DNA of 64,000 nt from NCBI GenBank assembly GCA_020859945.1, contig JAJBVG010000083.1, forward strand, positions 21,659 through 85,658. Reading direction: 5' to 3'. The stretch is from Clostridiales bacterium (GTDB taxonomy: Bacteria; Bacillota; Clostridia; Oscillospirales; Oscillospiraceae). How positions within the stretch are numbered: the first letter of the stretch is position 1; each line of letters opens with the position of its first letter. Of this stretch, positions 1-64,000 are shown one piece after another. The notes below the pieces were generated by a model, which worked only from the letters and a program-made list of their open reading frames with translations, was not told the DNA's origin and did no database searches. A program made the translations under genes and the position numbers.

Positions 1-1
1 C

Positions 2-2218
2 CTGTTCGTCAACAAAATGGACCTGGCGGGGACTGATCGGAAGGCGCTGACCGCCGACCTGAAACGCCGCCTGGATGAGAATTGCGTCCCCTTCGGCGGC
101 GGGGAGAGCGAAGCCCTTTGGGAGGAGCTGGCCCTCTGCGACGAGGCGCTGATGGAGCAGTATCTGGACACCGGCGCGATGGAGGACGAAGCGATAGCGG
201 GAGCCATCGCCCGCCGGCAGGTGTACCCCTGCTACTTTGGCGCGGCGCTGAAGCTGGAGGGGGTGGAGGCCCTGCTGGACGGGTTGGAGCGGTACACTGT
301 CTCTCCCACGTATCCGGCAGAATTTGGTGCGCAGGTCTATAAAATCGCCAGAGACAGTCAGGGGAACCGGCTGACCTACCTGAAAGTCACCGGCGGCAGT
401 CTGCCGGTGAAAACTGCCCTCTCCGGTGGGACGGAGGAAAACCAGTGGACGGAGAAGGTGGACCAGATCCGCATTTATTCCGGGGCCAAATACACCACCA
501 CCCCGCTGGCCCAGGCGGGGACGGTCTGCGCCGTCACCGGCCTGACCCATACCCGCCCCGGACAGGGCCTGGGCGGGGAAGAGGACGCCGCCCTGCCCCT
601 GCTGGAGCCGGTGCTGACGTATCAAATCCTTCTGCCCCCGGACTGCGACCCCAACGTCGCCTATTTGAAACTGAAAGAGCTGGAGGAGGAGGACCCCCAG
701 CTGCACATTCTCTGGGACGCCCGGCAGCGGAGCCTCCACATTCAGCTGATGGGACAGGTGCAGCTGGAGGTGCTGAAAAGCATGGTGGCCAGCCGCTTTG
801 GGCTGGGGGTGCGCTTCGGCCCCGGCGCCATCGTCTACAAGGAGACCATTCAGGCCCCGGTGGTAGGGGCGGGCCACTTCGAGCCGCTGCGCCACTATGC
901 GGAGGTTCACCTGCTGCTGGAGCCGGGGGAGCCGGGGTCCGGGCTGGTGTTCGACAGCCTTTGCAGCGAGGACGTGCTGGACCGGAACTGGCAGCGGCTG
1001 ATTTTGACCCATTTGGAGGAGAAAACCCACCTGGGGGTGCTGACTGGCTCCCCCATCACCGACATGAAAATCACCCTGCTCACCGGCAGGGCCCACGAGA
1101 AGCACACCGAGGGCGGCGACTTCCGTCAGGCTACCTACCGGGCGGTGCGGCAGGGGCTGATGCAGGCCCAGTCGGTGCTGCTGGAACCCTGGTACGCCTT
1201 CCGGCTGGAGCTGCCCCAGGAGAATCTGGGCCGGGCCATGGCGGACATCCAACTGATGGCAGGCAGCTTCGACCCGCCGGAGCTGGAGGGCGACCGGGCC
1301 ATTTTGACCGGCAGCGTGCCGGTGGCGACCATGGGGGACTACCAGACCCAGGTGGCCGCATACACCAGAGGCCGGGGTCGGCTCTCCTGTGCCCTCCAGG
1401 GCTACCGCCCCTGCCACAACCAGGACGAGGTGGTGGCCCAAATCGGCTACGACCCAGAGGCGGACGTGGAGAACACCCCCGACTCGGTATTCTGCTCCCA
1501 CGGGGTGGGAACCATCGTCAAATGGGACCAGGTGAAGGACCACCTGCACCTGGACAGCGGCGTTTCCTTTGAAACCGAAGCGGACGGAGAACCGGAACCG
1601 ACCCCGTCCGCGCCCCGGCAGAGCGGCGGCATCACTGCGGGGGACAAGGAATTACAGGCCATTTTTGAGAGGACCTACGGCCCGGTGAAGCGGCGGGACT
1701 TCCGTCCGCAGAAAGAGGTCAACGCGCCCACAGGCGGCGGAGAGAAAAAACGCGCTCCCCAATGGGATGGGGAACCTGTGAAAGAATTTCTGCTGGTGGA
1801 CGGCTACAATATCATCTTCGCCTGGGACGAGCTGAAAGTGCTGGCGAAGGAGGACCTGTCCGCCGCCCGGCAGTCCCTCATCGAGACGCTCCGCAACTAT
1901 CAGGGCTGCCGGGGCTGCGGCCTGATTCTGGTATTCGACGCCTACCGGGTGCCCCACAACCCCGGCTCAGTGGAGAAGCTGGATAATATTTATGTGGTCT
2001 ACACAAAACACGCTGAGACCGCCGACATGTACATCGAAAAGGTGACGTATGAAATTGGCCGGCGGTATCGGGTCCGGGTAGCCACCTCCGACGCGCTGGA
2101 GCAGGTCATCATTTTGGGCCACGGGGCCACGCGGGTCTCCGCCCGGATGTTCCGGGAGGAGGTGCGGCAGGCGGAGGCCGACCTGCGGCGGAGAATTGAA
2201 GAACACAACCAATCCTGA
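2..2218 (+). CDS. Translation-factor GTPase (TetM/TetO/EF-G-like), 5'-truncated by the window edge, fused to a C-terminal Rae1/YacP-type NYN ribonuclease domain
   Basis: The frame is open from the window edge. The first codons, LFVNKMD, contain the NKxD (G4) GTPase motif. The next ~500 aa are collinear with TetM/EF-G domains II-V. nt 1784-2215 encode LLVDGYN, LVFDA, ETAD and VATSD, the YacP/Rae1 NYN motifs. Stop codon at 2216-2218. Confidence 0.8.
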   Translation: MFVNKMDLAGTDRKALTADLKRRLDENCVPFGGGESEALWEELALCDEALMEQYLDTGAMEDEAIAGAIARRQVYPCYFGAALKLEGVEALLDGLERYTVSPTYPAEFGAQVYKIARDSQGNRLTYLKVTGGSLPVKTALSGGTEENQWTEKVDQIRIYSGAKYTTTPLAQAGTVCAVTGLTHTRPGQGLGGEEDAALPLLEPVLTYQILLPPDCDPNVAYLKLKELEEEDPQLHILWDARQRSLHIQLMGQVQLEVLKSMVASRFGLGVRFGPGAIVYKETIQAPVVGAGHFEPLRHYAEVHLLLEPGEPGSGLVFDSLCSEDVLDRNWQRLILTHLEEKTHLGVLTGSPITDMKITLLTGRAHEKHTEGGDFRQATYRAVRQGLMQAQSVLLEPWYAFRLELPQENLGRAMADIQLMAGSFDPPELEGDRAILTGSVPVATMGDYQTQVAAYTRGRGRLSCALQGYRPCHNQDEVVAQIGYDPEADVENTPDSVFCSHGVGTIVKWDQVKDHLHLDSGVSFETEADGEPEPTPSAPRQSGGITAGDKELQAIFERTYGPVKRRDFRPQKEVNAPTGGGEKKRAPQWDGEPVKEFLLVDGYNIIFAWDELKVLAKEDLSAARQSLIETLRNYQGCRGCGLILVFDAYRVPHNPGSVEKLDNIYVVYTKHAETADMYIEKVTYEIGRRYRVRVATSDALEQVIILGHGATRVSARMFREEVRQAEADLRRRIEEHNQS

Positions 2219-2235
2219 CATGGCGGAGGCGCTTT

Positions 2236-4422
2236 ATGAACCGAATTTCCATCTTCCACAACGGCATCCACTTGGAATTTTGCGTCACCCAGGCGGGGCA
2301 GTTGAAATTTCTCCACTTTTCCCCTAACCCGCTGGAGGAATCCAACCTCATCACCCAAAAGAAGCCGGACCCCTGGGGGCCGGACTACCTGACCCAGGGT
2401 TGGCCACTGGTGCAGGTGCAGGTCTCCGGCTACAACCGGCCCTATGAGCGGCAGGGCAACAAGCACCTTGTCACCGCCCCCGGCTACGCCCTGCGATACG
2501 TCTCCCACAGGGACGAGGAAAACGAGCGGGGCCGCTTGCTGACCTTCGTGCAGGAGGACGACGAGACCGGGCTGCGGGTGACTTCCTGGATGCAGTTTTA
2601 CGGCGACCTGCCGGTGGTGCGCTGTGCCAGCCGGGTGGAGAACAGGGGAGAGGAGGTGCAGACGCTGGAATATGTTTCCTCCTTTTTCTATCAGGGAGTG
2701 GAGAAGGAATCCGACATTTCAACCGATGAGAAGATGTCCCTCCTGATTCCCCACAACAGCTGGATGAAGGAGATGAACTGGAAACGGTACACCTTCCCCG
2801 ACCTGGGACTGCAATGCAGTCAGCCCACCATGCCCACCCCCCGCACCTCCAAGTCCTTCTGCGTCCAGAACACCGGCCACTGGTCCACCAAGGAGTTTCT
2901 GCCCATGGGTTATCTGGCCAACAGCGGGGCCAATTCCGCCCTGTTCTGGCAGATTGAGCACAACGGTTCCTGGTTGGCGGAGCTGAGCGACTACAACGGT
3001 CACTTTTGCCTGGGACTAAGCGGCCCCACGGAGCTGCAATCCCACTGGAGCAAAGATTTGCAGCCGGGGGAGAGCTTCACCACCGTCCCCGTGGCGGTGG
3101 GGACCACCGAGAACTCCTTCGACACGGCGATGGCCGCATTGACCCGCTACCGGCGGCTGATTCGCCGCCCCAACGCCGACGACGAGAACCTGCCCGTCAT
3201 CTTCAACGACTACATGAACTGCCTCTTTGGGGACCCCACCACCGAAAAGGAGCTGCCCCTCATCGACGCGGCGGCGGAGGCCGGGTGCGAATACTACGTC
3301 ATTGACGCGGGATGGTACTCCCCCGGCTTCTGGTGGGACAGCGTAGGGGAGTGGAAGGAGAGCCGGGAGCGCTTTCGCCGTCAAGCGGCACTTCCGGGGC
3401 TACGCCCCTCCCTGCCCGGCGGACTGCGCGCGCTGACCGATTACATCCGCAGCAAGGGGATGGTCCCCGGCGTGTGGCTGGAGTTGGAGAGCATGGGCAT
3501 CCACTGTCCACTGGCAGCCCAGGCGCCGGACGACTGGTTTTTCCTGCGCCACGGCAAAAAGGTCTATGACCGCAGCCGCTATCAGCTGGATTTCCGCAAT
3601 CCCCAGGTCATCGACCACGTCAACGAGGTGGTGCGCCGGGTGGTGGAGGACTACGGCGTGGGCTACATCAAAATGGACTATAACATCGAGCCGGGCATTG
3701 GCACCGAGGCCCACGCCGACAGCGTAGGGGATGGCCTGTTGCAGCACGAGCGGGCGTACCTCCGTTGGCTGGAAGGAGTGTTCGACCGTTACCCCGGCCT
3801 GGTCATTGAGAATTGCAGCTCCGGTGGTTTGCGCATGGACTACGCCATGCTCTCCCGGTACTCCATCCAGTCCACCAGCGACACCGAGGACTACCGGATG
3901 TACGCCACCATCGCCGCCAACGCCCCTGCCGCCGTCACGCCGGAACAGGCGGCGGTGTGGTCCTACCCCATGCGGGACGGGGACGTGGAGGAGACCGTTT
4001 TCAATATGGTGAACGCCCTGCTGCTGCGGGTCCACCAGAGCGGCCACCTGGCGGAGCTGTCCCCGGAGCGGCTGGCTTACGTCCACCAGGGTATCACCTG
4101 GTACAAGTCCATCCGCGCCCATTTGAAAAACGCCGTTCCCTTCTGGCCCCTGGGCCTGTCCGACTACCGGGACGTTTGGTCCGCCTTGGCCCTGGAGGAT
4201 GAAACTGTGGGCTATCTCGCCCTCTGGCGGCGGGGCGGAGATGAGAGCAGCCTGACCGTTCCCCTCCCACGCTGGGCGGGGAGAGGCGCGCAGGTCTCCT
4301 GCGCCTATCCTACCGGGGCCTGTGCCTTCCGGTGGGACGAGGTAGTGGGGACGCTGACGGTGGACTTCCCCGCTCCCGTGATGGCCCGCATCTTCGCCTT
4401 TGAGCTGAAACCACGGGTGTAA
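2236..4422 (+). CDS. Alpha-galactosidase, GH36 (melibiase) family
   Basis: 728 aa ORF with RBS-like GGCGGAGG upstream. Motifs YYVIDAGWY, YIKMDYN and ENCSSGGLRMDY are typical of GH36. Confidence 0.85.
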   Translation: MNRISIFHNGIHLEFCVTQAGQLKFLHFSPNPLEESNLITQKKPDPWGPDYLTQGWPLVQVQVSGYNRPYERQGNKHLVTAPGYALRYVSHRDEENERGRLLTFVQEDDETGLRVTSWMQFYGDLPVVRCASRVENRGEEVQTLEYVSSFFYQGVEKESDISTDEKMSLLIPHNSWMKEMNWKRYTFPDLGLQCSQPTMPTPRTSKSFCVQNTGHWSTKEFLPMGYLANSGANSALFWQIEHNGSWLAELSDYNGHFCLGLSGPTELQSHWSKDLQPGESFTTVPVAVGTTENSFDTAMAALTRYRRLIRRPNADDENLPVIFNDYMNCLFGDPTTEKELPLIDAAAEAGCEYYVIDAGWYSPGFWWDSVGEWKESRERFRRQAALPGLRPSLPGGLRALTDYIRSKGMVPGVWLELESMGIHCPLAAQAPDDWFFLRHGKKVYDRSRYQLDFRNPQVIDHVNEVVRRVVEDYGVGYIKMDYNIEPGIGTEAHADSVGDGLLQHERAYLRWLEGVFDRYPGLVIENCSSGGLRMDYAMLSRYSIQSTSDTEDYRMYATIAANAPAAVTPEQAAVWSYPMRDGDVEETVFNMVNALLLRVHQSGHLAELSPERLAYVHQGITWYKSIRAHLKNAVPFWPLGLSDYRDVWSALALEDETVGYLALWRRGGDESSLTVPLPRWAGRGAQVSCAYPTGACAFRWDEVVGTLTVDFPAPVMARIFAFELKPRV

Positions 4423-4480
4423 ATCATTGGTTTTTTCTGGCGACTGCTAAAAAAACTTTGCGACGGGCGAAAAAAAGTGC

Positions 4481-4508
4481 TTGACTTTTTCCGCTTGGCT
4501 GGTATAAT
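4481..4508 (+). promoter_or_regulatory. SigA-type promoter for tRNA-Ser
   Basis: TTGACT (4481-4486), a 16 nt spacer, then an extended -10 TGgTATAAT (TATAAT at 4503-4508), about 44 nt upstream of the tRNA. Confidence 0.7.
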
Positions 4509-4551
4509 AATTCTTGCCGTTGGGAAAGCGGCAATCGAGCAATCGCCAGGT

Positions 4552-4642
4552 GCAGAAGTGGCTGAGTGGTCGAAGGCGCACGATTGGAAATCGTGTAGGC
4601 GTTGATAGCGTCTCAAGGGTTCAAATCCCTTCTTCTGCGCCA
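4552..4642 (+). tRNA. tRNA-Ser, anticodon GGA, with encoded CCA
   Basis: Acceptor stem GCAGAAG/CTTCTGC. Anticodon stem CACGA/TCGTG with loop TTGGAAA. Long variable arm (class II). T-arm AAGGG-TTCAAAT-CCCTT. Discriminator G followed by CCA. Confidence 0.9.
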
Positions 4643-4647
4643 AGAAA

Positions 4648-4682
4648 AGGACTGAAACTGTAACAGGTTTCAGTCCTTTTTC
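4648..4682 (+). terminator. Intrinsic terminator after tRNA-Ser
   Basis: 11 bp stem AGGACTGAAAC/GTTTCAGTCCT followed by a T-run. Confidence 0.8.
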
Positions 4683-4880
4683 GCGTTTCCTGCCGGTTTT
4701 TCTGCAAAACCGTGCGAGGCGGTGGAACGGCAAAAGCACATGACCCCTATTTTTACCCCCAAGAGCGTATAAAGTGATACAACAGAGCCAGCGCCGGAAG
4801 GAAAAGACAGCTTCTCCGGGGCCTTCCCCATTTATTTCTGCTTATTTCTGATTTTTCACAAATTTTCTCCTACTTTCCCA

Positions 4881-4909
4881 TTGCAGTCTGCCGTTTCACC
4901 TGTTATAAT
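4881..4909 (+). promoter_or_regulatory. Strong SigA-type promoter upstream of the tandem dac genes
   Basis: TTGCAG, a 17 nt spacer, then an extended -10 TGtTATAAT (4901-4909). This leaves a leader of about 165 nt before the ATG at 5076. Confidence 0.65.
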
Positions 4910-5075
4910 GTTTTTTGGTTGTCCCTTGAAAAGTAGTATACACACAAATCTTCCCCTGTGCAGGAGATGCTTTGGGTTCGCAACGTTTTCACCGAAAAAC
5001 GCGGCGGATCACCAGCTTACCGCAAAGAAGCGGCGGCCTTCTTGCTGCACAGTCAACACAGTTTGACGTGAGTTT

Positions 5076-6449
5076 ATGAGAAAAATACGTTTTAGCGTTC
5101 TGTTTGTCCTGACTCTTTTCTGCTGCGGTCTGCTGGCGGTTCCCGCCCAGGCAGCGGAATATACCCCCGTCACCTCATCTGAGCTGGTCAGTGATATGGA
5201 GGTCAACTGCGGCTCCTGCCTGCTGGTGGAGATGAACACCGACGCCGTCCTCTACGGCCAGGACAACAGCGAACAGATCTACCCGGCCAGCGTCACCAAG
5301 ATCCTCACCGCGCTGGTGGTGCTCCAGCACGTCAAGGCGGGGGACCTGGAAATGGACACCGTTGTCACCGCCAGCGACACCTTCAAACAGGGGCTGACCT
5401 CTCAGGCGGCGCTGGGCAACATCGCCACCGGGGAGCAGCTGACGGTGCGGAGCCTACTGTATATGCTCCTGCTGTCATCCCACTGCGACGCAGCCAACGT
5501 GCTGGCCGAGGCGGTCAGCGGGTCCATTGAGGACTTCGCGGAGGAGATGAACGAGACCGCCGCCGACTTGGGCTGCACTGGTTCCAACTTCGTCAACCCC
5601 AGCGGCCTGCACAACAAAAACCACTACACCACCTGCGACGACCTGTACCGCATCGCCAAGGCCGCCTACCAGTTCAAAACCTTCCGAAAGATCATCGGCA
5701 CCACGTCCTACACCGTCCCCGCAACCAACGTCTCCGCTGCGCGGAAGCTGTACAACACCAACGCACTGATCAGCGACCACTCCTATTCCAACTACCTCTA
5801 TGACTACTGCGTGGGCGGCAAGACCGGCTCCACCTATCTGGCGGGGTACTGTCTGCTTTCCTTCGCGGAGAAGGACGGCGAGACCCTGTGCTGCGTGATG
5901 ATGGGCTGCAACTGGCTCATCAACCTGGACGGCAGCCGGGACCGGCTGCAATTCTCCGAGAGCGTCCGGCTCTACGAGTGGGGGTTTGAGAATTTCAGCC
6001 CTGTGACGCTGGTGGAGGAAGGCTCCGCCCAGGCCACGGTCCAGGTAGAGGACGGCAAGGACGCGGACTCCGTGGAGCTGCTGGCCTCCGGCAGCCTGAC
6101 CACCTACCTGCCCAACGACGTGGACGCTGCCGACCTGACCTATGAGACCGAGCTGCCCGACTCCATCCAGGCCCCCGTCACCGCCGGGGAGACGGTGGGG
6201 ACGCTGACCATCTCGCTGGACGGCGTCACCTACGGCACAGTGGAGCTGCTGGCTGCCGAGGAGGTGGAGCGGCTGCCCCCCATTTTGACCCACCTCCGGT
6301 CCCTCAGCGAGACCGCCGAGCCGTTCCCCACAGCCGCCGTGGTCGCGGGGAGCCTTGTGGGGCTGGTGCTGCTGTTCTTCCTGGTGCAGGCCCTCCGGCG
6401 ACGGTATCACCGCCGACAGAAGCGGCGGCGCTCCCCGAATAACAAATGA
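5076..6449 (+). CDS. D-alanyl-D-alanine carboxypeptidase (S11, PBP5/DacB-like), membrane anchored
   Basis: N-terminal signal/TM segment, SxxK motif (ASVTK), KTG motif (GGKTGST), C-terminal TM helix and a basic tail. Confidence 0.85.
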   Translation: MRKIRFSVLFVLTLFCCGLLAVPAQAAEYTPVTSSELVSDMEVNCGSCLLVEMNTDAVLYGQDNSEQIYPASVTKILTALVVLQHVKAGDLEMDTVVTASDTFKQGLTSQAALGNIATGEQLTVRSLLYMLLLSSHCDAANVLAEAVSGSIEDFAEEMNETAADLGCTGSNFVNPSGLHNKNHYTTCDDLYRIAKAAYQFKTFRKIIGTTSYTVPATNVSAARKLYNTNALISDHSYSNYLYDYCVGGKTGSTYLAGYCLLSFAEKDGETLCCVMMGCNWLINLDGSRDRLQFSESVRLYEWGFENFSPVTLVEEGSAQATVQVEDGKDADSVELLASGSLTTYLPNDVDAADLTYETELPDSIQAPVTAGETVGTLTISLDGVTYGTVELLAAEEVERLPPILTHLRSLSETAEPFPTAAVVAGSLVGLVLLFFLVQALRRRYHRRQKRRRSPNNK

Positions 6450-6479
6450 AATCCATTGCTCCGTGAGAGGATTTTTCCA

Positions 6480-7868
6480 ATGAAAAAACGTTCCTTTTTT
6501 TCCCTGTTTCTGATGTTGGCCCTGGTGGTCTCCATGCTGACCCCCACCGCAGCCGCCTCTTCCTCTGCGATACTGGACGATATGGAGATCGATGCCCAGG
6601 CCGCCCTGCTGGTGGACATGGACACCGACGTGGTGCTCTACTCCAACAATGCGGACGAGGCCATCTGCCCCGCCAGCCTGACCAAGGTGATGACCGCCCT
6701 GCTGGTCTTTGAACACATCGAGGCGGGGGATCTGTCCCTGGACGACAAAATCACCGCCTACGACGACTGCTGGTTTGACCTGGACTCCACCTCCAGCAAC
6801 CAGAACATCCAGCCCGGCGAGGTCATGACGGTGGAGGACCTGCTCTACTGTATGCTGGTGGCCTCCGCGAACGAGGCGGCCAATATCCTGGCCGAGACGG
6901 TCAGCGGCTCCACCGACAGCTTTGTGGAGGAGATGAACACCCGCGCCAAAGCGCTGGGCTGCACCAACACCAACTTTGTCAACACCCACGGGATGCCCGA
7001 CGACGACCACTACAGCTCTTGCAGCGACCTCTACCTGATTGCCAAGGCCGCCATGGGCTACAGCACGTTCCGGGAGATCGTCTCCACCACGGAGTATTAC
7101 GTGGATGCCACTAACCTCTCGGAGAAGCGGCACTTTTTCAACACCAACGGTCTGCTCTCCAACCTGCGTTACAGCGGTTACGTGTACAGCTCCTGCATCG
7201 GCATCAAGACCGGCACCACCGACGAGGGGGGCTACAACCTGCTGGCTGCGGCGGAGCAGAGCGACAAGACGCTGATTTCTGTAGTCATCGGCTGCGAGCC
7301 CACCACCGCGTCGGACGGCACGGTCAACTACACCCACTTCTCTGAAAGCTCCCGGCTGCTCCAGTGGGGTTTTGACAACTTCTCCACCATCACCATCGTG
7401 GACAAGAAGGACACCTACGGCTCGGTCCCCGTCACCCTGTCCACCGACGCGGACTCGGTCAGCGTGGCCCCGGAGGAGAGCATCGAGGCAGAGCTGCCCA
7501 ACGACATCACCGCTGACAGCTTCACCGTCGTCCCCACCCTGCGCAGCTCGGTAGAGGCCCCCGTGGAGGCGGGCGACGTGCTGGGGACCCTGGTGCTGTA
7601 CCTGGACGGCGAGGAGTACGCGGCGGTGAACCTGATTGCCGTCAACGACGTGGAAGCCTCCGTGTTCCTCAAGCGCAGGGCTATGGTGTTGGACCTGCTC
7701 TCCCGCTGGTATATCAAGGCGCTGCTGGTCCTTGTGGCGGTGGCGATCCTGGCGCTGATTTTGCGGCTGACCCTGTTCCGCAAGGTCCGGCGCAACCGCT
7801 ATGGCAGTTACTCCGGCGGACGGCGCAGCGGCGGCGGCTACCGGGGCAGTCGGCGGCGGAGACGGTGA
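6480..7868 (+). CDS. D-alanyl-D-alanine carboxypeptidase (S11), paralogue of the upstream gene
   Basis: I chose the ATG at 6480 (MKKRSFFSLF...), preceded by GAGAGGA, over the TTG at 6456. Motifs: SxxK (ASLTK) and KTG (IKTGTT). There is a C-terminal TM helix and an Arg/Gly-rich tail. Confidence 0.85.
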   Translation: MKKRSFFSLFLMLALVVSMLTPTAAASSSAILDDMEIDAQAALLVDMDTDVVLYSNNADEAICPASLTKVMTALLVFEHIEAGDLSLDDKITAYDDCWFDLDSTSSNQNIQPGEVMTVEDLLYCMLVASANEAANILAETVSGSTDSFVEEMNTRAKALGCTNTNFVNTHGMPDDDHYSSCSDLYLIAKAAMGYSTFREIVSTTEYYVDATNLSEKRHFFNTNGLLSNLRYSGYVYSSCIGIKTGTTDEGGYNLLAAAEQSDKTLISVVIGCEPTTASDGTVNYTHFSESSRLLQWGFDNFSTITIVDKKDTYGSVPVTLSTDADSVSVAPEESIEAELPNDITADSFTVVPTLRSSVEAPVEAGDVLGTLVLYLDGEEYAAVNLIAVNDVEASVFLKRRAMVLDLLSRWYIKALLVLVAVAILALILRLTLFRKVRRNRYGSYSGGRRSGGGYRGSRRRRR

Positions 7869-7869
7869 A

Positions 7870-7897
7870 TGAGCTGTTGGCTATTAGCCAAGTGCTG
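7870..7897 (+). repeat. Possible truncated solo arm of the TTAGC-heptad palindromic element (see 54524 and 55834)
   Basis: GAGCTGTTGGCTATTAGCCAAGTGCTGC resembles the reverse complement of the 3' arms (AGCTGTTAGCT..TTGGCTGTTAGCT..CAGTGCT) with about two heptads missing. It starts 2 nt after the dac stop codon. Confidence 0.3.
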
Positions 7898-7979
7898 CAA
7901 ACGGTAAGGCTGCTGCCTCATAAGATGCTCGCGGAGCAAAGGAAAAGAATCATCAATTTACGTTATAAACCCATGATAA

Positions 7980-8012
7980 AGCGCTCGCAGGTTTCCTGCG
8001 GGCGCTTTTTTG
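7980..8012 (+). terminator. Intrinsic terminator of the dac operon
   Basis: 12 bp stem AGCGCTCGCAGG/CCTGCGGGCGCT (one G-T pair) followed by TTTTTT. Confidence 0.75.
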
Positions 8013-8025
8013 AAGCATTTTGTAG

Positions 8026-8055
8026 CAAAAACCCCGTCCGCCGAAGCGGACGGGG
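8026..8055 (-). terminator. Intrinsic terminator of rpoC
   Basis: Stem CCCCGTCCGC/GCGGACGGGG with loop CGAA. On the minus strand it is followed by a T-run (plus-strand AAAAA at 8027-8031). Confidence 0.75.
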
Positions 8056-8087
8056 CCGTTATTGCAGTTATTGCGCTTGACTGAGAC

Positions 8088-11990
<3,903 letters not shown>

Positions 11991-12012
11991 ATCTCAATTT
12001 ACCTCCTCGCCT

Positions 12013-15000
12013 TTATTCTTCATCGTCATCCATGCCATCGCTGAGGCCGTCAGCGTCGTCGGTGATAAAATCGCCCTCTTCAAACTCCACGTCGGAGGTC
12101 ACGCTGCCGTCGGTCTCCATCTTGCCAGTGGTGAAGCCGTGGCTGGCGTACTCGCTGTCGCCGCCGCCAGCGTTGGAGTTGGGATAAGGTGCGAAGTCGT
12201 CGTCGTCAAAGCGGCGGCCAGGCTGGATGACATCATCATCGTCATCGTCTTTCAGTTCCACTTCGTTGCCGTCCTTGTCCAGCACGCGAACGTCCAGACA
12301 CAGGGCCTGCAACTCTTTCATCAGCACCTTGAAGGACTCCGGCACACCGGGCTTGGGTACGTTGTGGCCCTTGACGATGGCCTCGTAGGTGCGGACACGG
12401 CCGGTCACGTCGTCGGACTTGACGGTCAGCATCTCCTGGAGGCAGTAGGCTGCGCCGTAGGCTTCCAGCGCCCAAACCTCCATCTCGCCGAAGCGCTGGC
12501 CGCCGAATTGGGCCTTGCCGCCCAGAGGCTGCTGGGTGACCATGCCGTAAGGCCCGGTGGAACGGGCGTGGATCTTGTCGTCTACCAGGTGGTGGAGTTT
12601 GAGGAAGTACACATAGCCCACGGTGACGGGGTTGTCGAACCGCTGGCCGGTGCGCCCGTCGTACAGCCAGCTCTTGCCGTTTTCGTTCAGACCGGCCTGT
12701 TTCAGCAGGTCCTGAATGTCTTTCTCGGTGGCGCCGTTGAAGATGGGGGTGGCCACCTTCCAGCCCAGGGCTTTGGCGGCGTAGCCCAGATGGACCTCCA
12801 GCACCTGACCGATGTTCATACGGGAGGGCACGCCCAGGGGGTTCAGCACGATGTCCAGGGGGGTGCCATCGGGCAGGAAGGGCATATCCTCCACAGGCAT
12901 GATGCGGGAGACCACGCCCTTGTTGCCGTGACGACCGGCCATTTTGTCGCCCACGGAGATCTTCCGCTTCTGGGCGATGTAGACCCGGACGCACTCGTTG
13001 ACGCCGGGGCCAAGCTCGTCGCCGTTCTCGCGGGTGAACACCTTCACGTCGATGACGGTGCCGTACTCGCCGTGGGGGACTTTCAGGGAGATGTCCCGGA
13101 CCTCACGGGCCTTCTCACCGAAGATGGCCCGCAGCAGCCGCTCCTCGGCGGTCAGGTCGGTCTCGCCCTTGGGAGTGACCTTGCCCACCAGGATGTCGCC
13201 GGCACGGACCTCCGCGCCCACGCGGATGATGCCCCGCTCGTCCAGGTCTTTCAAGGCGTCCTCGCCCACGTTGGGGATATCGCGGGTGATCTCTTCGGGG
13301 CCGAGCTTGGTGTCCCGGGCCTCCAGGTCGTGTTCCTCGATGTGGATGGAGGTGAACACGTCCTCCTTCACCATCCGCTCGCTGAGCAGGACGGCGTCCT
13401 CGTAGTTGTAGCCCTCCCAGGTCATGAAGCCCATGAGGATATTCCGGCCCAGGGCGATCTCACCGTTGCAGGTGGAGGGGCCGTCGGCCAGAGTCTCGCG
13501 CTTTTTCACCCGCTGGCCCACGTCCACGATGGGGCGCTGGTTGATGCAGGTGGTGTGGTTGGAGCGGAGGAACTTGGTCAGCTTGTAGGTTTTCACGTCG
13601 CCCCGGTCATACCGGACGGTGATGGCGGTGGCGTCCACCCGCTCGATGACGCCGTCGTCCTCGGCCAGCACGCAGACCTCCGCGTCCTGGCAGTTTTTGT
13701 ACTCCTGACCGGTGGCCACGATGGGGGCCTCGGTGACCAGCAGCGGCACAGCCTGCCGCTGCATGTTGGCGCCCATCAGGGCGCGGTTGGCGTCGTCGTT
13801 CTCCAGGAAGGGGATCATGGCAGTGGCCACGGAGACCATCATCTGGGGAGACACGTCCATATAGTCCACCCGCTCCCGATCCACATCGACGATCTCGTTC
13901 TGGTGGCGGCAGGTGATACGCTTGTTGGCCAGACAGCCGTTCTCGTCCACCGGCTCGGTGGCGGGGCAGACGATGAACTCGTCCTCGATGTCGGCGGTCA
14001 TATAGGTGACTTCGTCGGTGATGAAGCCGGTCTCTTTGTCGATGCGGCGATAGGGGGCCTCGATGAAGCCGTATTTGTTCACCCGGGCGTAGGAGGCCAG
14101 GTAGGAGATCAGGCCGATGTTGGGACCTTCGGGGGTCTCGATGGGGCACAGACGACCGTAATGGCTGTAGTGAACGTCACGCACGTCGAATCCGGCCCGC
14201 TCACGGGACAGACCGCCGGGGCCAAGGGCGGAGATACGGCGCTTGTGGGTCAGCTCGGCCAGAGGGTTGGTCTGGTCCATGAACTGGCTCAGAGGGGAGG
14301 AACCGAAGAACTCCTTGATGGCGGCAGTGACGGGACGAATGTTGATGAGGGACTGGGGAGTGACGATGTCCAGGTCCTGGATGGTCATACGTTCCCGGAT
14401 GACCCGCTCCATGCGGCTGAAGCCGATGCGGAACTGGTTCTGGAGCAGCTCACCCACGCAGCGCAGGCGGCGGTTGCCCAGGTGGTCGATGTCGTCCTTG
14501 GTGCCGACGCCGTGGGCCAGGCAGTTCAGGTAGTTGACGGAGGCCAGCATATCGTCCACGATGATGTGCTTGGGAATCAGTTCCTCGATGTGGTCCTTGA
14601 GCTGCTTTTTCAGCTCGTCGCCAGAGTAGGTCTCGTACAGCTCTTTAAAGACGCTGAACCGGACGGGGACGCTGATGCCGATTTCCTCCGGGTCGAAGTC
14701 CACATAGCCGCTGATGTCGATCATGGAGTTGGCAAAGACCTTGACCGCCTTGCGGTCCTCCGCCCTGTCGCCCACCATGATTACGACCTCGTTGACGCCC
14801 CGGTTGGCCATCTCGCGGGCGCGCTCCCGGGTCAGCACCTCGCCGGGCATGGCGATGATCTCGCCGGTCCAGGGGTCCACCACCGGCTGGGCGATCTCCC
14901 GGTCAGCGATGCGGCGGGCGATGTCCATCTTCTTGTTGAACTTATAGCGGCCCACGTCGGACAGGTCGTAGCGCCGGGAGTCGAAGAACATGGACTGAAT

Positions 15001-15759
15001 GAGGCTCTCGCAGGAGTCCACCGTGGGAGGCTCGCCGGGGCGGAGCTTGCGGTAGATCTCCAGCATGGCGTCCTCGTAGGTCTTGCAGGTGTCCTTCTCC
15101 AGAGTGGAGACGATGCGCTCGTCCTCGCCAAAGACCTCCAGAATTTCGGCGTCGGTTTTCAGGCCGATGGCCCGCAGCAGGCAGGTGACGGGGATCTTGC
15201 GGTTTTTGTCGATGCGGACGTAAAAGGTGTCGTTCACGTCGGTCTCATACTCCAGCCATGCGCCCCGGTAGGGGATGACGGTGGTGGAATAGATGACGTT
15301 GCCCGCCTTGTCCATGTCCCGGCCATAGTACATGCCGGGGGAACGGGTGATCTGGGAGACGATGACGCGCTCCGCGCCGTTGATGACGAAGGTGGCGCCC
15401 TCGGTCATCAGCGGGAAGTCGCCCATAAAAATTTCCTGCTCTTTGATCTCGTCGGTCTCTCGGTTGCGCAGACGGACATGGACCTTGATGGGGGCGGCAT
15501 AGGTGGCGTCCCGGGCCTTGCACTCCTCCACGTTGTACTTGGGCGGTTCGTTCATGGTGTAGTCCACGAAGGTCAGCTCCAGATTGCCCTGGTAGTCGGT
15601 GATGGCGCCAACGTCCTTAAAAACCTCCCGCAGACCGGTTTCCAGGAACCATTTGTAGCTTTTCTTCTGGATGTCCAGCAGGCTGGGCATGTCGATGATG
15701 GTCCGTTTCCGTTCGAAGCTCCTTCTCAGGGTGTTGCCGAAGTAGACTTCTTTGATCAT
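12013..15759 (-). CDS. rpoB: DNA-directed RNA polymerase subunit beta
   Basis: Start set at the internal ATG ([15 protein letters not shown]...), since the 49 codons upstream in the track ORF run into a repeat element. Conserved RpoB blocks run throughout, for example [10 protein letters not shown]. There is an acidic C-terminal tail. Confidence 0.97.
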
Positions 15760-15788
15760 AGATGAATCACACTCCGATTTCCGTAGAT

Positions 15789-15952
15789 TAGGAATCTCTG
15801 ATGAAATAACTCCCGGCGTCTGGACGGCACATTTCGTGCAACTCTTCGTTGTAAAATCTTGAAATACACAAAGTATTCCTGCGATTTTACGCCTCGATTT
15901 GCGCAAAATCTGCTCGCCCAGCCATCCAGGGTCATTTGCTCAGAGCTTCCTT
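15789..15952 (-). mobile_element. MITE-like 164 bp element, copy 1, with its sense strand on the minus strand, inside the rpoB leader
   Basis: Its reverse complement aligns without gaps to 53047-53210 at 155/164 identities; the central 127 nt have 1 mismatch. The terminal inverted repeats match at about 15/19. Confidence 0.7.
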
Positions 15953-16147
15953 TACCGTCCGCTCCCCAGGCGGGACGGCGGGTGAAATTGGTCAAACTCC
16001 ACAAAACACCGGCTTGCGCGCCTGTTTGACACGCCCGGCAACGTTGAAAAAGATATTGCTTGCCCTCTTGCTCTTTTTCCCGAAACGTGGTATCCTTTCT
16101 TTGTAAGGTAAAAGGAAAGGTGCCGCGTTCAACTTGTAAAGCACTTC

Positions 16148-16176
16148 ATCGTACCATGTTCCGGCGAAAATGTCAA
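16148..16176 (-). promoter_or_regulatory. Predicted SigA promoter of rpoBC
   Basis: On the minus strand: TTGACA, a 17 nt spacer, then TGgTACGAT (extended -10). This implies a 5' UTR of about 380 nt that contains the MITE-like element. Confidence 0.6.
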
Positions 16177-16217
16177 TCCTTTTTCCTATAATAATTCTAT
16201 CTAATTTGTAACTGGGT

Positions 16218-16245
16218 AACAGAAGGGACTTCTTCTGTTTTTTCT
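16218..16245 (+). terminator. Plus-strand intrinsic terminator with no annotated upstream gene
   Basis: Stem AACAGAAG/CTTCTGTT followed by TTTTTT on the plus strand only. Confidence 0.5.
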
Positions 16246-16351
16246 TTTGCCCACGGCGGGCCGCTGCGAAAATTAACAAATTATTCACCTTTCAGAGACA
16301 AGTGGCGCTTATGATACAGTTGATGACTATTTACAGAGGTGTACAGCAAAC

Positions 16352-16948
16352 ATGAACGACGCACGACCCCAAAAGCCTCTGGACCGGCGCCAGAGAAAGA
16401 CCCGTCAGGCCATCCAGAACGCTCTGCTGACCCTGATGCGGGAAAAATCGATGGACAAGATCACGGTCAGCGAGCTGGCCGCCACCGCGGATGTCAACCG
16501 CAAGACCTTCTATAACCACTACTCTAACATCCAGGAGGTCCGGGACGAGCTGGACCAGGAGTATATCGATCGGATTTTTTCTCTCTTGAAAACCGCCCAC
16601 GAAATGGAGCAGTCGCCCGCCCCGGACGTGATGATCGAGTCACTGGTCAACGGTCTAACGGAGAATCCCACCCGGACCAGGCTGCTGTTTGAGTCGGGGG
16701 AGCACCTCTACCTGATTGAACGGCTCAAGGAGCTGACCACGCCCTATCTGGAACAGCGGGCCACCACCCCTCAGCGGGCGGCCAGCCTCCCCTACGTGCT
16801 GGATTACGTCACCTACGGCATGATGGCGCTGCTCAACACCTGGATTCATGCAGAAAATCCCCTTTCGCCCCAGGAGATGAGCCGCCTGCTCACGATGCTG
16901 CTCCAGTCCAACGCCTCCGCCGACACCGTCGGCTCTCAGGAGGACTGA
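16352..16948 (+). CDS. TetR/AcrR family transcriptional regulator
   Basis: N-terminal HTH region: RKTRQAIQNALLTLMREKSMDKITVSELAATADVNRKTFYNHY. Confidence 0.85.
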   Translation: MNDARPQKPLDRRQRKTRQAIQNALLTLMREKSMDKITVSELAATADVNRKTFYNHYSNIQEVRDELDQEYIDRIFSLLKTAHEMEQSPAPDVMIESLVNGLTENPTRTRLLFESGEHLYLIERLKELTTPYLEQRATTPQRAASLPYVLDYVTYGMMALLNTWIHAENPLSPQEMSRLLTMLLQSNASADTVGSQED

Positions 16949-16950
16949 CC

Positions 16951-17796
16951 ATGCCGCAGGCGAAAAACAGCGTTGTCCTCTACCACTACACTGATTTTCA
17001 GGCCCTAGACGGCATCCTCCGCAACGCGGAGCTGCGGGTGAACAACATCCTGAACATGAACGATGCCTCGGAAATGCGGCTGTTCATGCGGGGACTGGCC
17101 AAAGCGGTCTGCGCCCGGCTGGATGGGGAGGGGAGCGGCGACCTGGCTCAGGCCACCCGGCAGCTCTTTGAACAGGAACTGAAAAAGGAGTTCGCTTACT
17201 CCGCCTACGCCGCCTGTTTTTCCCGCTACCGGGACGACGCCGCCCAGTGGGAGCGCTACGGCAACCGGGGCAAGGGGGTCTGCATCGCCTTTTACGGCGA
17301 CAAGCTCCAGCGGCTGACGGTGGGAGCGCTGTCCCTCCAGACCGTCTTTTACCAGGACGACATGACGGAGCACCCGCTGGTGGAGGTCTTTTACCGGCTG
17401 GCCCGGACAGTCACCCCTCTGGAGGGGGACCAGCCCCAGGTGCAGGACGCGCTCCACGCGGCGTGGGTCTGCTCTGCCGCCTTCAAACACCCCTCCTTCG
17501 CCTGCGAGAACGAGGTGCGGCTGGTGGTCTCCCCCTTCGAGCAGGAGTATTTCAACGTCCAGCCAGGGTATCACATCTCCCCGGACCGCATCAAGAAGTA
17601 TTATCCCCTGCGGCTGGACCGGATGTGTCAGCGGGCGGGGCTGACGCTGGAGGATCTGATCGCCGAAATCATCATTGGCCCGGAGTCCACCCAGTCTCTG
17701 CCCATTTTGCAGGATTACCTGCGGGACCACGGCCTGCGCCGCCTGGCTGAAAAGCTCTCCCTGTCCGCCTGTCCGCTGCGGCGGAGCTTTCCGTAA
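16951..17796 (+). CDS. DUF2971-family protein
   Basis: N-terminal LYHYTDFQALDGILRNAELRVNNILNMNDASEM matches the DUF2971 signature as I remember it. The start is 3 nt after the TetR stop, consistent with an operon. Confidence 0.6.
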   Translation: MPQAKNSVVLYHYTDFQALDGILRNAELRVNNILNMNDASEMRLFMRGLAKAVCARLDGEGSGDLAQATRQLFEQELKKEFAYSAYAACFSRYRDDAAQWERYGNRGKGVCIAFYGDKLQRLTVGALSLQTVFYQDDMTEHPLVEVFYRLARTVTPLEGDQPQVQDALHAAWVCSAAFKHPSFACENEVRLVVSPFEQEYFNVQPGYHISPDRIKKYYPLRLDRMCQRAGLTLEDLIAEIIIGPESTQSLPILQDYLRDHGLRRLAEKLSLSACPLRRSFP

Positions 17797-17911
17797 TGCA
17801 GATTGCCATTTTTGCAATATGGTAAATCGCAGCAAAAATCATCAAATAAGAAGAAAGGAAAAATGACCATGAAAAAAGTGAAGATTCATCCTGAACGGAT
17901 GAAATCAGTCC

Positions 17912-17919
17912 GGGGGGGG
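17912..17919 (+). repeat. Homopolymeric G8 tract
   Basis: The sequence is cGGGGGGGGa. It separates a short RBS-led ORF (ATG 17863, stop 17932) from the long membrane-protein frame, which is open from 17895. Confidence 0.95.
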
Positions 17920-18110
17920 ATTCTAAAACGTTAACCCCGGAGGCCAGCGCGTCTAAGCCAACCAGACAGACAGAAAATCCGCTGTACCGATTTGCACAGC
18001 ATAAGGCAGTAAAACCGGCAGTCTATCTGCTGTGGCTGGGGTTCTGGTTTGTTTTTTACTATAAACAATGCGTAATTAACGACAGTGGGGATTACTATCT
18101 TCATAATTTA

Positions 18111-19163
18111 ATGGCGGAACTGATGAAAACAGGGGAGCAAAGCATATTTTACCCACTGTATCACTATGTTGTGATTGCTATAAGCATGGTTTTCTCAGTT
18201 ACGACACAGTTCGCAGGGGCAGTCGTCCTGGGTGTTGCACAGCTTGCCACGTTGATTGTGACGGAGAAACTCATCATCTGCATTGTTTACAAAAATACCA
18301 AAGCACCTGGCAAGCGTGAATCGTTTCTGTGTATGCTTCTGGCGATTCTTGTAAATATCGTTCAGCCGATTTTTACCTACTCGATTCGCCCCGGGTACTC
18401 ATCTGGCAACGGATACGTCTCCCCCACACAGGCATTTGTGAAGCCCTTCATTATCATTGTGTGTTTACTGACCTATCAGTATATTTGCGGAGAGAAGACG
18501 CTGAAAAAGCAGGTTGGTATAACTGTAGTTTTGTTCTTCAGCTGCCTTGCGAAACCGGTTTTTGCCATGGCGTTTATTCCGGCCATGGGCATTTATTATC
18601 TTGCTGAACGAATCAGAGAACTGGATTTCTTTCATCACGTAGAAACATTTGGTGCGCTTGTTGTAAATGCGCTCAAAGACATTTGGCCACTGATCATTGA
18701 TGGTGTCGTTATCCTTATTCAATATGCGTCCAGCAGAAATGTGACATATCAGTCAGACCTATTGTCCGGTTTTAATGGCTCAAGTTCTATCGCCGTCGGC
18801 TGGATGAAGGCATGGAGCCTGTGCGTGAGCAATGTGTGGGTCAGCATATTGTTTGCCTATTTTGCACCGCTCGTTTTCCTTCTGGTCAACCGGAAGAAGC
18901 TGCAATATACTACCTTCTGGAAGATGACCGGCATCTATGCGCTGGTTTCTTTTCTGTACATATCCTGCTTGTATCAGACAGGAAGTAAAATAGGGGATTT
19001 AAATTTCAGAAACTGCTGGATCATTGTGTTCAACCTTGTTTACACCGGTTGCTTTTCAGAAATGATAAAAATGGACAAGGATAAAAAAACATGGGCGACC
19101 ATTGCGCTATTCGGCATCCATCTTTTGTTCGGCCTCGCTCTTATTGCAAAGGATATGCTGTGA
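18111..19163 (+). CDS. Polytopic membrane protein of unknown function. The frame is open upstream to 17895, so this is likely the distal part of a frameshifted or phase-variable gene.
   Basis: 350 aa with about 9-10 hydrophobic segments. GC is about 40% against >60% in the flanks. The in-frame upstream extension encodes another TM helix (AVYLLWLGFWFVFYY) but has no start codon. Confidence 0.6.
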   Translation: MAELMKTGEQSIFYPLYHYVVIAISMVFSVTTQFAGAVVLGVAQLATLIVTEKLIICIVYKNTKAPGKRESFLCMLLAILVNIVQPIFTYSIRPGYSSGNGYVSPTQAFVKPFIIIVCLLTYQYICGEKTLKKQVGITVVLFFSCLAKPVFAMAFIPAMGIYYLAERIRELDFFHHVETFGALVVNALKDIWPLIIDGVVILIQYASSRNVTYQSDLLSGFNGSSSIAVGWMKAWSLCVSNVWVSILFAYFAPLVFLLVNRKKLQYTTFWKMTGIYALVSFLYISCLYQTGSKIGDLNFRNCWIIVFNLVYTGCFSEMIKMDKDKKTWATIALFGIHLLFGLALIAKDML

Positions 19164-19283
19164 CATAAGTGCGGCGGTGAGAAAGGGGTGGATTGTTGCC
19201 TTTGTCTTTTTGGCAACGGTTTCGTACCGAATCGTCGAGAGGGTTTTATTTGAGAAAATATGCTAAACAAAGGAGGAACCGCC

Positions 19284-20066
19284 ATGCCCATAGACCTGCC
19301 CGCACCCCCGCCGGAGGCCGGGGCCTGCTCCTTCCGGCTGATTTGCTTCAATTTGGGCAAGGAGGACGCCTTTCTCATCACCACCCCCCACAGCGCTGTG
19401 CTCATCGACACCGGCTCCCGGGAAAACGGCAAGGAGCTGGCCAAGGCGCTGCTGGAGCTGGGGGTGGAGCGGCTGAACTGTCTGCTGCTGACCCATTTCG
19501 ACGCGGACCACGTGGGCGGCGTCCATCAAATTCTCAAGCGGCTGACCGTGGAGCAGGTGCTGGAAAGCCCCCTGTGCAGCCACAACAAGGACAGCCAGCA
19601 GCACCGCCTGGTGCTGAAAAAACACGGCGTTTCCCCCGACAAAGTGCGCTCCGCCGAGCAAATGCAGCTGGACGGGGTCAGTTACACCCTGCTGCCGCCT
19701 GGGAAGAAGCACTACGCCCAGGACGAGCGCAACAACGCCTCGCTGCTCATCCACGTCCGCCACGGCGGAAATACCTTCCTTTTCACCGGTGATGCGCGGG
19801 AGGCCCGCATCACCGAGTACCTGGACGGCGAGCCGGAGCGCTGCGACTGGCTGAAAATCCCCCACCACGGCCACTACCAGCGGACGCTGCCCCGGCTGCT
19901 GCACACGCTGACGCCCCGGTATGCCGTTATCACCAGCAGCGACGAACGACCGGAGGACCTGCGCACCGTAGACGCTCTGCGCCAGACAGGGTGCCAAATT
20001 GCCCTGACCCGCCAGGGGACGGTGGTCTACTACAGCGACGGGGAGGAAATTTTCACCGCCCAGTGA
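19284..20066 (+). CDS. MBL-fold metallo-hydrolase (ComEC C-terminal-domain-like)
   Basis: ATG at 19284 preceded by AAAGGAGGA. Motifs LLLTHFDADHVGG and IPHHGH. Confidence 0.75.
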   Translation: MPIDLPAPPPEAGACSFRLICFNLGKEDAFLITTPHSAVLIDTGSRENGKELAKALLELGVERLNCLLLTHFDADHVGGVHQILKRLTVEQVLESPLCSHNKDSQQHRLVLKKHGVSPDKVRSAEQMQLDGVSYTLLPPGKKHYAQDERNNASLLIHVRHGGNTFLFTGDAREARITEYLDGEPERCDWLKIPHHGHYQRTLPRLLHTLTPRYAVITSSDERPEDLRTVDALRQTGCQIALTRQGTVVYYSDGEEIFTAQ

Positions 20067-20106
20067 GCGTTCCCCATTTTACCGTTACATTTTGATAAAA
20101 GAAAGT

Positions 20107-20138
20107 CCGCCGCAGATGGAAACTCTGCGGCGGTTTTC
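20107..20138 (+). terminator. Intrinsic terminator
   Basis: Stem CCGCCGCAG/CTGCGGCGG followed by TTTTCTC. Confidence 0.65.
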
Positions 20139-20156
20139 TCTGTGAAAATCAGGCCA

Positions 20157-20699
20157 TTAGGGACGTTTCAGGACATTTTTCAGCGGCTGCCACACCAGGA
20201 AGGTCAGCAGGGACCCCAGCAGCGAGGTGATGAGCTGGGTGACGGAGAAGGTGGTCTTGGCGACGGTCAGCGCCGCTTCCGGCAGACCGGAGGAAGGCCC
20301 CAGCAGCTGCAACACCAGCAGCACGATGGTGACAGCCATAAAAGCGGCCTTCACCACGGAGCCGACGGCCATGCCCAATATCAGGTTGACGTTGGTTTCC
20401 TTCTTCCGCACAAACAACCAGGTACACAGCACCAGCAGGAAGTTGCCGCCCATGATGCAGAAGGGGATTACCGGCATGGCGCTCATAACGGGGCTGCCGG
20501 TGATGAGCCAGGAGGTGATGGGGGTGATGAGGGACAGGGCGGTGGCGCTGGCCAGTCCGCAGGACAGGACCGCGATGAGCAGGACGCAGTTGACAATGGG
20601 GCCGGTGATGTACACCGAGGTGTTTTTGAAAAACTGACTGATGACGGCCAGGGCCAGCAGCAGAGCGGTCCGGCACAGGATACGGGTTCTCTCGTTCAT
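20157..20699 (-). CDS. ECF-transporter S-component-like small membrane protein, substrate unknown
   Basis: 180 aa with about 5-6 TM segments. Size and topology fit ECF S components. No adjacent ecfA/ecfT genes. Confidence 0.45.
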   Translation of the reverse strand: MNERTRILCRTALLLALAVISQFFKNTSVYITGPIVNCVLLIAVLSCGLASATALSLITPITSWLITGSPVMSAMPVIPFCIMGGNFLLVLCTWLFVRKKETNVNLILGMAVGSVVKAAFMAVTIVLLVLQLLGPSSGLPEAALTVAKTTFSVTQLITSLLGSLLTFLVWQPLKNVLKRP

Positions 20700-20971
20700 T
20701 TTTCTCTCTCCTTTTTACGAGCTTCGCCCATTATACCACGGAATCGGGGATGATTCCATGCCATTCCGCCGAAAAACGCCACAGGCGGACAGCTCTTTTT
20801 GTCCATCCCTCCAAATCTCCAGCAAAAAATTCTTCGACATTCGGAAAACAAACAAAAAACACATTGTATTTTTTATATCTTTGTGCTATGATGGTAGCCG
20901 TGAGACAGGCGTGCGATGACCCTCCCTGCGGCGGGCCAAAAAGGAACGTCAAAAGGAGATGCTTTATTAAG

Positions 20972-22057
20972 ATGAAAAGAATCGGTATGCTGACCTCCGG
21001 CGGGGACTGCCAGGCCCTGAACGCCACCATGCGGGGCATTGCCAAAGCCCTCTATCAAATGTACGGCGACGAGGTGGAGATCATCGGCTTCCTGGATGGC
21101 TACAAGGGCCTGATGTACCAGAATTACCGGGTGCTGACACCCTTGGACTTCTCCGGCATCCTGACGGTGGGCGGCACCTTCCTGGGCACCAGCCGCCAGC
21201 CCTTCAAGCTGATGCGGGAGCCGGACGAGAACGGACTGGACAAGGTGGAGGCCATGAAAACCACCTACCGTCAGATGAAGCTGGACTGCCTGTGTGTGCT
21301 GGGGGGCAATGGCTCCCAAAAGACCGCCAACCTGCTGAGCCAGGAGGGGCTGAACGTCATCGGCCTGCCCAAGACCATCGACAACGACCTGTGGGGCACC
21401 GACATGACCTTCGGATTCCAGAGCGCGGTAGATGTGGCGACCAACGCCTTTGACTGCGTCCACACCACCGCCGCCTCCCACAACCGCTGCTTCATCGTGG
21501 AGGTTATGGGCCACCGGGCGGGCTGGCTGACCCTGAACGCGGGCATCGCCGGCGGCGCGGACATCATCCTCATCCCGGAGATCCCCTACGACATCAACTA
21601 TGTGGTCGAGGCCGTCCGGCGGCGCAACAGACGGGGCCGGGGCTTCACCATCATCGCCGTGGCCGAGGGCGCTATGAGCAAGGACGATGCCAAGCTGAAA
21701 AAGAAGGAGTACAAGCGCCGGGTGGCCGATATGCTCAAGGTCTACCCCTCCATCTCCTATGAGATCGCCGACCAGATCAAGGAGGCTACCGGGCAGGAGT
21801 GCCGGGTCACTGTCCCCGGCCATATGCAGCGGGGCGGCCAGCCCAACGCCTACGACCGGGTGCTCTCCAGCCGTCTGGGGACTTATGCCGCCCTGATGAT
21901 CGACCGGGGCGAGTTCGGCAAGATGGTCTCCATCAGCGACCGCACCGTCACCAGCGTTCCTCTGTCCGAGGTGGCGGGGAAGCTCAAGGTGGTGCCGCTG
22001 GACAACGACATCATCACCGAGGCCCGGATGCTGGGCATCTCCTTCGGCGACCAGTAA
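20972..22057 (+). CDS. pfkA: ATP-dependent 6-phosphofructokinase
   Basis: Start at MKRIGMLTSGGDCQALNATMRG with AAAAGGAG upstream. PFK blocks include GGNGS and PKTIDND. Confidence 0.9.
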   Translation: MKRIGMLTSGGDCQALNATMRGIAKALYQMYGDEVEIIGFLDGYKGLMYQNYRVLTPLDFSGILTVGGTFLGTSRQPFKLMREPDENGLDKVEAMKTTYRQMKLDCLCVLGGNGSQKTANLLSQEGLNVIGLPKTIDNDLWGTDMTFGFQSAVDVATNAFDCVHTTAASHNRCFIVEVMGHRAGWLTLNAGIAGGADIILIPEIPYDINYVVEAVRRRNRRGRGFTIIAVAEGAMSKDDAKLKKKEYKRRVADMLKVYPSISYEIADQIKEATGQECRVTVPGHMQRGGQPNAYDRVLSSRLGTYAALMIDRGEFGKMVSISDRTVTSVPLSEVAGKLKVVPLDNDIITEARMLGISFGDQ

Positions 22058-22079
22058 TTTACAGATACGCGCAGACGAA

Positions 22080-22107
22080 AGCGCCCGGACCGCTTGGCCC
22101 GGGCGCT
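22080..22107. terminator. Hairpin between the convergent pfkA and tauE-like genes
   Basis: Stem AGCGCCCGG/CCGGGCGCT. The T-runs are weak on both strands. Confidence 0.4.
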
Positions 22108-22126
22108 CAGTATTTCTGTGCTATCG

Positions 22127-22894
22127 TTACAAAATCACCTTGAAAACCAGCAAAAAGACCCCAAGCACCATCAGACAGCCGCCGATGACCCGGTGAAGGG
22201 TGCGGCTGTCGGCGCGGTTGGCGTACCTGGCGGCGAACCAGGCCCCCACCAGGGCGGACAGGGCGCAGATAATCAGAGGGACCCAGCGGACGGAGCCGTA
22301 CATGGCGAAGTGGGAGATCGACCCCACCAGCGCCAGAAAGGTCATAATAAACACGCTGGTGCCCACGGCGGTTTTCAGCTCGTAACCCAGCAGGGAGGTC
22401 AGCAAGAACAGCATCATCATCCCGCCGCCGGCCCCGGAGAAGCCGCAGATGGCCCCCACAATGGCCCCGGAGATGATGGACAGCACCCGCCGGGTGAAGT
22501 TGTCCTGATAGTGGCCGCTGTTGATGGGCTGTTCGCCTTTGTCCCGGAGGAAGTTGAAGCCCAGCAGGACGGGAAACGCCACGGAAACCAGGCTCAGGAT
22601 GCTGTTATCCACGTTGGAGCTGACAAAGCAGCCCAGCACCGTCAGGAACAGGGCGGGGACCAGCAGCCACATACCGCTGCGAATGGCGATGTGCTTGTTT
22701 TTGGCGTAAGTACGGGCGCTGAGGCCGGAGGCCAGCACGTCGGAGGCCAGGGAGATGCCGATGGCCTCGAATGCAGGGAACCCCAGCAGGGTGATGAGCA
22801 GCGGGGAGATGATGGCGGCGGCGGACAGCCCGGCCAGCCCTGTGACCACGCCCGCGCTGAATCCGGCGATGAGATAGACAAAGATTTGAAACAT
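22127..22894 (-). CDS. TauE/SafE family sulfite/anion exporter
   Basis: Start at MFQIFVYLIAGFSAGVVTGLAGLSAAA. There are two Gly-rich repeats (GLAGLS and GFSGAGGG). The 108 codons upstream in the track ORF have no support. Confidence 0.75.
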   Translation of the reverse strand: MFQIFVYLIAGFSAGVVTGLAGLSAAAIISPLLITLLGFPAFEAIGISLASDVLASGLSARTYAKNKHIAIRSGMWLLVPALFLTVLGCFVSSNVDNSILSLVSVAFPVLLGFNFLRDKGEQPINSGHYQDNFTRRVLSIISGAIVGAICGFSGAGGGMMMLFLLTSLLGYELKTAVGTSVFIMTFLALVGSISHFAMYGSVRWVPLIICALSALVGAWFAARYANRADSRTLHRVIGGCLMVLGVFLLVFKVIL

Positions 22895-23111
22895 GGTGGA
22901 TGGCCTTCCAAAGCGTAAATTTGCAGTCGTAAACAGAGGTATTATATCACGAGGTCGGGCAGATGTATAGGGCGATTTGAGAAATCGTATCAGAAAATTT
23001 ACAAATGCGGCAGACCGCAAATGATGATTTTCACCAGGTCCCTCCCCATTGTAAAACCGGCTCAAATATGGTATTCTACAAGCGAAGAAAATCGAAAACA
23101 GAGGAATAGCC

Positions 23112-23891
23112 ATGAGCCTTTTGAAAAAAATCCAGTACAACGCCCCAGTGGTGCTGACCTTTACCTTTCTCTCTCTGGCGGCGCTGCTGCTGGACTTCGC
23201 TACCCAGGGGAAAAGCACCCAGCTGCTTTTCTGCGTCTACCGCTCCTCGCCCAAGGACCCGTTGACCTATGTGCGGCTGTTCGGCCACGTGCTGGGCCAC
23301 GCCAGCGTCAGCCACTACATGAGCAACATGATGCTGTTCCTGCTGCTGGGGCCGATGATCGAGGAGAAGTATGGCAGCTTGCGGATGCTGGGGATGATTG
23401 CGGTCACGGCGCTCGTCACCGGTTTGGTGAACATCGCCTGCTTCCCCAACGTGGCCCTGCTGGGGGCCAGCGGCGTGGTGTTTATGCTCATCATCCTCTC
23501 CTCCATGGTGCGGATGGTGGACGGGAAAATTCCCCTGACCATGGTGCTGGTCGTTATCCTCTACCTGGGGCAGGAGGTCTATAGCGGCGTCGTGGCCCAG
23601 GACAGCATCTCCCAGCTGAGCCACATTTTGGGCGGCGTCTGCGGCGGCGGGTTCGGCTGGCTGCTGAACCGGCGCGGTCCCGACGAAGGGGACAACGGCG
23701 GTCAACAGACCGGCGGCGGTTTTGGCCGCTGGCGGGCAAAGCTGGCGGAAGCCTGGGAAAACTGGGGCGAGCGCCGCCGGGAGCGCAAACAGGCTCGGCA
23801 AAAGGCCAAACAGCAGGCCCCAAAAAAGAAAAAGAAGGAACGCAGCGGCCTGTTCGATCAGGACAAGACTGACGGCGTAAAATGGAACTGA
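23112..23891 (+). CDS. Rhomboid family intramembrane serine protease, catalytic motifs intact
   Basis: Motifs HxxxxHxxxN (HASVSHYMSN), GASGVVF and HILGGVCGG. Lys-rich C-terminal tail. Confidence 0.8.
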   Translation: MSLLKKIQYNAPVVLTFTFLSLAALLLDFATQGKSTQLLFCVYRSSPKDPLTYVRLFGHVLGHASVSHYMSNMMLFLLLGPMIEEKYGSLRMLGMIAVTALVTGLVNIACFPNVALLGASGVVFMLIILSSMVRMVDGKIPLTMVLVVILYLGQEVYSGVVAQDSISQLSHILGGVCGGGFGWLLNRRGPDEGDNGGQQTGGGFGRWRAKLAEAWENWGERRRERKQARQKAKQQAPKKKKKERSGLFDQDKTDGVKWN

Positions 23892-23904
23892 CAAGGAGGA
23901 CAAT

Positions 23905-25884
23905 ATGGCGCTGATTCAAACCAATTTCTTTTCCAACAGTCTGGCCCGTGTGGTGCCGGTGACGGTGATCCTCCCCACGGACAAGCGCGCCTGGGACGAC
24001 GCGCCCGACCGCCACGGGCGGCCCTACCAGACCCTTTACCTGCTCCACGGCATCTTTGGCGACAGCATGAGCTGGCCCACCAACAGCTGCATCCGGCGGT
24101 ACGCTGAGGAACACGACCTGGCGGTGGTGATGCCCGCCGGGGAGAACGGCTTCTACCTGGACCACAAGGCGTCTTACGCCTTTTACGGGGACTTTTTTGG
24201 CCGGGAGCTGGTGGAACAGACCCGGCAAATGTTCCCCCTCTCCCATAAGCGGGAGGACACCTTTATCGGCGGCCTCTCCATGGGAGGCTACGGCGCGCTG
24301 CGCACCGGCCTCAAGTACCGGGAGACCTTCTCCGCCATCGCCGCGTTCTCCTCTGCCCTGGTGATGGAGGACAACCGCAGCAAGGTCTATGAACCGGGCA
24401 TCATGGTGGACCGGGCCTATTCCGAGAGCTGCTTTGGCGACCTGGACCAGGCCATGGAAAGCGACGAAAATCCCCTGTGGCTGGCGAAACAGGCCGTTGA
24501 GCGGGGGGAGCGGCTGCCCGCCCTCTACATCTCCTGCGGCGAGCAGGACAGTTTGCTGCCCAACAGCCGGGCCTTCGTGGAGGACCTGCGGCAGCTGGGG
24601 GTGGAAGTGACCTTTGAGACCGCCCCCGGCGGCCACGAGTGGGACTTCTGGGACAGCCAAATCAGGCACGTCATCGAGGACTGGCTCCCGCTGGAATCCA
24701 AAGAGGAATACGACTTCCACACTTTGGTCAGCCGGAAAAACACCGGCTCCTTCAAGTGGGACGAGATGGGCGACCAGCCGGAGGGCGTCGCGCCGTTCTC
24801 TGTGGCGGACATGGAGCTGAAAAACCCGCCGCAAATCGCCGAGGGGCTGAAAGAGTACCTGAACGATGCCATTTTGGGCTACACCGGTCCCACGGAGGAC
24901 TACTTCGCCAGTGTCCAGCGCTGGATGGAGCGCCGCCACGGGTTCCGCCCGGAACAGGATTGGTTCGTTCCCTTCGCCGGGGTGGTCCCCGCCCTGAACC
25001 AGCTGGTGCGCACCTGCACCCAGCCGGGGGACAGCGTGCTGATTATGACGCCGGTGTACTACCCCTTCTACTCCGCTGTGGAGAACAACGGGCGAAAGCT
25101 GGTCAAGACCCAGCTGGTCCCCACAGGAGACCGATACGAAATCGACTTCGATGACTTCGCCGCCAAAGCCGCCCTGCCGGAGGTGAAGCTGCTGATTCTG
25201 TGCAGCCCTCACAACCCGGTGGGCCGGGTGTGGAGCCGGGAGGAGCTGGAGCGCATCGCCCAAATCTGCCTGGAGCAGAACGTGTTCATTGTCTCTGACG
25301 AAATTCACTTCGACCTGATTTTGCCGGGCTGCCAGCACACCTCTATGGGCAACCTGCCTCAGCCCTATCTGGACAACTGCGTCATCTGCACCGCCCCCAG
25401 CAAGACCTTCAACCTGGCGGGGATGCAGGCGTCTAACCTGCTGGTGCCAAACAAAAAGGTGCGGGAGCGGCTGCAACGGGATATGGGGTTCAGCCACCTG
25501 AACATTTTGGGGTATCAGGCTTGTCGGCTGGCCTATGACAAATGCGAGGGCTGGCTGGACGCGCTGCTGGTCCACCTGGACGGCAACCGCCAGATGGTGG
25601 AGGACTTTTTGGCCCAAAAGCTGCCCTGCCTGAAACCCTTCCGGCTGGAGGGCACCTATTTAATGTGGATCGACTGCCGGGCGCTGGGCCTGGACAAAAA
25701 GGCACTGGAGCAGTTCATGCAGCAGGAGGCCCGGTGGTTCTGCGACGAAGGGTACCTCTTCGGCCCAGAGGGAGAGGGCTTCGAGCGGCTGAATCTGGCC
25801 TGTCCCCGGTGGGTGTTGGAACAGGCGCTGGACCGGCTGGAGCAGGCAGTTCAGAAGCGGTTCCCGGCACTGACAAAGGACTAA
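23905..25884 (+). CDS. Fusion protein: N-terminal esterase-family alpha/beta hydrolase plus C-terminal PatB/MalY-type PLP-dependent C-S lyase
   Basis: Strong RBS (AAGGAGGA). The N-terminal ~255 aa carry a GLSMGGYGA nucleophile elbow. From KEEYDFHTLVSRKNTGSFKWDE onward the sequence is PatB-like (SPHNPVGRVW, PLP lysine in SKTFNLAG). Confidence 0.75.
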   Translation: MALIQTNFFSNSLARVVPVTVILPTDKRAWDDAPDRHGRPYQTLYLLHGIFGDSMSWPTNSCIRRYAEEHDLAVVMPAGENGFYLDHKASYAFYGDFFGRELVEQTRQMFPLSHKREDTFIGGLSMGGYGALRTGLKYRETFSAIAAFSSALVMEDNRSKVYEPGIMVDRAYSESCFGDLDQAMESDENPLWLAKQAVERGERLPALYISCGEQDSLLPNSRAFVEDLRQLGVEVTFETAPGGHEWDFWDSQIRHVIEDWLPLESKEEYDFHTLVSRKNTGSFKWDEMGDQPEGVAPFSVADMELKNPPQIAEGLKEYLNDAILGYTGPTEDYFASVQRWMERRHGFRPEQDWFVPFAGVVPALNQLVRTCTQPGDSVLIMTPVYYPFYSAVENNGRKLVKTQLVPTGDRYEIDFDDFAAKAALPEVKLLILCSPHNPVGRVWSREELERIAQICLEQNVFIVSDEIHFDLILPGCQHTSMGNLPQPYLDNCVICTAPSKTFNLAGMQASNLLVPNKKVRERLQRDMGFSHLNILGYQACRLAYDKCEGWLDALLVHLDGNRQMVEDFLAQKLPCLKPFRLEGTYLMWIDCRALGLDKKALEQFMQQEARWFCDEGYLFGPEGEGFERLNLACPRWVLEQALDRLEQAVQKRFPALTKD

Positions 25885-25887
25885 TTT

Positions 25888-26229
25888 ATGGCGACGACCC
25901 CAGAATATGTCCTTTACGTTTGTGACCAAATCGCCGGAGTGGGGCAGGTGCGCTGCCGGAAGATGTTCGGGGAGTATATGGTTTATGTGAATGACCGCCC
26001 CGTGTTCACCGTCTGCGACAACACGGTCTATGTGAAGATGCTTGACTGTGTGAAAGACGAACTGGCAGCGGCAGAGTTGGACGCGCCCTACCCAGGGGCC
26101 AAATCCCACTATATTTTGGATATTGACGATAACGCTCTGGCGAAACGGGTAGCTGCTATACTAGCTGTAAATATCTCGCTCCCAAAACCCAGAAAGAAAA
26201 AGCAGAAAACAGGAGGAAAAACAACGTGA
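25888..26229 (+). CDS. TfoX/Sxy N-terminal domain protein
   Basis: 113 aa. The MFGEYMVYVNDRPVF pattern is typical of the TfoX_N domain. Confidence 0.6.
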   Translation: MATTPEYVLYVCDQIAGVGQVRCRKMFGEYMVYVNDRPVFTVCDNTVYVKMLDCVKDELAAAELDAPYPGAKSHYILDIDDNALAKRVAAILAVNISLPKPRKKKQKTGGKTT

Positions 26230-27185
26230 AAATCGTGATTTTAGACGGCTACACCGAGAACCCCGGCGACCTGAGCTGGGAGGGCCTGGCGGCGCTGGGC
26301 GAGCTGACGGTGCATGACTACACCCCCGACGACCCGGAAGAAATCGCCCGGCGCATTGGCGATGCCGAGGCGGTCTACGTCAACAAGGTCCCCGTGGGCC
26401 GGTGGGTGATGGAACAGTGTCCCAACCTGACCTACATCGGCGTGCTGGCCACCGGGTACAATATCATCGACGTCGAGGCGGCGAAGGAGCGGGGCATCAC
26501 CGTCACCAACGTCCCCGGCTACAGCACTCCCGCCGTAGCCCAGATGACCCTGGCCCTGCTGATGGAGGTGACCTGTCATGTGGGCCACCACGACCAGGCT
26601 GTGAAAGAGGGCCGCTGGTGCAGTTGCCGGGACTTCTGCTTCTGGGACATGCCCATCGTGGAGCTGGCGGGCAAGACCATGGGCATCATCGGCTTCGGCA
26701 GCATTGGCCGGACCGTGGGCCGTCTGGCCCGCGCCCTGGGGATGAACGTGCTGGCCACCGGCTCCCGCCCCTGCCCAGAAGGGGAGGCTATCGCCACCTA
26801 TGTAGACCTGGACACCCTGCTGGCCCAGGCGGACGTGATCTCCCTCCACGCGCCGCTGTTCCCCTCCACCCACCACATCGTCAACGCTGAGAACATCGCC
26901 AAGATGAAGGATGGGGTCATTCTGCTGAACACCGCCCGGGGGCCGCTGGTGGACGAACAGGCCCTGGCCGACGCGCTGAACAGCGGCAAGGTGGCCGCCG
27001 CCGGGCTGGACGTGGTGGAACACGAGCCGATGCTGCCAGACAACCCCCTGCTGACGGCGCAGAACTGCGTCATCACTCCCCACATCGCCTGGGCTTCGGT
27101 GGAGGCCCGCCGCCGACTGATGGACATCGTGGTGGAGAACCTGCGGCAGTTCCAGGCGGGGACGCCGCAGAATGTGGTGAGCTGA
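26226..27185 (+). CDS. D-isomer-specific 2-hydroxyacid dehydrogenase (glycerate/hydroxypyruvate reductase-like)
   Basis: The GTG start overlaps the upstream stop codon (GTGA). NAD-binding fold GIIGFGSIGRTVGRL; catalytic R/E/H context (TPHIAW). Confidence 0.85.
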   Translation: MKIVILDGYTENPGDLSWEGLAALGELTVHDYTPDDPEEIARRIGDAEAVYVNKVPVGRWVMEQCPNLTYIGVLATGYNIIDVEAAKERGITVTNVPGYSTPAVAQMTLALLMEVTCHVGHHDQAVKEGRWCSCRDFCFWDMPIVELAGKTMGIIGFGSIGRTVGRLARALGMNVLATGSRPCPEGEAIATYVDLDTLLAQADVISLHAPLFPSTHHIVNAENIAKMKDGVILLNTARGPLVDEQALADALNSGKVAAAGLDVVEHEPMLPDNPLLTAQNCVITPHIAWASVEARRRLMDIVVENLRQFQAGTPQNVVS

Positions 27186-27367
27186 GCAATTTGCAATCAG
27201 CGGTTTGCATAATTGTATTCCGCTTGCAAAATTTCCGAAAAGTGACGAAAATCGGTTTTCTTTTCCCGAACGGGGTGTTATAATGTGGCCGCCGGGGTTC
27301 TCAGGCCGCTCTTAGGGAGGCGGATGGGGACCTGCCGGTCCACGTCAGCCCAATAGGGAGGATCATT

Positions 27368-29809
27368 ATGGAAAACAAAGAGAACACAACGACTGTCCTG
27401 CTGGACGAGGACGAAGCCGGGAGCAAGGACCGCTTCCCGCTGGCCTGCTACGCCAACCGGGAGCTGTCCTGGCTGCAATTCAACGAGCGGGTGCTGGAGG
27501 AGGCTGCCACGAGTGACAACCCCCTGTGCGAGCGGCTGTCCTTCGCCGCCATCTTCCAGAGCAACCTGGACGAATTTTTCATGGTGCGGGTGGGCACCCT
27601 CCATGACCAGCTGCCCATGAACATCCGGGAGAACAAGACCGGCATGACCGCCCAGGAACAGCTGGACGCGGTGCTGGACAAGGTGCGCACCGACTTGGAG
27701 CGGAAGGATTGGGTTTACAATGAGCTGATGGAGCAGCTGCGGCCCCACGGCGCGGAGATTTTAAATTTCTCCCAGCTCAACGAAGGAGAGCGGCGGTATC
27801 TGGAGACCTACTTCATGGAGGAGGTGCAGCCCCTGCTGTCCCCCCAGATCATCGGCTCCAAGCAGCCATTCCCCTTCCTGAACGGCAAGGATATCTATGC
27901 CGTGGTCTCCTTAAAGACCAAAAACAGCAACGAGCGGCTGGGTATCATCCCGTGCAGCAACCGAGTGCTCCGGCGGCTGGTGCCCATCCCCGGCGAGGGC
28001 TATCGGTATATCCTGATGGAGGATCTGATCCTGCACTTTGCCCCCCGCATCTTTGAGCGGTATCGCATCGTCAGCAAGGCGCTGGTGCGCATCCTACGCA
28101 GCGCGGACATCAGCATCGACGACGCCATCAACGACATGGACGACCGCCACGAGGATTACCGCGGGAAGATGGAGAAGATGATCCGCACCCGCCGCCGCCT
28201 GTGTCCCATTAAGATGGAGTACCACGGCCTTATCGAGGAGGAGGTCATCGACACCGTCTGCAAGTATCTGGATATGCCCAGGAAGCAGGCGTTCCCCTCC
28301 GCCGCGCCGCTGGACCTGTCTTTCCTGTTCCAGCTCCAGGACGACTTGCGGGACAAAAAGGAGCTGTTCTATTCCCGGCGGACCCCCCAGCCGTCCCCGG
28401 CCGTGGACCGGTACCGCCCCATGGTGGAGCAGATCAAAGAGCATGACGTGCTGCTGTCTTACCCCTATGAGAGTATGCAGCCCTTCCTGCGGATGCTGCT
28501 GGAAGCCTGCCACGACCCGGCGGTAGCCTCCATCAAGATGACCCTCTACCGGGTAGCCCGGAACAGCCGGGTGGTGGACGCCCTGTGTCAGGCGGCGGAA
28601 AACGGCAAGGAAGTGGTCGTACTGGTGGAGCTGCGGGCCAGGTTCGATGAGGAGCGGAACATCGAATGGTCCCGCGTGCTGGAGGACGCCGGGTGCCGCA
28701 TCATCTACGGACTGGACGGCATCAAAATCCACTCCAAGCTGTGCCTCATCACCCGGAAGGAGGGCGACCAGGTCAGCTATATCACCCAGTTCGGCACCGG
28801 CAACTACAACGAAAAGACATCCAAGCAGTACACCGACCTGTCCCTGATGACCGCCAACCAGGACCTGGGCCGGGAGGCAGCCATCGTGTTCAACAGCCTG
28901 TGCATGGGCCAGGTGGTGGAGAACATGGAACACCTGATGGTGGCCCCCCACTGTCTGCAAAACAAGCTCTGCGACCTGATCGACGGGGAGATCGCCAAGG
29001 CCCAGGCGGGCCAGGCGGCCTATATCGGCGTCAAGTGCAACTCGCTCACCGATAAGGTGCTTATCGACAAGCTCATCGAGGCGTCCCAGGCCGGGGTGAA
29101 GGTGGAGATGGTCATTCGCGGCATCTGCTGCATGGTGTCCGGTATCCCCCACTACACCGACAACATCCGGGTGGTCAGCATCGTGGGCCGTTACCTGGAG
29201 CACGCCAGAATCTACCTCTTCGGTCAGGGAGACGAGGGACGGGTCTACATTTCCTCGGCGGACTTCATGACCCGCAACACCACCCGCCGGGTGGAGGTGG
29301 CCGCCCCCATCTACGACCCCGCCCTGAAAGAGCGCATCCGGGGCCTGTTCCGCACCATGATGAACGATAACGTCAAGGCCCGCGCTCAGCAGTCCGACGG
29401 CACCTATCAGCGGCCTGTGGTCAAGGGGGAGAAGCTGAATGCCCAGGAATATTTCTTCGCCCAGGCGTACCAGGCGGCGGAGAAGGTGCTGCCCCCGCGC
29501 GGGGTCCCCACCGCACCCCACGCCGCCGCTGTGCCGGTAATGGCTCCGGCGGAGCCGGACCCCACCGTAGAGGAACCTGTTCCCGTGGATGCGGAGCCGG
29601 TGGCGCAGCCCGCCGCGGAGAAGCCGAAGGCTGCCGCAGAAGAACCTGCTGCCACTCAGCCGGCGGAATCTGCCCCCGCAGAGCAGCCGGAACCGGTGAA
29701 GAAGCCCGCCTCCTACCAGCCAGCCTATCGCCCTGCCCGCGCCAAAGAGGAGCGGCCCATCGGTCTGTCCCGGCTGGCGGCGTTCTTCGGCTTGGGGAAA
29801 AGAAAATAA
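27368..29809 (+). CDS. ppk: Polyphosphate kinase 1 with a 107 aa low-complexity C-terminal extension
   Basis: NRELSWLQFNERVLEEA at the N-terminus and two PLD-like HKD-type modules. The tail is Ala/Pro/Glu-rich and ends LSRLAAFFGLGKRK. Confidence 0.9.
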   Translation: MENKENTTTVLLDEDEAGSKDRFPLACYANRELSWLQFNERVLEEAATSDNPLCERLSFAAIFQSNLDEFFMVRVGTLHDQLPMNIRENKTGMTAQEQLDAVLDKVRTDLERKDWVYNELMEQLRPHGAEILNFSQLNEGERRYLETYFMEEVQPLLSPQIIGSKQPFPFLNGKDIYAVVSLKTKNSNERLGIIPCSNRVLRRLVPIPGEGYRYILMEDLILHFAPRIFERYRIVSKALVRILRSADISIDDAINDMDDRHEDYRGKMEKMIRTRRRLCPIKMEYHGLIEEEVIDTVCKYLDMPRKQAFPSAAPLDLSFLFQLQDDLRDKKELFYSRRTPQPSPAVDRYRPMVEQIKEHDVLLSYPYESMQPFLRMLLEACHDPAVASIKMTLYRVARNSRVVDALCQAAENGKEVVVLVELRARFDEERNIEWSRVLEDAGCRIIYGLDGIKIHSKLCLITRKEGDQVSYITQFGTGNYNEKTSKQYTDLSLMTANQDLGREAAIVFNSLCMGQVVENMEHLMVAPHCLQNKLCDLIDGEIAKAQAGQAAYIGVKCNSLTDKVLIDKLIEASQAGVKVEMVIRGICCMVSGIPHYTDNIRVVSIVGRYLEHARIYLFGQGDEGRVYISSADFMTRNTTRRVEVAAPIYDPALKERIRGLFRTMMNDNVKARAQQSDGTYQRPVVKGEKLNAQEYFFAQAYQAAEKVLPPRGVPTAPHAAAVPVMAPAEPDPTVEEPVPVDAEPVAQPAAEKPKAAAEEPAATQPAESAPAEQPEPVKKPASYQPAYRPARAKEERPIGLSRLAAFFGLGKRK

Positions 29810-29942
29810 GGCAGCGCTCGCTTATTCAAAGTTTCTTCTTATTTTCTTTGCAATTTGTCCAACAATTCGCTCCCCGTTTTTGTTATTGTATAGGCACGGG
29901 GAGCGAACAGGGCAACGCAAACCGCACAACAACGCTTTTTCA

Positions 29943-29980
29943 TTTTTTCTCCTTTCTTTTCTTTCTTTTCTCTCTTTCTC
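29943..29980 (+). repeat. 38 nt pure polypyrimidine (T/C) tract
   Basis: TTTTTTCTCCTTTCTTTTCTTTCTTTTCTCTCTTTCTC, intergenic. Confidence 0.9.
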
Positions 29981-29986
29981 AAAAAA

Positions 29987-30028
29987 GGGAGCGTTGCAGA
30001 ACCAAAAACTGCAACGCTCCTCTTTTTT
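29987..30028. terminator. REP-like hairpin, probably a bidirectional terminator (GGAGCGTTGCAG stem)
   Basis: 12 bp perfect stem GGAGCGTTGCAG/CTGCAACGCTCC, with A-runs on the 5' side and T-runs on the 3' side. The same stem and a similar loop recur, inverted, at 40799-40845. Confidence 0.7.
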
Positions 30029-30173
30029 GCGCATGGCCGGAAAGCAAAGTGAAAAACCAGCCCCATACGCGCTGGCAGCTGTGGCTTCCTCGTATGTCCC
30101 TGCCCGGAAAGGCTGGCTTCTCCTGTCAGCGTTTTAACCTGTTCTTCCACTCTGAATTTAACGCAAGTGCCAG

Positions 30174-30202
30174 TTGACCATCTCATTCCTATGTCGTATA
30201 TT
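30174..30202 (+). promoter_or_regulatory. Orphan SigA-like promoter
   Basis: TTGACC, a 17 nt spacer, then TATATT. There is no plus-strand CDS downstream. Confidence 0.4.
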
Positions 30203-30208
30203 GGCCTT

Positions 30209-30296
30209 GCTTGGAATTATTATTGTTCACTTAATACTCTAAAGCAAAAGCAAGGTTAGGCTCCCCTCTTTCAAGTGCCTAACCTTCGCTTTTTTG
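30209..30296 (+). ncRNA. Candidate small RNA (~85 nt) between the orphan promoter and a strong hairpin with a T-run
   Basis: Predicted TSS near 30209. Terminator stem AAGGTTAGGC/GCCTAACCTT (30252-30286) followed by TTTTTT. The hairpin could equally serve the minus strand. Confidence 0.25.
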
Positions 30297-30320
30297 GGGG
30301 GAGCGTTCTGCAACGCCCTC

Positions 30321-30351
30321 AAAACCCGACTGCAACAGGTGCAGCCGGGTT
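30321..30351 (-). terminator. Probable intrinsic terminator of bioY
   Basis: On the minus strand, stem AACCCGGCTGCA/TGCAGTCGGGTT (1 mismatch) followed by TTTT. Confidence 0.5.
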
Positions 30352-30409
30352 ACGGGGGGAGGTGAAAGCTATGTTGGAATCAAAGTTGGAATCAGCAGGA
30401 AAACCGCGC

Positions 30410-30964
30410 TCAGCTGGCCTGGGGCAGCAGCTGGGCCTTTTCCAGCGCGGCGCGCACTGCCTTGCCCAGGCCGGTGGCCACGACCATTTTGGCCAGGTCC
30501 GCGGGGATGAAGGGGAACACGCACAGGGTCAGCGCGGACCACAGCGGGGTCTGAGACTGGAACATAAACCAGGCGGTGCCCAGCGCGTAAGCGATGGCGG
30601 TGCTGACCACCATGGCCAGGAAGGTCCAGACGGGCTGCGCGTTGGTGCGCTCCAGCACGATACCGGAAATCAGGGTGATGAAAACGAAGCCCACCAAGTA
30701 GCCGCCGGTGGGACCGGCCAGCTTCGCCAGGCCCCCGGTGTAACCGGAAAAGATGGGCATCCCTGCCGCGCCCAGCAGCATGTAAACCAGGTAACTGATG
30801 GTGGCGCCCTTGGCTCCCAGCAGATAGACAGTCAGATAGAGGACCAGATTGGTGAAGGAGATGGGGATCGGCCCGATGGGAATGGACATGGGGCCTAAAA
30901 TGCACATCAGCGCCGCCATCAGCGCACAGGTGGTCAGTTGGTAGACAGTGGATTTCTGTTTCAT
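30410..30964 (-). CDS. bioY: Biotin transporter BioY (ECF S component)
   Basis: Start at MKQKSTVYQL with AAAGGGAG upstream. BioY blocks include PISFTNLVLYLTVYLLG and GPTGGYLVGF. Confidence 0.9.
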   Translation of the reverse strand: MKQKSTVYQLTTCALMAALMCILGPMSIPIGPIPISFTNLVLYLTVYLLGAKGATISYLVYMLLGAAGMPIFSGYTGGLAKLAGPTGGYLVGFVFITLISGIVLERTNAQPVWTFLAMVVSTAIAYALGTAWFMFQSQTPLWSALTLCVFPFIPADLAKMVVATGLGKAVRAALEKAQLLPQAS

Positions 30965-31032
30965 GGTAGTAACTCCCTTTTCCGGGCCGCGCCCGTTCTT
31001 TTCGTCCCTTATCATACAGGACGTCAGGGCAT

Positions 31033-31063
31033 TTGTCAACCATAAATTTAACTCGGTTGACAA
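31033..31063. promoter_or_regulatory. BirA operator (bioO) overlapping the bioY promoter
   Basis: Perfect inverted repeat TTGTCAACC-N13-GGTTGACAA. On the minus strand, its TTGACA, a 17 nt spacer and TATGAT (plus strand 31011-31016) form the promoter. Confidence 0.75.
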
Positions 31064-31070
31064 TTGTTTT

Positions 31071-31598
31071 TCACCGCTCCAGCAGCCGGAAAATCAACCG
31101 CTGTTCCTCCCGGCTCTCCTCCGCCAGCGACAACAGCAGCTCCCGGAGGGCGGGGTCGGACACAGTCTCTGCCGCCTGGCGGTCCTCCAGCTCCGCCCGC
31201 TGACTGGCCTGGTACAGTTTCCGCAGTCCGGTGCGCAGGTCGCTCCACTGCCAGGGCCGCGTTCTTCCCGCCGGGAAGTACCACCCGCCGGAGGCCAGAA
31301 AGAGCGCTGCCGCCAGCCGCTTCGCCCGGTGATAGGCCTGACAAGACAGCCGCACCAGCGCGGAGCCGTATCCGTAGGACGCGGCCAATCCCTGACAGCT
31401 CCGCCACCGACGCAGCTCCTCCTCCACTCGCCGCCGCAGGTAGGCCCCATTCTCTCCCGCCGCGGGTTCCCCCGCCGGGCAGACGGGTGTTTTTGCCTGT
31501 ATGACCTCCACCGGGCAGGCGTTCTCCGCGGGGGCCACCCGTTTCCACACCCGCGCAAATCGCGCCGGGTCTAAGGCCCGTTCCAGCGCTTCATTCAT
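31071..31598 (-). CDS. Hypothetical protein, Arg/Ala-rich and helical
   Basis: 175 aa ORF with coding-like composition. I recognise no motif. Confidence 0.4.
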   Translation of the reverse strand: MNEALERALDPARFARVWKRVAPAENACPVEVIQAKTPVCPAGEPAAGENGAYLRRRVEEELRRWRSCQGLAASYGYGSALVRLSCQAYHRAKRLAAALFLASGGWYFPAGRTRPWQWSDLRTGLRKLYQASQRAELEDRQAAETVSDPALRELLLSLAEESREEQRLIFRLLER

Positions 31599-31786
31599 CT
31601 TGTTTCCTCCGTTCTCCCGGATGGGCGTCTCTTCCCCATTTTATGCAAAAAAAGACGGCGAAGTGACAGCACTCCCCGGCGACACAAAGGCGACAGATTT
31701 CAGATTGAGTATGGAATCAGGCTGTGGTATTATAATAGAAAAGAATAAATTTTTCACGCATACCCCACAGAAGGAGCCAATCCCAT

Positions 31787-32557
31787 ATGAAAATCGCAAT
31801 CGTGACCGGGGCCTCCAGCGGCCTGGGCAGAGAGTTTGTACGGCAAATCGACCAGAGTGAAACCCTGGACGAAATTTGGGTCATCGCCCGGAGAGAGGAG
31901 CGGCTGAAAAGCCTTTGTGGGCAGTCCGCCGCCGCCATCCGCCCCGTTCCCCTGGACCTGACGGAAAAAGAGTCGTTCCAAAAACTGGAGCAGCTGCTGC
32001 AAGCAGAGAAACCCGATGTGCGGATTTTGGTCAACGCGGCTGGCTTTGGCAAAATCGGCGCGTGGAAGGACATCGCCCAGGCGGACGCGGACGCCATGAT
32101 CGAGTTGAACTGCCGGGCGGCGGTAGATATGACCCAACTGGTGCTGCCGTATATGCAAAAGGGGGCGCGGGTGCTGGAAATCTGCTCCACCGCCGGGTTC
32201 CAGCCCCTCCCCTACTTGGGCATTTACGCCGCCTCCAAAGCCTTCCTCTACCGGTACAGCCGCGCCCTCCGGGTGGAATTGTTCGGGGAGGGTATCAGCG
32301 TCACAGCGGTCTGCCCCTACTGGATCAAGGACACGGAATTTATCGGAACGGCTCAGAAAACCAAGAACAGCGCCTATATCCGACACTTTCCCCTGGCCTC
32401 TAAAGAGAAGAACGTGGTGCGGCTGGCGCTGCGGGACGCAAAGCTGCGCCTGCCGGTGTCCACGCCGGGGGTGGTCTGTACTCTGCACCGGGTCGCGGCG
32501 AAATTCATCCCCAGCGAGGCCATGATGGGCCTCTGGGCGCTGATTCGGAGAATTTAA
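31787..32557 (+). CDS. SDR family oxidoreductase
   Basis: TGASSGLG cofactor motif and the YAASK catalytic YxxxK. Confidence 0.85.
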   Translation: MKIAIVTGASSGLGREFVRQIDQSETLDEIWVIARREERLKSLCGQSAAAIRPVPLDLTEKESFQKLEQLLQAEKPDVRILVNAAGFGKIGAWKDIAQADADAMIELNCRAAVDMTQLVLPYMQKGARVLEICSTAGFQPLPYLGIYAASKAFLYRYSRALRVELFGEGISVTAVCPYWIKDTEFIGTAQKTKNSAYIRHFPLASKEKNVVRLALRDAKLRLPVSTPGVVCTLHRVAAKFIPSEAMMGLWALIRRI

Positions 32558-32857
32558 GCCGGGTTTCTTATGATAAAAAGGGCGAAATACCTCTTTTCCC
32601 GGCCCTCCAAATCTGGTAAAATGTCAGATAAAGATGATTCTCTTGTCGGATATCCCTTTGCATCTGTTTTAACACGCCCTTGCGTTGTCAGATTGCATTT
32701 TTATATGTGTAGGAGCAGCCCTCGGCCGCCCGGAAAACCGCGCTCTTGACACGGACGGTCACGGGCCGCCCCTACAGGTGTGCGGTAACACTTCCGAATA
32801 AAGCTGTTGGAGGCAAAAGGGATATCACATTACCTTTGATAGAAAGGACGCATCGCC

Positions 32858-35800
32858 ATGTCATCCTCCCCCACGCTCTGGCAGCCCATGACCGCCGACC
32901 TCCCCGTGCTCTCCACCATCCACAACCTGTCCGCCGCCTTTCGGACGGACACGCCGGGGGTTCTCGGCGTGCAGGTGCGGGGCAAGCTGCCTGAAGGCCA
33001 GCTGGTGCTGGTGGCCGCCTCCCGGCCCCACAGCCGGTACTGGTATTGCCCCATCGACCCGGCGCAGGAGAGCTTTACCGTCTCCATGGAGGGATTCGGC
33101 GGCGCGCTGGCCTCCTGCGGGGACGTGGACTGGACCCTCTCTCTGGGGCGGCGCACCAAAAACGGCGTGGTCCTCTACCCCCTCAGGCAGAACGGCGACA
33201 AGAACTATGTCCGTTGGCTGGACACGTTTTTCTGCGATGACCGGCGGCGGTACGCGCCGACCGCTGGGACATTCTCCCACCAGGGCGTGGACTACTCCGT
33301 TCTCCCCCACTATTTGGGCAAGCAGTACAGCCTCTTCCTGTCGGTGTGTCCGACGGAGAACTGTTACGATCAGCAGCTGGCCTGCCGTCTCAGCGCGTTT
33401 ACACGGGAGGACGACGCCATCCGTCTGGCCGTCACCTGCCCGGACACCATGGAGCAGCCGGAGGGCTTTTCCTTTCACGATACCGATTCCGACCGGCCTG
33501 CCACGCTGTTCTTCCCCGGCCAGTCCCAGGGAACTTTTTCCGAAACCCACACCGTCGAGGTGCGTATCCCCTTCTCCGCTCTGGCGGGGCTGTCCGGCCA
33601 GGTGGAGCTGACCTGTGTGTTCCGCCGGGAGGGGAATCTGCTGCTGCGCTGCCCGGTGCGGCTGGCAGAGCCGGAGTTGGCCACGGAGCTGCAATCCCGT
33701 TGGGAATCCCTCCCGTTTTTCACAGGAGAGGCTCAAAACTGTTACCTTTCGGTGGACCCTGACCACAAGCTGGTGCTGGACTTCGCCGCCGAGGACCCCG
33801 GCGTTCAGCGTCCCGGCTGCGCCACTCTGGAGGAATACCTCTCCGGTCCCCTGCGGCGGGAGCAATACTACGTCACCGCGCTCTCTCAGCCCAGCGGGGA
33901 CTGGCGGTGGAACCTGCTGCTGCCCAGTCTGGACTTGACTGGCGCGAACGAGGCGCTGTTGTGTCTGGAAAAGGCGAAATCCTCTCTGCGGTGCCTGTGT
34001 CCGGTCACGCTCTGCCCCGCGGAGAGAGGCGGGACGCTGGCTGTCGCTGACCTCTCCGGCCTTCCGGCCCTGCTGGAAAATTGCCTTTCCACCAACTGGC
34101 TGGTCACGCTGGCCCTTCGGCAGGGGGACCGGTTCTGGTATCTGCCGGTGCTGGACCCACTGCACACCTTTTACACCTCCCGCACCTTCCCCACGGCGTT
34201 CAGCTTTGCCTCCGACCTGGAGCGCAGCCCGGTGGGGGAGACCCTGTTCGCCGGTCATCCGGTGGAGGGCTGCCCCCATTGGACGCGGAACTACAACGGG
34301 CGGCTGTGCCTGATGGTCAGCGGAAAAAACCTGCGGTATATGTTCTCCTTCGCCTGCCGCGCCCAGCAGGGGCGGCTTCTCTTTGGCCGCCTGACTTTGA
34401 AAATCCAGTGCCCCAAAATCCATGGAGACTGGGTGGGTGTGGCGCTAACCCACCGCTACAAGCTGGAGGAGGACCGGCAGGACTACTTCTTCCCCTGCGC
34501 CACGCCAAAAGACCGGGGAGACTACTACGAAATGACGGTACACATCGATGTGCGCCGCCTGACCTTCTCACCCCTCTACTGGGACATCCGTGCCGTCTTT
34601 GAACGGGACGGCGTGCAGTTCTGGTCCCCCGTCAAGGCCTCCATCCGCTCTGGCGAAAAGGGGGATATGATGAAGGAATCCGGCCTGCGGCGGCTGTTCG
34701 TGGGAGACAGCGTGGTGCTGAACAAGGAGCAGCAGCTGTTCCTTTATCGGACGGTGAACAACCGCTTTGCCCTGGTCTGCCAGGAGCGCACCCCCTACAG
34801 CGGCTTTTGGTTCCGGCTCAAAGAGCGCATCGCGTTTCTGCTCTACCTGGTGTTCCGCAAGCGGCTGCGGAAAAAGAGCATCCTGCTGACCTACGAAAAA
34901 TACTGCTGCATGGCCCAGGACAACGGCTTCTACTTCTTCCAGCACTGCATGGAACACAACATGGAGGCCCAGCTCAAGCGGAGCATTTACTTCGTCATCG
35001 ACAAAAAGGCCACTGATTATCAGGAGAATCTGCTGCCCTACAAGGACCACGTCATTCAGTTTATGAGTCTGCGGCACATGGTCTACCTGCTGGCGGCCCG
35101 GCTGCTGGTCTCCAGCGATTCCAAGGCTCACGCCTACGCCTGGCGGTGCAAGGAGAGCATCATCCAGCCCTATATCGAGAAGAACAAAAAGCTGGTGTTC
35201 CTCCAGCACGGGGTCATCGCGCTGAAAAAAGTGGAGTTTTTCAGCTCCGGCACCAACGCCGTCAGCCTGTTCGTCACCTCCAACGACATGGAGCATGACA
35301 TCATCATCAATGAGCTGGGCTACCAGCCCCAGGAGGTCATCATCACCGGCCTGGCCCGGTGGGACGTGCTGGAGGACCGCTCTGCCCAGATGGACCGGCG
35401 CACCATCCTCATCATGCCCACCTGGAGGAACTGGCTGGAGGAGGTCAGCGACCAGGTGTTCCGCGCCAGCGACTACTACCAGAACTATATGGCTCTGCTC
35501 AACTCCCCCCGGCTGGAGGAGTACCTTACGCGGTACGACCTGTATCTGAACTTCTACATTCACCCCAAGTTCCGGGAGTACCTGGGCAACTTCTCCATCT
35601 CCGCCGGCCGGGTGCGGCTGATCCCCTTCGGCTCCGAGCCGCTGAATCGGCTGATGATGGAGTGCAGCCTGCTCATCACCGATTATTCCTCCGTCTGCTG
35701 GGATGTGTTCTATCAGGCAAAGCCCGTCATTTTCTACCAGTTCGACGTGGACAAGTACAACGAGACCCAGGGGGCCTACATCGACTTGGAACACGACCTG

Positions 35801-35974
35801 TTCGGCGACCGGGCGGTGGACAACGACCAGTTGTTCGCCCTGATGGAGGAGTACGCCGCGAGCAGTTTCCAACTCAAACCCCAGTACGCCGAGATGCGCA
35901 AGTCCCTGTACAAGTATATCGACAAAAACAACAGCCAGCGGGTCTGTGACGAAATCCAGAAGCGAAACTGGTGA
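32858..35974 (+). CDS. CDP-glycerol glycerophosphotransferase (TagF/TarF family) with an N-terminal region of about 650 aa of unknown function
   Basis: The C-terminal ~390 aa carry ILIMPTWRNW, YIHPKF and LITDYSSVCWDVFYQAKPVIFYQFD. I recognise no motif in aa 1 to ~650. Confidence 0.8.
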   Translation: MSSSPTLWQPMTADLPVLSTIHNLSAAFRTDTPGVLGVQVRGKLPEGQLVLVAASRPHSRYWYCPIDPAQESFTVSMEGFGGALASCGDVDWTLSLGRRTKNGVVLYPLRQNGDKNYVRWLDTFFCDDRRRYAPTAGTFSHQGVDYSVLPHYLGKQYSLFLSVCPTENCYDQQLACRLSAFTREDDAIRLAVTCPDTMEQPEGFSFHDTDSDRPATLFFPGQSQGTFSETHTVEVRIPFSALAGLSGQVELTCVFRREGNLLLRCPVRLAEPELATELQSRWESLPFFTGEAQNCYLSVDPDHKLVLDFAAEDPGVQRPGCATLEEYLSGPLRREQYYVTALSQPSGDWRWNLLLPSLDLTGANEALLCLEKAKSSLRCLCPVTLCPAERGGTLAVADLSGLPALLENCLSTNWLVTLALRQGDRFWYLPVLDPLHTFYTSRTFPTAFSFASDLERSPVGETLFAGHPVEGCPHWTRNYNGRLCLMVSGKNLRYMFSFACRAQQGRLLFGRLTLKIQCPKIHGDWVGVALTHRYKLEEDRQDYFFPCATPKDRGDYYEMTVHIDVRRLTFSPLYWDIRAVFERDGVQFWSPVKASIRSGEKGDMMKESGLRRLFVGDSVVLNKEQQLFLYRTVNNRFALVCQERTPYSGFWFRLKERIAFLLYLVFRKRLRKKSILLTYEKYCCMAQDNGFYFFQHCMEHNMEAQLKRSIYFVIDKKATDYQENLLPYKDHVIQFMSLRHMVYLLAARLLVSSDSKAHAYAWRCKESIIQPYIEKNKKLVFLQHGVIALKKVEFFSSGTNAVSLFVTSNDMEHDIIINELGYQPQEVIITGLARWDVLEDRSAQMDRRTILIMPTWRNWLEEVSDQVFRASDYYQNYMALLNSPRLEEYLTRYDLYLNFYIHPKFREYLGNFSISAGRVRLIPFGSEPLNRLMMECSLLITDYSSVCWDVFYQAKPVIFYQFDVDKYNETQGAYIDLEHDLFGDRAVDNDQLFALMEEYAASSFQLKPQYAEMRKSLYKYIDKNNSQRVCDEIQKRNW

Positions 35975-35989
35975 CAGTTCCCGAATAGC

Positions 35990-36029
35990 CAGGGTCAGGC
36001 CCCAAAAGGACGCCTGACCCTGTTTTTTG
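35990..36029 (+). terminator. Intrinsic terminator
   Basis: 11 bp stem CAGGGTCAGGC/GCCTGACCCTG followed by TTTTTT. Confidence 0.85.
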
Positions 36030-36101
36030 CGAAAAAATTTCATTTTTAGACAATTTCAACGATGGAATCTCCTATATTGCGATATAAAATCTTTTTTCCC
36101 C

Positions 36102-36130
36102 TTGCATCTTGGGAGACAGATGTGTATAAT
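36102..36130 (+). promoter_or_regulatory. SigA-type promoter of the S8 protease gene
   Basis: TTGCAT, a 17 nt spacer, then TATAAT. Confidence 0.6.
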
Positions 36131-36176
36131 CAAAAATGTAACGTTTTTTGCCCAAGACTAAAAAGAGGTATTGCAT

Positions 36177-39170
36177 ATGTTCCAAAAATTCCGTTCTTCG
36201 TTGGCCCTGCTGCTGGTTTGCGCCCTGCTGCTGACCTGTCTCCCTGCCCCCGCTCTGGCGGCGGAACTGGAGGAAGCGCAGACCGCTGCGGCGGAAACTG
36301 TCTCCGACGATACGACAGATACCGCCGGGGAGGAATCCGAGGCCGACGATGTGGAGGACGTTTCCGACCAGGCTGAGCCAGTTGCCGAGAAAGAGGACGC
36401 CTCCGGCCAGGAGGAATCCGAAGCAGCCGCAGAAGAAACCGTCTCCGACCAGGAGGTGGAGGAAAACACGTTTGCGGAGGAAGAAACAGAGCCGTCCTCT
36501 GACGCAGCCGAAGAAGCACCGGAGGAAGACCCGGAGGCTGCGGCGGAGACCACCTGGATTCGGGTCAGCGACCCCACGGAGATCGCCCACCTCATTCGGG
36601 ACAACTGGAGCGATGACTACTTCCAGGAGGCCGTCATAGACACCCGCCGGAACCGGGTCACGGTGGACGGGGAATCCGCCGACCTCGACCAGGTGTTCGA
36701 CGGCGTGACGGAAGCGGACGAGGACGAGCTGTATTCCTCCGCCGCCGCAGTGGAGGCGTATTTTGCGGACACCGCCTATGAGACTGAGGTGCAGTCCGGC
36801 GGAACGGTGTCCGTCACTGCACCCTACCAGACCTGCCGTATCCTTCTGACGGCGGAAACCCTGACCGAGGACTATGGCGCAGAGACGATCCTGGAATACA
36901 GCGCCTATGATGAGTACGTTCTGCAATTCGCCACGGCGGAGGACACCCAGGCCGCCTATGAGCAGCTGGTGGCCCGTTACGGTGTGGAGAACTGCTTTGT
37001 GGATCAGGTCATCACGGCGGACGACCTGTTCCTCTCCGACGGAGAGGATGAGACGACCTCTACTGCCTACTCTTGGGGCACCACTTACATGGGGCTGGAC
37101 ACCCTGAAGGCCGACGCGGACGCGGACGCCGAAACCGTGACGGTGGCCATCATCGACTCGGGCATCGACGCGGACCACGCCTTTTTTGAGGGGCGCACCA
37201 TCACCGGGGACAGCTACGATTTTTTGGCGGGAGCCGATGAGGACCCCACCGAACTCTCTGACCCCTACGGCCACGGGACCCACGTGGCGGGGATCATTGT
37301 GGAGTGTACGCCGGACAACGTGGAACTGATGGTCTTGCGGATTTTGGACGATACCGGCAACAGCACCCTTGCGCTGGTCAAGACCGCCATGCAGTACGCC
37401 CTGGAGCACGGGGCCGACGTGATGAACCTGAGCCTGGGGGTATCCGGCGCCTATACCTACCTGGACAACATCATCCAGACCGTCTATGACGCGGGCATCC
37501 CCGTCTGCTGCGCCGCTGGCAACTACAGAACCGATGTGTGCTACCCCGCCAGCAACGAGCTGACCATCGCCGTCTCTGCCATTGATTCCAGCGGCACCTT
37601 TGCCAAGAGCTACTCCAATTACGGCGAGAAAATCGACTTCTGCGCGCCGGGTACATCGATCGTCAGCGCCCTGGCAGGGGGCGGCACTACCTCCAAATCT
37701 GGCACCTCTATGGCCGCAGCCGCGATGACCGCCGCGATCACCTACGTTATCACTGCCTGCCCTGACGCCACCGTGGAGGAGCTGTACACCGTCCTGCAAA
37801 GTTGCGTCACCGACCTGGGGGACACGGGTAAGGACAAGTATTACGGCTGGGGCTGTGTGGTCAACTTGGCCGGGATGTTTGACCTCTCCAAACTGGAGGT
37901 GACGCTCGAACTCTCTCAGGAGGAGTACACCTATAGCGGCTCCGCCAGGAAACCGACGGTTTCGGTGTTGTGCGGTGGCCTTACTCTGACCCAGGGGACC
38001 GATTATACAGTTTCCTACAGCAACAACACCGCCGTCGGCACTGCCACCGTCACTGTTACCGGCACCGGTGATTACACTGGCACTGCCGAAACAACTTTTA
38101 CCATCGTTGAAACCGACCTCTCTAACTGCACCGTCACGCTGTCTCAGACCACCTGCACCTACAACGGCGCGGCGCAGAAGCCCACTGTCACCGTGAAAAA
38201 CGCGGACGGCGACACCTTGACCCAGGGGACAGATTATACAGTTTCTTACAGCAATAACACTGCCGTCGGCACCGCCACTGTCACTGTTACCGGCACTGGA
38301 AATTACACCGGCTCTGCCACCGCGACCTTCACCATCAAAGCCCTGGCGACCCCGACTCTCTCCAGTGTCTCTAACACCACCTCCGGCGTAAAGGTCACAT
38401 GGAAGGCCGTCACCGGCGCGGCGCAGTACCGGGTGTGCCGCAAAGCCTCTGGCGAGTCCAAGTGGACGCGGATCGGCGTAACCACCTCCACCAGCTATAC
38501 CGACACCACCGCCGTCAGCGGCACCACCTATCAATACACCGTGCGTTGTCTCAGCGCGGACGGCAGCACCTATACCAGCAGCTATAACAGCACCGGGCTG
38601 CGCATCAAATATCTGACCGCAGGCAAGATATCCAGCCTGACCAACACCTCCAAGGGCATCACTGTCAAGTGGAGCAAGGTCAAAGGGGCCAGCGGCTACT
38701 ATGTGTACCGCAAGACCTCCGGCGGCAGCTATAAGAAGATTGCCACTGTGAAAAGCGGTTCCACCGTCAGCTATAGTGATACCGCGGTCAAGAACAAAAA
38801 CGGCACTACCTATGTTTACGCCGTCCGCCCCTATTACGGCAGCACTTTGGGCAGCTACACCGGCAAGACCACTGTTCGCCTGACCGGAGTGTGCATCTCC
38901 AGTCTGAAAAATGTGAAAACCAAAAAGATGACGGTCAAGTGGGGCAAAAACAGCAAGGCCACCGGCTATCAGATCCAGTATTCTACCTCCAGCAGCTTTT
39001 CCAGCTACAAGACTGTGACAGTCACCAGCTACAAGACGGTCAGCAAGACCATTTCCAGCCTGACCAAGGGGAAAAAGTATTATATCCGGGTGCGGGCCTA
39101 TAAGACTGTCTCCGGGACAAAGTATTACTCCGCCTGGAGCAAAACGAAAAACGTGAAAATCTCCAAGTAA
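36177..39170 (+). CDS. Secreted or cell-surface S8 (subtilisin-like) serine protease with Ig-like and FN3-like C-terminal repeats
   Basis: ATG at 36177 after AAAGAGG, then a signal peptide and an acidic region. Catalytic triad motifs IIDSGID, HGTHVAG and GTSMAAA. These are followed by 2 Ig-like and about 4 FN3-like modules. Confidence 0.85.
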   Translation: MFQKFRSSLALLLVCALLLTCLPAPALAAELEEAQTAAAETVSDDTTDTAGEESEADDVEDVSDQAEPVAEKEDASGQEESEAAAEETVSDQEVEENTFAEEETEPSSDAAEEAPEEDPEAAAETTWIRVSDPTEIAHLIRDNWSDDYFQEAVIDTRRNRVTVDGESADLDQVFDGVTEADEDELYSSAAAVEAYFADTAYETEVQSGGTVSVTAPYQTCRILLTAETLTEDYGAETILEYSAYDEYVLQFATAEDTQAAYEQLVARYGVENCFVDQVITADDLFLSDGEDETTSTAYSWGTTYMGLDTLKADADADAETVTVAIIDSGIDADHAFFEGRTITGDSYDFLAGADEDPTELSDPYGHGTHVAGIIVECTPDNVELMVLRILDDTGNSTLALVKTAMQYALEHGADVMNLSLGVSGAYTYLDNIIQTVYDAGIPVCCAAGNYRTDVCYPASNELTIAVSAIDSSGTFAKSYSNYGEKIDFCAPGTSIVSALAGGGTTSKSGTSMAAAAMTAAITYVITACPDATVEELYTVLQSCVTDLGDTGKDKYYGWGCVVNLAGMFDLSKLEVTLELSQEEYTYSGSARKPTVSVLCGGLTLTQGTDYTVSYSNNTAVGTATVTVTGTGDYTGTAETTFTIVETDLSNCTVTLSQTTCTYNGAAQKPTVTVKNADGDTLTQGTDYTVSYSNNTAVGTATVTVTGTGNYTGSATATFTIKALATPTLSSVSNTTSGVKVTWKAVTGAAQYRVCRKASGESKWTRIGVTTSTSYTDTTAVSGTTYQYTVRCLSADGSTYTSSYNSTGLRIKYLTAGKISSLTNTSKGITVKWSKVKGASGYYVYRKTSGGSYKKIATVKSGSTVSYSDTAVKNKNGTTYVYAVRPYYGSTLGSYTGKTTVRLTGVCISSLKNVKTKKMTVKWGKNSKATGYQIQYSTSSSFSSYKTVTVTSYKTVSKTISSLTKGKKYYIRVRAYKTVSGTKYYSAWSKTKNVKISK
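37924..38335 (+). repeat. Tandem duplication of an Ig-like module inside the S8 gene
   Basis: Two units of about 200 bp. The cores at ~37990-38085 and ~38221-38316 are near-identical at the DNA level (LTQGTDYTVSYSNNTAVGTATVTVTGTG). Confidence 0.8.
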
Positions 39171-39298
39171 ACAGCAGAAAAGAACCGCCATGCGCAAGCC
39201 TGGCGGCCCTTTTGCGAGTAAGGGGAGAAAATGGTTGACTTTTGCAGACGTTCTGACTACACTTGAGATAAGAAATTTTTAGAAAGGAAGCAATAAGC

Positions 39299-40750
39299 AT
39301 GAAACACAACTGGAACCGTTTGACTGCGCTGATTTTGGCGCTGTCCATGTGTGTGAGCCTGCTGTCCGCGACGACGTGGGCAGCGGATGTGGAAACGGAA
39401 GCCGCCGTTGACGAGGTCGTGGCCGGGGAGACACTGGAGGCTGAGGAGGAACCGGAGGAGGAATCCGCCGGAGAAACCGAGGAGACCGTACCCGTTGCGG
39501 CTGAAGGACTGGAGGAGGAAGTCACGGTTTCCGCCGCAGAGGAGGAGAACGAGGACACGCAAGTTGACCCTTCTGTGGTTGACCTCTCCACCTATACCGT
39601 CACCGTTGCTGACACCACCTATACCGGCTCCGCACTGACCCCCGCCGTCACGGTCACTGACGAGGAGGGCAACATTCTGACCGGGGACACGGATTACACT
39701 GTCTCTTACAGCGACAACACCGATGCAGGCACCGGCACGGTCATCGTCACCGGCATAGGCAGTTACACCGGCGCCGCCACCGCTGAATTCACCATCGCCA
39801 AGGCCAGCCAGACTGTCACCGCCAGCGTCGGTTCCTCCAGCATCTATGCTGGGAAAACAACTACCATCACTGCCAGCACCACCGGCGACGGCACAATTAC
39901 CTATACCTCGTCCGATACGTCTGTCGCCACTGTCACCAGCGGGGGCAAAGTCACCGGCAAAAAGCCCGGGACGGTGAAAATCACCGTCAAAGCCGCCAGC
40001 AGCGACAATTATAAGTCTGCCAGTAAAACGGTGAAAATCACCGTCAAGCTAAACAAGACCACCATTTCCAGCCTGACCAACACCAGCAAGGGTGTTACCG
40101 TCAAGTGGAGCAAGGTCACTGGAGCCTCCGGTTACTACATCTATCGGAACAACAAGCAGGTAAAGAAAATCACCAGCGGCAGCACTGTCAGCTACACCGA
40201 CACCGGGGCCAAAACCAACGGCGCCAAGTACCAGTACAAGGTCTACGCCTACTATGGCTCTACGAAGAGCGCGGCATCCTCTGTAAAAACCACTTATTAC
40301 GTTTCCGGGGTCAGCCTTTCCAGCCTGAAGAGCAGCGCAGCCAAGAAGATGACCGTCAAGTGGAAGAAAAACGCCAAGGCCAGCGGCTATCAAATTCAAT
40401 ATTCCACCAGCAGCAGTTTCTCCAGCTATAAGACGGCGTCCGTCAGCAAAGCGTCTACCGTCAGCAAGACCATTTCCAGCCTGACCGGTGGAAAGACCTA
40501 TTATGTGCGGGTCCGGGCCTACAAGACCGTCTCCGGCACCAAGTATTACTCAGCCTGGAGCAGCAAAAAGAGTGTGAAAGTGAAGGGAAGCTCCAGTTCA
40601 TCCAGCAGCTCCAGCACAGTGTATATCACAGAAACCGGGACAAAGTACCACCGCGATGGCTGCCGGTATTTGTCAAGCAGCAAAATTTCCATCAGCCGCT
40701 CTAAGGCCATTGCCCAGGGTTACACGGCCTGCTCGGTCTGTGATCCCTGA
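39299..40750 (+). CDS. Cell-surface protein: signal peptide, acidic region, Ig-like/Big_2-like and FN3-like modules, poly-Ser, and a C-terminal Cys/His motif
   Basis: It shares module types with the S8 protein. The last FN3-like module is about 80% identical at the DNA level to 38900-39150. The C-terminus reads YHRDGCRYL...GYTACSVCDP. Confidence 0.8.
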   Translation: MKHNWNRLTALILALSMCVSLLSATTWAADVETEAAVDEVVAGETLEAEEEPEEESAGETEETVPVAAEGLEEEVTVSAAEEENEDTQVDPSVVDLSTYTVTVADTTYTGSALTPAVTVTDEEGNILTGDTDYTVSYSDNTDAGTGTVIVTGIGSYTGAATAEFTIAKASQTVTASVGSSSIYAGKTTTITASTTGDGTITYTSSDTSVATVTSGGKVTGKKPGTVKITVKAASSDNYKSASKTVKITVKLNKTTISSLTNTSKGVTVKWSKVTGASGYYIYRNNKQVKKITSGSTVSYTDTGAKTNGAKYQYKVYAYYGSTKSAASSVKTTYYVSGVSLSSLKSSAAKKMTVKWKKNAKASGYQIQYSTSSSFSSYKTASVSKASTVSKTISSLTGGKTYYVRVRAYKTVSGTKYYSAWSSKKSVKVKGSSSSSSSSSTVYITETGTKYHRDGCRYLSSSKISISRSKAIAQGYTACSVCDP

Positions 40751-40798
40751 CACGCAGGAGCGGGAACCAAATTCGTTTTCCAGCAAAACACGCAAAGA

Positions 40799-40845
40799 GG
40801 GGAGCGTTGCAGATTTTCTGTTCTGCAACGCTCCCGTTTGTTGCG
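40799..40845. terminator. REP-like hairpin/terminator, second copy (inverted relative to 29987-30028)
   Basis: GGGGAGCGTTGCAG-loop-CTGCAACGCTCCC. The reverse complement matches the 29987 copy in the stem, most of the loop and the flanking TCTTTGCG. Confidence 0.7.
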
Positions 40846-40926
40846 AAATGTTCAGATGGGAATAATATACAATTGAAAAGTATCAAGGTTTGACAGGGAA
40901 ACCTGTAAGTATTGTGACAAATTGTC

Positions 40927-40960
40927 AAGCTGTTGCATAAAATGCAACAGCTTATTTCTG
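40927..40960 (+). terminator. Second hairpin downstream of the surface-protein gene
   Basis: 11 bp stem AAGCTGTTGCA/TGCAACAGCTT with a T-rich tail. Confidence 0.5.
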
Positions 40961-41170
40961 TCTGGTTTTTCCAGAATTGGAACAAAAATGCAAAACTTCC
41001 GTTTTTCGTCTTTTTGCCCATTGTTTACAGTTTATTCACATATTCTTTTGTCTAAAAATCCATAATTTGTCCTCGTTTGCCCCCTTGAAAATTTGAATAA
41101 ATCTGATAAAATAAGCGTGTTCGCCCTTAGAGGCGACATTTCACCGCACTTTTGACGAAGGAGAACCAAC

Positions 41171-41734
41171 ATGGAACTGACACGGGAAAAGGCGCTGTCC
41201 TTGATCCTCAGGGCGTACAGTCCCTGCTACGACTTGGCGTATGTGGACGAGAAGGAGGCCCCGCTGGTGGCCACCGCCGCGTTCCACGAGCACGACACTG
41301 GCTATGTGTTGACACAGCGGGCCACAATGTGGACGGCTGACCGCCACGAATATGTCTACCTGTTCTCTGTGCCTCACCTGACCCTGGAGTTGTACCAGTC
41401 CTGTCTGGCAAAGGCCCGCGAATTGGGCGAGCCGCTGGTGGACCCCGCGCCGGGCCACATGAGTACCAACATCGTGGCGCTGTTCCTCTGCGACAGCGCC
41501 GACGAGGACGCGGTCAAGGCGCTCAGGAAGTGCCATATCCAAAAATGTTTTCAATTTTCGCTGCGTGGCTGGATGGAGGTTCACACGGCCCTGGTCGAAC
41601 TGGGGAAGGATTCCTTCACGGCCAACTTCGCCGGTCATAACACAGCGAAATTTTTGAAAAATGTGCTGCATCCCAAGGTGCGGCGCAAACCATTTCCCTA
41701 TCGAAAGAAAGTAAGGAGTGTAGAAAAACCATGA
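41171..41734 (+). CDS. Hypothetical protein, translationally coupled to cstA
   Basis: 187 aa with GAAGGAG upstream. Its stop overlaps the cstA start (ATGA). Confidence 0.6.
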   Translation: MELTREKALSLILRAYSPCYDLAYVDEKEAPLVATAAFHEHDTGYVLTQRATMWTADRHEYVYLFSVPHLTLELYQSCLAKARELGEPLVDPAPGHMSTNIVALFLCDSADEDAVKALRKCHIQKCFQFSLRGWMEVHTALVELGKDSFTANFAGHNTAKFLKNVLHPKVRRKPFPYRKKVRSVEKP

Positions 41735-43434
41735 ATTCACTGGTACTTCTGATCATCGGCATCGCCGTTTTGGTCTGCGGCTACATTTTTTACGGCGGCT
41801 GGCTGTGCAAGCAGTGGGGCGTTGGTGAAACCGATGAAGAGACCCCTGCGCACACCATGGAAGACGGCGTAGACTACGTCCCCGCCAAAGCCCCCGTACT
41901 GATGGGCCATCACTTTTCCTCCATTGCTGGCGCCGGCCCCATCACCGGCCCCATCAACGCCGCCGCGTTTGGCTGGCTGCCTGTCACCCTTTGGGTGCTG
42001 ATCGGCGGCATCTTCTTCGGCGGTGTGCATGATTTCGGCGCCCTGTTCGCCTCCGTGCGGCACAAGGGCCAGTCCATCGGTGAGATCATCGCCACCACCA
42101 TGGGCCGCCGTGCCAAGCGCCTGTTCCTGATCTTCGCTTACCTAACCCTGGTTCTGGTGGTGGCCGCTTTCGCCTCCATCGTGGCCGGCACCTTCGCTGC
42201 CACCGTGGACGAGACCACCGGCCTCATCGACAAGGCCGCCTCCGCCTCCGCCGCTTCTGTGGCTATGATCTCCCTGATGTTCATTGTGGTCGCCATTCTG
42301 TTCGGCTTCCTGGTCTATCGCCGGGGCGCTTCCATGGGCGTCTGCACCATCGTCGGCATCCTCGCCATCTGCGTCTGCATGGGCGTGGGCATGAACTTCC
42401 ACCCCATCTACCTGACCAACTCCACCTGGATGATCATCATCGGCATCTACATCGCCATCGCTTCTGTGGCTCCTGTGTGGATCCTGCTCCAGCCCCGTGA
42501 CTACCTGTCCTCTTTCCTGCTGTACGCCATGCTGGCCGTGGCTCTGGTGGGCGTCATCGGCGCGCACCCCTCCATGGATGCCATGCCCATGTTCGGCGGC
42601 TTCAACGTGAATGGTTCTTATCTGTTCCCCGTTCTGTTCACCACCGTGGCCTGCGGCGCCATTTCTGGTTTCCACTCCCTGGTCTCCTCCGGCACCACTT
42701 CCAAGCAGCTGGACAAAGAGACCGACGCCAAGCCCATCGCCTACGGCGGTATGCTGCTGGAGTGCGTGCTGGCCATCCTGACCCTGTGCGCTGTCGCTTA
42801 CTCCTATAAGGTCAACGGCGGCACCCTGGACGGCCTGGGCGCTGTCGGCATCTTCGCCGGCGGTATCTCCAAGATGGTCGCCACCATCCCCGGCCTGGCT
42901 GGGGCTGAGGGTATCCTCTACAAGCTGCTGAGCCTGGCTTATTCCGCTTTCTGCCTGACCTCTCTGGACACCGCCACCCGTCTGGCCCGCTTCATGTTCC
43001 AGGAACTGTGGGTCGATGAGGGCGAGGAGCCTACCGGCTACAAGAAGGTCCTGTCCAACACCTATGTCGCCACCATCATCTCCGTGGTGCTGGGCGTCGG
43101 CCTGGGCATGACCGGCTACGCCAAGATTTGGGGCCTGTTCGGTGCTGCCAACCAGCTGCTGGCTGGCCTGGGCCTGCTGGCCGTCGCCACCTGGCTGGGC
43201 AACATCGGCAAGAACAACAAGATGTTCCTGTTCCCCATGGGCTTCATGCTGGTCGTCACCATTTGCAGCCTGCTGCTGACTATTAAGACCCAGTTCGGTC
43301 TCATCACCGCCGGCGGCGCTGACTGGGGCCCCTACGCCCAGGTCATCATCGCCTGTCTGCTGGTGGTCCTGGCCGTCATCCTGGCGATTGAGGGCATTCA
43401 GACCCTGACCAAGCAGGCGAAGGCGAAAGCCTGA
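41731..43434 (+). CDS. cstA: Carbon starvation protein A (CstA family peptide/pyruvate transporter)
   Basis: 567 aa polytopic protein with the HHFSSIAGAGPITGPI signature. Confidence 0.9.
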   Translation: MNSLVLLIIGIAVLVCGYIFYGGWLCKQWGVGETDEETPAHTMEDGVDYVPAKAPVLMGHHFSSIAGAGPITGPINAAAFGWLPVTLWVLIGGIFFGGVHDFGALFASVRHKGQSIGEIIATTMGRRAKRLFLIFAYLTLVLVVAAFASIVAGTFAATVDETTGLIDKAASASAASVAMISLMFIVVAILFGFLVYRRGASMGVCTIVGILAICVCMGVGMNFHPIYLTNSTWMIIIGIYIAIASVAPVWILLQPRDYLSSFLLYAMLAVALVGVIGAHPSMDAMPMFGGFNVNGSYLFPVLFTTVACGAISGFHSLVSSGTTSKQLDKETDAKPIAYGGMLLECVLAILTLCAVAYSYKVNGGTLDGLGAVGIFAGGISKMVATIPGLAGAEGILYKLLSLAYSAFCLTSLDTATRLARFMFQELWVDEGEEPTGYKKVLSNTYVATIISVVLGVGLGMTGYAKIWGLFGAANQLLAGLGLLAVATWLGNIGKNNKMFLFPMGFMLVVTICSLLLTIKTQFGLITAGGADWGPYAQVIIACLLVVLAVILAIEGIQTLTKQAKAKA

Positions 43435-43475
43435 ACCTCGGCTTGACACAACTCCCTTCCTTCCCACGGAAGTTT

Positions 43476-43510
43476 GGGCGGTATCCGAAATGGATACCGC
43501 CCCTTTTGTT
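43476..43510 (+). terminator. Intrinsic terminator of cstA
   Basis: 11 bp stem GGGCGGTATCC/GGATACCGCCC followed by a T-rich run. Confidence 0.8.
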
Positions 43511-43635
43511 TGGCTGTGGGTTTGTGTTGTAGTTGCAAATGGGGCTTGAATCAGCCCTATTTTCTGCGGGAAATTCCTCGTCACGCCTTTATGTGGCGGC
43601 GGAGGGGTAATTGCACATTGCACATTTCTAATTGC

Positions 43636-44142
43636 TCATTGTTCCCTGTGCCGCCCGAATCCCAGCAGCCGCCAGAAACCGCCCAGCAGCATGATAATGA
43701 CCAGCGCCACCAGCACGCCGGTCACGCCGCCGCCGAAGTCGATCCACACGTCCCGGACGGAGCCGTTGCGGTTGGCTACGTAGGTTTGCAGGGTTTCATC
43801 CATGTTGGCAACCAGCAGCACCAGAAACAGCGGCCAGCTGATGTGGCGGATGTAGTGCCGGGTGTAGACCCGAAGGCAGAGGGTGAACCAGAAGGCCAGC
43901 AGCGCATATTCCGCGAAGTGGGCCAGCTTGCGCACCACCGCCTCGGTCAAAGACAGCCCAATGGGGGACAGGCAGCGGTTGAGCAGGGCAGTGACCTCCT
44001 GGCTTCGGAGCGAGGAAGCTGCGCCGATTTCCAGAGAGTTGGAAAAGATGAACACCGTGGTGCCGACGGCAAAAAACGTAAAAACCACGCGGAACAGCAG
44101 CAGTAAAAAGCGCGCAAGGGCGGAAGGGCGTGAGCCAGCCAT
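43636..44142 (-). CDS. VanZ family membrane protein
   Basis: 168 aa with 4-5 TM segments and the VRKLAHFAEYALLAF motif. Confidence 0.75.
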   Translation of the reverse strand: MAGSRPSALARFLLLLFRVVFTFFAVGTTVFIFSNSLEIGAASSLRSQEVTALLNRCLSPIGLSLTEAVVRKLAHFAEYALLAFWFTLCLRVYTRHYIRHISWPLFLVLLVANMDETLQTYVANRNGSVRDVWIDFGGGVTGVLVALVIIMLLGGFWRLLGFGRHREQ

Positions 44143-44351
44143 AGGAAAAGTCCTTTCTGTGAAGTGCGGGCCGGGAGGCCCTGGGTGGATGCGTTATATG
44201 ACTTGCATTATATCCGCTGAAACGGGGGAAAACAAGTCCCCATGGACGAGGAAGGCATTTTTTTCATGAAATTTTAACGGATGAATTTCAGGTTGTCATT
44301 TGGGTGGTTTTCTGCTACAATCAAAGCATCATTAGCAAGAGGAGCAACGGT

Positions 44352-44612
44352 ATGGGTATCTCACAGGAAAAAATCGACCGCATCAACGCCCTGGCCCGCA
44401 AGAGCAAGGTCGAACCTCTGACGGCGGAGGAGAAAGCGGAGCAGGCCGCCCTGCGGCAGGAATATGTGGCGGCGGTGCGCACCTCCCTCCGGGGGCAACT
44501 GGACAACACCTACGTCGTGGACTCTAAAACCGGGGAGAGGTTAGGCGTCCGGGAGGCCAACCGCAAGGCCCATCAGCAGGGAAAACCCGGTGTGAAAATC
44601 AAATTGAAATAA
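44352..44612 (+). CDS. UPF0291/DUF896 (YnzC-like) small protein
   Basis: ATG at 44352 after AGAGGAG. IDRINALARKSK..LTAEEKAEQAALRQEY resembles B. subtilis YnzC. Confidence 0.75.
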   Translation: MGISQEKIDRINALARKSKVEPLTAEEKAEQAALRQEYVAAVRTSLRGQLDNTYVVDSKTGERLGVREANRKAHQQGKPGVKIKLK

Positions 44613-44844
44613 GCGCGAACGAAAAACAAACCCTCCGTCCGTATGACCGGGCAGAGGGCTTGTTTTTAAGGAAGGAATATAATGAAAAAGAGAGAGGCAC
44701 AATCAACAAGAGGGAGATTCATTGATTGCTTGTATGTATCTTAGCACAGCCCGCTCCGGAATGTTTGAAGGGTTTGCAAAGAAAATATGAATCTTTTGTG
44801 AATGTTGCGTTTTGTCGCCATGCTGTCCCGTTGGGAGGAAATTT

Positions 44845-45579
44845 ATGCAAAAAACGGTTTTGATTACCGGCGCCAGTCGTGGCATCGGCGCGGCGACGGC
44901 CCGCCGCTTCGCCCGGGAGGGCTGGCGGGTTGCCGTCCACTACCACCGCTCAGAGGAGAAGGCCCAGGCCCTGTGCCGAGCGCTGGAACCGACGGCGTTC
45001 CCCGTCCGGGCGGACGTTTCCAGCGCCGAACAGGTGAACGCCATGGTGGAAACTGTGCTGGACGCTTTCGGCCAGTTGGACGCGCTGGTGTGCTGCGCCG
45101 GGATCGCCCTGCCGGTGGGCCTGCTCCAGGACTGCACTGATGAGGACTGGGCGCGGGTGTTCGCCGTGGACGTGAACGGGGTGTTTTACCCCGTTCGGGC
45201 GGTGCTGCCCCACATGATCCGCCGCCAGGCGGGACGCATCATCACCGTGTCCTCCATGTGGGGGCAGGTGGGCGGTTCCTGCGAGGTGCCTTACTCCGCC
45301 GCCAAGGGTGCGGTCATCAGCTTTACGAAAGCTCTGGCCAAGGAGATCGGCCCCAGCCACATCACCGCCAACTGCATCGCCCCCGGCGTGATTCAGACAG
45401 ATATGCTCGCCGAGTTCTCCCAGGAGACGCTGGACGGCCTGGCAGAGGACACTCCCCTGGGGAGGCTGGGAACGCCGGAGGATGTGGCGAACCTGGCCTG
45501 TTTTCTGGCGGGGAAGGAGGCCGGATTTATTACCGGTCAGGTGTTTGGGGTCAACGGGGGCCTTGTCTGCGGGGGATAA
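44845..45579 (+). CDS. SDR family oxidoreductase (3-oxoacyl-ACP reductase FabG-like)
   Basis: ATG after GGGAGGA. Motifs TGASRGIG and YSAAKGAV. Confidence 0.8.
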   Translation: MQKTVLITGASRGIGAATARRFAREGWRVAVHYHRSEEKAQALCRALEPTAFPVRADVSSAEQVNAMVETVLDAFGQLDALVCCAGIALPVGLLQDCTDEDWARVFAVDVNGVFYPVRAVLPHMIRRQAGRIITVSSMWGQVGGSCEVPYSAAKGAVISFTKALAKEIGPSHITANCIAPGVIQTDMLAEFSQETLDGLAEDTPLGRLGTPEDVANLACFLAGKEAGFITGQVFGVNGGLVCGG

Positions 45580-45657
45580 CGCTGCATCCCAGAAAAAGTT
45601 GCGCCGGGGCGCAAAAAGCGGTACAATAGACGCACCACAGAAACGGAGGCTGCCGCC

Positions 45658-46014
45658 ATGGACGTCATCACACGCCACCAGCTCCGCCCGGAGCATTTGA
45701 ACCACCATAACACCCTCTACGCCGGTCAAATCATGGATTGGATGGCGGAGGCCGCCTTCATCGCCACCGCCCAGCTGCGCCGCCGCACCGACCACATCGT
45801 CATGGCCGGGGCGGAGAATATCCGCCTGCTGCGGCCCATGGTGCCGGGAGAGATCCTGGAGCTGGGAGTGGAATCGGTGGCACTGGGCGTGACCAGCATC
45901 CACCTGCACATCCAGGGGCGGGAGCTGCTCAGCGGGGCCTTGTGCTGCGCCGGGGAGTTGGTGTTCGTCACCGTGGACGACGAGGGGAAGAAGTGTCCCC
46001 ACGGGCTGGAATGA
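45658..46014 (+). CDS. Acyl-CoA thioesterase (hotdog fold)
   Basis: 118 aa. LNHHNTLYAGQIMDWMAEAA is typical of YciA/4HBT-type thioesterases. Confidence 0.65.
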   Translation: MDVITRHQLRPEHLNHHNTLYAGQIMDWMAEAAFIATAQLRRRTDHIVMAGAENIRLLRPMVPGEILELGVESVALGVTSIHLHIQGRELLSGALCCAGELVFVTVDDEGKKCPHGLE

Positions 46015-46115
46015 GGGCAGCACCACGCCCAAAATGAGGTTTGCAAATCCAGTGCCGCTGTGGTAAGATAAGAAATCATTAATATTGACATTTATGGGTT
46101 GCCGGGAGAAAAGTT

Positions 46116-47099
46116 ATGACCATCAACGAAATTGCAAAAATGGCGGGCGTGTCCAACGCCGCCGTCTCCCGCTACCTGAACGGGGGCAGCCTGAGCCAGG
46201 AGAAACGGGAGCGCATCAAGGCAGTCATCGACGAGACCGGCTACCAGCCGGACACCTACGCCCAAATGCTGCGCACCCGGAAGGTCCGGCAAATCGGCGT
46301 CATCGTGCCCAAAATCAACTCCACCGCCGTGGCGGAGGCGACAGCGGGCATCAGCGATGTGCTCAACCGGGAAAACTATATGTTCCTGCTGGCAAACACC
46401 GACAACGATGAGAAAAAGGAACTGGAGTACCTGAGCCTCTTCGGGGCCAACCGGGTGGCGGGGGTCATCCTGCTGGCTACGGTCATCACGCCGGAGCATG
46501 AGGAAATGCTGTCCCATATGCGTATCCCGGTGGTGCTGGTGGGCCAGCGGCACCGGCAGTTCCCCTGCGTCTACCACAACGACTACGAGGCCGCCAGAGA
46601 GCTGGACGAGCTGGTGTTGAAAAAGGGCCGCCGCCGCATTGGATACATCGGCGTCACCCAGCGGGACGTGGCAGTGGGGTATCTGCGCCGGAAAGCCCTG
46701 GTGGATGCCTGCCGGGAGTACGGCATTGCGGAGGATGAAATCTGCTTCGCCGAAGGGGACTTCGGCCACAGCAGCGGCTACGAACAGACCCGGCTGCTGC
46801 TGGAGCGGGACCCCGCGCTGGACGCCATCATTTGTGCCACTGACACCGCAGCCATCGGCGCCATTCAGACCGCCCGGCAGATGGGACGGCGGGTGCCGGA
46901 GGACCTCTCCGTGGTGGGCATTGGGGACAGCTGGCCTTGCCAGGTGGTGGAACCGGCGTTGACCACCGCCCATTACTTTTACGAGGAGAGTGGCCGGGAG
47001 GCCGCACGGATGATGCTCTCTCTGCTGGAGGGAGAGGGGAACGGCCCCGTGCGGCAGACCATGCTGGGGTATGAGCTGAAGCTGCGGGATTCGCTGTGA
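46116..47099 (+). CDS. LacI family transcriptional regulator
   Basis: N-terminal HTH MTINEIAKMAGVSNAAVSRYLNG, followed by a periplasmic-binding-protein-like effector domain. Confidence 0.9.
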   Translation: MTINEIAKMAGVSNAAVSRYLNGGSLSQEKRERIKAVIDETGYQPDTYAQMLRTRKVRQIGVIVPKINSTAVAEATAGISDVLNRENYMFLLANTDNDEKKELEYLSLFGANRVAGVILLATVITPEHEEMLSHMRIPVVLVGQRHRQFPCVYHNDYEAARELDELVLKKGRRRIGYIGVTQRDVAVGYLRRKALVDACREYGIAEDEICFAEGDFGHSSGYEQTRLLLERDPALDAIICATDTAAIGAIQTARQMGRRVPEDLSVVGIGDSWPCQVVEPALTTAHYFYEESGREAARMMLSLLEGEGNGPVRQTMLGYELKLRDSL

Positions 47100-47181
47100 G
47101 CGTGTGAAACCAATCGCGCCCGGATACGGGACGAGAGGATATATCTTAAAATGGCAGAAGCCAGTAAGGGAGGCAATCATC

Positions 47182-47547
47182 GTGGAGCTAAAGCGCGCAA
47201 AGGAAATACTGGAGCTTTTGGCAGACGGCACAGACCCCATGACCGGGGAACTGCTGCCCGATGACCATGTTTGCAACGAGCCGGATGTGGTGCGGGCGTT
47301 GCACACCGTCCTCCGAAATGCCCCAGAAAAGAAAAATCGGAATTTGCCCGCCAATGCCGGTCAGCCGTGGACAGAGGAAGCGGACAACGCTCTGCGGGAC
47401 ATGTTTCTGCGCGGCTGCACCAATCGGGAGATACAAAACTATTTTCAGCGGACAGAGGGCGCAATCTCCGCCCGTTTGGTGAAGCTGGGGCTGATTGCAA
47501 ACCGCGACGAATTTCGGCTGAGAACGAATAGGGCCTCAATGATATGA
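47182..47547 (+). CDS. Hypothetical small protein with a SANT/Myb- or sigma-region-4-like HTH at the C-terminus
   Basis: GTG at 47182 preceded by AGGGAGG. The relevant segment is WTEEADNALRDMFLRGCTNREIQNYFQRTEGAISARLVKLGL. Confidence 0.5.
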   Translation: MELKRAKEILELLADGTDPMTGELLPDDHVCNEPDVVRALHTVLRNAPEKKNRNLPANAGQPWTEEADNALRDMFLRGCTNREIQNYFQRTEGAISARLVKLGLIANRDEFRLRTNRASMI

Positions 47548-47556
47548 TGCAATAGA

Positions 47557-47594
47557 AACGCGCAGGAATCCAAACGGAAACCTGCGCGTTTTTG
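47557..47594. terminator. Bidirectional intrinsic terminator
   Basis: Stem AACGCGCAGG/CCTGCGCGTT, flanked by an A-run and a T-run. It lies between convergent genes. Confidence 0.75.
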
Positions 47595-47621
47595 CTGCTT
47601 TTCAGGGAGTTGTTGAACGAA

Positions 47622-49100
47622 TTATTCTTCCATATGGCCCATCTGTGCGGCCTCCGTAATCAGGCCGAGCCGCCGCTGGGGAACCTCGCTGAGGGTCTCG
47701 ACCTTGATGAGGTTGGTGTTGCCGCTCTTGCCGTTGGTCATGCCGCCGGTGATGACAATGGTGTCGCCCGCCTTGGCAAGGCCGGAGGCCCGGGCCATGA
47801 GGACCGCGTGATAGAACAGCACGTCGGTGGAGTAGAATTCCTCCACGATCATGGGCTTTACATTCCAGCTCAGGGCCAGCTGGCGGTAAGCCTTCTCGTT
47901 GGTGGTCATGCCGATGATGGGCATGGGGGCGCGGAACCGGCAGATCATCCGGCCGGTGGTGCCGGTGCGGGTGGTGGCTACGATGCAGGTGGCGTTGGTG
48001 TCGATGGCCAGCTGGCAGGTGGAGTGGGACAGAGCGTCGTTCAGGTTTTGCAGCTCGAAGGTGTAGCGCTTGAACCGCTCGGCGTAGTGGGTGTTCTTCT
48101 CCGCCTCCACAGCGATGTTGGCCATAGCGGTGACGGACTCCACCGGGTAGCGGCCCGCGGCGGTCTCGCCGGAGAGCATAATGGCGCTGGTGCCGTCAAA
48201 GACGGCGTTGGCTACGTCGGAAATTTCCGCACGGGTGGGGCGGGGCTTGGAAATCATGGACTCCAGCATCTCGGTGGCGGTGATGGCCAGGCCACCCTTC
48301 AGACGGCAGATGGTGATGAGGCGCTTCTGGATGGCGGGCAGCTCCACATAGGGGATCTCCACGCCCAGATCGCCCCGGGCCACCATCAGGCCGGCGGAGT
48401 GCTCCAAAATTTCCTCGGCGTTGTCCACACCGGCTCGGTTCTCCAGCTTGGCGATGAGCTGGATGTCCTTGCCGCCGTTGGCGTCCAGGAAGTTGCGCAC
48501 GTCGATGACGTCCTGGGCGCAGGAGACGAAGGAGCAGGCCACGAAGTCCACGTCGTTCTGGATGCCGAAGAGCAGGTCGGCCTTGTCCTGCTTGCTGAGA
48601 TAAACCTGCTTGAGGACCTTGTCCGGGAAGCTCATGCTCTTCCGGTCGGAGAGAACGCCGCCGATGACGACGTCGCAAATCAGGTCGGTGTCGGTCTTTT
48701 CCTTCACCTGGAACTTTACCAGGCCGTCGTTGACCAGGATGATGTCGCCCACATTCAGGTCTTTCACCAGACCCTTGTAGGAGACGCTGACCCGCTCCTG
48801 GGTGCCCTCCACGCTCTCCGTGGTGAAGGTGAAGGTGTCGCCGTCCTTCAGCTCGATTTTATGGTTTTCAAAGGTGCCGATGCGGTATTCGGGGCCTTTG
48901 GTGTCCAGCAAAATGGGAATCGGCTCGCGGAGCTTGTCCCGCACCTTCTTGATGAGGTCGATCTTCACCTGCTGCTCCTCGTGGGTGCCGTGGGAGAAGT
49001 TCAGCCGGGCCACGTTCATGCCGGCCTGGATCATAGCGGTCAGGGTTTCTTCATCGGAGCAGGCGGGGCCAATGGTACAGATAATTTTTGTGCGTTTCAT
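47622..49100 (-). CDS. pyk: Pyruvate kinase
   Basis: MKRTKIICTIGPA..MNVARLNFSHG; collinear with PK throughout. Confidence 0.95.
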   Translation of the reverse strand: MKRTKIICTIGPACSDEETLTAMIQAGMNVARLNFSHGTHEEQQVKIDLIKKVRDKLREPIPILLDTKGPEYRIGTFENHKIELKDGDTFTFTTESVEGTQERVSVSYKGLVKDLNVGDIILVNDGLVKFQVKEKTDTDLICDVVIGGVLSDRKSMSFPDKVLKQVYLSKQDKADLLFGIQNDVDFVACSFVSCAQDVIDVRNFLDANGGKDIQLIAKLENRAGVDNAEEILEHSAGLMVARGDLGVEIPYVELPAIQKRLITICRLKGGLAITATEMLESMISKPRPTRAEISDVANAVFDGTSAIMLSGETAAGRYPVESVTAMANIAVEAEKNTHYAERFKRYTFELQNLNDALSHSTCQLAIDTNATCIVATTRTGTTGRMICRFRAPMPIIGMTTNEKAYRQLALSWNVKPMIVEEFYSTDVLFYHAVLMARASGLAKAGDTIVITGGMTNGKSGNTNLIKVETLSEVPQRRLGLITEAAQMGHMEE

Positions 49101-49361
49101 TTGTTGCCTTCCTTTCTGTCAGGTGGGTTGAGACGGCGTCTTGGGGACAATCAGTGAAATACATAAACTTTTCCTATTTTCCATTTCCATTCTATAAGTA
49201 TACCCTACTTTGCCGGTTCAGACAATGGCATTCTGTTGTATTTTTCGGTAAAAAACTTGTCAGGCGGCAGTGTATTGACCAATTTTACAGGAAATGCAGG
49301 CAGATTTTTCTGACAGCTTCCGCCGCGCCGAATATGCCCGGCAAAAATGCGTTCCCTGTTC

Positions 49362-49389
49362 TTGACTTTTCCCGCAAATCGGTTACAAT
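49362..49389 (+). promoter_or_regulatory. SigA-type promoter
   Basis: TTGACT, a 16 nt spacer, then TACAAT, about 30 nt upstream of the ATG at 49421. Confidence 0.55.
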
Positions 49390-49420
49390 ACACTGTAAGA
49401 ACACAATGGGAGGCGGCGGC

Positions 49421-49699
49421 ATGATTACTGAGGACGAACGTTTCTACCTGCCCAACCTCTACACCTTCCAAAACGGCAACAGCTTCTATGGCAGCTACCG
49501 GGGCCTGCGCTTCTTCGTCAACCCGGAGGAGGGGGACGAGGGCAAGGTGCTGGCCTGTCAGGTCTGGTACGGGGAATACTGCCTGGCGGAGAGCCAGGTG
49601 GTGGACACGGCCCGTTTCCCCATGGACGAAGCGGGATATGGTCAGGTGTTGGCCTGGCTGGACGAACAATATCAGGTGTTTTTAGCAGCGGCGCAGTGA
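49421..49699 (+). CDS. Hypothetical small protein (92 aa)
   Basis: ATG after GGGAGGCGG. Coding-like composition, but no motif I recognise. Confidence 0.5.
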   Translation: MITEDERFYLPNLYTFQNGNSFYGSYRGLRFFVNPEEGDEGKVLACQVWYGEYCLAESQVVDTARFPMDEAGYGQVLAWLDEQYQVFLAAAQ

Positions 49700-49763
49700 C
49701 GGGCCACGCGCCGCGCAATTTTTCTTTTATCTTTCTTTTATCTAGGAGAGTGATGTTCCTTAC

Positions 49764-51023
49764 ATGGACAGTCATAGTATCAGCATGATTATCGCGCTGG
49801 TGCTGCTCTGCTGCGGAAGCGCCTTTTTTTCCGCCACAGAGACGGCGTTTAATTCCCTCAACAAAATCCGGCTGAAAAACCGCGCCGAGGACGGCGACCG
49901 CAGGGCGGCGGACACGCTGGCCCTGGCGGAGGACTACAACAAGCTGCTTTCCGGCATCCTCATCGGCAACAACATCGTCAACATCGTGGCTACCACAGTG
50001 GCGACGCTGCTGTTCACCCGGTTTTTCTATGGCTATGGTCCCACCATCTCCACCATCGTCATGACGGTGACGGTGCTGATTTTCGGGGAGGTCTCCCCCA
50101 AGACCTTGGCGAAGCAGGCCCCGGAGACGGTGGCAATGGCCGTCACGCCCATCCTGCGAGTGATTTTAGTGATTCTGACCCCGCTGACCGCCTTTTTCTC
50201 CCTGTGGCAGTCCATGCTGGAGAAGGTGTTCCACTCCGCCGAGGATGACAGTATCACCGGCGAGGAATTAATTACTATGGTCTCCGAGGCGGAAAACGAG
50301 GGCGGCCTGGAGGCCGACGAGGGTAAGCTGATCCGCAGTGCCATTGAGTTCGGTGACCTGGAGGTGGGCGAGATTTTCGTTCCCCGGGTGGACATGGTGG
50401 CCGCCGAGGACACGCTGACCGTGCCGGAGCTGGACGCGCTGTTCGAGGAGAGCGACTTCTCCCGCATCCCCGTCTACCACGAGAACCGGGACCATATCCT
50501 GGGGCTGATTCACGAAAAGGACTTCCATAAAGCAAAGCTGTCCGCCGACGGCAACTGGCGGCACCTGATTTCCCCCGCCCTGTACACCACTCCCTCGGAG
50601 CAGGCGTCCGACGTGCTGACCAAAATGCAGCGGGCCAAAATCCATATGGCCATCGTGGTGGACGAATTTGGCGGCACCGAGGGCATCATCACCTTGGAGG
50701 ACATCCTGGAGGAGTTGGTGGGCGAAATTTGGGACGAACACGACGAGGTGGTGGAGGTCATCAAGAAACAGGAGGATGGTTCCTACCTGATTTCCTGTTC
50801 CGCCAACCTGAGCGATGTGTTTGAGTTGCTGAGCATCCGGGAGGACTGCGACGCCGCCACGGTGTCCGGCTGGGTCATCGACGAGTTGGGCCACATCCCT
50901 CGCGTGGGCGACCAGTTCCGGTACGAGAACCTGGAAGTCACGGTGACGGCCATCCGGCGGATGCGGGTGCTGGAAATTCGCGTGGTCGTCCTGCCGGAGG
51001 AAGAAGAGGAAGAACGCCATTAA
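49764..51023 (+). CDS. HlyC/CorC (CNNM) family transporter: DUF21, CBS pair and CorC_HlyC domains
   Basis: 4 N-terminal TM segments, the GEVSPKTLA motif, a CBS region and a C-terminal CorC domain. Confidence 0.85.
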   Translation: MDSHSISMIIALVLLCCGSAFFSATETAFNSLNKIRLKNRAEDGDRRAADTLALAEDYNKLLSGILIGNNIVNIVATTVATLLFTRFFYGYGPTISTIVMTVTVLIFGEVSPKTLAKQAPETVAMAVTPILRVILVILTPLTAFFSLWQSMLEKVFHSAEDDSITGEELITMVSEAENEGGLEADEGKLIRSAIEFGDLEVGEIFVPRVDMVAAEDTLTVPELDALFEESDFSRIPVYHENRDHILGLIHEKDFHKAKLSADGNWRHLISPALYTTPSEQASDVLTKMQRAKIHMAIVVDEFGGTEGIITLEDILEELVGEIWDEHDEVVEVIKKQEDGSYLISCSANLSDVFELLSIREDCDAATVSGWVIDELGHIPRVGDQFRYENLEVTVTAIRRMRVLEIRVVVLPEEEEEERH

Positions 51024-51077
51024 AATTGGAAACCTGCCTGTGGAGATTTCTCCGCGGGCAGTTTTTTTGGAAAAAAG

Positions 51078-51106
51078 TTGACGAACGGTGTCGAAACCGC
51101 TATAAT
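51078..51106 (+). promoter_or_regulatory. SigA-type promoter
   Basis: TTGACG, a 17 nt spacer, then TATAAT. Confidence 0.65.
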
Positions 51107-51138
51107 GAAACCAGAATCACACGGACAGGGGTGAGGCT

Positions 51139-51462
51139 ATGGGCGCGCAGCTGCAAAAGATAGCAACCTTTTTGATTGGAGGGGCAAAAACCCTCTGGGG
51201 CTGGGTCGTGTCCCTGGTTATGGGGGCGCACAACACCATCGACCAGTCTATGGTTCTCCACCACGGCGCGTGGGCCTGGGGGGTTCTCGCGGCGGCAATT
51301 TTGGTCGTGGTGGTGTTTGTGCTCCAATTTGTGTGGAAGCCCGTCCCAAAGCCGGATAAGCCCAGAAAAATGGAGGTCAAACCGCGACCCTACCGGCTGC
51401 TGTTGCTGTGTGCCGCGCTGGGTATAGTTTTCCTGGCGGCGTGCTTCGCTGGGATGGATTGA
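51139..51462 (+). CDS. Small membrane protein, hypothetical
   Basis: 107 aa with about 3 hydrophobic segments, downstream of a consensus promoter and a GGGGTGAGG RBS. Confidence 0.5.
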   Translation: MGAQLQKIATFLIGGAKTLWGWVVSLVMGAHNTIDQSMVLHHGAWAWGVLAAAILVVVVFVLQFVWKPVPKPDKPRKMEVKPRPYRLLLLCAALGIVFLAACFAGMD

Positions 51463-51497
51463 ACGCTTGTCCTTCTCCACTTCCTAATACATGTCAA

Positions 51498-51531
51498 AAC
51501 CGCCCAGGCGCTCCGCCTGGACGGTTTTTTG
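51498..51531. terminator. Bidirectional terminator hairpin
   Basis: Stem AACCGCCCAGG/CCTGGACGGTT (1 mismatch) followed by TTTTTT. It lies between convergent genes. Confidence 0.6.
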
Positions 51532-51548
51532 TATCTCTTGATGTTGTC

Positions 51549-52940
51549 TTAAAACTCCGCGTTGCCCACGGTACGGGGGTGGGGCAGCACGTCCCGGATA
51601 TTGGCCACGCCGGTCAAGTACATGACCATCCGCTCGAAACCCAGGCCGAAGCCCGCGTGACGGCAGCCGCCGTAGCGCCGCAGGTCCAGATAATACTTGT
51701 AATCGTCCGGGTTCATGCCCAGCTCATTAATGCGCTGTTCCAGCAGGTCCAGCCGCTCCTCGCGCTGGGAGCCGCCGATGATTTCCCCAATGCCGGGCAC
51801 CAGGCAGTCCGCTGCGGCCACGGTCTTGCCGTCGTCGTTCAGACGCATATAGAAGGCTTTGATCTCCTTGGGATAGTCGGTGACGAACACCGGACGCTTG
51901 AAATGCTCTTCGGTCAGGTAGCGCTCGTGCTCCGTCTGGAGGTCGCAGCCCCAGGTGACGGGGTAGTCGAACTTTTTGCCGGACTTTTGCAGGATGTCCA
52001 CCGCCTCGGTGTAGGTGACCCGGCCAAACTCGGACTCGGCTACGTGGGTCAGCCGGTCTTTCAGCCCCTTGTCCACAAAGCTGTTGAAAAAGTCCATCTC
52101 GTCGGGGCATTTTTCCATAACAAAGCGGATGATATACTTGATCATGGCCTCGGCCAGGTCCATGTCGTCGTTCAGGTCGGCAAAGGCAATCTCCGGCTCG
52201 ATCATCCAGAACTCGGCGGCGTGGCGCTGGGTGTTGGAGTTTTCCGCCCGGAAGGTGGGGCCGAAGGTGTACACGTTGCCGAAGGCCATGGCGAAGTTCT
52301 CACAGTTCAGCTGGCCGGAGACGGTCAGGCTGGTGTGCTTGCCGAAGAAGTCCTTGGACCAGTCCACCTTCCCGTCCGGGGTCTTGGGGACATTTTCCAA
52401 ATCCAGGGTGGTGACGCTGAACATCTCCCCGGCGCCCTCGCAGTCGGAGCCGGTGATGAGGGGCGTGTGGACGTAGACAAACCCCCGGTCCTGGAAGAAG
52501 CAGTGGATGGCGTGGGCGGCTACGCTCCGCACCCGGAAGGTGGCGGAAAAAAGATTCGTGCGGGGCCGCAGGTGCTGGATGGTGCGGAGGTACTCGGTGG
52601 TGTGCCGCTTCTTTTGCAGGGGGTAGTCCGGCGCGGAGGCCCCCTCCACCGTGACAGTGGTGGCTTGCAGTTCAAAGGGCTGCTTGGCGGTGGGGGTCAG
52701 CACCAGCTTGCCCACCACGATGAAGGCCGCGCCCACGTTCTGTCCGGCGACCTCGGTATAGTTTTCCAGGGATTTGTCCAAAATCACCTGAAGGCATTTG
52801 AAGCAGCTGCCGTCGTTCAGGGAGAGGAACCCCAGGTTTTTCATGTTCCGAATCGTTCTGGCCCACCCCGCCACGGTGACGGTCTGGTCGGCAAAGGCAT
52901 CGGAATCCGCGTAAAGCTGTGCAATGGTCGTGCGTTCCAT
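51549..52940 (-). CDS. asnS: Asparagine--tRNA ligase
   Basis: Start at [10 protein letters not shown] after [30 protein letters not shown] is the class IIb AsnRS signature. Confidence 0.93.
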
Positions 52941-53046
52941 ATCAGGAGCCTCCTGTGCGCCGCAGGCGCAAATTTTGATAGTACAATGAAAAAAGTATAG
53001 ACCAATCTCCGGCAAAAAACAAGCCCTTTTGCCGGGAACGTTCCCG

Positions 53047-53210
53047 AAGGAAGCTCTGATTAAATGGCCTTGGATGGCTGGGCGAGCAGATTTTGCGCAA
53101 ATCGAGGCGTAAAATCGCAGGAATACTTTGTGTATTTCAAGATTTTACAACGAAGAGTTGCACGAAATATGCCGTCCAGACGCCGGGAGTTATTTAATCA
53201 GAGGTTCCCT
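53047..53210 (+). mobile_element. MITE-like 164 bp element, copy 2
   Basis: 19 nt terminal inverted repeats AAGGAAGCTCTGATTAAAT and ATTTAATCAGAGGTTCCCT (17/19 complementary). 155/164 identical to the reverse complement of 15789-15952. Confidence 0.7.
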
Positions 53211-53215
53211 AAAAG

Positions 53216-54460
53216 TCAGGCTTTCCACCCGGCCAGGTAGTCCCGCTGCTCGTCGGTCAGCGTGTCGATGGCTAGGCCCATGGCCGCCAGCTTGACCCGG
53301 CCAATTTCGTCGTCGATTTCGGCGGGGACGGGGTAGAGCTTCTTTTCCAGCGTGTCCCGGTGGTTCAGCAGCCACTCCAGGCTCAGGGCCTGAACAGAAA
53401 AGCTCATGTCCATGATCTCCGCCGGGTGGCCGTTGCCCGCCGCCAGGTTCACCAGCCGCCCCTCGCCGATGACGTTCAGCGTGCGCCCGTCGGGGAGGGT
53501 ATAGCCCATGATGTTGTCCCGGCGGAGGGTCTCCTTCACCGCCATGCGCCGGAGGCTGGCCACGTCCACCTCGCAGTCGAAGTGACCGGCGTTGGTCAGC
53601 AGGGCCTGGTCCTTCATCACGGCGAAGTGCCGGGGGGTGATGACATCCTTGCAGCCGGTGACGGTGACGAAGATGTCGCCGTATTTCGCGGCCTCGTCCA
53701 TGGGCATGACCCGGAAACCGTTCATGGTGGCGTCCAGCGCCTTGAAGGGGTCGATTTCCGTGACGATGACGTTGGCGCCCATGCCCTTGGCGCGCATGGC
53801 TACGCCCTTGCCGCACCAGCCGTACCCGGCCACCACCACGGTTTTGCCCGCCACCACCAGGTTGCTGGTGTCCATAATGGCGGTCCACACGGACTGGCCG
53901 GTGCCGTATTTGTTGTCATAGTAGTGCTTGGCCTTGGCGTCGTTCACCGCCATCATCGCGCAGGGCAGCAGTCCCTCCCGCTCACGGGCTTTCAGCCGGT
54001 GGATGCCGGTGGTGGTCTCCTCACAGCCGCCGATGAGACAGTCGGCCAGGTCGGAGCGCCGTCCCCCCAGCAGGTTGATGAGGTCGCCGCCGTCGTCCAC
54101 GATGAGGTGGGGGTGGCAGGACAGGGCCTCCACCAGCAGATTTTCGTATTCTTCCGGCGTGACGCCGTGGATGCCGTAGGTCTCCACGCCCAGGGAGGCC
54201 ACCGCCGCCGCCACGTCGTCCTGGGTGGACAGGGGGTTGCAGCCGGTCAGATGGACCTCCGCGCCGCCCTTGGCCAACACCAGGCCCAGGTTGGCGGTCT
54301 TGGCCTCCAGGTGGACGGAGACGGCGATGCGCAGCCCCCGGAAGGGCTTTTCTTCTTCAAACCGCTTCTCAATGGCGGAGAGGGAGGGCATAAAAGACCG
54401 CACCCACTCGATTTTCCGCAGGCCGGAGGGGGCCAGGGACGGGTCCTTGATGGTACTCAT
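53216..54460 (-). CDS. ahcY: Adenosylhomocysteinase
   Basis: I preferred the ATG at 54460 (MSTIKDP) over the TTG at 54466, on RBS spacing. AhcY blocks include HLEAKTANL and the NAD-binding fold VAGYGWCGKG. Confidence 0.93.
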   Translation of the reverse strand: MSTIKDPSLAPSGLRKIEWVRSFMPSLSAIEKRFEEEKPFRGLRIAVSVHLEAKTANLGLVLAKGGAEVHLTGCNPLSTQDDVAAAVASLGVETYGIHGVTPEEYENLLVEALSCHPHLIVDDGGDLINLLGGRRSDLADCLIGGCEETTTGIHRLKAREREGLLPCAMMAVNDAKAKHYYDNKYGTGQSVWTAIMDTSNLVVAGKTVVVAGYGWCGKGVAMRAKGMGANVIVTEIDPFKALDATMNGFRVMPMDEAAKYGDIFVTVTGCKDVITPRHFAVMKDQALLTNAGHFDCEVDVASLRRMAVKETLRRDNIMGYTLPDGRTLNVIGEGRLVNLAAGNGHPAEIMDMSFSVQALSLEWLLNHRDTLEKKLYPVPAEIDDEIGRVKLAAMGLAIDTLTDEQRDYLAGWKA

Positions 54461-54523
54461 ATGCAAACGTTCCTTTCATGAAACAGAACATGGTTATCCC
54501 TTTGAATCGGCTGCGTTGTGACG

Positions 54524-54692
54524 AGCTATTAGCCGTTAGCTGTTAGCCATTAGTCAGGTACTACCAATTCAAAGAGAACAGCGCTAAACATCAGTTAGTT
54601 GTTAGCGGTTTGTTTTGTGTGGCGAACCCAAAGCGTAGAACGAATTGTTAAGCACTGCAAAGCTAATAGCTAAAAGCCAAGAGCTAACAGCT
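54524..54692 (+). repeat. TTAGC-heptad palindromic element A (169 nt)
   Basis: 39 nt left arm AGCTATTAGCCGTTAGCTGTTAGCCATTAGTCAGGTACT. 42 nt right arm AGCACTGCAAAGCTAATAGCTAAAAGCCAAGAGCTAACAGCT. The arms are largely complementary. The 88 nt centre is unique to this copy. Confidence 0.85.
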
Positions 54693-54872
54693 AAAATGCA
54701 CAAATGTCTGAGCAAACGGGACAACCAGAAAACAAATTTAGTTCGCCGGATATTGTATCACAGATTTCGACCCGCTGCAATCGCAAAACCCGCATTTTCC
54801 CGAATGTTCCGGCGGGATGGGGCGGGGAACCGGTCAAAAAAGGGCTTTTGCGCAAAAATTCACAAATAGCGC

Positions 54873-54901
54873 TGGACTTTCCTGCTCATCCGGGCTACAA
54901 T
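54873..54901 (+). promoter_or_regulatory. Candidate promoter of the rhomboid-like gene
   Basis: TGGACT, a 17 nt spacer, then TACAAT. A perfect palindrome TTTTGCGCAAAA lies 15 nt upstream (54846-54857). Confidence 0.4.
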
Positions 54902-54947
54902 ATGCGTTGTGAACATCCAAAACCGAACCTTTTGTGGAGGGGATCTC

Positions 54948-55826
54948 TTGAGAAAAATCAGCGCGGCGGTGGACCGCTTTTGTTACAATCACCCCAATTT
55001 CGGTATTCCCAACCTGATGTTGGTGGTCATCGTGGGCAACATCATCGTCTACGTGATGGATCTGCTCAGCAGCTACACCTTTTCCAGTGTGCTGGCCTTC
55101 ATCCCGGCGGCCATTTTTCAGGGGCAGATTTGGCGGCTGATTTCCTTTGTGTTTGTGCCGGAAAGCTCGTCCAACGTGATCGTCTTTGCCATCACACTGT
55201 ATTTTTACTACTTCATCGGCACCCAGTTGGAGAAATACTGGGGCACCGCCCGTTTCAACGTGTTCTACTTCGCCGGGGTGCTGCTGTCCATCCTCACCGG
55301 GTTCATCATCGCCGCGTTTAATGGCGGCATCCACTGCCCCTATGAGACGGCCAGCATCTACTATGTGAACATGTCCCTGTTCTTCTCCTTCGCCACCCTG
55401 TACCCGGATATGCGGGTACTGCTGTTCTATATCATCCCCATCAAAGTGAAATATCTGGCCTGGTTGGACGCGGCGCTGTTCGCCATTCAAATCATCCGCT
55501 ATTGTCTGGCTGGGATGTTCGTCTATGCGTTGCTGCCTGTCATCGCCCTGCTGAACTACTTCATTTTCTTCGGAGCCGACCTGATGGGAGCCGCCCGGCG
55601 CACCACCCGGCGGGTACAGCACCAGACCAGTTCCCAGACCATCCACTTCAAAAAAGCCGCCAAAGAGACCCAGCAGCACAAGGGCTACCTGCACAAGTGC
55701 TGCGTGTGTGGCCGCACTGACCAGGATTATCCCGATTTGGAGTTCCGTTACTGCTCCCGGTGCGCGGGCTACCGCTGCTACTGCATCGACCACATCAATA
55801 ACCACGTCCATGTGACAGAGGACTGA
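54948..55826 (+). CDS. Rhomboid-superfamily membrane protein lacking the canonical GxSG and His motifs, with a C-terminal Cys/His zinc-ribbon-like tail
   Basis: TTG at 54948 preceded by GGAGGGG (an alternative GTG at 54909 has no RBS). GQIWRLISFVFVP resembles rhomboid TM2. The tail reads CCVCGR..YCSRCAGYRCYCIDHINNHVH. Confidence 0.65.
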   Translation: MRKISAAVDRFCYNHPNFGIPNLMLVVIVGNIIVYVMDLLSSYTFSSVLAFIPAAIFQGQIWRLISFVFVPESSSNVIVFAITLYFYYFIGTQLEKYWGTARFNVFYFAGVLLSILTGFIIAAFNGGIHCPYETASIYYVNMSLFFSFATLYPDMRVLLFYIIPIKVKYLAWLDAALFAIQIIRYCLAGMFVYALLPVIALLNYFIFFGADLMGAARRTTRRVQHQTSSQTIHFKKAAKETQQHKGYLHKCCVCGRTDQDYPDLEFRYCSRCAGYRCYCIDHINNHVHVTED

Positions 55827-55833
55827 AATCAGC

Positions 55834-55986
55834 AGCTATTAGCTGTTAGCCGTTAGCTGTTAGCTAGGTACTGCATACCACGTGCGAGTTGCAGGAAAAA
55901 TGGGGACGATTAGCCGCTGGTTATGAACCACGAACCATTTGTCTAGCACTGCCAAGCTAACAGCCAAAAGCTAGTAGCTAACAGCT
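55834..55986 (+). repeat. TTAGC-heptad palindromic element B (153 nt)
   Basis: Arms of the same length and orientation as element A (33/39 and 36/42 identical). The 72 nt centre is unrelated. It starts 8 nt after the upstream stop and ends 3 nt before the next RBS. Confidence 0.85.
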
Positions 55987-56005
55987 CATTTAGGAGGCAA
56001 TTCAA

Positions 56006-56581
56006 ATGAAAAAGTTATCAGGCAAAGAACTGGGCGCCAAGCTGGTCGGCAAGGCCAAAGACGCCCTCTCCGACACCGTCAAGCGGTCCGAGCTGATGGC
56101 GCTGAACCGCCAGATGGACAAAGTGACCCCCGTCATGGAGGAGTTGGAGCTGCTGATGGACGAATATCAGGTCTGCGACCAGAAGCTCCAGGAGCTGAAC
56201 GACCAACTGGAGCATCCCTCTCCGGCGGCGCGGCTGCCCATCGTGGCCCAGCTGACCCGTCAGCCCGACCCGGCAGAGCTGAAAAGCCAAATCGCCGCCT
56301 ACCGCACCATGCGGGCGGGGGTAGAAGGCCATATGCTCCAGCTGGTGCGTCTCCAGTGCAAGGACTTCACCTTCCTGGGCAGCTACCTGTACCCCGTGGC
56401 GGTGGGCGAGATCAGCCGTTGCTTGGAGGACGGTGCGGCAGAGGACCTGCACACCGCCATCGGTCTCTACGAGGACCAGCTGGAGCGCTGGCGGGAGACG
56501 GGCAGCGAGGGCGAACGGCTCCGCAAGGCCCAGTGGCAGGCGGAGTATATGGCCAAGCTGCTGAAAACCATCAACGAATAA
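56006..56581 (+). CDS. Hypothetical coiled-coil protein
   Basis: 191 aa with TAGGAGG upstream. Heptad-like Leu/Glu/Gln-rich sequence, no motif I recognise. Confidence 0.55.
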   Translation: MKKLSGKELGAKLVGKAKDALSDTVKRSELMALNRQMDKVTPVMEELELLMDEYQVCDQKLQELNDQLEHPSPAARLPIVAQLTRQPDPAELKSQIAAYRTMRAGVEGHMLQLVRLQCKDFTFLGSYLYPVAVGEISRCLEDGAAEDLHTAIGLYEDQLERWRETGSEGERLRKAQWQAEYMAKLLKTINE

Positions 56582-56589
56582 CGTGTGTT

Positions 56590-56626
56590 TCCCCCGCGGC
56601 GGTTCCCCCGTTGCGGGGGATTTTTC
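56590..56626 (+). terminator. Intrinsic terminator
   Basis: Stem TCCCCCGC/GCGGGGGA followed by TTTTT. Confidence 0.65.
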
Positions 56627-56796
56627 CTGCCCTGCCTGTTTGCGACAAAAACAGGGCGATTTTCCCACGTATTTTTCAAAAACGGCCTATTTACAAGGGG
56701 GAAACACCGTGTTATCCTTAACGTAAAGAACAGATAAACTGCCGTGGAAGGTTTTCCCGGCGAAATCATACAGACCGGACAGAGAGGGATAAGACC

Positions 56797-58179
56797 ATGG
56801 CGATTCATGAGGAATGTGGCGTTTTTGGCGTGTACGACCCCCAGGGGGACTGCGCCCGCACCACCTATTATGGGCTGTACGCCCTGCAACACCGGGGCCA
56901 GGAGGCATGCGGCATCGCCGCCAACAACAACCGGAACATCACCTATGAAAAGGACATCGGCCTGGTGGGGGATGTGTTCGACGAGGAGACCCTGGACCGG
57001 CTGGGCGGGACCATGGCGGTGGGCCATGTCCGCTACGCCACCACCGGCGAGGGGATGCGGGAGAACGCCCAGCCCCTGGTGCTGAAATACGTCAAACAGC
57101 AGCTGGCGGTGGTCCACAACGGCAACCTGGTGAACACCGAAGAACTGCGGGACTACTTCGAACACAAGGGGGCCATCTTTCAGACCACCAGCGACACGGA
57201 GATCATCGCCTACTCTATCGCCCGAGAGCGGCTGCACTGCGGCAGTATCGAGGAGGCGGTGAAGCAGTCCATGCCCTTCCTAAAGGGGGCCTTCTCTATC
57301 ATCGTCATGTCCCCCCAGAAGCTCATCGCCGCCCGTGACCCCTGGGGCTTCCGCCCCCTGTGCATTGGCCGGAAGGGAAACGCCATTTTCTTCTCCTCCG
57401 AGTCCTGCGCCCTGGACAGCGTTCAGGCCGAGTACGTCCGGGAGGTGGAGCCAGGGGAAATCGTGGTGGTGCAGAACGGACAAATTCGCTCCATCCGGGA
57501 CAACTGCTCCAACAAGAGCCATATGTGCATTTTCGAGTATATCTACTTCGCCCGGCCTGACAGCACCATCTGCGGCCAGTCGGTTCACCTGGCCCGGCGG
57601 AACGCCGGACGGCTGCTGGCCCGCCAGCATCCGGTAGAGGCGGATCTGGTCTTTGGCGTGCCGGACTCCGGGCTGGACGCCGCCATGGGTTTCGCGGAAG
57701 AGTCCGGCATCCCCTACGGCGAGGGCTTCGTCAAGAACCGCTATATTGGCCGCACCTTCATCACCCCCGACCAGCAGAGCCGGGAGGCGGCGGTGCGCAT
57801 CAAGCTGGGCGCCCTGCGCAGCCAGGTCCAGGGCAAGCGGGTGGTGATGATCGACGACTCCATCGTCCGGGGCACCACCTCCAAGGCCATCGTCAAGCTG
57901 CTGCGGGAGGCCGGGGCCACCGAAGTCCACGTGCGTATCTCCGCGCCGGAGTTCATCGCCCCCTGCTATTTCGGCACCGACGTGCCGGACAAGACCCGTC
58001 TCATCTCCTGCCACTACAACGTGGAGCAGGTGCGGGACATCATCGGCGCGGACAGCCTGGGCTTTTTGGGCCTGGACCGGCTGGAGGACATCGCCCCCGA
58101 CGCGGACTGCGGCTTCTGCAAGGGGTGCTTCACCGACGAGTATCCCATCGACATGAGCCGTTATCGCCCGGAAGGGTAA
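56797..58179 (+). CDS. purF: Amidophosphoribosyltransferase
   Basis: MAIHEECGVFGV (N-terminal nucleophile Cys context) and the PRTase motif VVMIDDSIVRGTT. Confidence 0.95.
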   Translation: MAIHEECGVFGVYDPQGDCARTTYYGLYALQHRGQEACGIAANNNRNITYEKDIGLVGDVFDEETLDRLGGTMAVGHVRYATTGEGMRENAQPLVLKYVKQQLAVVHNGNLVNTEELRDYFEHKGAIFQTTSDTEIIAYSIARERLHCGSIEEAVKQSMPFLKGAFSIIVMSPQKLIAARDPWGFRPLCIGRKGNAIFFSSESCALDSVQAEYVREVEPGEIVVVQNGQIRSIRDNCSNKSHMCIFEYIYFARPDSTICGQSVHLARRNAGRLLARQHPVEADLVFGVPDSGLDAAMGFAEESGIPYGEGFVKNRYIGRTFITPDQQSREAAVRIKLGALRSQVQGKRVVMIDDSIVRGTTSKAIVKLLREAGATEVHVRISAPEFIAPCYFGTDVPDKTRLISCHYNVEQVRDIIGADSLGFLGLDRLEDIAPDADCGFCKGCFTDEYPIDMSRYRPEG

Positions 58180-58358
58180 AACGGGAACGAAACAGTTCCT
58201 TTTCATTTGGAGCAAAGCGTTTTCCGATTACGAACTATCATCCCATATTTGACCACCCCCTTGCCTCCCCTGAAAGGGGAGGAGGGCCGCCGCCGCAGGC
58301 GGTGGCGGAGGGGTTTCACGCCGAAGCGAAGGAAAAGGAATCAGTAGACACGACATCA

Positions 58359-58392
58359 GGCCGCCGGACGCATCCCCGGCGGCCCGTTTTTG
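58359..58392 (+). terminator. Intrinsic terminator of purF
   Basis: Stem GGCCGCCGG/CCGGCGGCC followed by CGTTTTTGT. Confidence 0.7.
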
Positions 58393-58553
58393 TCTTTCCC
58401 GCACTTTGTCAAGTGGTCAAGGCGCAAAAAATAGCTAAATTGGGCGCGCCAATTTTTTGTGAACTTTTCACGGCAAAAAACGCCTTGAAATTTGTTTTTC
58501 GCTGTGGTAGGATACTTTCTGCAAAAAACAAACTTGTGCGTATAATGGTTCAG

Positions 58554-58586
58554 CGCAAAATCTTCCGGAGATTTTGCGCTTTTTTA
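58554..58586 (+). promoter_or_regulatory. Perfect 11 bp inverted repeat with a T-run, immediately after a TATAAT box (operator or attenuator/terminator)
   Basis: GCGCAAAATCT-tccgg-AGATTTTGCGC followed by TTTTTT. TATAAT lies at 58541-58546, and the site is 31 nt upstream of the DUF2798 start. Confidence 0.5.
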
Positions 58587-58616
58587 TGCGCCAAATGCCG
58601 AAAAGGAGCGGTTCTT

Positions 58617-59111
58617 ATGAAATTCATCACCAACCTTCCCCACAACAAGCGTGAGTTTGCGCTGTTTATGGCTGTGATCTCGATTATTTCCGTCAATATC
58701 ATCGCGCCGCTGATCACCTGCTTCGAGTTCGGGTTCCATCTGTACGTCTGGGCGGACGTGCTGACGGTGATCCCCTTTATCTGGCTCAGTGTTATTGCCC
58801 TGGTGCTGTTGACCTACCGGCCCGCGGAGTGGATGACCGCCAAAATCGTAGACAAAGATGACAGCTTCAACGCCCATATCCTGACCAACATCCTCTGCAC
58901 TGTGTTCCTGATGTCCATTTTCCTCACCGTCATTGGCACCTGGATCGGCAGCCGCAGCATCACCCTCGAGCCGATTCAGAAGTTTTTCTACAAGTGGCCC
59001 CGGAACTTTGCCCTGTCCTTCGCCGTGGAGCTGCTCATCGCCCAGCCCATCGCCCGACAGGTGATGAAGCACCTCCACCTGCACCAGGAGGGGCAGGCCA
59101 GCTTCGGCTGA
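58617..59111 (+). CDS. DUF2798-like membrane protein
   Basis: ATG after AAAAGGAG. 164 aa with 4 TM segments in two similar halves. Confidence 0.5.
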   Translation: MKFITNLPHNKREFALFMAVISIISVNIIAPLITCFEFGFHLYVWADVLTVIPFIWLSVIALVLLTYRPAEWMTAKIVDKDDSFNAHILTNILCTVFLMSIFLTVIGTWIGSRSITLEPIQKFFYKWPRNFALSFAVELLIAQPIARQVMKHLHLHQEGQASFG

Positions 59112-59225
59112 GCCGGGATTTTCTCGATTTGCCCAAAATGTGCGGTTGACAGCGGTGTTGTCCTCTGGTATGCTAACCTTATCTTTTTTTGATGTGGTTT
59201 CGCTGCATATTCAGGAGGGAGTTCT

Positions 59226-60671
59226 ATGAAGGCTCGCCGTTCCAAGCGCAGTGTCCCGGCCCGTATTGCCTGGTGGCTGCTGCGGATTTTTCTGCTCTAT
59301 TTATTGTTAGGGGCGACGGTGCCTTTTGCCGCTCACCCGTCGGTCAGTGAGGACTACCAAGAGGCCGTGGCGGAAACGGACTACACCGGGGACGCTCCCG
59401 GTGTGGACCGGGTCATGCTTCTGGAGGACAACGTCACCGCCCTCAGCGAGCGGTTCCGCATGATCTCCCAGGCGGAGGAGCGCATCATCCTCTCCACCTT
59501 CGATTTCCGGGAGGACAACAGCGGAACCGACATGGTGGCCCTGCTGTGGGAGGCGGCGGAACGGGGCGTAAAAGTCCAGATTTTGGTGGATGGTTTTTCC
59601 GCCATGACCCACATGGGCAGCCGGGACATCTTTGTGGCTCTGGCCGCCCACCCCAACGTGGAGATTAAGCTCTACAACTCCCTCTGCCTGTGGAACCCCG
59701 CCACCTTTAACGGGCGGCTCCACGACAAGTATCTCATCGTGGACGACGACCTGTATATCCTGGGCGGGCGGAACACCTACGATTTCTTCCTGGGGGACTA
59801 CCCCACCGACAGGCCCAATTATGACAGGGAGGTGCTGGTGTGGAACACCGGGGAGGATGTGGCGGACAGTTCTCTCCAGCAGCTGCTGGACTATTTCAAC
59901 GAGGTGTGGAACCTGGACTGCTGCAAGCTGTACCGGGACAACGAGGCCAATTTGGAGAAGAAGTCCATCCAGAGCGCCATTGAAGAGCTGGAAAATCACG
60001 CCCACGACCTGCGCATCGACTACTACGACAGCTTCCAGGAAGTGGACTACCGAACCTGCACCTACGAGGCCAGCCAAATCACGCTGCTCTCCAATCCTAC
60101 CAACACCGGCGTCAAGGAGCCGGAGCTGCTCTACGCCCTGACCGAGCTGATGAAAACCGGGGAGGAGTCGGTCATTCTCCACACCCCCTACGCCGTCTGC
60201 GACCAGGCCATGTACGACAGCCTGACCCAGGTGGCCCAGGCCGTCCCTGACTTCCAGATGGTGCTGAACAGCGTGGCCAACGGCGGCAACTACCTGGCCT
60301 CCTCCGACTACCTGCGCAACAAGGGCAAGCTGCTGGACACCGGCATTTCCCTGTGGGAGTACAACGGCGGCGAGAGCTACCACGGCAAGAGCGTGGTCAT
60401 CGACGACAATCTGTCGGTCATCGGCAGCTTCAACTGGGATATGCGCTCCGCCTATCTGGATACGGAGCTAATGCTGGTCATCGACAGCGAGGGGTTGAAC
60501 GCCGAACTGCGGGGGTATATGACGGACATCCAGTCAGATTCCCTGCTATGCCTGGACGAGACGACCTATGAGCTGACGGGGGACACCTCAGCGCCGGAGG
60601 TCATAGGCAGCAAGGCCGTTGTCGTCCACATCCTGCAATTTGTCACCTGGCCGATCCGTTTTCTGCTGTAA
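59226..60671 (+). CDS. Phospholipase D / cardiolipin-synthase-like protein (two HKD motifs)
   Basis: N-terminal TM segment. Motifs HDKYLIVDD and HGKSVVIDD. Confidence 0.85.
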   Translation: MKARRSKRSVPARIAWWLLRIFLLYLLLGATVPFAAHPSVSEDYQEAVAETDYTGDAPGVDRVMLLEDNVTALSERFRMISQAEERIILSTFDFREDNSGTDMVALLWEAAERGVKVQILVDGFSAMTHMGSRDIFVALAAHPNVEIKLYNSLCLWNPATFNGRLHDKYLIVDDDLYILGGRNTYDFFLGDYPTDRPNYDREVLVWNTGEDVADSSLQQLLDYFNEVWNLDCCKLYRDNEANLEKKSIQSAIEELENHAHDLRIDYYDSFQEVDYRTCTYEASQITLLSNPTNTGVKEPELLYALTELMKTGEESVILHTPYAVCDQAMYDSLTQVAQAVPDFQMVLNSVANGGNYLASSDYLRNKGKLLDTGISLWEYNGGESYHGKSVVIDDNLSVIGSFNWDMRSAYLDTELMLVIDSEGLNAELRGYMTDIQSDSLLCLDETTYELTGDTSAPEVIGSKAVVVHILQFVTWPIRFLL

Positions 60672-60692
60672 CGACCGGGAGAGGAACAAACG

Positions 60693-60738
60693 CCCACGAA
60701 ATACCGCCGGTGGGGTGGTATTTCGCGGGTGTCTTTCG
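60693..60738 (+). terminator. Intrinsic terminator
   Basis: 13 bp stem CCCACGAAATACC/GGTATTTCGCGGG (1 mismatch) with a T-rich tail. Confidence 0.6.
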
Positions 60739-60909
60739 TGTCCGAAGGAAAAAATTGTGCAAACTCCACGAGGGAAGTCTGAATTTGGAATCAATTTGTA
60801 ACTATTTGTTTCTATTTTGTAAATTATTTTCACTTTTCCATTGCCAACTTTCCCGGAGTATGATATGATACCAGTGTTTGAAACTGAGCGAGCAGAGGTG
60901 TTATTCCCC

Positions 60910-61917
60910 ATGAAACAAAGAGGTATTGCAATATTACTGGCCCTGTCGTTGGCGCTGTCCTTGGCGCTGACCGGATGCAGCCAGGAGTCCAGTATGATTA
61001 TGGTGGGCATCGCCATGGCCAGTGAAGCGTCCAGCAGTGCGGCTGGCGAGGCCATGCAGTCCGCATTGGAAGAGAGCGGTTATACCGTGGAGCTGGCCTA
61101 CGCCGAAAGCGCCGACGACCAGTCCAGCCAGATCAGCGCCATGGTGGAGGACGGCGCGTCCATCCTCATCGTGGACCCGGTGGACCCGGAGGCGGCTTCC
61201 GAGACGCTGACCTCCGTCACCGTGGACGTGTCTGACGTGGCGGTCATCGCCTACCAGGACCCGCTGGAGGACGGCGCGGCCAATTCCTATGTGGGCCGGG
61301 ACTATTACGCCATGGGCCAGCAGGAGGCCGAGCACCTGGTTGACCGTCTGCTGCTGGAGACGAGAGACGACAGCATCACCCTGGAAATCGTAGCCGGGAA
61401 AGGCAGCAGCGCTGAGGAAGCCTTTGAAGGGGCCATGGACGTGCTGCAACCCTATATCGACGCGGGAACGGTGGAGATTCCCTCCGGCAATACCTCTGTC
61501 GGGGACTGCCAGACTGACGACGCGGCGGCCTGGGCGGAGGAGATGTTCTCTGGGCTCTATTCTGACCAGGAGCTGCGGGCCATTATGTGCCTGGGCGAAG
61601 GCCAGGCTGTGGAGGTGGTGGACACCATTCTCACCAGCTACACCGGCACCATCTACCCTGTGGTGACTGGCTCTGACTGCTCCGCCGAGACGCTGGCGTA
61701 TATGAGCAGCAACCTGCTGGATATGGTTTCTTACTGCGACGACGATCCGGTGATCGAGCAGACCCTGGCGACAGTGGAGACCATCGTGGCGGGAGCGACG
61801 GTGGACGAGGAATACCTGCTGGACAACACCGCCGTCACCACGGACACCTATCTGGAGCTGATGGTGGACAGCGGCCTCTACACCGCTAACGACGACGGCA
61901 CCTTTACTGAGAACTAA
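60910..61917 (+). CDS. Lipoprotein, periplasmic-binding-protein (sugar-binding/LacI-type, PBP1) fold, orphan
   Basis: Start at MKQRGIAILLALSLALSLALTGC (lipobox LTGC). The layout resembles ribose/galactose-binding proteins. No ABC permease or ATPase gene is adjacent. Confidence 0.6.
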   Translation: MKQRGIAILLALSLALSLALTGCSQESSMIMVGIAMASEASSSAAGEAMQSALEESGYTVELAYAESADDQSSQISAMVEDGASILIVDPVDPEAASETLTSVTVDVSDVAVIAYQDPLEDGAANSYVGRDYYAMGQQEAEHLVDRLLLETRDDSITLEIVAGKGSSAEEAFEGAMDVLQPYIDAGTVEIPSGNTSVGDCQTDDAAAWAEEMFSGLYSDQELRAIMCLGEGQAVEVVDTILTSYTGTIYPVVTGSDCSAETLAYMSSNLLDMVSYCDDDPVIEQTLATVETIVAGATVDEEYLLDNTAVTTDTYLELMVDSGLYTANDDGTFTEN

Positions 61918-62035
61918 TCGGATACGCGGCGGCGTGTCACCTGTGAGAGCAGGTGAGCGCCGCTGTTTTTTGCCTTGCATCTTTTCGCCGTGGGGTCTAT
62001 AATTGCGCCGAACAAAAAATGTGAGGTGTTTTGTC

Positions 62036-62536
62036 ATGAACAGCATTTTTCATCGCACCAGCGTCCGCAGCTATCTGCCCCGCCCTGTGGAGCAGGAGAA
62101 GGTAGAGCAGCTGCTCCGGGCGGCGATGGCCGCGCCTTCCGCCGGGAACCAGCAGCCTTGGTCCTTTTACGTGGTCACAGACCCCGCCGTCATGGAGGCC
62201 CTGGCCGGGTGCAGCCCCTACGCCGGATGCGTCAAGGCCGCGCCGCTGGTGATCGTGCCCTGCTACCGGGAGGCGATTTGCCGTCACCCGGAGTTCGCTC
62301 AAATCGACCTGAGCGCCAGCGTGGAGAACCTGCTGCTGGAGGCGGACGCGCTGGGACTGGGTGCGGTTTGGCTGGGCATCGCCCCGCGGACCGAGCGCAT
62401 GGCCGCCGTGGGGGAGGTGCTGCACCTGCCGGAAGGAGAGACCGCCTTTGCGCTCATTCCCTGCGGCTATCCCGCCGCCGCGCCCAGGGCGCAGGAGGAC
62501 CGGTTCGACCAGTCGCGGGTGCGGTATGTGAAGTGA
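62036..62536 (+). CDS. Nitroreductase family protein
   Basis: MNSIFHRTSVRSY...APSAGNQQPWSFYVV is typical of this family. Confidence 0.85.
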   Translation: MNSIFHRTSVRSYLPRPVEQEKVEQLLRAAMAAPSAGNQQPWSFYVVTDPAVMEALAGCSPYAGCVKAAPLVIVPCYREAICRHPEFAQIDLSASVENLLLEADALGLGAVWLGIAPRTERMAAVGEVLHLPEGETAFALIPCGYPAAAPRAQEDRFDQSRVRYVK

Positions 62537-62797
62537 AACATTCAAATAAAGGAGCGGCTCTCAGGGCCGCCCTTTGCTTTTCCAGGTGAAAAAACATCCG
62601 ATTTTTTTGCCAGATAGATGCGGTATGGTCAAAATCGACGAAATGGGAAAAAGAAGGGTGCAATCCCCTGCGGAGTATGGTATAATAAATGGTCATAATG
62701 CAGGGGGATAGCATAAAATGCTTTTCTCTGCATGGCAAAATCGGCGTTCTCCGCCGAAAATCGCATTTTCTATAAGACACGAAGGAGAAAATAATAT

Positions 62798-64000
62798 ATG
62801 TTGTATCTGATTCTGTCCGCCCTGCCCTTCCTGACCGCGCTGGTGCTGATGATGAGCTTCCACTTTTCCTCCGGCAAGGCGCTGATCATTTCGCTGTTGC
62901 TGACCTGTATCCTGGTGCTGTCGGTGTGGCAGATGGATGTCCTCACGGTGGCGGGCTACTTCGTCTACGGGGTGCTCAAGTCGCTGGACCTGCTGCTCAT
63001 CATCGGCGGGGCCATCCTGCTGCTGAACACCCTGAAGCAGACGGGCATTATGGTCATCATCAACAACGGCTTCAAGCGCATCTCCCCGGACCCCCGGATT
63101 CAGGCCATCATCATCGCCTACCTGTTCGGGGCCTTCATTGAGGGCGCTGCCGGATACGGCACCCCTGCGGCGCTGGCTGCCCCGCTGCTGGTGGGACTGG
63201 GTTTTTCGCCGGTGGCGGCCTGCGTGGTGGCGCTGATTTCCAACAGCACACCGGTGCCCTTCGCGGCGGTGGGCACGCCCACCCTGACCAACATGACCAA
63301 CCTGTCCGACTATGTGACGGCCTCCGGCTCCACGGTCAGCGAATTTACCACCGCCGTCACCGGCAGGACCTGCCTCTACCTGGGGCTGGCGGGGGTGATG
63401 GTGCCCATCCTGCTGGTAGCGGTGCTGGTGATTTGCTTTGGCGCGGGAAAAAAGCTGATTCGCATCGTGGAGATGATCCCCTTCTGTCTGCTGGCGGCGG
63501 CCTCCTTCCTGATTCCCTACTACCTGTTGGGGACCTACCTGGGGCCGGAGTTCGCCTCCATCATTGGCTCGGTGGTGGGACTGTTCATTACGGTTATCGC
63601 CGCCCAGCGGCATTTCCTGACCCCCAAAATGGTGTGGCATTTCCGCTACAACATCCGCAAGGAGCAGGAACCCATGGAGCCGGACAACAGCCTGACCGCT
63701 TTGGACATGGTCAAGGCGTGGCTGCCCTACCTGGTCATCGCGGTGCTGCTGCTGCTGACCCGCATCCCTGCCTTCGGGCTGAAAGCTCTGCTGAACAACC
63801 TCTCCATCCACTGGGAAAGCATTTTGGGCATTGAGGGCCTGGACTACGATTTTGCGCTGGTCTATAACCCCGGCCTGATTCCGTTTATGCTGGTCTCTCT
63901 GGGGACCATGTTTTTCAAGCGGAAACACCTGCCGGAGCACGGCGTCAAGCTGATTTTCAAGGCCACCGGCAAGCAGCTCCTGACCATCGCGCTGGCCCTG
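62798..64000 (+). CDS. lctP: L-lactate permease (LctP family), 3'-truncated by the window edge
   Basis: ATG after GAAGGAGAA. The frame is open for 401 codons to the window end (so it is absent from the ORF track). Contains the [27 protein letters not shown] signature. Confidence 0.85.

Follow-up and report, generated by a model that had tools for sequence, protein, structure and literature searches.

What might a bacterium do with a translational GTPase and a ribonuclease joined in one polypeptide? The question is raised by a gene at the left end of a 64,000-nucleotide stretch of Clostridiales DNA (contig JAJBVG010000083.1, hereafter the window). A first-pass annotation made from the sequence had read the gene as a TetM/EF-G-like GTPase fused in frame to a Rae1/YacP-type NYN endoribonuclease, and had suggested a nuclease delivered by the GTPase to the ribosomal A site in ribosome rescue, stress-induced or anti-phage translational shut-off. 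The architecture itself had already been published in 2015 and 2017, when fusions of a TetM-like protein and an NYN_YacP domain were catalogued in silico and their function was left open (Atkinson, 2015, PMC4342817; Matelska et al., 2017, PMC5499597). The annotation knew of no functional characterization of such a fusion; likewise, our literature search found no functional study of any member of the family. The free enzyme Rae1 acts on stalled or collided ribosomes, where it cuts mRNA and feeds trans-translation (PMC12407103; PMC10351889; PMC13622287), and a 2026 preprint ties it to collided ribosomes and tmRNA (PMC13622287).

Results

Translation of positions 2-2218 of the forward strand gave a single open reading frame of 738 sense codons with zero internal stops, which is truncated by the left window edge and begins with the residues LFVNKMD containing the G4 motif, just as the uninterrupted, left-open frame had been described. 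Within the window, the encoded protein begins with the G4 motif and domains II-V of an EF-G/Tet-branch translational GTPase; a linker then leads to an NYN nuclease of the YacP/Rae1 type (Table 1). The downstream gene, for a GH36/melibiase-like glycosidase, starts at position 2236, 17 nt past the stop codon of the fusion gene. The nearest database protein is P0001, with 873 aa and 94% identity across the 738 aa of the window protein. In a 97%-identical relative, the gene has a promoter-like region of its own.

Table 1. Features of the fusion gene, in window coordinates.
Feature	Position (nt)	Strand	Remarks
C-terminal part of G domain	2..316	+	G4 NKMD at nt 11-22; short Tet-like G' region
EF-G-like domains II and III	317..826	+	weak Pfam matches: EF-G_D2 aa 108-185, EFG_III aa 223-273
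EF-G-like domain IV	827..1171	+	Pfam EFG_IV aa 276-390, E=9e-19
Domain IV tip loop GHFEPLRHYAEVH	872..910	+	family-specific, near-invariant
Domain IV tip loop GRAHEKHTEGGDFRQ	1085..1129	+	replaces YGLYYSPVSTPADFR of Tet(M)/Tet(O) and DGSYHEVDSSEMAFK of EF-G
EF-G-like domain V	1175..1402	+	Pfam EFG_C aa 392-474, E=1.4e-17
Conserved 50-aa extension after domain V (YRPCHNQ...DSVFCSHGVG...KWDQV)	1403..1552	+	aa 468-517
Variable acidic Pro-rich linker, predicted disordered	1553..1642	+	column conservation 0.12; pLDDT <50
Conserved 20-aa linker motif DKELQAIFERTYGPVKRRDF	1643..1702	+	protein-level conservation
Variable basic Gly-rich linker, predicted disordered	1703..1783	+	column conservation 0.17; pLDDT <50
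YacP/Rae1-type NYN endoribonuclease domain	1784..2215	+	Pfam NYN_YacP (PF05991)
TGA stop codon	2216..2218	+	translation

Profile searches, which had been proposed as a check on the domain assignment, matched both sides of the protein in Pfam (EFG_IV and EFG_C for the GTPase, NYN_YacP for the nuclease). The motifs G1-G3 lie to the left of the window edge and are intact in alignments of full-length relatives (AHVDAGKTT, RGITI, DTPGH); full-length P0001 matches GTP_EFTU with E=6.7e-49. In the AlphaFold model of P0001 domains II and III are confidently modelled, their best Foldseek matches being EF-G structures, and the body as a whole adopts the five-domain EF-G fold, with top EF-G matches reaching E=1e-53. 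With G1-G4, of which G1-G3 were read from 94%-identical relatives, and the order G-II-III-IV-V, the protein falls into the EF2/EF-G branch of the translational GTPase superfamily. Conservation was measured in a set of 151 sequences that represent 50%-identity clusters, with identities down to 42%, and G1, G3 and G4 are kept in 98-100% of them. The body of about 500 aa that had been described as collinear with TetM/TetO/EF-G is so up to about aa 468; the stretch from aa 468 to 517 is an extension absent from EF-G.

Within the family, conservation peaks in domain IV (mean column conservation 0.685 vs. 0.48-0.59 in the other folded domains), and the conservation of its tip loops equals that of the P-loop. 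The first loop contains the top-conserved 9-mer of the entire protein, EPLRHYAEV (score 0.96), and differs from its counterparts in EF-G (QSGGRGQYG) and Tet(M); it was also picked as a diagnostic pattern by the locus search of species-representative genomes. In the second loop the stretch KHTEGGDFR has a conservation of 0.91, with H503 present in 148 and D508 in 149 of the 151 representatives. This strong constraint on domain IV is consistent with a specific contact in the decoding centre. The loop YGLYYSPVSTPADFR, whose place the second loop takes, is the one with which Tet(M)/Tet(O) dislodge tetracycline; the domain IV tip of the fusion family is specific to it and is not Tet-like.

This bears directly on the name under which most members are deposited, since PGAP calls them 'TetM/TetW/TetO/TetS family tetracycline resistance ribosomal protection protein'. 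The reading behind that name, a tetracycline ribosomal-protection protein that acquired a nuclease, can draw on several observations: tet_protect is the best NCBIfam match of the fusion protein, its short G' region resembles that of the Tet proteins, both groups have DFR after the domain IV loop, and Atkinson (2015, PMC4342817) placed the family in the Tet subfamily and raised tetracycline protection as a possibility. Tet(M)/Tet(O) and the fusion protein moreover have in common the five EF-G-like domains and a C-terminal tail after domain V. Nevertheless, with the NCBIfam models of the protection proteins (NF012153/NF033148), full-length members score 389-415 bits for tet_protect (cut-off 775) and 254-270 bits for the TetM/W/O/S model (cut-off 1100), so that they reach about half of the family cut-off, and the fusion protein shares 27% identity with Tet(M), with Tet(O) and with EF-G alike. 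Where Tet proteins have the tetracycline-contacting loop YYSPVSTPADFR, it has RAHxKHTEGGDFR, DFR alone being in common, and the Tet pattern of domain IV loop III, (Y/F)(Y/F)SP(V/A)STPADFR, was not found. Tet protection genes are carried on transposons or plasmids, are patchily distributed and often have a leader peptide, whereas the fusion protein has a nuclease and its gene is non-mobile; neither a transposon or plasmid context nor a known tet leader RNA was seen in about 85 loci, and the matches in the species set number at least 600. We therefore reject the tetracycline-protection identity, given scores far under the curated cut-offs, the missing YSPVSTPADFR loop and the solitary chromosomal gene, and consider the reading behind it very improbable; calling the GTPase half 'TetM-like' overstates a resemblance that, by identity, is equal for EF-G. 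An identity as EF-G was rejected as well (246-340 bits vs. cut-offs of 583-659 for TIGR00484 and NF009381): the overall fold and the G motifs are in common, but both domain IV loops differ and the extra G' insertion of EF-G is missing, by alignment, from the fusion family as it is from the Tet proteins. The His of the EF-G domain IV tip (GSYH) is matched in position by the His of GRAH in the fusion protein.

The nuclease half is a clear member of its family. NYN_YacP (PF05991) matches aa 597-737 with E=8.4e-47 and 159.7 bits, against a gathering cut-off of 24.6, over profile positions 1-143 of 166, and the module aligns with residues 2-140 of B. subtilis Rae1/YacP (PDB 5MQ8/5MQ9) at 38% identity (E=5e-22). 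In the AlphaFold model the domain has a pLDDT >90, and 5MQ8/5MQ9 are its sole significant PDB matches (TM 0.71-0.76, rmsd 2.2-3.4 A). The four acidic motifs listed in the first-pass annotation were all located where it had put them, with their catalytic aspartates intact: LLVDGYN (D600, nt 1799-1801), LVFDA (D646, nt 1937-1939), ETAD (D675, nt 2024-2026) and VATSD (D697, nt 2090-2092), the equivalents of D7, D53, D81 and D104 of Rae1, whose D7N D81N double mutant is the published catalytic-dead form (PMC10351889). Each is kept in at least 143 of about 145 representatives with a residue at that place (>=99%), the remainder being gaps, and GYN follows directly after the first catalytic Asp, the combination by which Matelska et al. 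(2017) defined the group. Since G1, G3, G4 and the four NYN aspartates are conserved at about 98-100%, both halves look catalytically competent, and the conservation pattern indicates that GTPase and nuclease are together under purifying selection.

The domain is nevertheless not Rae1 itself. Rae1 has about 170 aa, occurs as a free protein and has its gene in the region cysS-mrnC-rlmB-yacP-sigH, whereas the NYN domain considered here forms the C-terminal module of a chain of about 870 aa, sits on a tether predicted to be disordered and is encoded in unrelated contexts; the basic C-terminal helices of Rae1 (the last ~23 profile positions) are missing from the NYN of the window's clade. It lacks the single-domain form, the C-terminal helices and the rlmB-yacP-sigH context of Rae1. 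A search for stand-alone Rae1, meant to show whether genomes with the fusion also have it, returned only Peptostreptococcaceae.

Between the two halves lie an extension and a tether. No Pfam family was matched by the extension, of which only the first part can be aligned to the Tet C-terminal tail. Its residues C471, H472, C498 and H500 are often kept; in P0001 numbering, C606 and C633 are each found in 131 of the 151 representatives, H635 in 113, and S630, F632 and G636 in 147. The extension probably packs on the GTPase body, because its pLDDT of 86-90 in the full-length model falls to 47-67 when it is modelled without that body. Measured between the extension and the NYN domain, the tether has a median of 79 aa (n=78 loci) and is disordered according to the models. 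The Pro/Glu/Gly/Lys-rich linker of the first-pass annotation (here nt 1553-1783, there about nt 1560-1783) is not low-complexity throughout, since it contains the conserved 20-aa motif DKELQAIFERTYGPVKRRDF. This motif occurs at 72 of the 78 fused loci, with E685 in 134, I689 in 133 and G695 in 116 of the 151 representatives; residues 680-694 are predicted to be helical at low confidence (pLDDT ~50). It is a candidate docking motif, and it was missing from all three unfused relatives examined, which stop just past the extension.

A low-complexity, GC-rich linker is also an indel-prone type of sequence, in which a sequencing or assembly error could have merged two adjacent genes. Surveying fused against split arrangements, as had been suggested, we found both parts in one ORF at 78 of the 80 best species-representative loci, from independent genomes, and the same single-ORF architecture in thousands of database proteins, complete isolate genomes included. 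The conservation of DKELQAIFERTYGPVKRRDF at the protein level moreover fixes the reading frame across the linker. The recurrent single ORF and the in-frame motif refute the artefact for the family, and for the window we give it hardly any weight.

The family comprises at least 600 matching stretches in the species-representative genome set, full-length single-ORF fusions measuring about 860-900 aa, and the fusion is seen in more than 140 separate clusters at 50% identity. Its hosts are Oscillospiraceae, Lachnospiraceae, Ruminococcus and relatives, and it is spread over many genera in at least two large families (Oscillospiraceae, Lachnospiraceae). As a single polypeptide with an N-terminal GTPase and a C-terminal NYN_YacP domain from Clostridia, the window protein is a member of the known TetM-like/NYN_YacP set and identical to it in architecture; that set was given as 'ten species' or 'some Clostridia', compared with the at least 600 stretches found here. 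To the earlier surveys the present analysis adds the size of the family, the non-Tet domain IV tip, the extension after domain V, the linker motif and the GTPase-only relatives. The latter (P0261/L011, P0245/L012 and L050) share the matching tip loops and the extension, and their existence implies that the GTPase has a function independent of the nuclease. One GTPase-only relative sits on a contig labelled Bifidobacterium.

No conserved neighbour gene was found at 80 loci, and no mobile-element, phage or defence context in the about 85 loci examined. The fusion gene is chromosomal, solitary and vertically distributed, and its context looks housekeeping-like. At one Pseudoflavonifractor locus (L002) a separate gene for a 692-aa EF-G-like protein lies about 7 kb from the fusion gene. 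An anti-phage or toxin-like effector that shuts off translation, one of the roles put forward in the first-pass annotation, might be imagined here, as fusions of nucleases and NTPases are common among defence systems and in Agathobacter a BrnT/BrnA toxin-antitoxin pair lies directly upstream of the gene at one locus. It is contradicted by the surroundings just described, which hold no defence island, by zero PADLOC matches, by a scan of 2.9 M viral contigs that gave only 6 marginal matches, most of them close to the end of a contig, and by a spread over many genera that is typical of core genes. We consider such an effector highly unlikely, slightly more so even than tetracycline protection, and do not retain this option.

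Discussion

Our preferred reading, to which we assign a probability of roughly 0.5, is that of a housekeeping translation-surveillance factor of Clostridia, namely a GTP-gated Rae1-type mRNA endonuclease that docks at the factor site of stalled or collided ribosomes. Its GTP form would bind the factor-binding site in the manner of EF-G and Tet(M), with the G domain on the sarcin-ricin loop and domain IV aimed at the 30S decoding site, a geometry borrowed from published complexes of EF-G and Tet(M). There the tip loops GHFEPLRHYAEVH and GRAHxKHTEGGDFRQ would sense the state of the A site, the mRNA and the tRNA of the stalled ribosome. The tethered NYN domain would then cut the mRNA outside the A site, on that side of the bound ribosome where the entry channel lies. 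For two collided ribosomes its target would be the mRNA leaving the leading, stalled one at its tail end, which is the reported cut position of free Rae1. Hydrolysis of GTP would release the factor, and the truncated mRNA would be passed on to tmRNA-mediated rescue. Ribosome binding, an mRNA rather than an rRNA substrate, the cut position, the coupling to GTP and the link to collisions and tmRNA are what we infer for this protein.

The position of the cut sets this reading apart from the model of the first-pass annotation, in which the NYN domain is delivered into the A site and makes a RelE-like cut of the A-site codon. It is known that the 30S A site is taken up by domain IV when EF-G or a Tet factor is bound, and that the C-terminus of Tet(M) turns back toward domain IV and the decoding site. 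The path of the Tet(M) C-terminus and an extension that is probably packed on the GTPase body would speak for delivery into the A site, as does the original Rae1 model, a crystal structure docked in the A site (summarised in PMC12407103). However, the discoverers of Rae1 have withdrawn the A-site model and now place its cleavage 12 nt upstream of the A-site codon (PMC12407103). Furthermore, with domain IV in the A site there would be no space for an NYN domain of 145 aa, so that the tethered domain is unlikely to sit there too, and a long disordered tether favours action away from the anchor. A cut in the A site thus appears improbable to us. What stands of the proposal is that a nuclease delivered by a GTPase is reasonable from the architecture and the conserved catalytic residues; what has been overtaken is its premise of A-site cleavage, since revised (PMC12407103).

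The same anchor would bring the nuclease alongside rRNA, and the docked GTPase might let the NYN domain cut rRNA instead, either as a late maturation step that is checked in a translation-like cycle or to inactivate and turn over damaged or surplus ribosomes. A eukaryotic precedent exists in the PIN nuclease Nob1, which, together with the GTPase eIF5B, cuts 18S rRNA in 80S-like particles. The position of stand-alone yacP beside mrnC and rlmB was the reason why a role in rRNA/tRNA processing was originally predicted for YacP (Matelska et al., 2017, PMC5499597), as in the C. difficile region cysS-mrnC-thyX-rlmB-NYN-sigH. Yet all published Rae1 substrates are mRNAs cut in a translation-dependent manner (PMC12407103; PMC10351889; PMC13622287), the fusion gene was unlinked to rRNA-processing genes in 80 of 80 loci, and a tether of about 79 aa would be needless for a target adjoining the docking site. 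An rRNA-directed factor is therefore, in our estimation, unlikely, if less so than a cut in the A site.

Returning to a nuclease that acts on mRNA from the factor site, a disordered tether of about 79 aa would permit action away from the docking site. Against this reading, free Rae1 acts without a GTPase, so that the tether may serve another purpose; the GTPase-only relatives and the missing basic tail of Rae1 in the window's clade likewise count against it. More speculatively, the fusion protein could represent a separate, GTP-gated branch of ribosome quality control, in which a dedicated EF-G-like sensor reads a particular stalled state through its invariant domain IV tip and only afterwards licenses the tethered Rae1-type nuclease to cut the mRNA; the states sensed might be an A site that is vacant or blocked, or the trailing ribosome of a collision in its rotated form. 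We hold this to be possible, though rather doubtful. If true, it would be the first known factor-site GTPase that delivers a nuclease and a natural 'tethered Rae1' showing where Rae1-type enzymes act on the ribosome, and the GTPase-only relatives would represent the ancestral sensor, operating without a nuclease.

Collision-triggered mRNA endonucleases are known from other organisms, SmrB in E. coli and Cue2 in yeast (background in PMC12407103, PMC13622287), and the role proposed here, cutting of mRNA for rescue, is the same. Their SMR fold is, however, unrelated to the NYN fold of the fusion protein, and whereas they are recruited via the disome interface or ubiquitin, the fusion protein would be recruited via its fused translational GTPase.

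A better knowledge of this family is of interest, since it is found in a large share of the dominant Clostridia of the human gut and the rumen (Lachnospiraceae, Oscillospiraceae, Ruminococcus and relatives). Because PGAP gives its members Tet names, which the evidence presented here contradicts, name-based surveys of the gut resistome may over-count tetracycline resistance genes. The fusion physically joins a Rae1 nuclease to a defined ribosome docking site, and a structure or cleavage map of it could reveal how and where Rae1-type nucleases engage ribosomes.

The fusion is a genuine single gene of the Clostridia

Translation of the left edge of the window confirmed what the first-pass annotation had described, an uninterrupted reading frame, open to the left, whose first residues (LFVNKMD) carry the G4 motif and which runs for 738 residues to a TGA codon. 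The fusion body that it had likened to EF-G was likewise recovered by Pfam, with matches to EFG_IV and EFG_C and weaker ones to EFG_III and EF-G_D2 (see the table below). The N-terminus lies beyond the window; in full-length relatives G1 (AHVDAGKTT), G2 (RGITI) and G3 (DTPGH) are intact, and G1, G3 and G4 are conserved at 98-100% across 151 cluster representatives, as counted from alignment columns and not by strict regex patterns.

Homology searches returned thousands of proteins in which GTP_EFTU, EFG_IV, EFG_C and NYN_YacP are joined in a single polypeptide some 860-900 aa long; the closest of these to the window's 738 aa is P0001 (873 aa), with 94% identity. Among 1.84 billion cluster representatives, the 150 top matches all had E<=5e-196, with identities down to 42%; of the 151 sequences aligned, about 145 have the NYN domain. 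One family member, P0037 (1040 aa), repeats the end of domain IV together with domain V internally and in tandem (columns ~600-730 of alignment A1), visible as LTHLEEKEH...PVSLMRGY occurring twice, which could be genuine or an assembly artefact. When one genome of each bacterial species was scanned with the family-specific domain IV-V region, at least 600 stretches matched (599 confirmed). A survey of fused versus split arrangements had been proposed: among the best 80 of these loci, 78 encode the fusion in a single ORF; of the other two, one is truncated where its contig ends and the other is unfused. Carriers belong to Oscillospiraceae, Ruminococcus, Anaerotruncus, Acutalibacteraceae, Monoglobus, Agathobacter rectalis and Lachnospiraceae, the last including Dorea, Blautia, Mediterraneibacter, Herbinix and Butyrivibrio. 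Two loci (L054, L062) with about 71-72% identity to the family in Clostridia come from genome bins labelled Prevotella sp., apparently through contamination of the bins and not as part of the true distribution.

An origin of the fusion in sequencing or assembly error is practically negligible as an explanation, single-chain fusions being found also in Pseudoflavonifractor and Oscillibacter isolates with complete genomes. The reading frame is kept across the linker, since a 20-residue motif within it is conserved as protein; together with the thousands of one-chain homologues, this establishes an in-frame fusion and not two genes. The fusion gene is therefore a genuine single gene, large and well conserved.

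Coordinates of the fusion gene, its domains, its neighbours and related loci
Feature	Sequence	Position	Strand	Remarks
Fusion ORF	window	2-2218	+	
EFG_IV	fusion protein	aa 276-390		Pfam, E=9e-19
EFG_C	fusion protein	aa 392-474		Pfam, E=1.4e-17
Extension after domain V	window	nt 1403-1552		about 50 aa
NYN_YacP	fusion protein	aa 597-737		Pfam, E=8.4e-47
GH36-like glycosidase	window			downstream of fusion gene
Two tandem D-Ala-D-Ala carboxypeptidase paralogues	window	5076-7868	+	downstream of fusion gene
Carboxypeptidase paralogues	L001 (contig encoding P0001)	5416-8408	-	
rpoC, rpoB	window	8088-15906	-	6 kb from fusion gene
Long antisense ORF	window	8211-12044	+	opposite rpoC/rpoB
Long antisense ORF	window	12139-15765	+	opposite rpoC/rpoB
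TetR-family gene	window	16352-16948		divergent orientation, upstream of rpoB
YmfI	window	44812-45579	+	ORF matching the YmfI model at 265.9 bits, NCBIfam cut-off 238
P0261, GTPase-only	L011	4001-5971		656 aa; 98-kb contig
P0245, GTPase-only	L012	3832-5952		706 aa
GTPase-only ORF	L050	3639-5771		710 codons, stop-to-stop; 628-kb contig labelled Bifidobacterium tibiigranuli
BrnT/BrnA-type pair	L100 (Agathobacter rectalis)	2970-3478	-	directly upstream of fusion gene

The GTPase half is distinct from both Tet proteins and EF-G

The GTPase half had been called TetM-like, a description that we do not retain. Its sequence identity is 27% with Tet(M), with Tet(O) and also with the EF-G of C. difficile; with TetB(P) it is 33%. 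Against cut-offs of 775 for the tet_protect model, 1100 for the TetM/W/O/S model and 583-659 for EF-G models, full-length members score 389-415, 254-270 and 246-340 bits, respectively. Where Tet(M) and Tet(O) have the tetracycline-contacting loop YGLYYSPVSTPADFR, the fusion family has TGRAHEKHTEGGDFR, and in contrast to EF-G it is without the G' insertion. Of P0001-P0120 and the A. rectalis protein, most are named by NCBI 'TetM/TetW/TetO/TetS family tetracycline resistance ribosomal protection protein', although they score about one quarter of the cut-off of that very model; some records are already called, neutrally, 'translation factor GTPase family protein'. Because of the low identity, the scores below cut-off and the replaced loop, we regard the Tet name given by PGAP as an over-annotation, and a role in tetracycline protection, for which that name speaks, as very improbable.

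The most highly conserved domain of the family is domain IV (mean column conservation 0.685), whose tip carries two loops, GHFEPLRHYAEVH and GRAHxKHTEGGDFRQ, that equal the P-loop in conservation. Domain V is followed by a conserved extension that matched no Pfam family. AlphaFold modelled it confidently only in the presence of the GTPase body, and confidence fell when the body was left out; as no PDB structure matched it either, a separate fold was rejected, and the extension is probably not an autonomous domain. Its Cys and His residues (P0001 numbering: C606 and C633 in 131/151 representatives each, H607 in 90/151, H635 in 113/151) are frequent and not invariant, so no zinc site or metal binding is claimed. 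A disordered tether follows (median 79 aa), bearing the motif DKELQAIFERTYGPVKRRDF in 72 of 78 loci.

The C-terminal module is a Rae1-type nuclease domain

The YacP-type acidic motifs reported for the C-terminal module were located at D600, D646, D675 and D697, and each of these four Asp is retained by at least 99% of the representatives in the 151-sequence alignment that have no gap there. The NYN_YacP profile, the alignment to residues 2-140 of B. subtilis Rae1/YacP (5MQ8/5MQ9; E=5e-22) and the structural comparison agree that the module is YacP-like: in the AlphaFold model of window 1403-2215 the NYN domain has pLDDT >90, and its sole significant structure matches are the Rae1 crystal structures (TM 0.71-0.76). 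Two of the four Asp are the counterparts of Rae1 D7 and D81, which were mutated in the published catalytic-dead enzyme (PMC10351889). Rae1 differs in its longer C-terminal tail; in the clade of the window the Pfam match covers the profile only as far as position 143 of its 166.

Three GTPase-only relatives share the tip loops and the extension and end at real stops directly after it, with no NYN gene at their loci. One of them (L050) shows the same identity to the Clostridia family as the two Prevotella-labelled loci; we set it apart from their contamination because it lies on a 628-kb contig of 61% GC, and its host is either truly actinobacterial or mis-binned. Since unfused relatives exist, the GTPase subfamily is a unit in its own right, to which the nuclease has been added and become fixed in most members from Clostridia. 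No second NYN copy was found in the 64 kb of the window by tblastn with the NYN domain, nor a second NYN gene in about 10 kb sampled per genome at 80 species loci. With the stand-alone YacP of C. difficile as query, the best 120 protein matches were all from Peptostreptococcaceae.

The fusion gene stands alone in its genomic context

The remainder of the window is ordinary chromosome. A TetR-family gene and no rplJ-rplL was found upstream of rpoB, and the opposite strands of the carboxypeptidase pair in the window and in the P0001 contig suggest a local inversion between close relatives. Very long ORFs antisense to rpoC/rpoB and other genes are not genes; they are an artefact commonly met at a GC content of 59.5%. 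Neighbours vary among relatives, from dnaG-rpoD in Oscillibacter and an ArsR-type regulator in Pseudoflavonifractor to unrelated genes elsewhere. Clustering of flanking ORFs at 80 loci revealed no conserved partner, the top family occurring in just 9, on one or the other side of the gene. Directly upstream, the A. rectalis gene has a toxin-antitoxin pair of the BrnT/BrnA type (CopG antitoxin); no such pair was seen beside it at other loci. A 97%-identical relative has its own promoter-like region and an upstream terminator-like hairpin, and Rfam detected no known RNA leader upstream of the gene at 11 loci.

An anti-phage role had also been considered. PADLOC returned no defence-protein match, and relatives occur on just 6 of 2.9 million viral contigs, mostly near contig ends. 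As no conserved partner exists either, we see the fusion as a solitary core gene and not a mobile resistance or defence determinant; that it acts as a defence effector is even less probable than tetracycline protection.

Proposed mechanism and significance

From this architecture we infer the whole of docking and cleavage as follows, with a probability of about 0.5. The GTP form would dock at the ribosomal factor-binding site, where the invariant tip of domain IV would probe a stalled ribosome at its decoding site. Since the A site cannot take up both domain IV and the tethered NYN domain, the latter would cut mRNA outside it; GTP hydrolysis would free the factor, and tmRNA would complete the rescue. 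Cleavage within the A site, as originally suggested, is kept as an improbable rival, given that domain IV would occupy the site. The view of Rae1 itself has changed, its discoverers now mapping the cut 12 nt upstream of the A-site codon (PMC12407103). The main rival, in which rRNA is the nuclease substrate, appears unlikely, if less so than A-site cleavage. The trailing ribosome of a collision is in the rotated pre-translocation state, a normal EF-G substrate. If the factor bound there in the proposed way, its entry-channel side would face the mRNA exiting the leading ribosome, which is the position of the Rae1 cut. Polyproline stalling is one trigger of Rae1 cleavage, on which EF-P modification bears. 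The window also encodes a match to YmfI, the EF-P 5-aminopentanone reductase, and the organism may therefore modify EF-P like B. subtilis. A September 2026 preprint (PMC13622287) shows that tmRNA tagging following collisions depends on Rae1, and its survey of where Rae1 occurs makes no mention of the fusion.

The fusion architecture itself has been reported (Atkinson 2015, PMC4342817; Matelska et al. 2017, PMC5499597) and will be no surprise to specialists familiar with Pfam architectures; the gene of the window is thus a further member of a catalogued, experimentally untouched family. The first-pass annotation knew of no functional characterisation, and our full-text literature searches, with Leroy 2017 and Condon 2018 outside their coverage, likewise found none. 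The family brings a systematic annotation error to light, its naming for tetracycline resistance, by which resistome counts made by name in gut metagenomes could be inflated, and it constitutes a ready-made tool for learning how Rae1-type nucleases engage ribosomes.

What the first reader, a model, noticed from the sequence alone, without database searches (positions are those of the whole stretch)
54524..54692. Element A: 169 nt palindromic element whose arms are TTAGCNN heptad repeats with stop codons in all six frames
Left arm: AGCTA-TTAGCCG-TTAGCTG-TTAGCCA-TTAGTCA-GGTACT. Right arm: AGCACTGCAA-AGCTAAT-AGCTAAA-AGCCAAG-AGCTAAC-AGCT. Folded as a hairpin, the arms give about 28 Watson-Crick or G-T pairs out of 39, with periodic mismatches. 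The 88 nt centre contains two more heptads (TTAGTTG-TTAGCGG, 54594-54607). Because 7 is not a multiple of 3, the repeated TAG (TAA/TAG on the other strand) places stops in every reading frame on both strands. The element lies in the divergent spacer between ahcY and the rhomboid-like gene. I cannot match it to any RNA or repeat class known to me.
Basis: seen in the sequence. Interest (0 to 1): 0.7.

Follow-up and report, generated by a model that had tools for sequence, protein, structure and literature searches.

The report
Foldback repeat with heptad-repeat arms
This is one copy of a small non-coding repeat whose two inverted arms are runs of TTAGCNN; it was inserted into the leader of the ahcY gene in an uncultured gut Clostridiales bacterium, and it belongs to a widespread, poorly understood type of bacterial and phage intergenic repeat rather than to a new RNA gene.

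Summary
The arms are as quoted, pair at 29 of 39 positions, and stops occur in all six frames.

- **Extent.** The unit is larger than reported, about 54491-54704.
- **Repeated.** A second copy (B, about 55827-55990) lies 1.3 kb away. It shares only the arms and junction motifs (85-86%); its centre is unrelated (42%). A third copy, 82-84% identical over its whole length, lies in another Clostridiales MAG, between rlmN and a PP2C phosphatase gene.
- **Inserted.** The relatives sampled, whose rhomboid orthologues are 71-77% identical, lack the elements wherever the matching spacer is covered. A conserved ahcY promoter places A inside the ahcY 5' UTR.
- **Unmatched.** Nothing in Rfam, phage or plasmid records or the literature matches it.
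- **Wider class.** Inverted arrays of 4-5 heptads occur across many phyla and in phage contigs, with various heptads. They lie mostly after genes, have a fixed arm order (TTAG...CTAA 106:3) and a G-rich 5' arm (49:3), the reverse of terminator-like hairpins.

Best reading: a REP/MITE-like dispersed foldback repeat, co-transcribed with neighbouring genes and tolerated at gene ends because it stops translation in every frame. How it spreads and what it does to RNA are inferred, not shown.

The parts
54491..54704 (.). Element A, full repeat unit as defined by homology
   Evidence: blastn 54495-54698 against L081 2618-2814, 84% identity with unrelated flanks. nhmmer envelope 54491-54704.
54491..54523 (.).
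   Evidence: 79% identical to L081. TGGTTATCCC is also present in the partial copy in L011. Only 33% identical to B.
54524..54562 (+). Left arm: AGCTA, four TTAGYNN heptads, GGTACT junction
   Evidence: 85% identical to B and 82% to L081.
54563..54650 (.). Centre of A (88 nt), specific to the subfamily
   Evidence: 82% identical to L081 but 42% to B. Stops in all frames, so no ORF.
54651..54692 (-). Right arm: AGCACTGCAA junction and four NNGCTAA-type heptads (TTAGC-type on the - strand), then AGCT
   Evidence: 86% identical to both B and L081.
54752..54780 (-). Promoter-like site for ahcY: TTGCAG, 17 nt, TACAAT preceded by TG. It places A inside the ahcY 5' UTR.
   Evidence: The motif ATTGTATCA-N15-TGCAA is conserved in the 76% relative (L249 2361-2389), 45 nt from its ahcY ATG. 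Here it is 292 nt from the ATG. The promoter function is inferred from the consensus match.
54873..54901 (+). Promoter-like site for the rhomboid-like gene (TGGACT-17-TACAAT), downstream of A
   Evidence: conserved in L249-L251.
53216..54460 (-). ahcY (S-adenosylhomocysteine hydrolase)
   Evidence: Pfam AdoHcyase and AdoHcyase_NAD. ATG start read.
54948..55826 (+). Rhomboid-like membrane protein gene, flanked by A and B
   Evidence: NCBI names the identical protein as a rhomboid family protease. Weak Pfam Rhomboid hit, E = 0.0037.
55827..55990 (.). Element B: second copy in the same orientation, in the spacer between the rhomboid-like gene and the 191-aa gene
   Evidence: Arms 55834-55874 and 55946-55986 are 78% complementary to each other and pair at 35 of 41 positions when G-T pairs are counted. 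They are 85-86% identical to A's arms. Absent from the orthologous spacers of L249, L244, L624 and L626.
56006..56581 (+). 191-aa gene of unknown function downstream of B; its AGGAGG ribosome-binding site lies just after B's right arm

Best explanation
Element A is a copy of a small non-coding dispersed repeat, a 'foldback' element of REP/MITE type. Its two ends are inverted arrays of four TTAGCNN heptads joined to short conserved junctions (GGTACT and AGCACTGC), around a centre that can be swapped.

It was inserted in this lineage between the ahcY promoter and the ahcY ribosome-binding site. Its sister copy B was inserted between the rhomboid-like gene and the next gene.

The copies are carried passively on the mRNAs of their neighbours. 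A and the L081 and L011 copies are read on the - strand, and B on the + strand. In the RNA they can fold into an imperfect stem of about 35-40 bp.

Because 7 is not a multiple of 3, each arm places TAG (or TAA on the other strand) in every frame. Any ribosome entering from either side is therefore released. This lets the element sit against, or even inside, the last codons of a gene.

The likely consequence for the host is a long intercistronic or 5' UTR hairpin that alters mRNA processing or stability, as REP elements and RNase III sites do.

What is shown: the repeat nature, the insertion, the location relative to promoters and ORFs, and use of an arm TAG as a stop codon. What is inferred: transcription, RNA folding in vivo, any effect on expression, and the means of spread.
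For: 1. Multi-copy with unrelated flanks.
- A and B lie in the window. L081, from Clostridiales MAG C.4_4, is 84% identical over 204 nt and sits between rlmN and a PP2C gene. A partial copy lies in L011, between FTCD_C and a 2-hydroxyacid dehydrogenase gene.
- Short-read contigs of the same species break inside the arms (L242, L243, L265), as expected of a repeated sequence.

2. Modular structure. Between A and B the arms are 85-86% identical and the centre 42%. Between A and L081 every segment is about 82% identical.

3. Insertion. Relatives with rhomboid orthologues 71-77% identical lack the elements wherever the spacer is covered.
- A site: L249-L251 keep the ahcY-rhomboid neighbourhood and have a 245-nt spacer without the element, against 487 nt here.
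- B site: the spacer is 53, 4, 54 and 31 nt in L249, L244, L624 and L626, against 179 nt here.
- The element model finds no match in these loci or in L245-L248, L625 and L627, where the gene neighbourhood differs.

4. Position in transcripts.
- The ahcY promoter motif is conserved, but lies 292 nt from the ATG here against 45 nt in the relative.
- The L081 copy sits inside the rsmB-rlmN-PP2C gene string, all on the - strand.

5. All-frame stops in use.
- The rlmN ORF in L081 ends at 2800, on a TAG of the arm.
- Across 170 TTAG arrays in other genomes, 88 have an incoming open frame of at least 100 codons ending within -40 to +24 nt. Twenty-four of these end on the array's own TAG.

6. REP-like placement of the wider type. 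Of 53 paired TTAG arrays, 24 lie between same-direction genes, 19 between convergent genes and 1 between divergent genes; 9 were unresolved.

7. Hairpin potential: z = -4.2 for A on the - strand, -3.3 and -4.0 for B.

8. No transposase, integrase, RAYT, HutP or 23S-rRNA-IVS-type gene was found in the window. The 40 longest predicted ORFs, including all those around the elements, are core chromosomal genes or match no Pfam family.
Against: - Only three full copies and one partial copy could be collected. The copy number in the source genome is unknown.
- No target-site duplication, terminal inverted repeat beyond the arms, or empty site in a close strain could be defined. No enzyme that could move the element was found, so mobility rests on distribution alone.
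- There are no compensatory changes in the arms, and L081 lost one left-arm heptad. The L081 fold is not unusual on the - strand (z = -1.5). Selection for an RNA hairpin is therefore unproven.
- A lies in a divergent spacer, which is atypical for the type.
- No expression data were available.
Confidence: 0.55

Rival explanations
1. A selected cis-acting RNA element. The long imperfect hairpin would be the functional part, for example an RNase III processing site or a stabiliser that uncouples the stability of neighbouring cistrons or tunes ahcY translation. Its spread would be secondary.
For: - Stems of about 30-35 pairs with z down to -4.2.
- The - strand of A gains about five G-U pairs over the + strand, and the - strand is the one inferred to be transcribed.
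- Copies lie in 5' UTR or intercistronic positions.
- In some other genomes the arms are exact mirror images, for example L053 with 12 of 12 variable positions complementary. The mean complementarity of variable positions is 0.65 against 0.46 for shuffled partners.
Against: - No covariation among A, B and L081. One heptad was deleted on one side only.
- The variable positions of A pair at only 6 of 12.
- The element is absent from relatives that have the same genes, so it is not needed for their regulation.
- Orientation relative to transcription differs between B and the A/L081 subfamily.
- The shuffled-partner control is confounded, because the two arms of one genome share the same heptad flavour.
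Confidence: 0.2
2. An array of binding sites on double-stranded DNA for an oligomerising protein, one subunit per heptad. The known example is the omega repressor and centromere-binding protein of plasmid pSM19035, which binds runs of 7-bp repeats in direct or inverted order (recalled from memory, not tested here).
For: - 7-bp period, 4-5 units per arm, inverted arms with a fixed order (106:3).
- Comparable paired heptanucleotide sites in Geobacter metallireducens were annotated as putative global-regulator sites (PMC2700814).
Against: - Paired arrays avoid divergent, promoter-bearing spacers (1 of 53).
- Several unrelated heptads coexist in one genome and even in one element (L092, L070, L017). 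That would require many specific proteins.
- No candidate binding protein is encoded nearby.
- The spacer between arms varies from 0 to 190 nt.
Confidence: 0.1
3. Plain slippage products. Heptanucleotide simple-sequence repeats would arise and decay in place, with neither mobility nor function.
For: - Heptamers are reported as the commonest long simple-sequence repeat class in prokaryotes (summarised in PMC4679880).
- Unit number differs between A (4) and L081 (3) in the left arm.
Against: - A composite of left extension, arm, junction, 88-nt centre, junction and arm is 82-84% conserved between two species at unrelated loci. Slippage cannot produce that.
- The fixed arm order and the G/C asymmetry need an explanation beyond slippage.
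- The same-species contigs scored identically to the window against the element model, so they show no sign of copy-number change.
Confidence: 0.08
4. Binding sites for a HutP-like antiterminator on RNA. HutP recognises UAG triplets separated by 4 nt, a 7-nt period, in the 5' side of a terminator hairpin (recalled from memory).
For: The 5' arm on either strand reads UAG-N4-UAG-N4-UAG-N4-UAG and forms the 5' half of a hairpin.
Against: - No U-tract follows the stem on either strand, and no terminator-like site is called in the elements.
- The same architecture occurs with heptads that lack UAG, and in phyla and phages where no HutP is known to me.
- No HutP gene lies in the window.
- The neighbouring genes are unrelated housekeeping genes.
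Confidence: 0.04

Closest known systems
REP/BIME elements of Enterobacteria and Pseudomonas (repetitive extragenic palindromes)
   Same: Short non-coding imperfect palindromes, dispersed and co-transcribed. They lie after genes or between same-direction and convergent genes, and rarely between divergent ones; one search shows this for the heptad type. The REP distribution, and their known effects on mRNA stability and on translation when close to stop codons, are recalled from memory.
   Different: The arms here are tandem heptads rather than a single GC-rich stem. There is no GTAG/GGAG head. No RAYT transposase was seen. The copy number is unknown. The element is longer (about 160-210 nt) and has a variable centre.
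[quoted passage not shown]
   Same: Size under 300 bp, inverted ends, no coding capacity, several copies at unrelated sites, families that share ends but differ in the middle, and presence/absence between relatives.
   Different: No target-site duplication could be defined. No parent insertion sequence with the same ends is known. The left end carries an asymmetric 33-nt extension.
Bacterial heptanucleotide tandem repeats: cyanobacterial STRR (recalled from memory), TAACTGA repeats of Beggiatoaceae, Cyanobacteria and Bacteroidetes (PMC4679880), paired four- and five-heptanucleotide sites of Geobacter metallireducens (PMC2700814), and Nostoc heptamer repeats near recF and recO (bioRxiv 10.1101/2022.06.06.494920)
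   Same: Period 7, typically 3-6 units, intergenic, next to start or stop codons, stops in all three frames, scattered across phyla, function unknown. The Geobacter class-3 sites are drawn as two-arm, strand-switching alignments, like the arms here.
   Different: Those reports treat the repeats as local sites. Here the arrays form the ends of a discrete unit about 210 nt long that recurs with its non-repetitive parts in another species. The TTAGCNN unit and a Clostridiales host were not found in the literature searched.
Intrinsic (Rho-independent) terminators
   Same: A hairpin downstream of genes. In other genomes the heptad arms enclose a GC-rich hairpin flanked by A and T runs (L053, L083, L104).
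   Different: A and B have no U-tract. The G/C polarity of the arms is the reverse. In terminator-like hairpins in the same sequences the 5' arm has G<C in 72 and G>C in 19. In inverted heptad arrays it has G>C in 49 and G<C in 3.

Membership tests
Rfam ncRNA or cis-regulatory families | Score at or above a family's gathering threshold | tested here: not met
   Whole window at gathering threshold: only one tRNA. Region 54400-56100 at E <= 10: three sub-threshold chance hits, none credible; the one over B is a plant miRNA at 15.7 bits against a threshold of 75.
MITE | Terminal inverted repeats | tested here: met
   Arms of 39-41 nt, 29 of 39 (A) and 35 of 41 (B) positions complementary when G-T pairs are counted. 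The repeat finder reports 78% for B.
MITE | Several copies at unrelated loci, present or absent between relatives | tested here: met
   A, B, L081 and the partial L011 copy. Absent from L249-251 at the A site and from L244, L249, L624 and L626 at the B site.
MITE | Target-site duplication flanking the element | tested here: inconclusive
   The nearest available empty sites belong to relatives whose rhomboid orthologue is only about 76% identical at protein level, and their spacers do not align at the junctions. No direct repeat is evident at the ends defined by homology.
MITE | An autonomous insertion sequence with the same ends | not testable with these tools
   None in the window or between paired arrays in the 120 genome loci. 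The complete genomes could not be searched.
REP/BIME | Conserved GTAG/GGAG head, a 20-40 nt GC-rich palindrome, and a RAYT gene in the genome | tested here: not met
   The arms are TTAGC heptads at 42-44% G+C and there is no GTAG head. A RAYT gene is absent from the window; the whole genome was not testable.
REP/BIME | Extragenic, co-transcribed, after genes and rare between divergent genes | tested here: met
   Met for the heptad type as a whole: 24 tandem, 19 convergent and 1 divergent out of 53. Copy A itself lies in a divergent spacer, but inside the ahcY 5' UTR.
Heptanucleotide tandem repeats (STRR/LSSR type) | At least three head-to-tail 7-nt units in intergenic DNA | tested here: met
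   TRF period 7, 4.3 and 5.4 copies. Pattern count 15 against 1.36 expected.
Integron attC site | 5'-RYYYAAC ... GTTRRRY-3' order of the inverse core and core sites | tested here: not met
   The order here is the reverse on both strands: 5'-GTTAGCY ... RGCTAAC-3' (read). No integrase gene lies in the window.
HutP-type antiterminator site | UAG-N4 repeats that overlap the 5' half of an intrinsic terminator, together with a hutP gene | tested here: not met
   The UAG spacing is met, but there is no U-tract or terminator call and no HutP family hit in the window.
Composite transposon carrying the rhomboid-like gene | The flanked gene is absent from the locus in relatives that lack the repeats | tested here: not met
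   L249-L251 keep ahcY, the rhomboid-like gene and the 186-aa gene in the same order without either element. L624 keeps the rhomboid-like and 186-aa genes without B; its contig starts about 110 nt upstream of the gene, so its A site is not covered.

The most novel reading that the evidence does not exclude
Element A may be a member of a cross-phylum class, not yet described as such, of 'heptad foldback' elements. These are two inverted arrays of about 4-5 heptanucleotides around a variable spacer, found in Clostridia, Bacteroidota, Cyanobacteria, Acidobacteriota, Planctomycetota, Saccharibacteria and phage contigs.

The class obeys rules that no known mechanism predicts:
- a fixed arm order (TTAG...CTAA 106:3);
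- a G-rich 5' arm on both strands whatever the heptad (49:3);
- a polarity opposite to terminator-like hairpins (19:72);
- placement after genes.

Such rules would imply a shared agent with a 7-nt footprint. It could be a mobilising enzyme or a protein that binds single-stranded nucleic acid, and it remains to be found.
Probability: 0.2. Interest if true: 0.75.

Novelty: new variant of a known kind. Interest (0 to 1): 0.42.

Why it matters
For this genome the finding is modest. A selfish-looking repeat has lengthened the ahcY leader from about 45 to about 290 nt and has separated two genes that were probably co-transcribed. That could change their expression.

The wider point is more useful. 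Heptanucleotide repeats are among the commonest unexplained features of bacterial intergenic DNA. This case shows them as the ends of a discrete, transferable unit. The quick survey made here also yields simple, testable regularities: arm order, G/C asymmetry opposite to terminator-like hairpins, avoidance of divergent spacers, and reuse of the arm's TAG as a gene's stop codon. A genome-wide study could confirm these and use them to look for the responsible protein.

Tried and rejected
**Searches that yielded nothing useful**
- Metagenome scan with the junction pattern TTAGYNNTTAGNNAGGTACT.
- The same pattern in viral contigs gave 9 chance hits.
- Distant blastn of A against plasmids and phages gave only a short arm-like match in a Pseudanabaena plasmid and no annotation.
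- Exact-sequence look-ups never returned the 137-kb NCBI contig that carries the rhomboid-like protein. The source genome could not be extended beyond the window.
- Literature searches for the arm sequences and for a link between heptamers and 23S-rRNA-IVS proteins found nothing relevant.

**Tests that could not give an answer**
- Counting TTAG arrays against control cores to ask whether TTAG is special.
- Covariation analysis. Three sequences give no power.

**Ideas considered and dropped**
- The arms might mark a mobile unit carrying a 23S-rRNA-IVS (four-helix-bundle, bAvd-like) gene, as in L023. Only 3 of several hundred loci hold such a gene, so this is not general.
- Arrays about 300-500 nt apart might be transposon ends. 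They simply flank ordinary genes such as rpsI and chorismate mutase.
- The proximity of arrays to ORF ends (52% against 5.5% at random positions) is largely a trivial result of being confined to short spacers. Only the share that ends on the array's own TAG and the 2:1 orientation bias of solitary arrays (46 against 21) are informative.
- An outward promoter in the left extension: only 8 of 12 consensus matches by eye, and not called by the scan.
- A small upstream ORF in the A leader: not conserved in L081.
- attC site, HutP site and composite transposon: rejected on the tests listed under membership.

Full report
**1. The observation**

- The left arm is AGCTA, four TTAGYNN units and GGTACT.
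- The right arm is AGCACTGCAA, four NNGCTAA-type units and AGCT.
- Laid against each other without gaps, the arms give 27 Watson-Crick and 2 G-T pairs out of 39.
- Every one of the six frames has 4-6 stops.
- Tandem Repeats Finder reports period-7 arrays at both arms.
- TTAGCNNTTAGC with at most one mismatch occurs 15 times in the window against 1.36 expected. Fourteen of these lie here or in a sister element.
- The RNA fold is modest on the + strand (-49.6 kcal/mol, z = -1.8) and clearly unusual on the - strand (-56.7 kcal/mol, z = -4.2).

**2. It is a repeat, and larger than reported**

A second copy, B, lies at about 55827-55990 in the same orientation, directly after the stop codon of the rhomboid-like gene.

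A genome-collection scan for TTAGYNN arrays brought in locus L081, from Clostridiales MAG C.4_4. It matches window 54495-54698 at 84% identity, while nothing else in that 8-kb locus matches the window. An HMM of the three copies places A at 54491-54704.

| Segment | A vs L081 | A vs B |
|---|---|---|
| Left extension | 79% | 33% |
| Left arm | 82% | 85% |
| Centre | 82% | 42% |
| Right arm | 86% | 86% |

The conserved module is therefore the pair of arms with their junction motifs, and the centre is interchangeable.

A partial copy sits in L011 of the same MAG. It has the TGGTTATCCC left end joined to a right arm.

Short-read contigs of the window's own species end inside the arms, as repeats make them do.

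Rfam has no match. Phage and plasmid collections carry no annotated equivalent. The arm sequences occur in no relevant paper.

**3. It is an insertion, and where it sits**

The rhomboid-like protein has orthologues of 71-77% identity in short contigs of related uncultured bacteria.
- L249-L251 keep ahcY, the rhomboid-like gene and a 186-aa gene in the same order. Their two spacers are 245 and 53 nt, against 487 and 179 nt here, and neither holds the element.
- L244, L624 and L626 also lack B. L625, L627 and the differently arranged L245-L248 hold no copy either.
- Because the gene order is kept without the repeats, A and B did not bring the rhomboid-like gene in.

The rhomboid-like gene's promoter-like site (54873-54901) is conserved and lies to the right of A.

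On the other strand, the motif TTGCA-N15-TGATACAAT is found at 54780-54752 and in the relative at L249 2389-2361. It gives -35 TTGCAG, a 17-nt spacer and a TG-extended -10 TACAAT. It lies 45 nt from the ahcY ATG in the relative and 292 nt from it here.

I infer that A was inserted into the ahcY 5' UTR and is transcribed on the - strand.

In L081 the element lies between rlmN and a PP2C phosphatase gene, within an rsmB-rlmN-PP2C string on the - strand. The rlmN reading frame ends on a TAG of the right arm; its ORF ends at 2800, inside the element at 2618-2814.

In L011 the partial copy lies between two - strand genes.

B lies between two + strand genes that are 4-54 nt apart in relatives. So B is read in the opposite sense to A and L081. 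This is possible because on either strand the RNA begins with UUAGCNN units and ends with NNGCUAA units.

The window is core chromosome (rpoB, rpoC, pfk, pyk, ppk, purF, ahcY). It holds no transposase, integrase, RAYT, HutP or IVS-protein gene.

**4. No evidence that pairing itself is selected**

Between A and L081 the right arm has about six substitutions. The left arm has none, but lacks a whole heptad.

RNAalifold on three copies gives 2 of 44 pairs with double changes and a positive covariation term.

Each copy has one decayed GCCAA unit at a different position.

The L081 fold is unremarkable on the - strand (z = -1.5) and better on the + strand (z = -2.7).

With three sequences this is weak evidence either way. 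What is visibly conserved is the TTAGC core in inverted orientation.

**5. The wider setting**

Hits came from Cyanobacteria, Bacteroidota, Acidobacteriota, Planctomycetota, Chloroflexota, Desulfobacterota, Saccharibacteria, several Clostridia and others. A viral-contig scan also saturated.

About 28-29% of TTAG arrays have an inverted partner within 200 nt. The order is almost always TTAG...CTAA: 52:3 in genomes and 54:0 in viral contigs.

The arrays usually have 4-5 units, and the spacer is 0-190 nt. In some genomes the spacer is a GC-rich hairpin flanked by A and T runs (L053, L083, L104).

TTAG is not demonstrably special.
- Control patterns with GATT or TGTA cores also saturate.
- A sequence-agnostic period-7 scan of all 623 held loci finds 997 arrays and 81 inverted pairs with many different units.
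- Several heptads can coexist in one genome or one element (L017, L070, L092).

Two regularities emerged.
- Paired TTAG arrays lie between same-direction genes (24) or convergent genes (19), and almost never between divergent ones (1 of 53). The placement after genes resembles what I recall for REP elements.
- In inverted heptad pairs the 5' arm has G>C in 49 unique cases and G<C in 3. For units that do not contain the searched cores the counts are 19-20 against 2. Terminator-like hairpins in the same sequences show the reverse, 19 against 72.

A and B follow the G>C rule weakly (G-C = +3 and +7 over both arms). I have no explanation for this asymmetry.

Caveats on this survey: the sample is small and was ascertained through three patterns, and several pairs come from the same contigs.

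**6. Reading**

The best-supported account is a REP/MITE-like dispersed foldback repeat.
- It has spread to at least four sites in two species.
- It rides on host transcripts.
- It can sit at gene boundaries because its arms stop translation in all frames.
- It adds a long imperfect hairpin to the mRNA.

Shown: the repeat family, the insertion, the position relative to promoters and ORFs, and the use of an arm TAG as the rlmN stop.

Inferred: transcription, folding in the cell, any effect on expression, and the means of spread, for which no enzyme was found.

Rivals are a selected RNA processing or stability hairpin, a DNA operator array of the omega type, plain slippage, and a HutP-like site. 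Each fits some features and fails others, as set out in their own entries.

**7. Comparison with what is known, and novelty**

Heptanucleotide repeats near gene ends are on record.
- TAACTGA repeats occur in Beggiatoaceae, Cyanobacteria and Bacteroidetes (PMC4679880).
- Four- and five-unit paired sites occur in Geobacter metallireducens (PMC2700814).
- Heptamer repeats lie near recF and recO in Nostoc (bioRxiv 10.1101/2022.06.06.494920).
- The cyanobacterial STRR repeats are recalled from memory.

Their function is stated to be unknown in all of these.

What is new here:
- a TTAGCNN family in uncultured Clostridiales;
- its status as a discrete unit about 210 nt long, conserved between species together with its non-repetitive parts;
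- the insertion evidence.

I rate it a new variant of a known kind, of moderate interest. A less likely but more interesting possibility is that the polarity rules point to a common, undiscovered mechanism.

Noticed in passing
window 55827-55990: Element B, the sister copy. It starts directly after the TGA of the rhomboid-like gene and ends 5 nt before the AGGAGG ribosome-binding site of the 191-aa gene. Its stem is better than A's (35 of 41 positions paired, z = -3.3 and -4.0).
   Followed up: yes
window 43610-43641: A solitary, decayed period-7 array (ATTGCAC ATTGCAC ATTTCTA ATTGCTC). It overlaps the stop codon of the VanZ-like gene on the - strand. It resembles the CTAATTG arrays next to the partial element in L011 and those in Acutalibacteraceae locus L092. 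A terminator-like hairpin lies about 100 nt upstream, at 43476-43510.
   Followed up: partly
all held loci: In inverted heptad arrays of any sequence the 5' arm is G-rich and the 3' arm C-rich on both strands (49:3). Terminator-like hairpins in the same DNA show the opposite polarity (19:72). This is unexplained.
   Followed up: partly
L023 3197-3664; L070 4700-5350: A 122-aa gene of the 23S rRNA intervening-sequence protein / bAvd family (PF05635, E = 1e-42) is nested between TTAGTGG arms in a Ruminococcus MAG. A homologue in a Thermodesulfobacteriota MAG is flanked by other heptad arrays (GGCAAAG, GTTCGAT). Only 3 loci of several hundred hold such a gene, so this is not a general association.
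   Followed up: partly
L081 2800-2814: The rlmN reading frame of Clostridiales MAG C.4_4 runs into the element and ends on a TAG of the right arm (...H F S S stop). Across other genomes, 24 of 170 TTAG arrays likewise supply the stop codon of a long incoming open frame.
   Followed up: yes
L092 1-520; L038 2100-7100; L004, L017 and L051: Other Oscillospirales and Clostridia MAGs carry different composite repeats built from the same or other heptads, for example GCATTAT x3 followed by CTAATTG x4, TTAGCAA arrays, and TTAGCYG arms with TGAGTTAGTGTGCG internal modules. Some are tandemly reiterated several times within a few kb.
   Followed up: no
L266, L289, L335 (viral contigs): In phage contigs, inverted TTAG arrays fill very short spacers. 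They can end only about 6-25 nt before a start codon, in L335 with no recognisable ribosome-binding site. This resembles the TAACTGA repeats described in Beggiatoaceae.
   Followed up: no
window 55620-55684: A sub-threshold Rfam hit to the SAM_alpha riboswitch (18.1 bits against a threshold of 36, E = 0.36) inside the rhomboid-like coding sequence. It is almost certainly chance.
   Followed up: no
window 17-2218: The longest ORF at the window's start joins EF-G-like domains (IV and C) to a C-terminal YacP-like NYN nuclease domain. This may be a real fusion or an artefact of my crude ORF calling.
   Followed up: no

Follow-up and report, generated by a model that had tools for sequence, protein, structure and literature searches.

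A palindromic element with heptad-repeat arms between two clostridial genes and its likeness to rRNA intervening sequences

Background

Small intergenic palindromic repeats are common, and they are poorly understood outside Proteobacteria. REP elements are known to stabilise upstream mRNA, and in phage T7 imperfect hairpins processed by RNase III lie between consecutive early cistrons of a polycistronic transcript. A further kind of hairpin is formed by the intervening sequences (IVSs) of 23S rRNA. The Coxiella IVS, 428 nt long and described as 'selfish', contains an S23p ORF and 2-3 tandem heptameric repeats, and its ends pair in a 28-bp stem; RNase III cuts it at the start of the first repeat, as shown for Coxiella only (PMC4990558). 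A mobile origin of the IVSs has been proposed and never demonstrated, and the S23p of Xanthomonas has been reported to be a homopentameric toroid (PMC4990558). Our literature search found no link between S23p and heptameric repeats besides PMC4990558. An excess of heptameric repeats in bacterial intergenic DNA, e.g. STRR, GGGAATC and TAACTGA, has been noted as unexplained (PMC4692102, PMC4679880). We found no published paper on arrays of TTAGCTG or TAACAGC in the literature that we searched.

Results

Anatomy of element B

Two copies of a palindromic element, named A and B, are found in the 64 kb examined, i.e. the whole stretch of DNA that was analysed, called the window below. B lies between two genes, and its sister copy A lies upstream of the first of them. 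The features of the locus are as follows.

53216-54460, - strand: ahcY
54524-54692, no strand assigned: element A, sister copy, separating the divergent genes ahcY (-) and rhomboid (+) and upstream of the rhomboid promoter
54524-54562: left arm of element A
54651-54692: right arm of element A
54873-54901, + strand: promoter-like site of the rhomboid gene, TGGACT-17-TACAAT, downstream of A and conserved in the orthologous loci
54948-55826, + strand: rhomboid-family membrane protein gene, 292 aa, between A and B, with its stop codon TGA at 55824-55826
55834-55986: element B, 153 bases, palindromic, between two genes
55834-55872, no strand assigned: left arm of B, made of AGCTA, four TTAGCYR heptads and the inner boundary AGGTACT
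55873-55944, no strand assigned: centre of B, 72 nt, with one further TTAGCCG unit and small local hairpins
55945-55986, no strand assigned: right arm of B, made of the inner boundary AGCACTGCC, inverted heptads and GCT
55992-56008, + strand: Shine-Dalgarno sequence AGGAGG (55992-55997) and start codon ATG (56006-56008) of the 191-aa gene
56006-56581, + strand: downstream gene for a 191-aa protein, whose ortholog follows the rhomboid gene in relatives
56797-58179, + strand: purF

The position of B and its arms of 39 and 42 nt agree with a preliminary description of this DNA. The inverted heptads of the right arm read GCTAACA, GCCAAAA, GCTAGTA and GCTAACA. A repeat finder placed the arms at 55834-55874 and 55946-55986 (41 nt, 78% complementary, 71 nt apart), and TRF gave a period of 7 with 4.6 copies per arm. 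Pairing the left arm of B with the right one gives 39 nested positions, with 30 Watson-Crick pairs, 3 G-U pairs and 6 unpaired positions, and the number of wobble-compatible mismatches is 3 on each strand. The predicted folding energies of B are -60.0 kcal/mol (z -4.1) for the + strand and -63.4 kcal/mol (z -4.7) for the - strand; those of A are -49.5 (z -2.55) and -56.7 kcal/mol (z -4.76), respectively. A mismatch or wobble occurs in the stem about every 7 bp, which might prevent cleavage by RNase III.

Since the heptad length of 7 is no multiple of 3, every frame receives a stop codon, which reads TAG for the + strand and TAA for the - strand; the left arm of B has TAG in all three + frames, and A and B each have stop codons in all six frames. 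No ORF is found in the 72-nt centre of B. The sequence TTAGCYGTTAGC, with at most one mismatch, occurs 10 times in the window against 0.24 expected, and all of these occurrences are within A or B. Scans of B against Rfam, by gathering threshold and by E-value, found no family, the sole match being a chance one to a plant miRNA (15.7 bits versus a threshold of 75). We also considered an intrinsic terminator and rejected it, since B is followed by CAUUUAGGAGG with no U-run; a terminator scan finds none at B.

Sister copy A and dispersed copies

In both elements the left arm is built from TTAGCYG heptads and the right arm from inverted CRGCTAA heptads. Our own count of the identities between A and B is 33/39 for the left arms and 36/42 for the right arms, the same as reported before, and each of the 12 differences is found at position 6 or 7 of a heptad or else in the inner boundary. 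The two centres had been described as unrelated apart from a TTAGCCG unit. A MAFFT alignment matches them in part, covering CGAACC and TTGT..AGCACTGC in addition to a TTAGC unit.

An element in another Clostridiales MAG, at locus L029, is 69.7% identical to A over 178 nt, including the centre. An unrelated gene lies on one side of it and an ABC-transporter ATPase gene on the other, and the distance from its end to the ATG is 20 nt. A third copy, at locus L018, is 85% identical to A over 60 nt and begins directly after a stop codon. A metagenome scan with the family-specific pattern TTAGCYRTTNGYYAGGTACTRY gave 6 chance matches only, in low-GC contigs, and no further copies of the A/B family. 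These data support the earlier view of B as the second copy of a dispersed palindromic element.

A lineage-specific insertion

The gene order ahcY, rhomboid gene and a gene for a protein of 186-191 aa is kept in relatives whose rhomboid proteins are 64-77% identical to the one here, and the downstream proteins are orthologous (48% identity, E-value 1e-38). The spacer between the rhomboid gene and the next gene is 179 nt here versus 4 nt in one relative (L127) and 53 nt in two others (L139 and L142), and the spacer between ahcY and the rhomboid gene is 487 nt versus 159-245 nt. We found no TTAGC or GCTAA arrays at the orthologous loci of these relatives. This comparison marks B and A as lineage-specific insertions. 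That homologous copies occupy non-homologous sites and are missing from orthologous ones indicates dispersal.

Judged from the relatives, the rhomboid gene and the 191-aa gene would form a two-gene operon, with B inside the presumed bicistronic transcript. A, unlike B, is placed outside the rhomboid mRNA because the conserved promoter-like site is downstream of it. The TGA of the rhomboid gene ends 7 nt before B and the AGGAGG begins 5 nt past its end, so the preliminary description was right to place B between a stop codon and a ribosome-binding site, but the distances are not 8 and 3 nt as it gave them.

Across A and B, six public contigs from the same strain show 100% identity. We found by eye no target-site duplication or direct repeat at the flanks of A, B and the copies at L029 and L018, and no exact empty site, the spacers of the relatives being too diverged to define one. 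No transposase was found either, and a Pfam scan showed no integrase gene among the six flanking genes (51408-59111). With no target-site duplication, exact empty site or transposase found, we infer mobility from the distribution of the elements only. The window contains no rRNA and, based on tblastn, no PF05635 gene.

TTAGC arrays across phyla

We scanned one genome per species with TTAGCYGTTAGCYGTTAGC, i.e. TTAGCYG repeated 2.7 times, and obtained at least 120 stretches, compared with a rough chance estimate of fewer than 20. The taxa among the listed matches include Acidobacteriota, Gemmatimonadota, Bacteroidota, Chloroflexota, Desulfobacterota, Planctomycetota, Cyanobacteria, Actinomycetota, Clostridia and others. 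Among the matches listed, TTAGC is followed by GCTAA within 400 nt in 49 cases and the reverse order is seen in 2, with 94 solo arrays. The corresponding numbers of pairs in viral contigs are 39 versus 9, and the reverse ones are mostly neighbouring elements.

TTAGCYG is not a uniquely favoured heptad, an idea that we rejected on its frequency in viral contigs: 41 stretches were counted for TTAGCYG, versus 43 and 14 for the shuffled units ATTGCYG and TAGTCYG. These control arrays form only 1-2 pairs in the viral contigs, and the TTAGC arrays alone are mostly paired. What is special about the TTAGCYG arrays is their inverted pairing, not their frequency.

The gene calls around the arrays were made by a greedy longest-ORF heuristic and are rough. 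By these calls none of the ~150 arrays or pairs among the matches listed is inside a long ORF, and the paired arrays among them (n=45) are found between co-directional genes in 24 cases, divergent genes in 13 and convergent genes in 8. On the strand reading TTAGC the arrays tend to lie directly next to a stop codon, and on the strand reading GCTAA next to a start codon. The solo arrays between co-directional genes, among the matches listed, show no bias to sense or antisense (19 versus 22). Families with a conserved centre occur within single genomes, e.g. three copies in 8 kb at locus L083.

PF05635 genes enclosed by heptad arms

At several loci the arms enclose a small ORF, which Pfam assigns to PF05635 with E-values of 1e-30 to 1e-41. 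This is the four-helix-bundle family of the '23S rRNA intervening-sequence protein' (S23p), a relative of the DGR factor Avd. Examples of such cassettes in operon spacers have the following layouts.

L021: permease stop codon - (TTAGCTG)5 - ORF - (GCTAANN)8 - 4 nt - ATG of the following cistron in a liv-type operon
L143-L152: nrdD - (TTAGCNN)3-4 - ORF - (NNGCTAA)4 - AAGGAG - ATG of trxB
Orthologous loci: other heptads, e.g. CAGTGAC
murD - ORF - murG: arms of AGCTTTN
A Bacteroidales locus: arms of TTAGTTG

A search starting from the protein gave 22 PF05635 loci in viral contigs (~15 distinct) with inverted heptad arrays around the ORF, the units being lineage-specific. We compared the flanks of 20 distinct PF05635 loci with 120 shifted controls. 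The median period-7 score (of 28) is 19 upstream and 18 downstream of the PF05635 genes versus 11 for the controls, and the flanks match as inverted repeats (at least 17/21) in 13/20 loci versus 3/120 controls. All three flank criteria together hold for 7/20 loci and 0/120 controls. The polarity of the flanks is the same as in B, with 51 TAG versus 9 CTA upstream and 44 CTA versus 17 TAG downstream.

The arms of a related cassette are identical across 10 assemblies. One locus (L074) looked like a cassette nested in a cassette, an arrangement that would have spoken for mobility. We rejected this reading when a comparison with L143 showed a partial tandem duplication at the nrdD-trxB locus. Since A and B have no homology to a PF05635 cassette beyond the heptads, and the window has no PF05635 gene, we put forward the derivation of B from such a cassette only hypothetically. 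Inverted heptad arrays with TAG pointing inward, bracketing PF05635 genes or empty, appear to be undescribed in the literature that we searched.

A 28-copy family in two phage-like contigs

Two phage-like IMG/VR contigs have a heptad-armed hairpin in nearly every spacer of their small co-directional genes, 28 copies altogether. The layout is: stop codon - (TTAGCTN)4-5 - TTTG - GCGCGCnnnnGCGCGC - AAGTAACTTAA - (GCTAANA)4-5 - (A)GGAGG - ATG, where the stop codon is often the TAG of the first heptad. This placement, from stop codon to ribosome-binding site, is exactly like that of B. Neither B nor the phage-like contig had a blastn match in the GenBank phage collection.

Position 7 of the heptads in this family is seldom in a Watson-Crick pair. 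Using counts in an anchored register, we found Watson-Crick pairs in 7/94 in-register cells versus 35% expected (P = 4e-10), with a mismatch or wobble in 93% of the cells; the combinations include G.T (27), A.C (20), T.T (17) and A.A (10). We considered the asymmetry between G-U and A-C as a mark of the transcribed strand and rejected it, as it tracks the orientation of the centre and not the gene direction (5 versus 5). Because the G.T and A.C types follow the orientation of the asymmetric centre, the two arms differ by descent, one being a TG arm and the other a TA arm. The asymmetry of the TG and TA arms is a polarity of the DNA element rather than selection on one RNA strand. The near-regular hairpins in the phage operon could still leave room for a selected function rather than selfish DNA.

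Is the stem selected?

A compensatory change at pair 26 had been taken as a sign of selection on the stem. The pair itself is as described, A-T in A and G-C in B, and it is G-U in the copy at L029. However, the number of double-sided pair changes in A, B and the L029 copy is 2 versus 1.7 expected (306/500 shuffles), and 81.2% of the cells of their arms are in standard pairs versus 80.7% with shuffled partners, with 246/500 shuffles as high. Twelve pairs deviate by unpaired cells only. The pairing collapses when the partners are slid by 1-2 columns, which indicates no more than complementarity of the invariant heptad cores. For 50 paired elements, position 7 is in Watson-Crick pairs in 38% of the cells versus 39% expected from composition; a looser earlier test of pairing gave 0.624 versus 0.555-0.593. 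In the three copies and in the 50 elements, pairing at these positions is hence at the level of shuffling or composition, and the compensatory change, though real, carries no weight, being no more than expected by chance.

Discussion

B is a real palindromic insertion between presumably co-transcribed genes. The analysis shows its anatomy and insertion, the dispersal of the element, the polarity of the arms and their link to PF05635 cassettes. We think, with a confidence slightly better than even, that B is a cargo-less member of a widespread group of palindromic intergenic insertions resembling the IVSs, and that it is tolerated in an operon spacer. B would have inserted, in its own lineage only, into the short spacer of the operon of the rhomboid and 191-aa genes, at a point past the stop codon and ahead of the Shine-Dalgarno sequence. 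It would be tolerated there since no reading frame is broken, stop codons are present in six frames and the downstream ribosome-binding site is left intact, and tolerated rather than needed since the relatives do without it. As TAG-inward arms like those of B bracket PF05635 genes of many bacteria and phage-like contigs, B is best seen as an ORF-less relative of the IVS type in an mRNA. Part of the similarity across phyla could, however, be convergent growth of simple repeats, since heptads other than TTAGCYG are equally common.

In the bicistronic mRNA, the imperfect stem of ~40 bp might be cut by RNase III, as the stems of IVSs are, or might block exonucleases. Either event would uncouple two cistrons that are tightly coupled in the relatives, and the cistrons would then be expressed from separate or differently stable RNA segments. 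Such RNase III processing or an effect on mRNA stability may be expected of B by analogy. On balance the host is probably little affected, and B would then be selfish or near-neutral DNA.

We speculate further that the heptad-armed hairpins are the termini of one pan-bacterial, phage-borne selfish family, whose full-length form has a PF05635 gene, with the rRNA IVSs being copies that landed in rRNA and A and B being cargo-less derivatives. This is a tentative idea, and we would sooner doubt it than rely on it. The inward TAG heptads would stop translation entering from both sides, RNase III might excise the element from host transcripts, or separate it from them, and so make the insertion harmless, and the heptad arrays might be bound by the pentameric protein. 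If true, the idea would account as well for much of the unexplained abundance of heptameric repeats between bacterial genes. One architecture touches on this heptanucleotide excess, on the origin of the rRNA IVSs and on the role of the widespread PF05635 proteins. For annotation, it offers a simple signature for insertions that split operon spacers without harm to the genes.

It is unlikely, in our opinion, that selection maintains B as a cis-acting RNA hairpin like those of REP/BIME elements, one that stabilises the upstream cistron, attenuates read-through or sets the ratio of the two proteins. Such a function would fit the location of B in the operon mRNA from stop codon to ribosome-binding site, its very stable fold, and the same placement in nearly every spacer of the two phage-like contigs, where useless DNA would be costly. 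However, the stem shows no covariation (81.2% versus 80.7% pairing, 2 versus 1.7 double changes), the variable positions of 50 elements pair at the rate set by composition, and the G-U/A-C asymmetry in the 28 copies follows the orientation of the element and not transcription (5 versus 5). Copy A is outside the rhomboid transcript, and among the matches listed 13/45 elements lie between divergent genes and 8/45 between convergent ones by rough gene calls. The relatives manage without the element, and the missing U-run leaves no intrinsic terminator.

The arms could also be arrays of DNA or RNA binding sites with one heptad per subunit of an oligomeric protein, the candidates being a pentameric PF05635 protein or another repeat-binding regulator, so that A and B mark the rhomboid gene for regulation or recombination. 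We consider this quite improbable. The strict 5-nt core with two variable positions, the fixed polarity and unit number of 4-5, and the co-occurrence of the heptads with PF05635 genes, the heptad differing by lineage, are all consistent with binding sites, as are the reported homopentameric toroid of the Xanthomonas S23p (PMC4990558) and the proposal that the TAACTGA heptads of Beggiatoaceae are protein-binding sites (PMC4679880). Against binding sites, no binding protein is known, no PF05635 gene is in the window, and nothing ties A and B to a common regulon. Moreover a spacing of 7 bp puts successive sites on different faces of duplex DNA.

There is little to recommend the explanation that B arose in place by heptanucleotide slippage followed by inverted duplication through template switching, having neither function nor mobility; its likeness to A would then stem from convergence or local gene conversion. 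In its favour, the literature describes heptameric repeats as generally abundant, control heptads turn up in viral contigs as often as TTAGCYG, and 94 solo arrays are seen among the matches listed in genome loci. But A and B have the non-heptad boundaries AGGTACT, TTGT..AGCACTGC and CGAACC in common, and A is homologous through its centre to the L029 copy at an unrelated locus of another species. The polarity of 49 to 2 among the matches listed is unexpected from random template switching, and the control arrays are seldom paired. The copy number of the heptads does not vary among 6 same-strain contigs and 10 assemblies of a related cassette.

We rejected as extremely improbable, on core orientation and synteny, the idea of A and B as attC-like recombination sites that make the rhomboid gene a mobile cassette. 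It is true that a single gene lies between two imperfect palindromes, that folding is slightly better for the bottom strand and that GTTAGC resembles the attC core GTTRRRY. But each core deviates from that consensus, and on either strand GTTAGC stands on the 5' side, the reverse of the attC orientation. The gene is chromosomal and syntenic with the same neighbours in relatives that have no elements, and the six flanking genes scanned with Pfam (51408-59111) include no integrase gene.

Comparison with known systems

In working, B may be likened to an intercistronic hairpin of the REP/BIME or T7 type. REP, BIME and REPIN elements, like B, are extragenic, imperfectly palindromic and dispersed, and often lie between co-transcribed genes; a REPIN has two inverted units around a spacer and an overall size similar to that of B. 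The earlier suggestion that B is of the REP/BIME type accordingly holds for its intercistronic placement and its recurrence in dozens of copies, but B has no GTAG-type REP unit. A REP unit is an imperfect palindrome of 20-40 nt led by a GTAG-type motif, whereas the arms of B are tandem heptads without this motif. REPs, with tens to hundreds of copies per genome, are species-specific, and the arm sequence of B is common to several phyla. Elements of B's class are also found in divergent (promoter) spacers, unlike REP, BIME and REPIN elements, whose cognate protein is a RAYT (Y1 transposase); none is known for B.

The layout of the T7 early region is found again in the two phage-like contigs with their heptad-armed hairpins, where cleavage may be supposed by analogy only. 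The T7 sites are neither heptad arrays nor dispersed repeats. MITEs combine terminal inverted repeats with a target-site duplication; B has inverted arms, and no direct repeat was seen at its flanks. We found no autonomous, transposase-bearing relative of the MITE kind; the longer relatives of B carry PF05635 and no known transposase.

The STRR repeats of cyanobacteria, GGGAATC of Xanthomonas and TAACTGA of Beggiatoaceae are intergenic tandem 7-nt units like those of B (PMC4692102, PMC4679880). They give stop codons in all frames and often lie just upstream of start codons, and inverted pairs have been noted in Xanthomonas. B differs from them in its unit TTAGCYG, its obligatory inverted pairing and its fixed polarity around a centre, and no link to PF05635 cassettes has been described for these repeats.

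The IVSs, known from Coxiella, Leptospira and Salmonella, are insertions of 100-450 nt whose terminal inverted repeats form a long stem, and B likewise has a long stem around a variable centre. The IVS of Coxiella has tandem heptameric repeats beside the stem; the arms of B are heptads themselves. IVSs are viewed as selfish and perhaps formerly mobile; some of them are ORF-less, and B is ORF-less as well. PF05635, the gene family borne by IVSs, is bracketed in the loci sampled by inverted heptads of the same polarity as in B. IVSs sit in helix 25 or 45 of 23S rRNA, whereas B sits in an mRNA spacer. In sequence the likeness extends no further than the heptad architecture, and RNase III cleavage of B would be expected by analogy only. 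Overall, the closer relatives of B are the hairpin elements of the 23S rRNA IVS type and not the REP/BIME elements.

Heptad arrays around PF05635 genes

Inverted heptanucleotide arrays flank genes of the PF05635 four-helix-bundle (23S rRNA IVS protein) family at loci from other genomes and viral contigs (L143-L161, L260, L262, L263-L284, L021, L067 and L074), with a heptad unit that varies by lineage and a TAG-inward polarity. These cassettes usually lie in operon spacers, namely nrdD-trxB, murD-murG, the liv operon and after groES. On the minus strand of L074 (about 2900-3750), the nrdD spacer, the arm and the 5' part of the PF05635 gene have undergone a partial tandem duplication, whose junction lies at a GAAGCG microhomology.

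At three loci (L263, L264 and L266, about 1300-2000) the cassette apparently lies within a frame resembling a BREX PglX-type methyltransferase. Protein-like sequence runs on either side of it (...SYAVGCMFGRYSLD... / ...DNVIPI...), which suggests that the cassette has split a gene.

Hairpin families in phage-like contigs and Gemmatimonadaceae

Nearly all small-gene spacers in two phage-like IMG/VR contigs hold heptad arms enclosing a GCGCGC mini-hairpin as the centre of a larger hairpin, and the series starts directly after a Cro/CI-like HTH gene pair. The family has 28 distinct copies, with TTAGCTG in one arm and TTAGCTA in the opposite one. When the arms are paired in register, heptad position 7 forms a Watson-Crick pair in only 7 of 94 cells, where 35% would be expected, and hence the stems are 6-bp helices with a mismatch or wobble between one and the next. 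The Gemmatimonadaceae MAGs have their own TTAGC-armed sub-family with a conserved GCGTCGAGCAACGGCG-type centre, found in both orientations, including three copies inside 8 kb of L083.

Locations of the two hairpin families
GCGCGC-centred: L181 8350-11000; L166, L183, L193, L197, L199, L200
Gemmatimonadaceae: L083 2581-2658, 3858-3928, 7698-7780; L107 2333-2411, 3623-3702

Other repeats in the window

43610-43641, intergenic: short, degenerate ATTGCAC heptad array, 4.6 copies
36268-40600, within two large ORFs (36171-39170 and 39299-40750): long direct repeats belonging to several families (length 123-181 nt, identity 65-85%)
15791-15952 and 53047-53208, mutually inverted: two copies of a dispersed 162-nt repeat, 96% identity (155/162)

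ATTGCYG arrays are no rarer than TTAGCYG arrays in viral contigs, the two being about equally frequent. The direct repeats look like repeated surface-protein domains.

The 162-nt pair is separate from and unrelated to the heptad-armed elements of the window. One copy (15791-15952) is upstream of the minus-strand ORF 12013-15906 and the other immediately downstream of ahcY. The repeat has the termini CTCTGATTAAAT...ATTTAATCAGAG and looks MITE-like.
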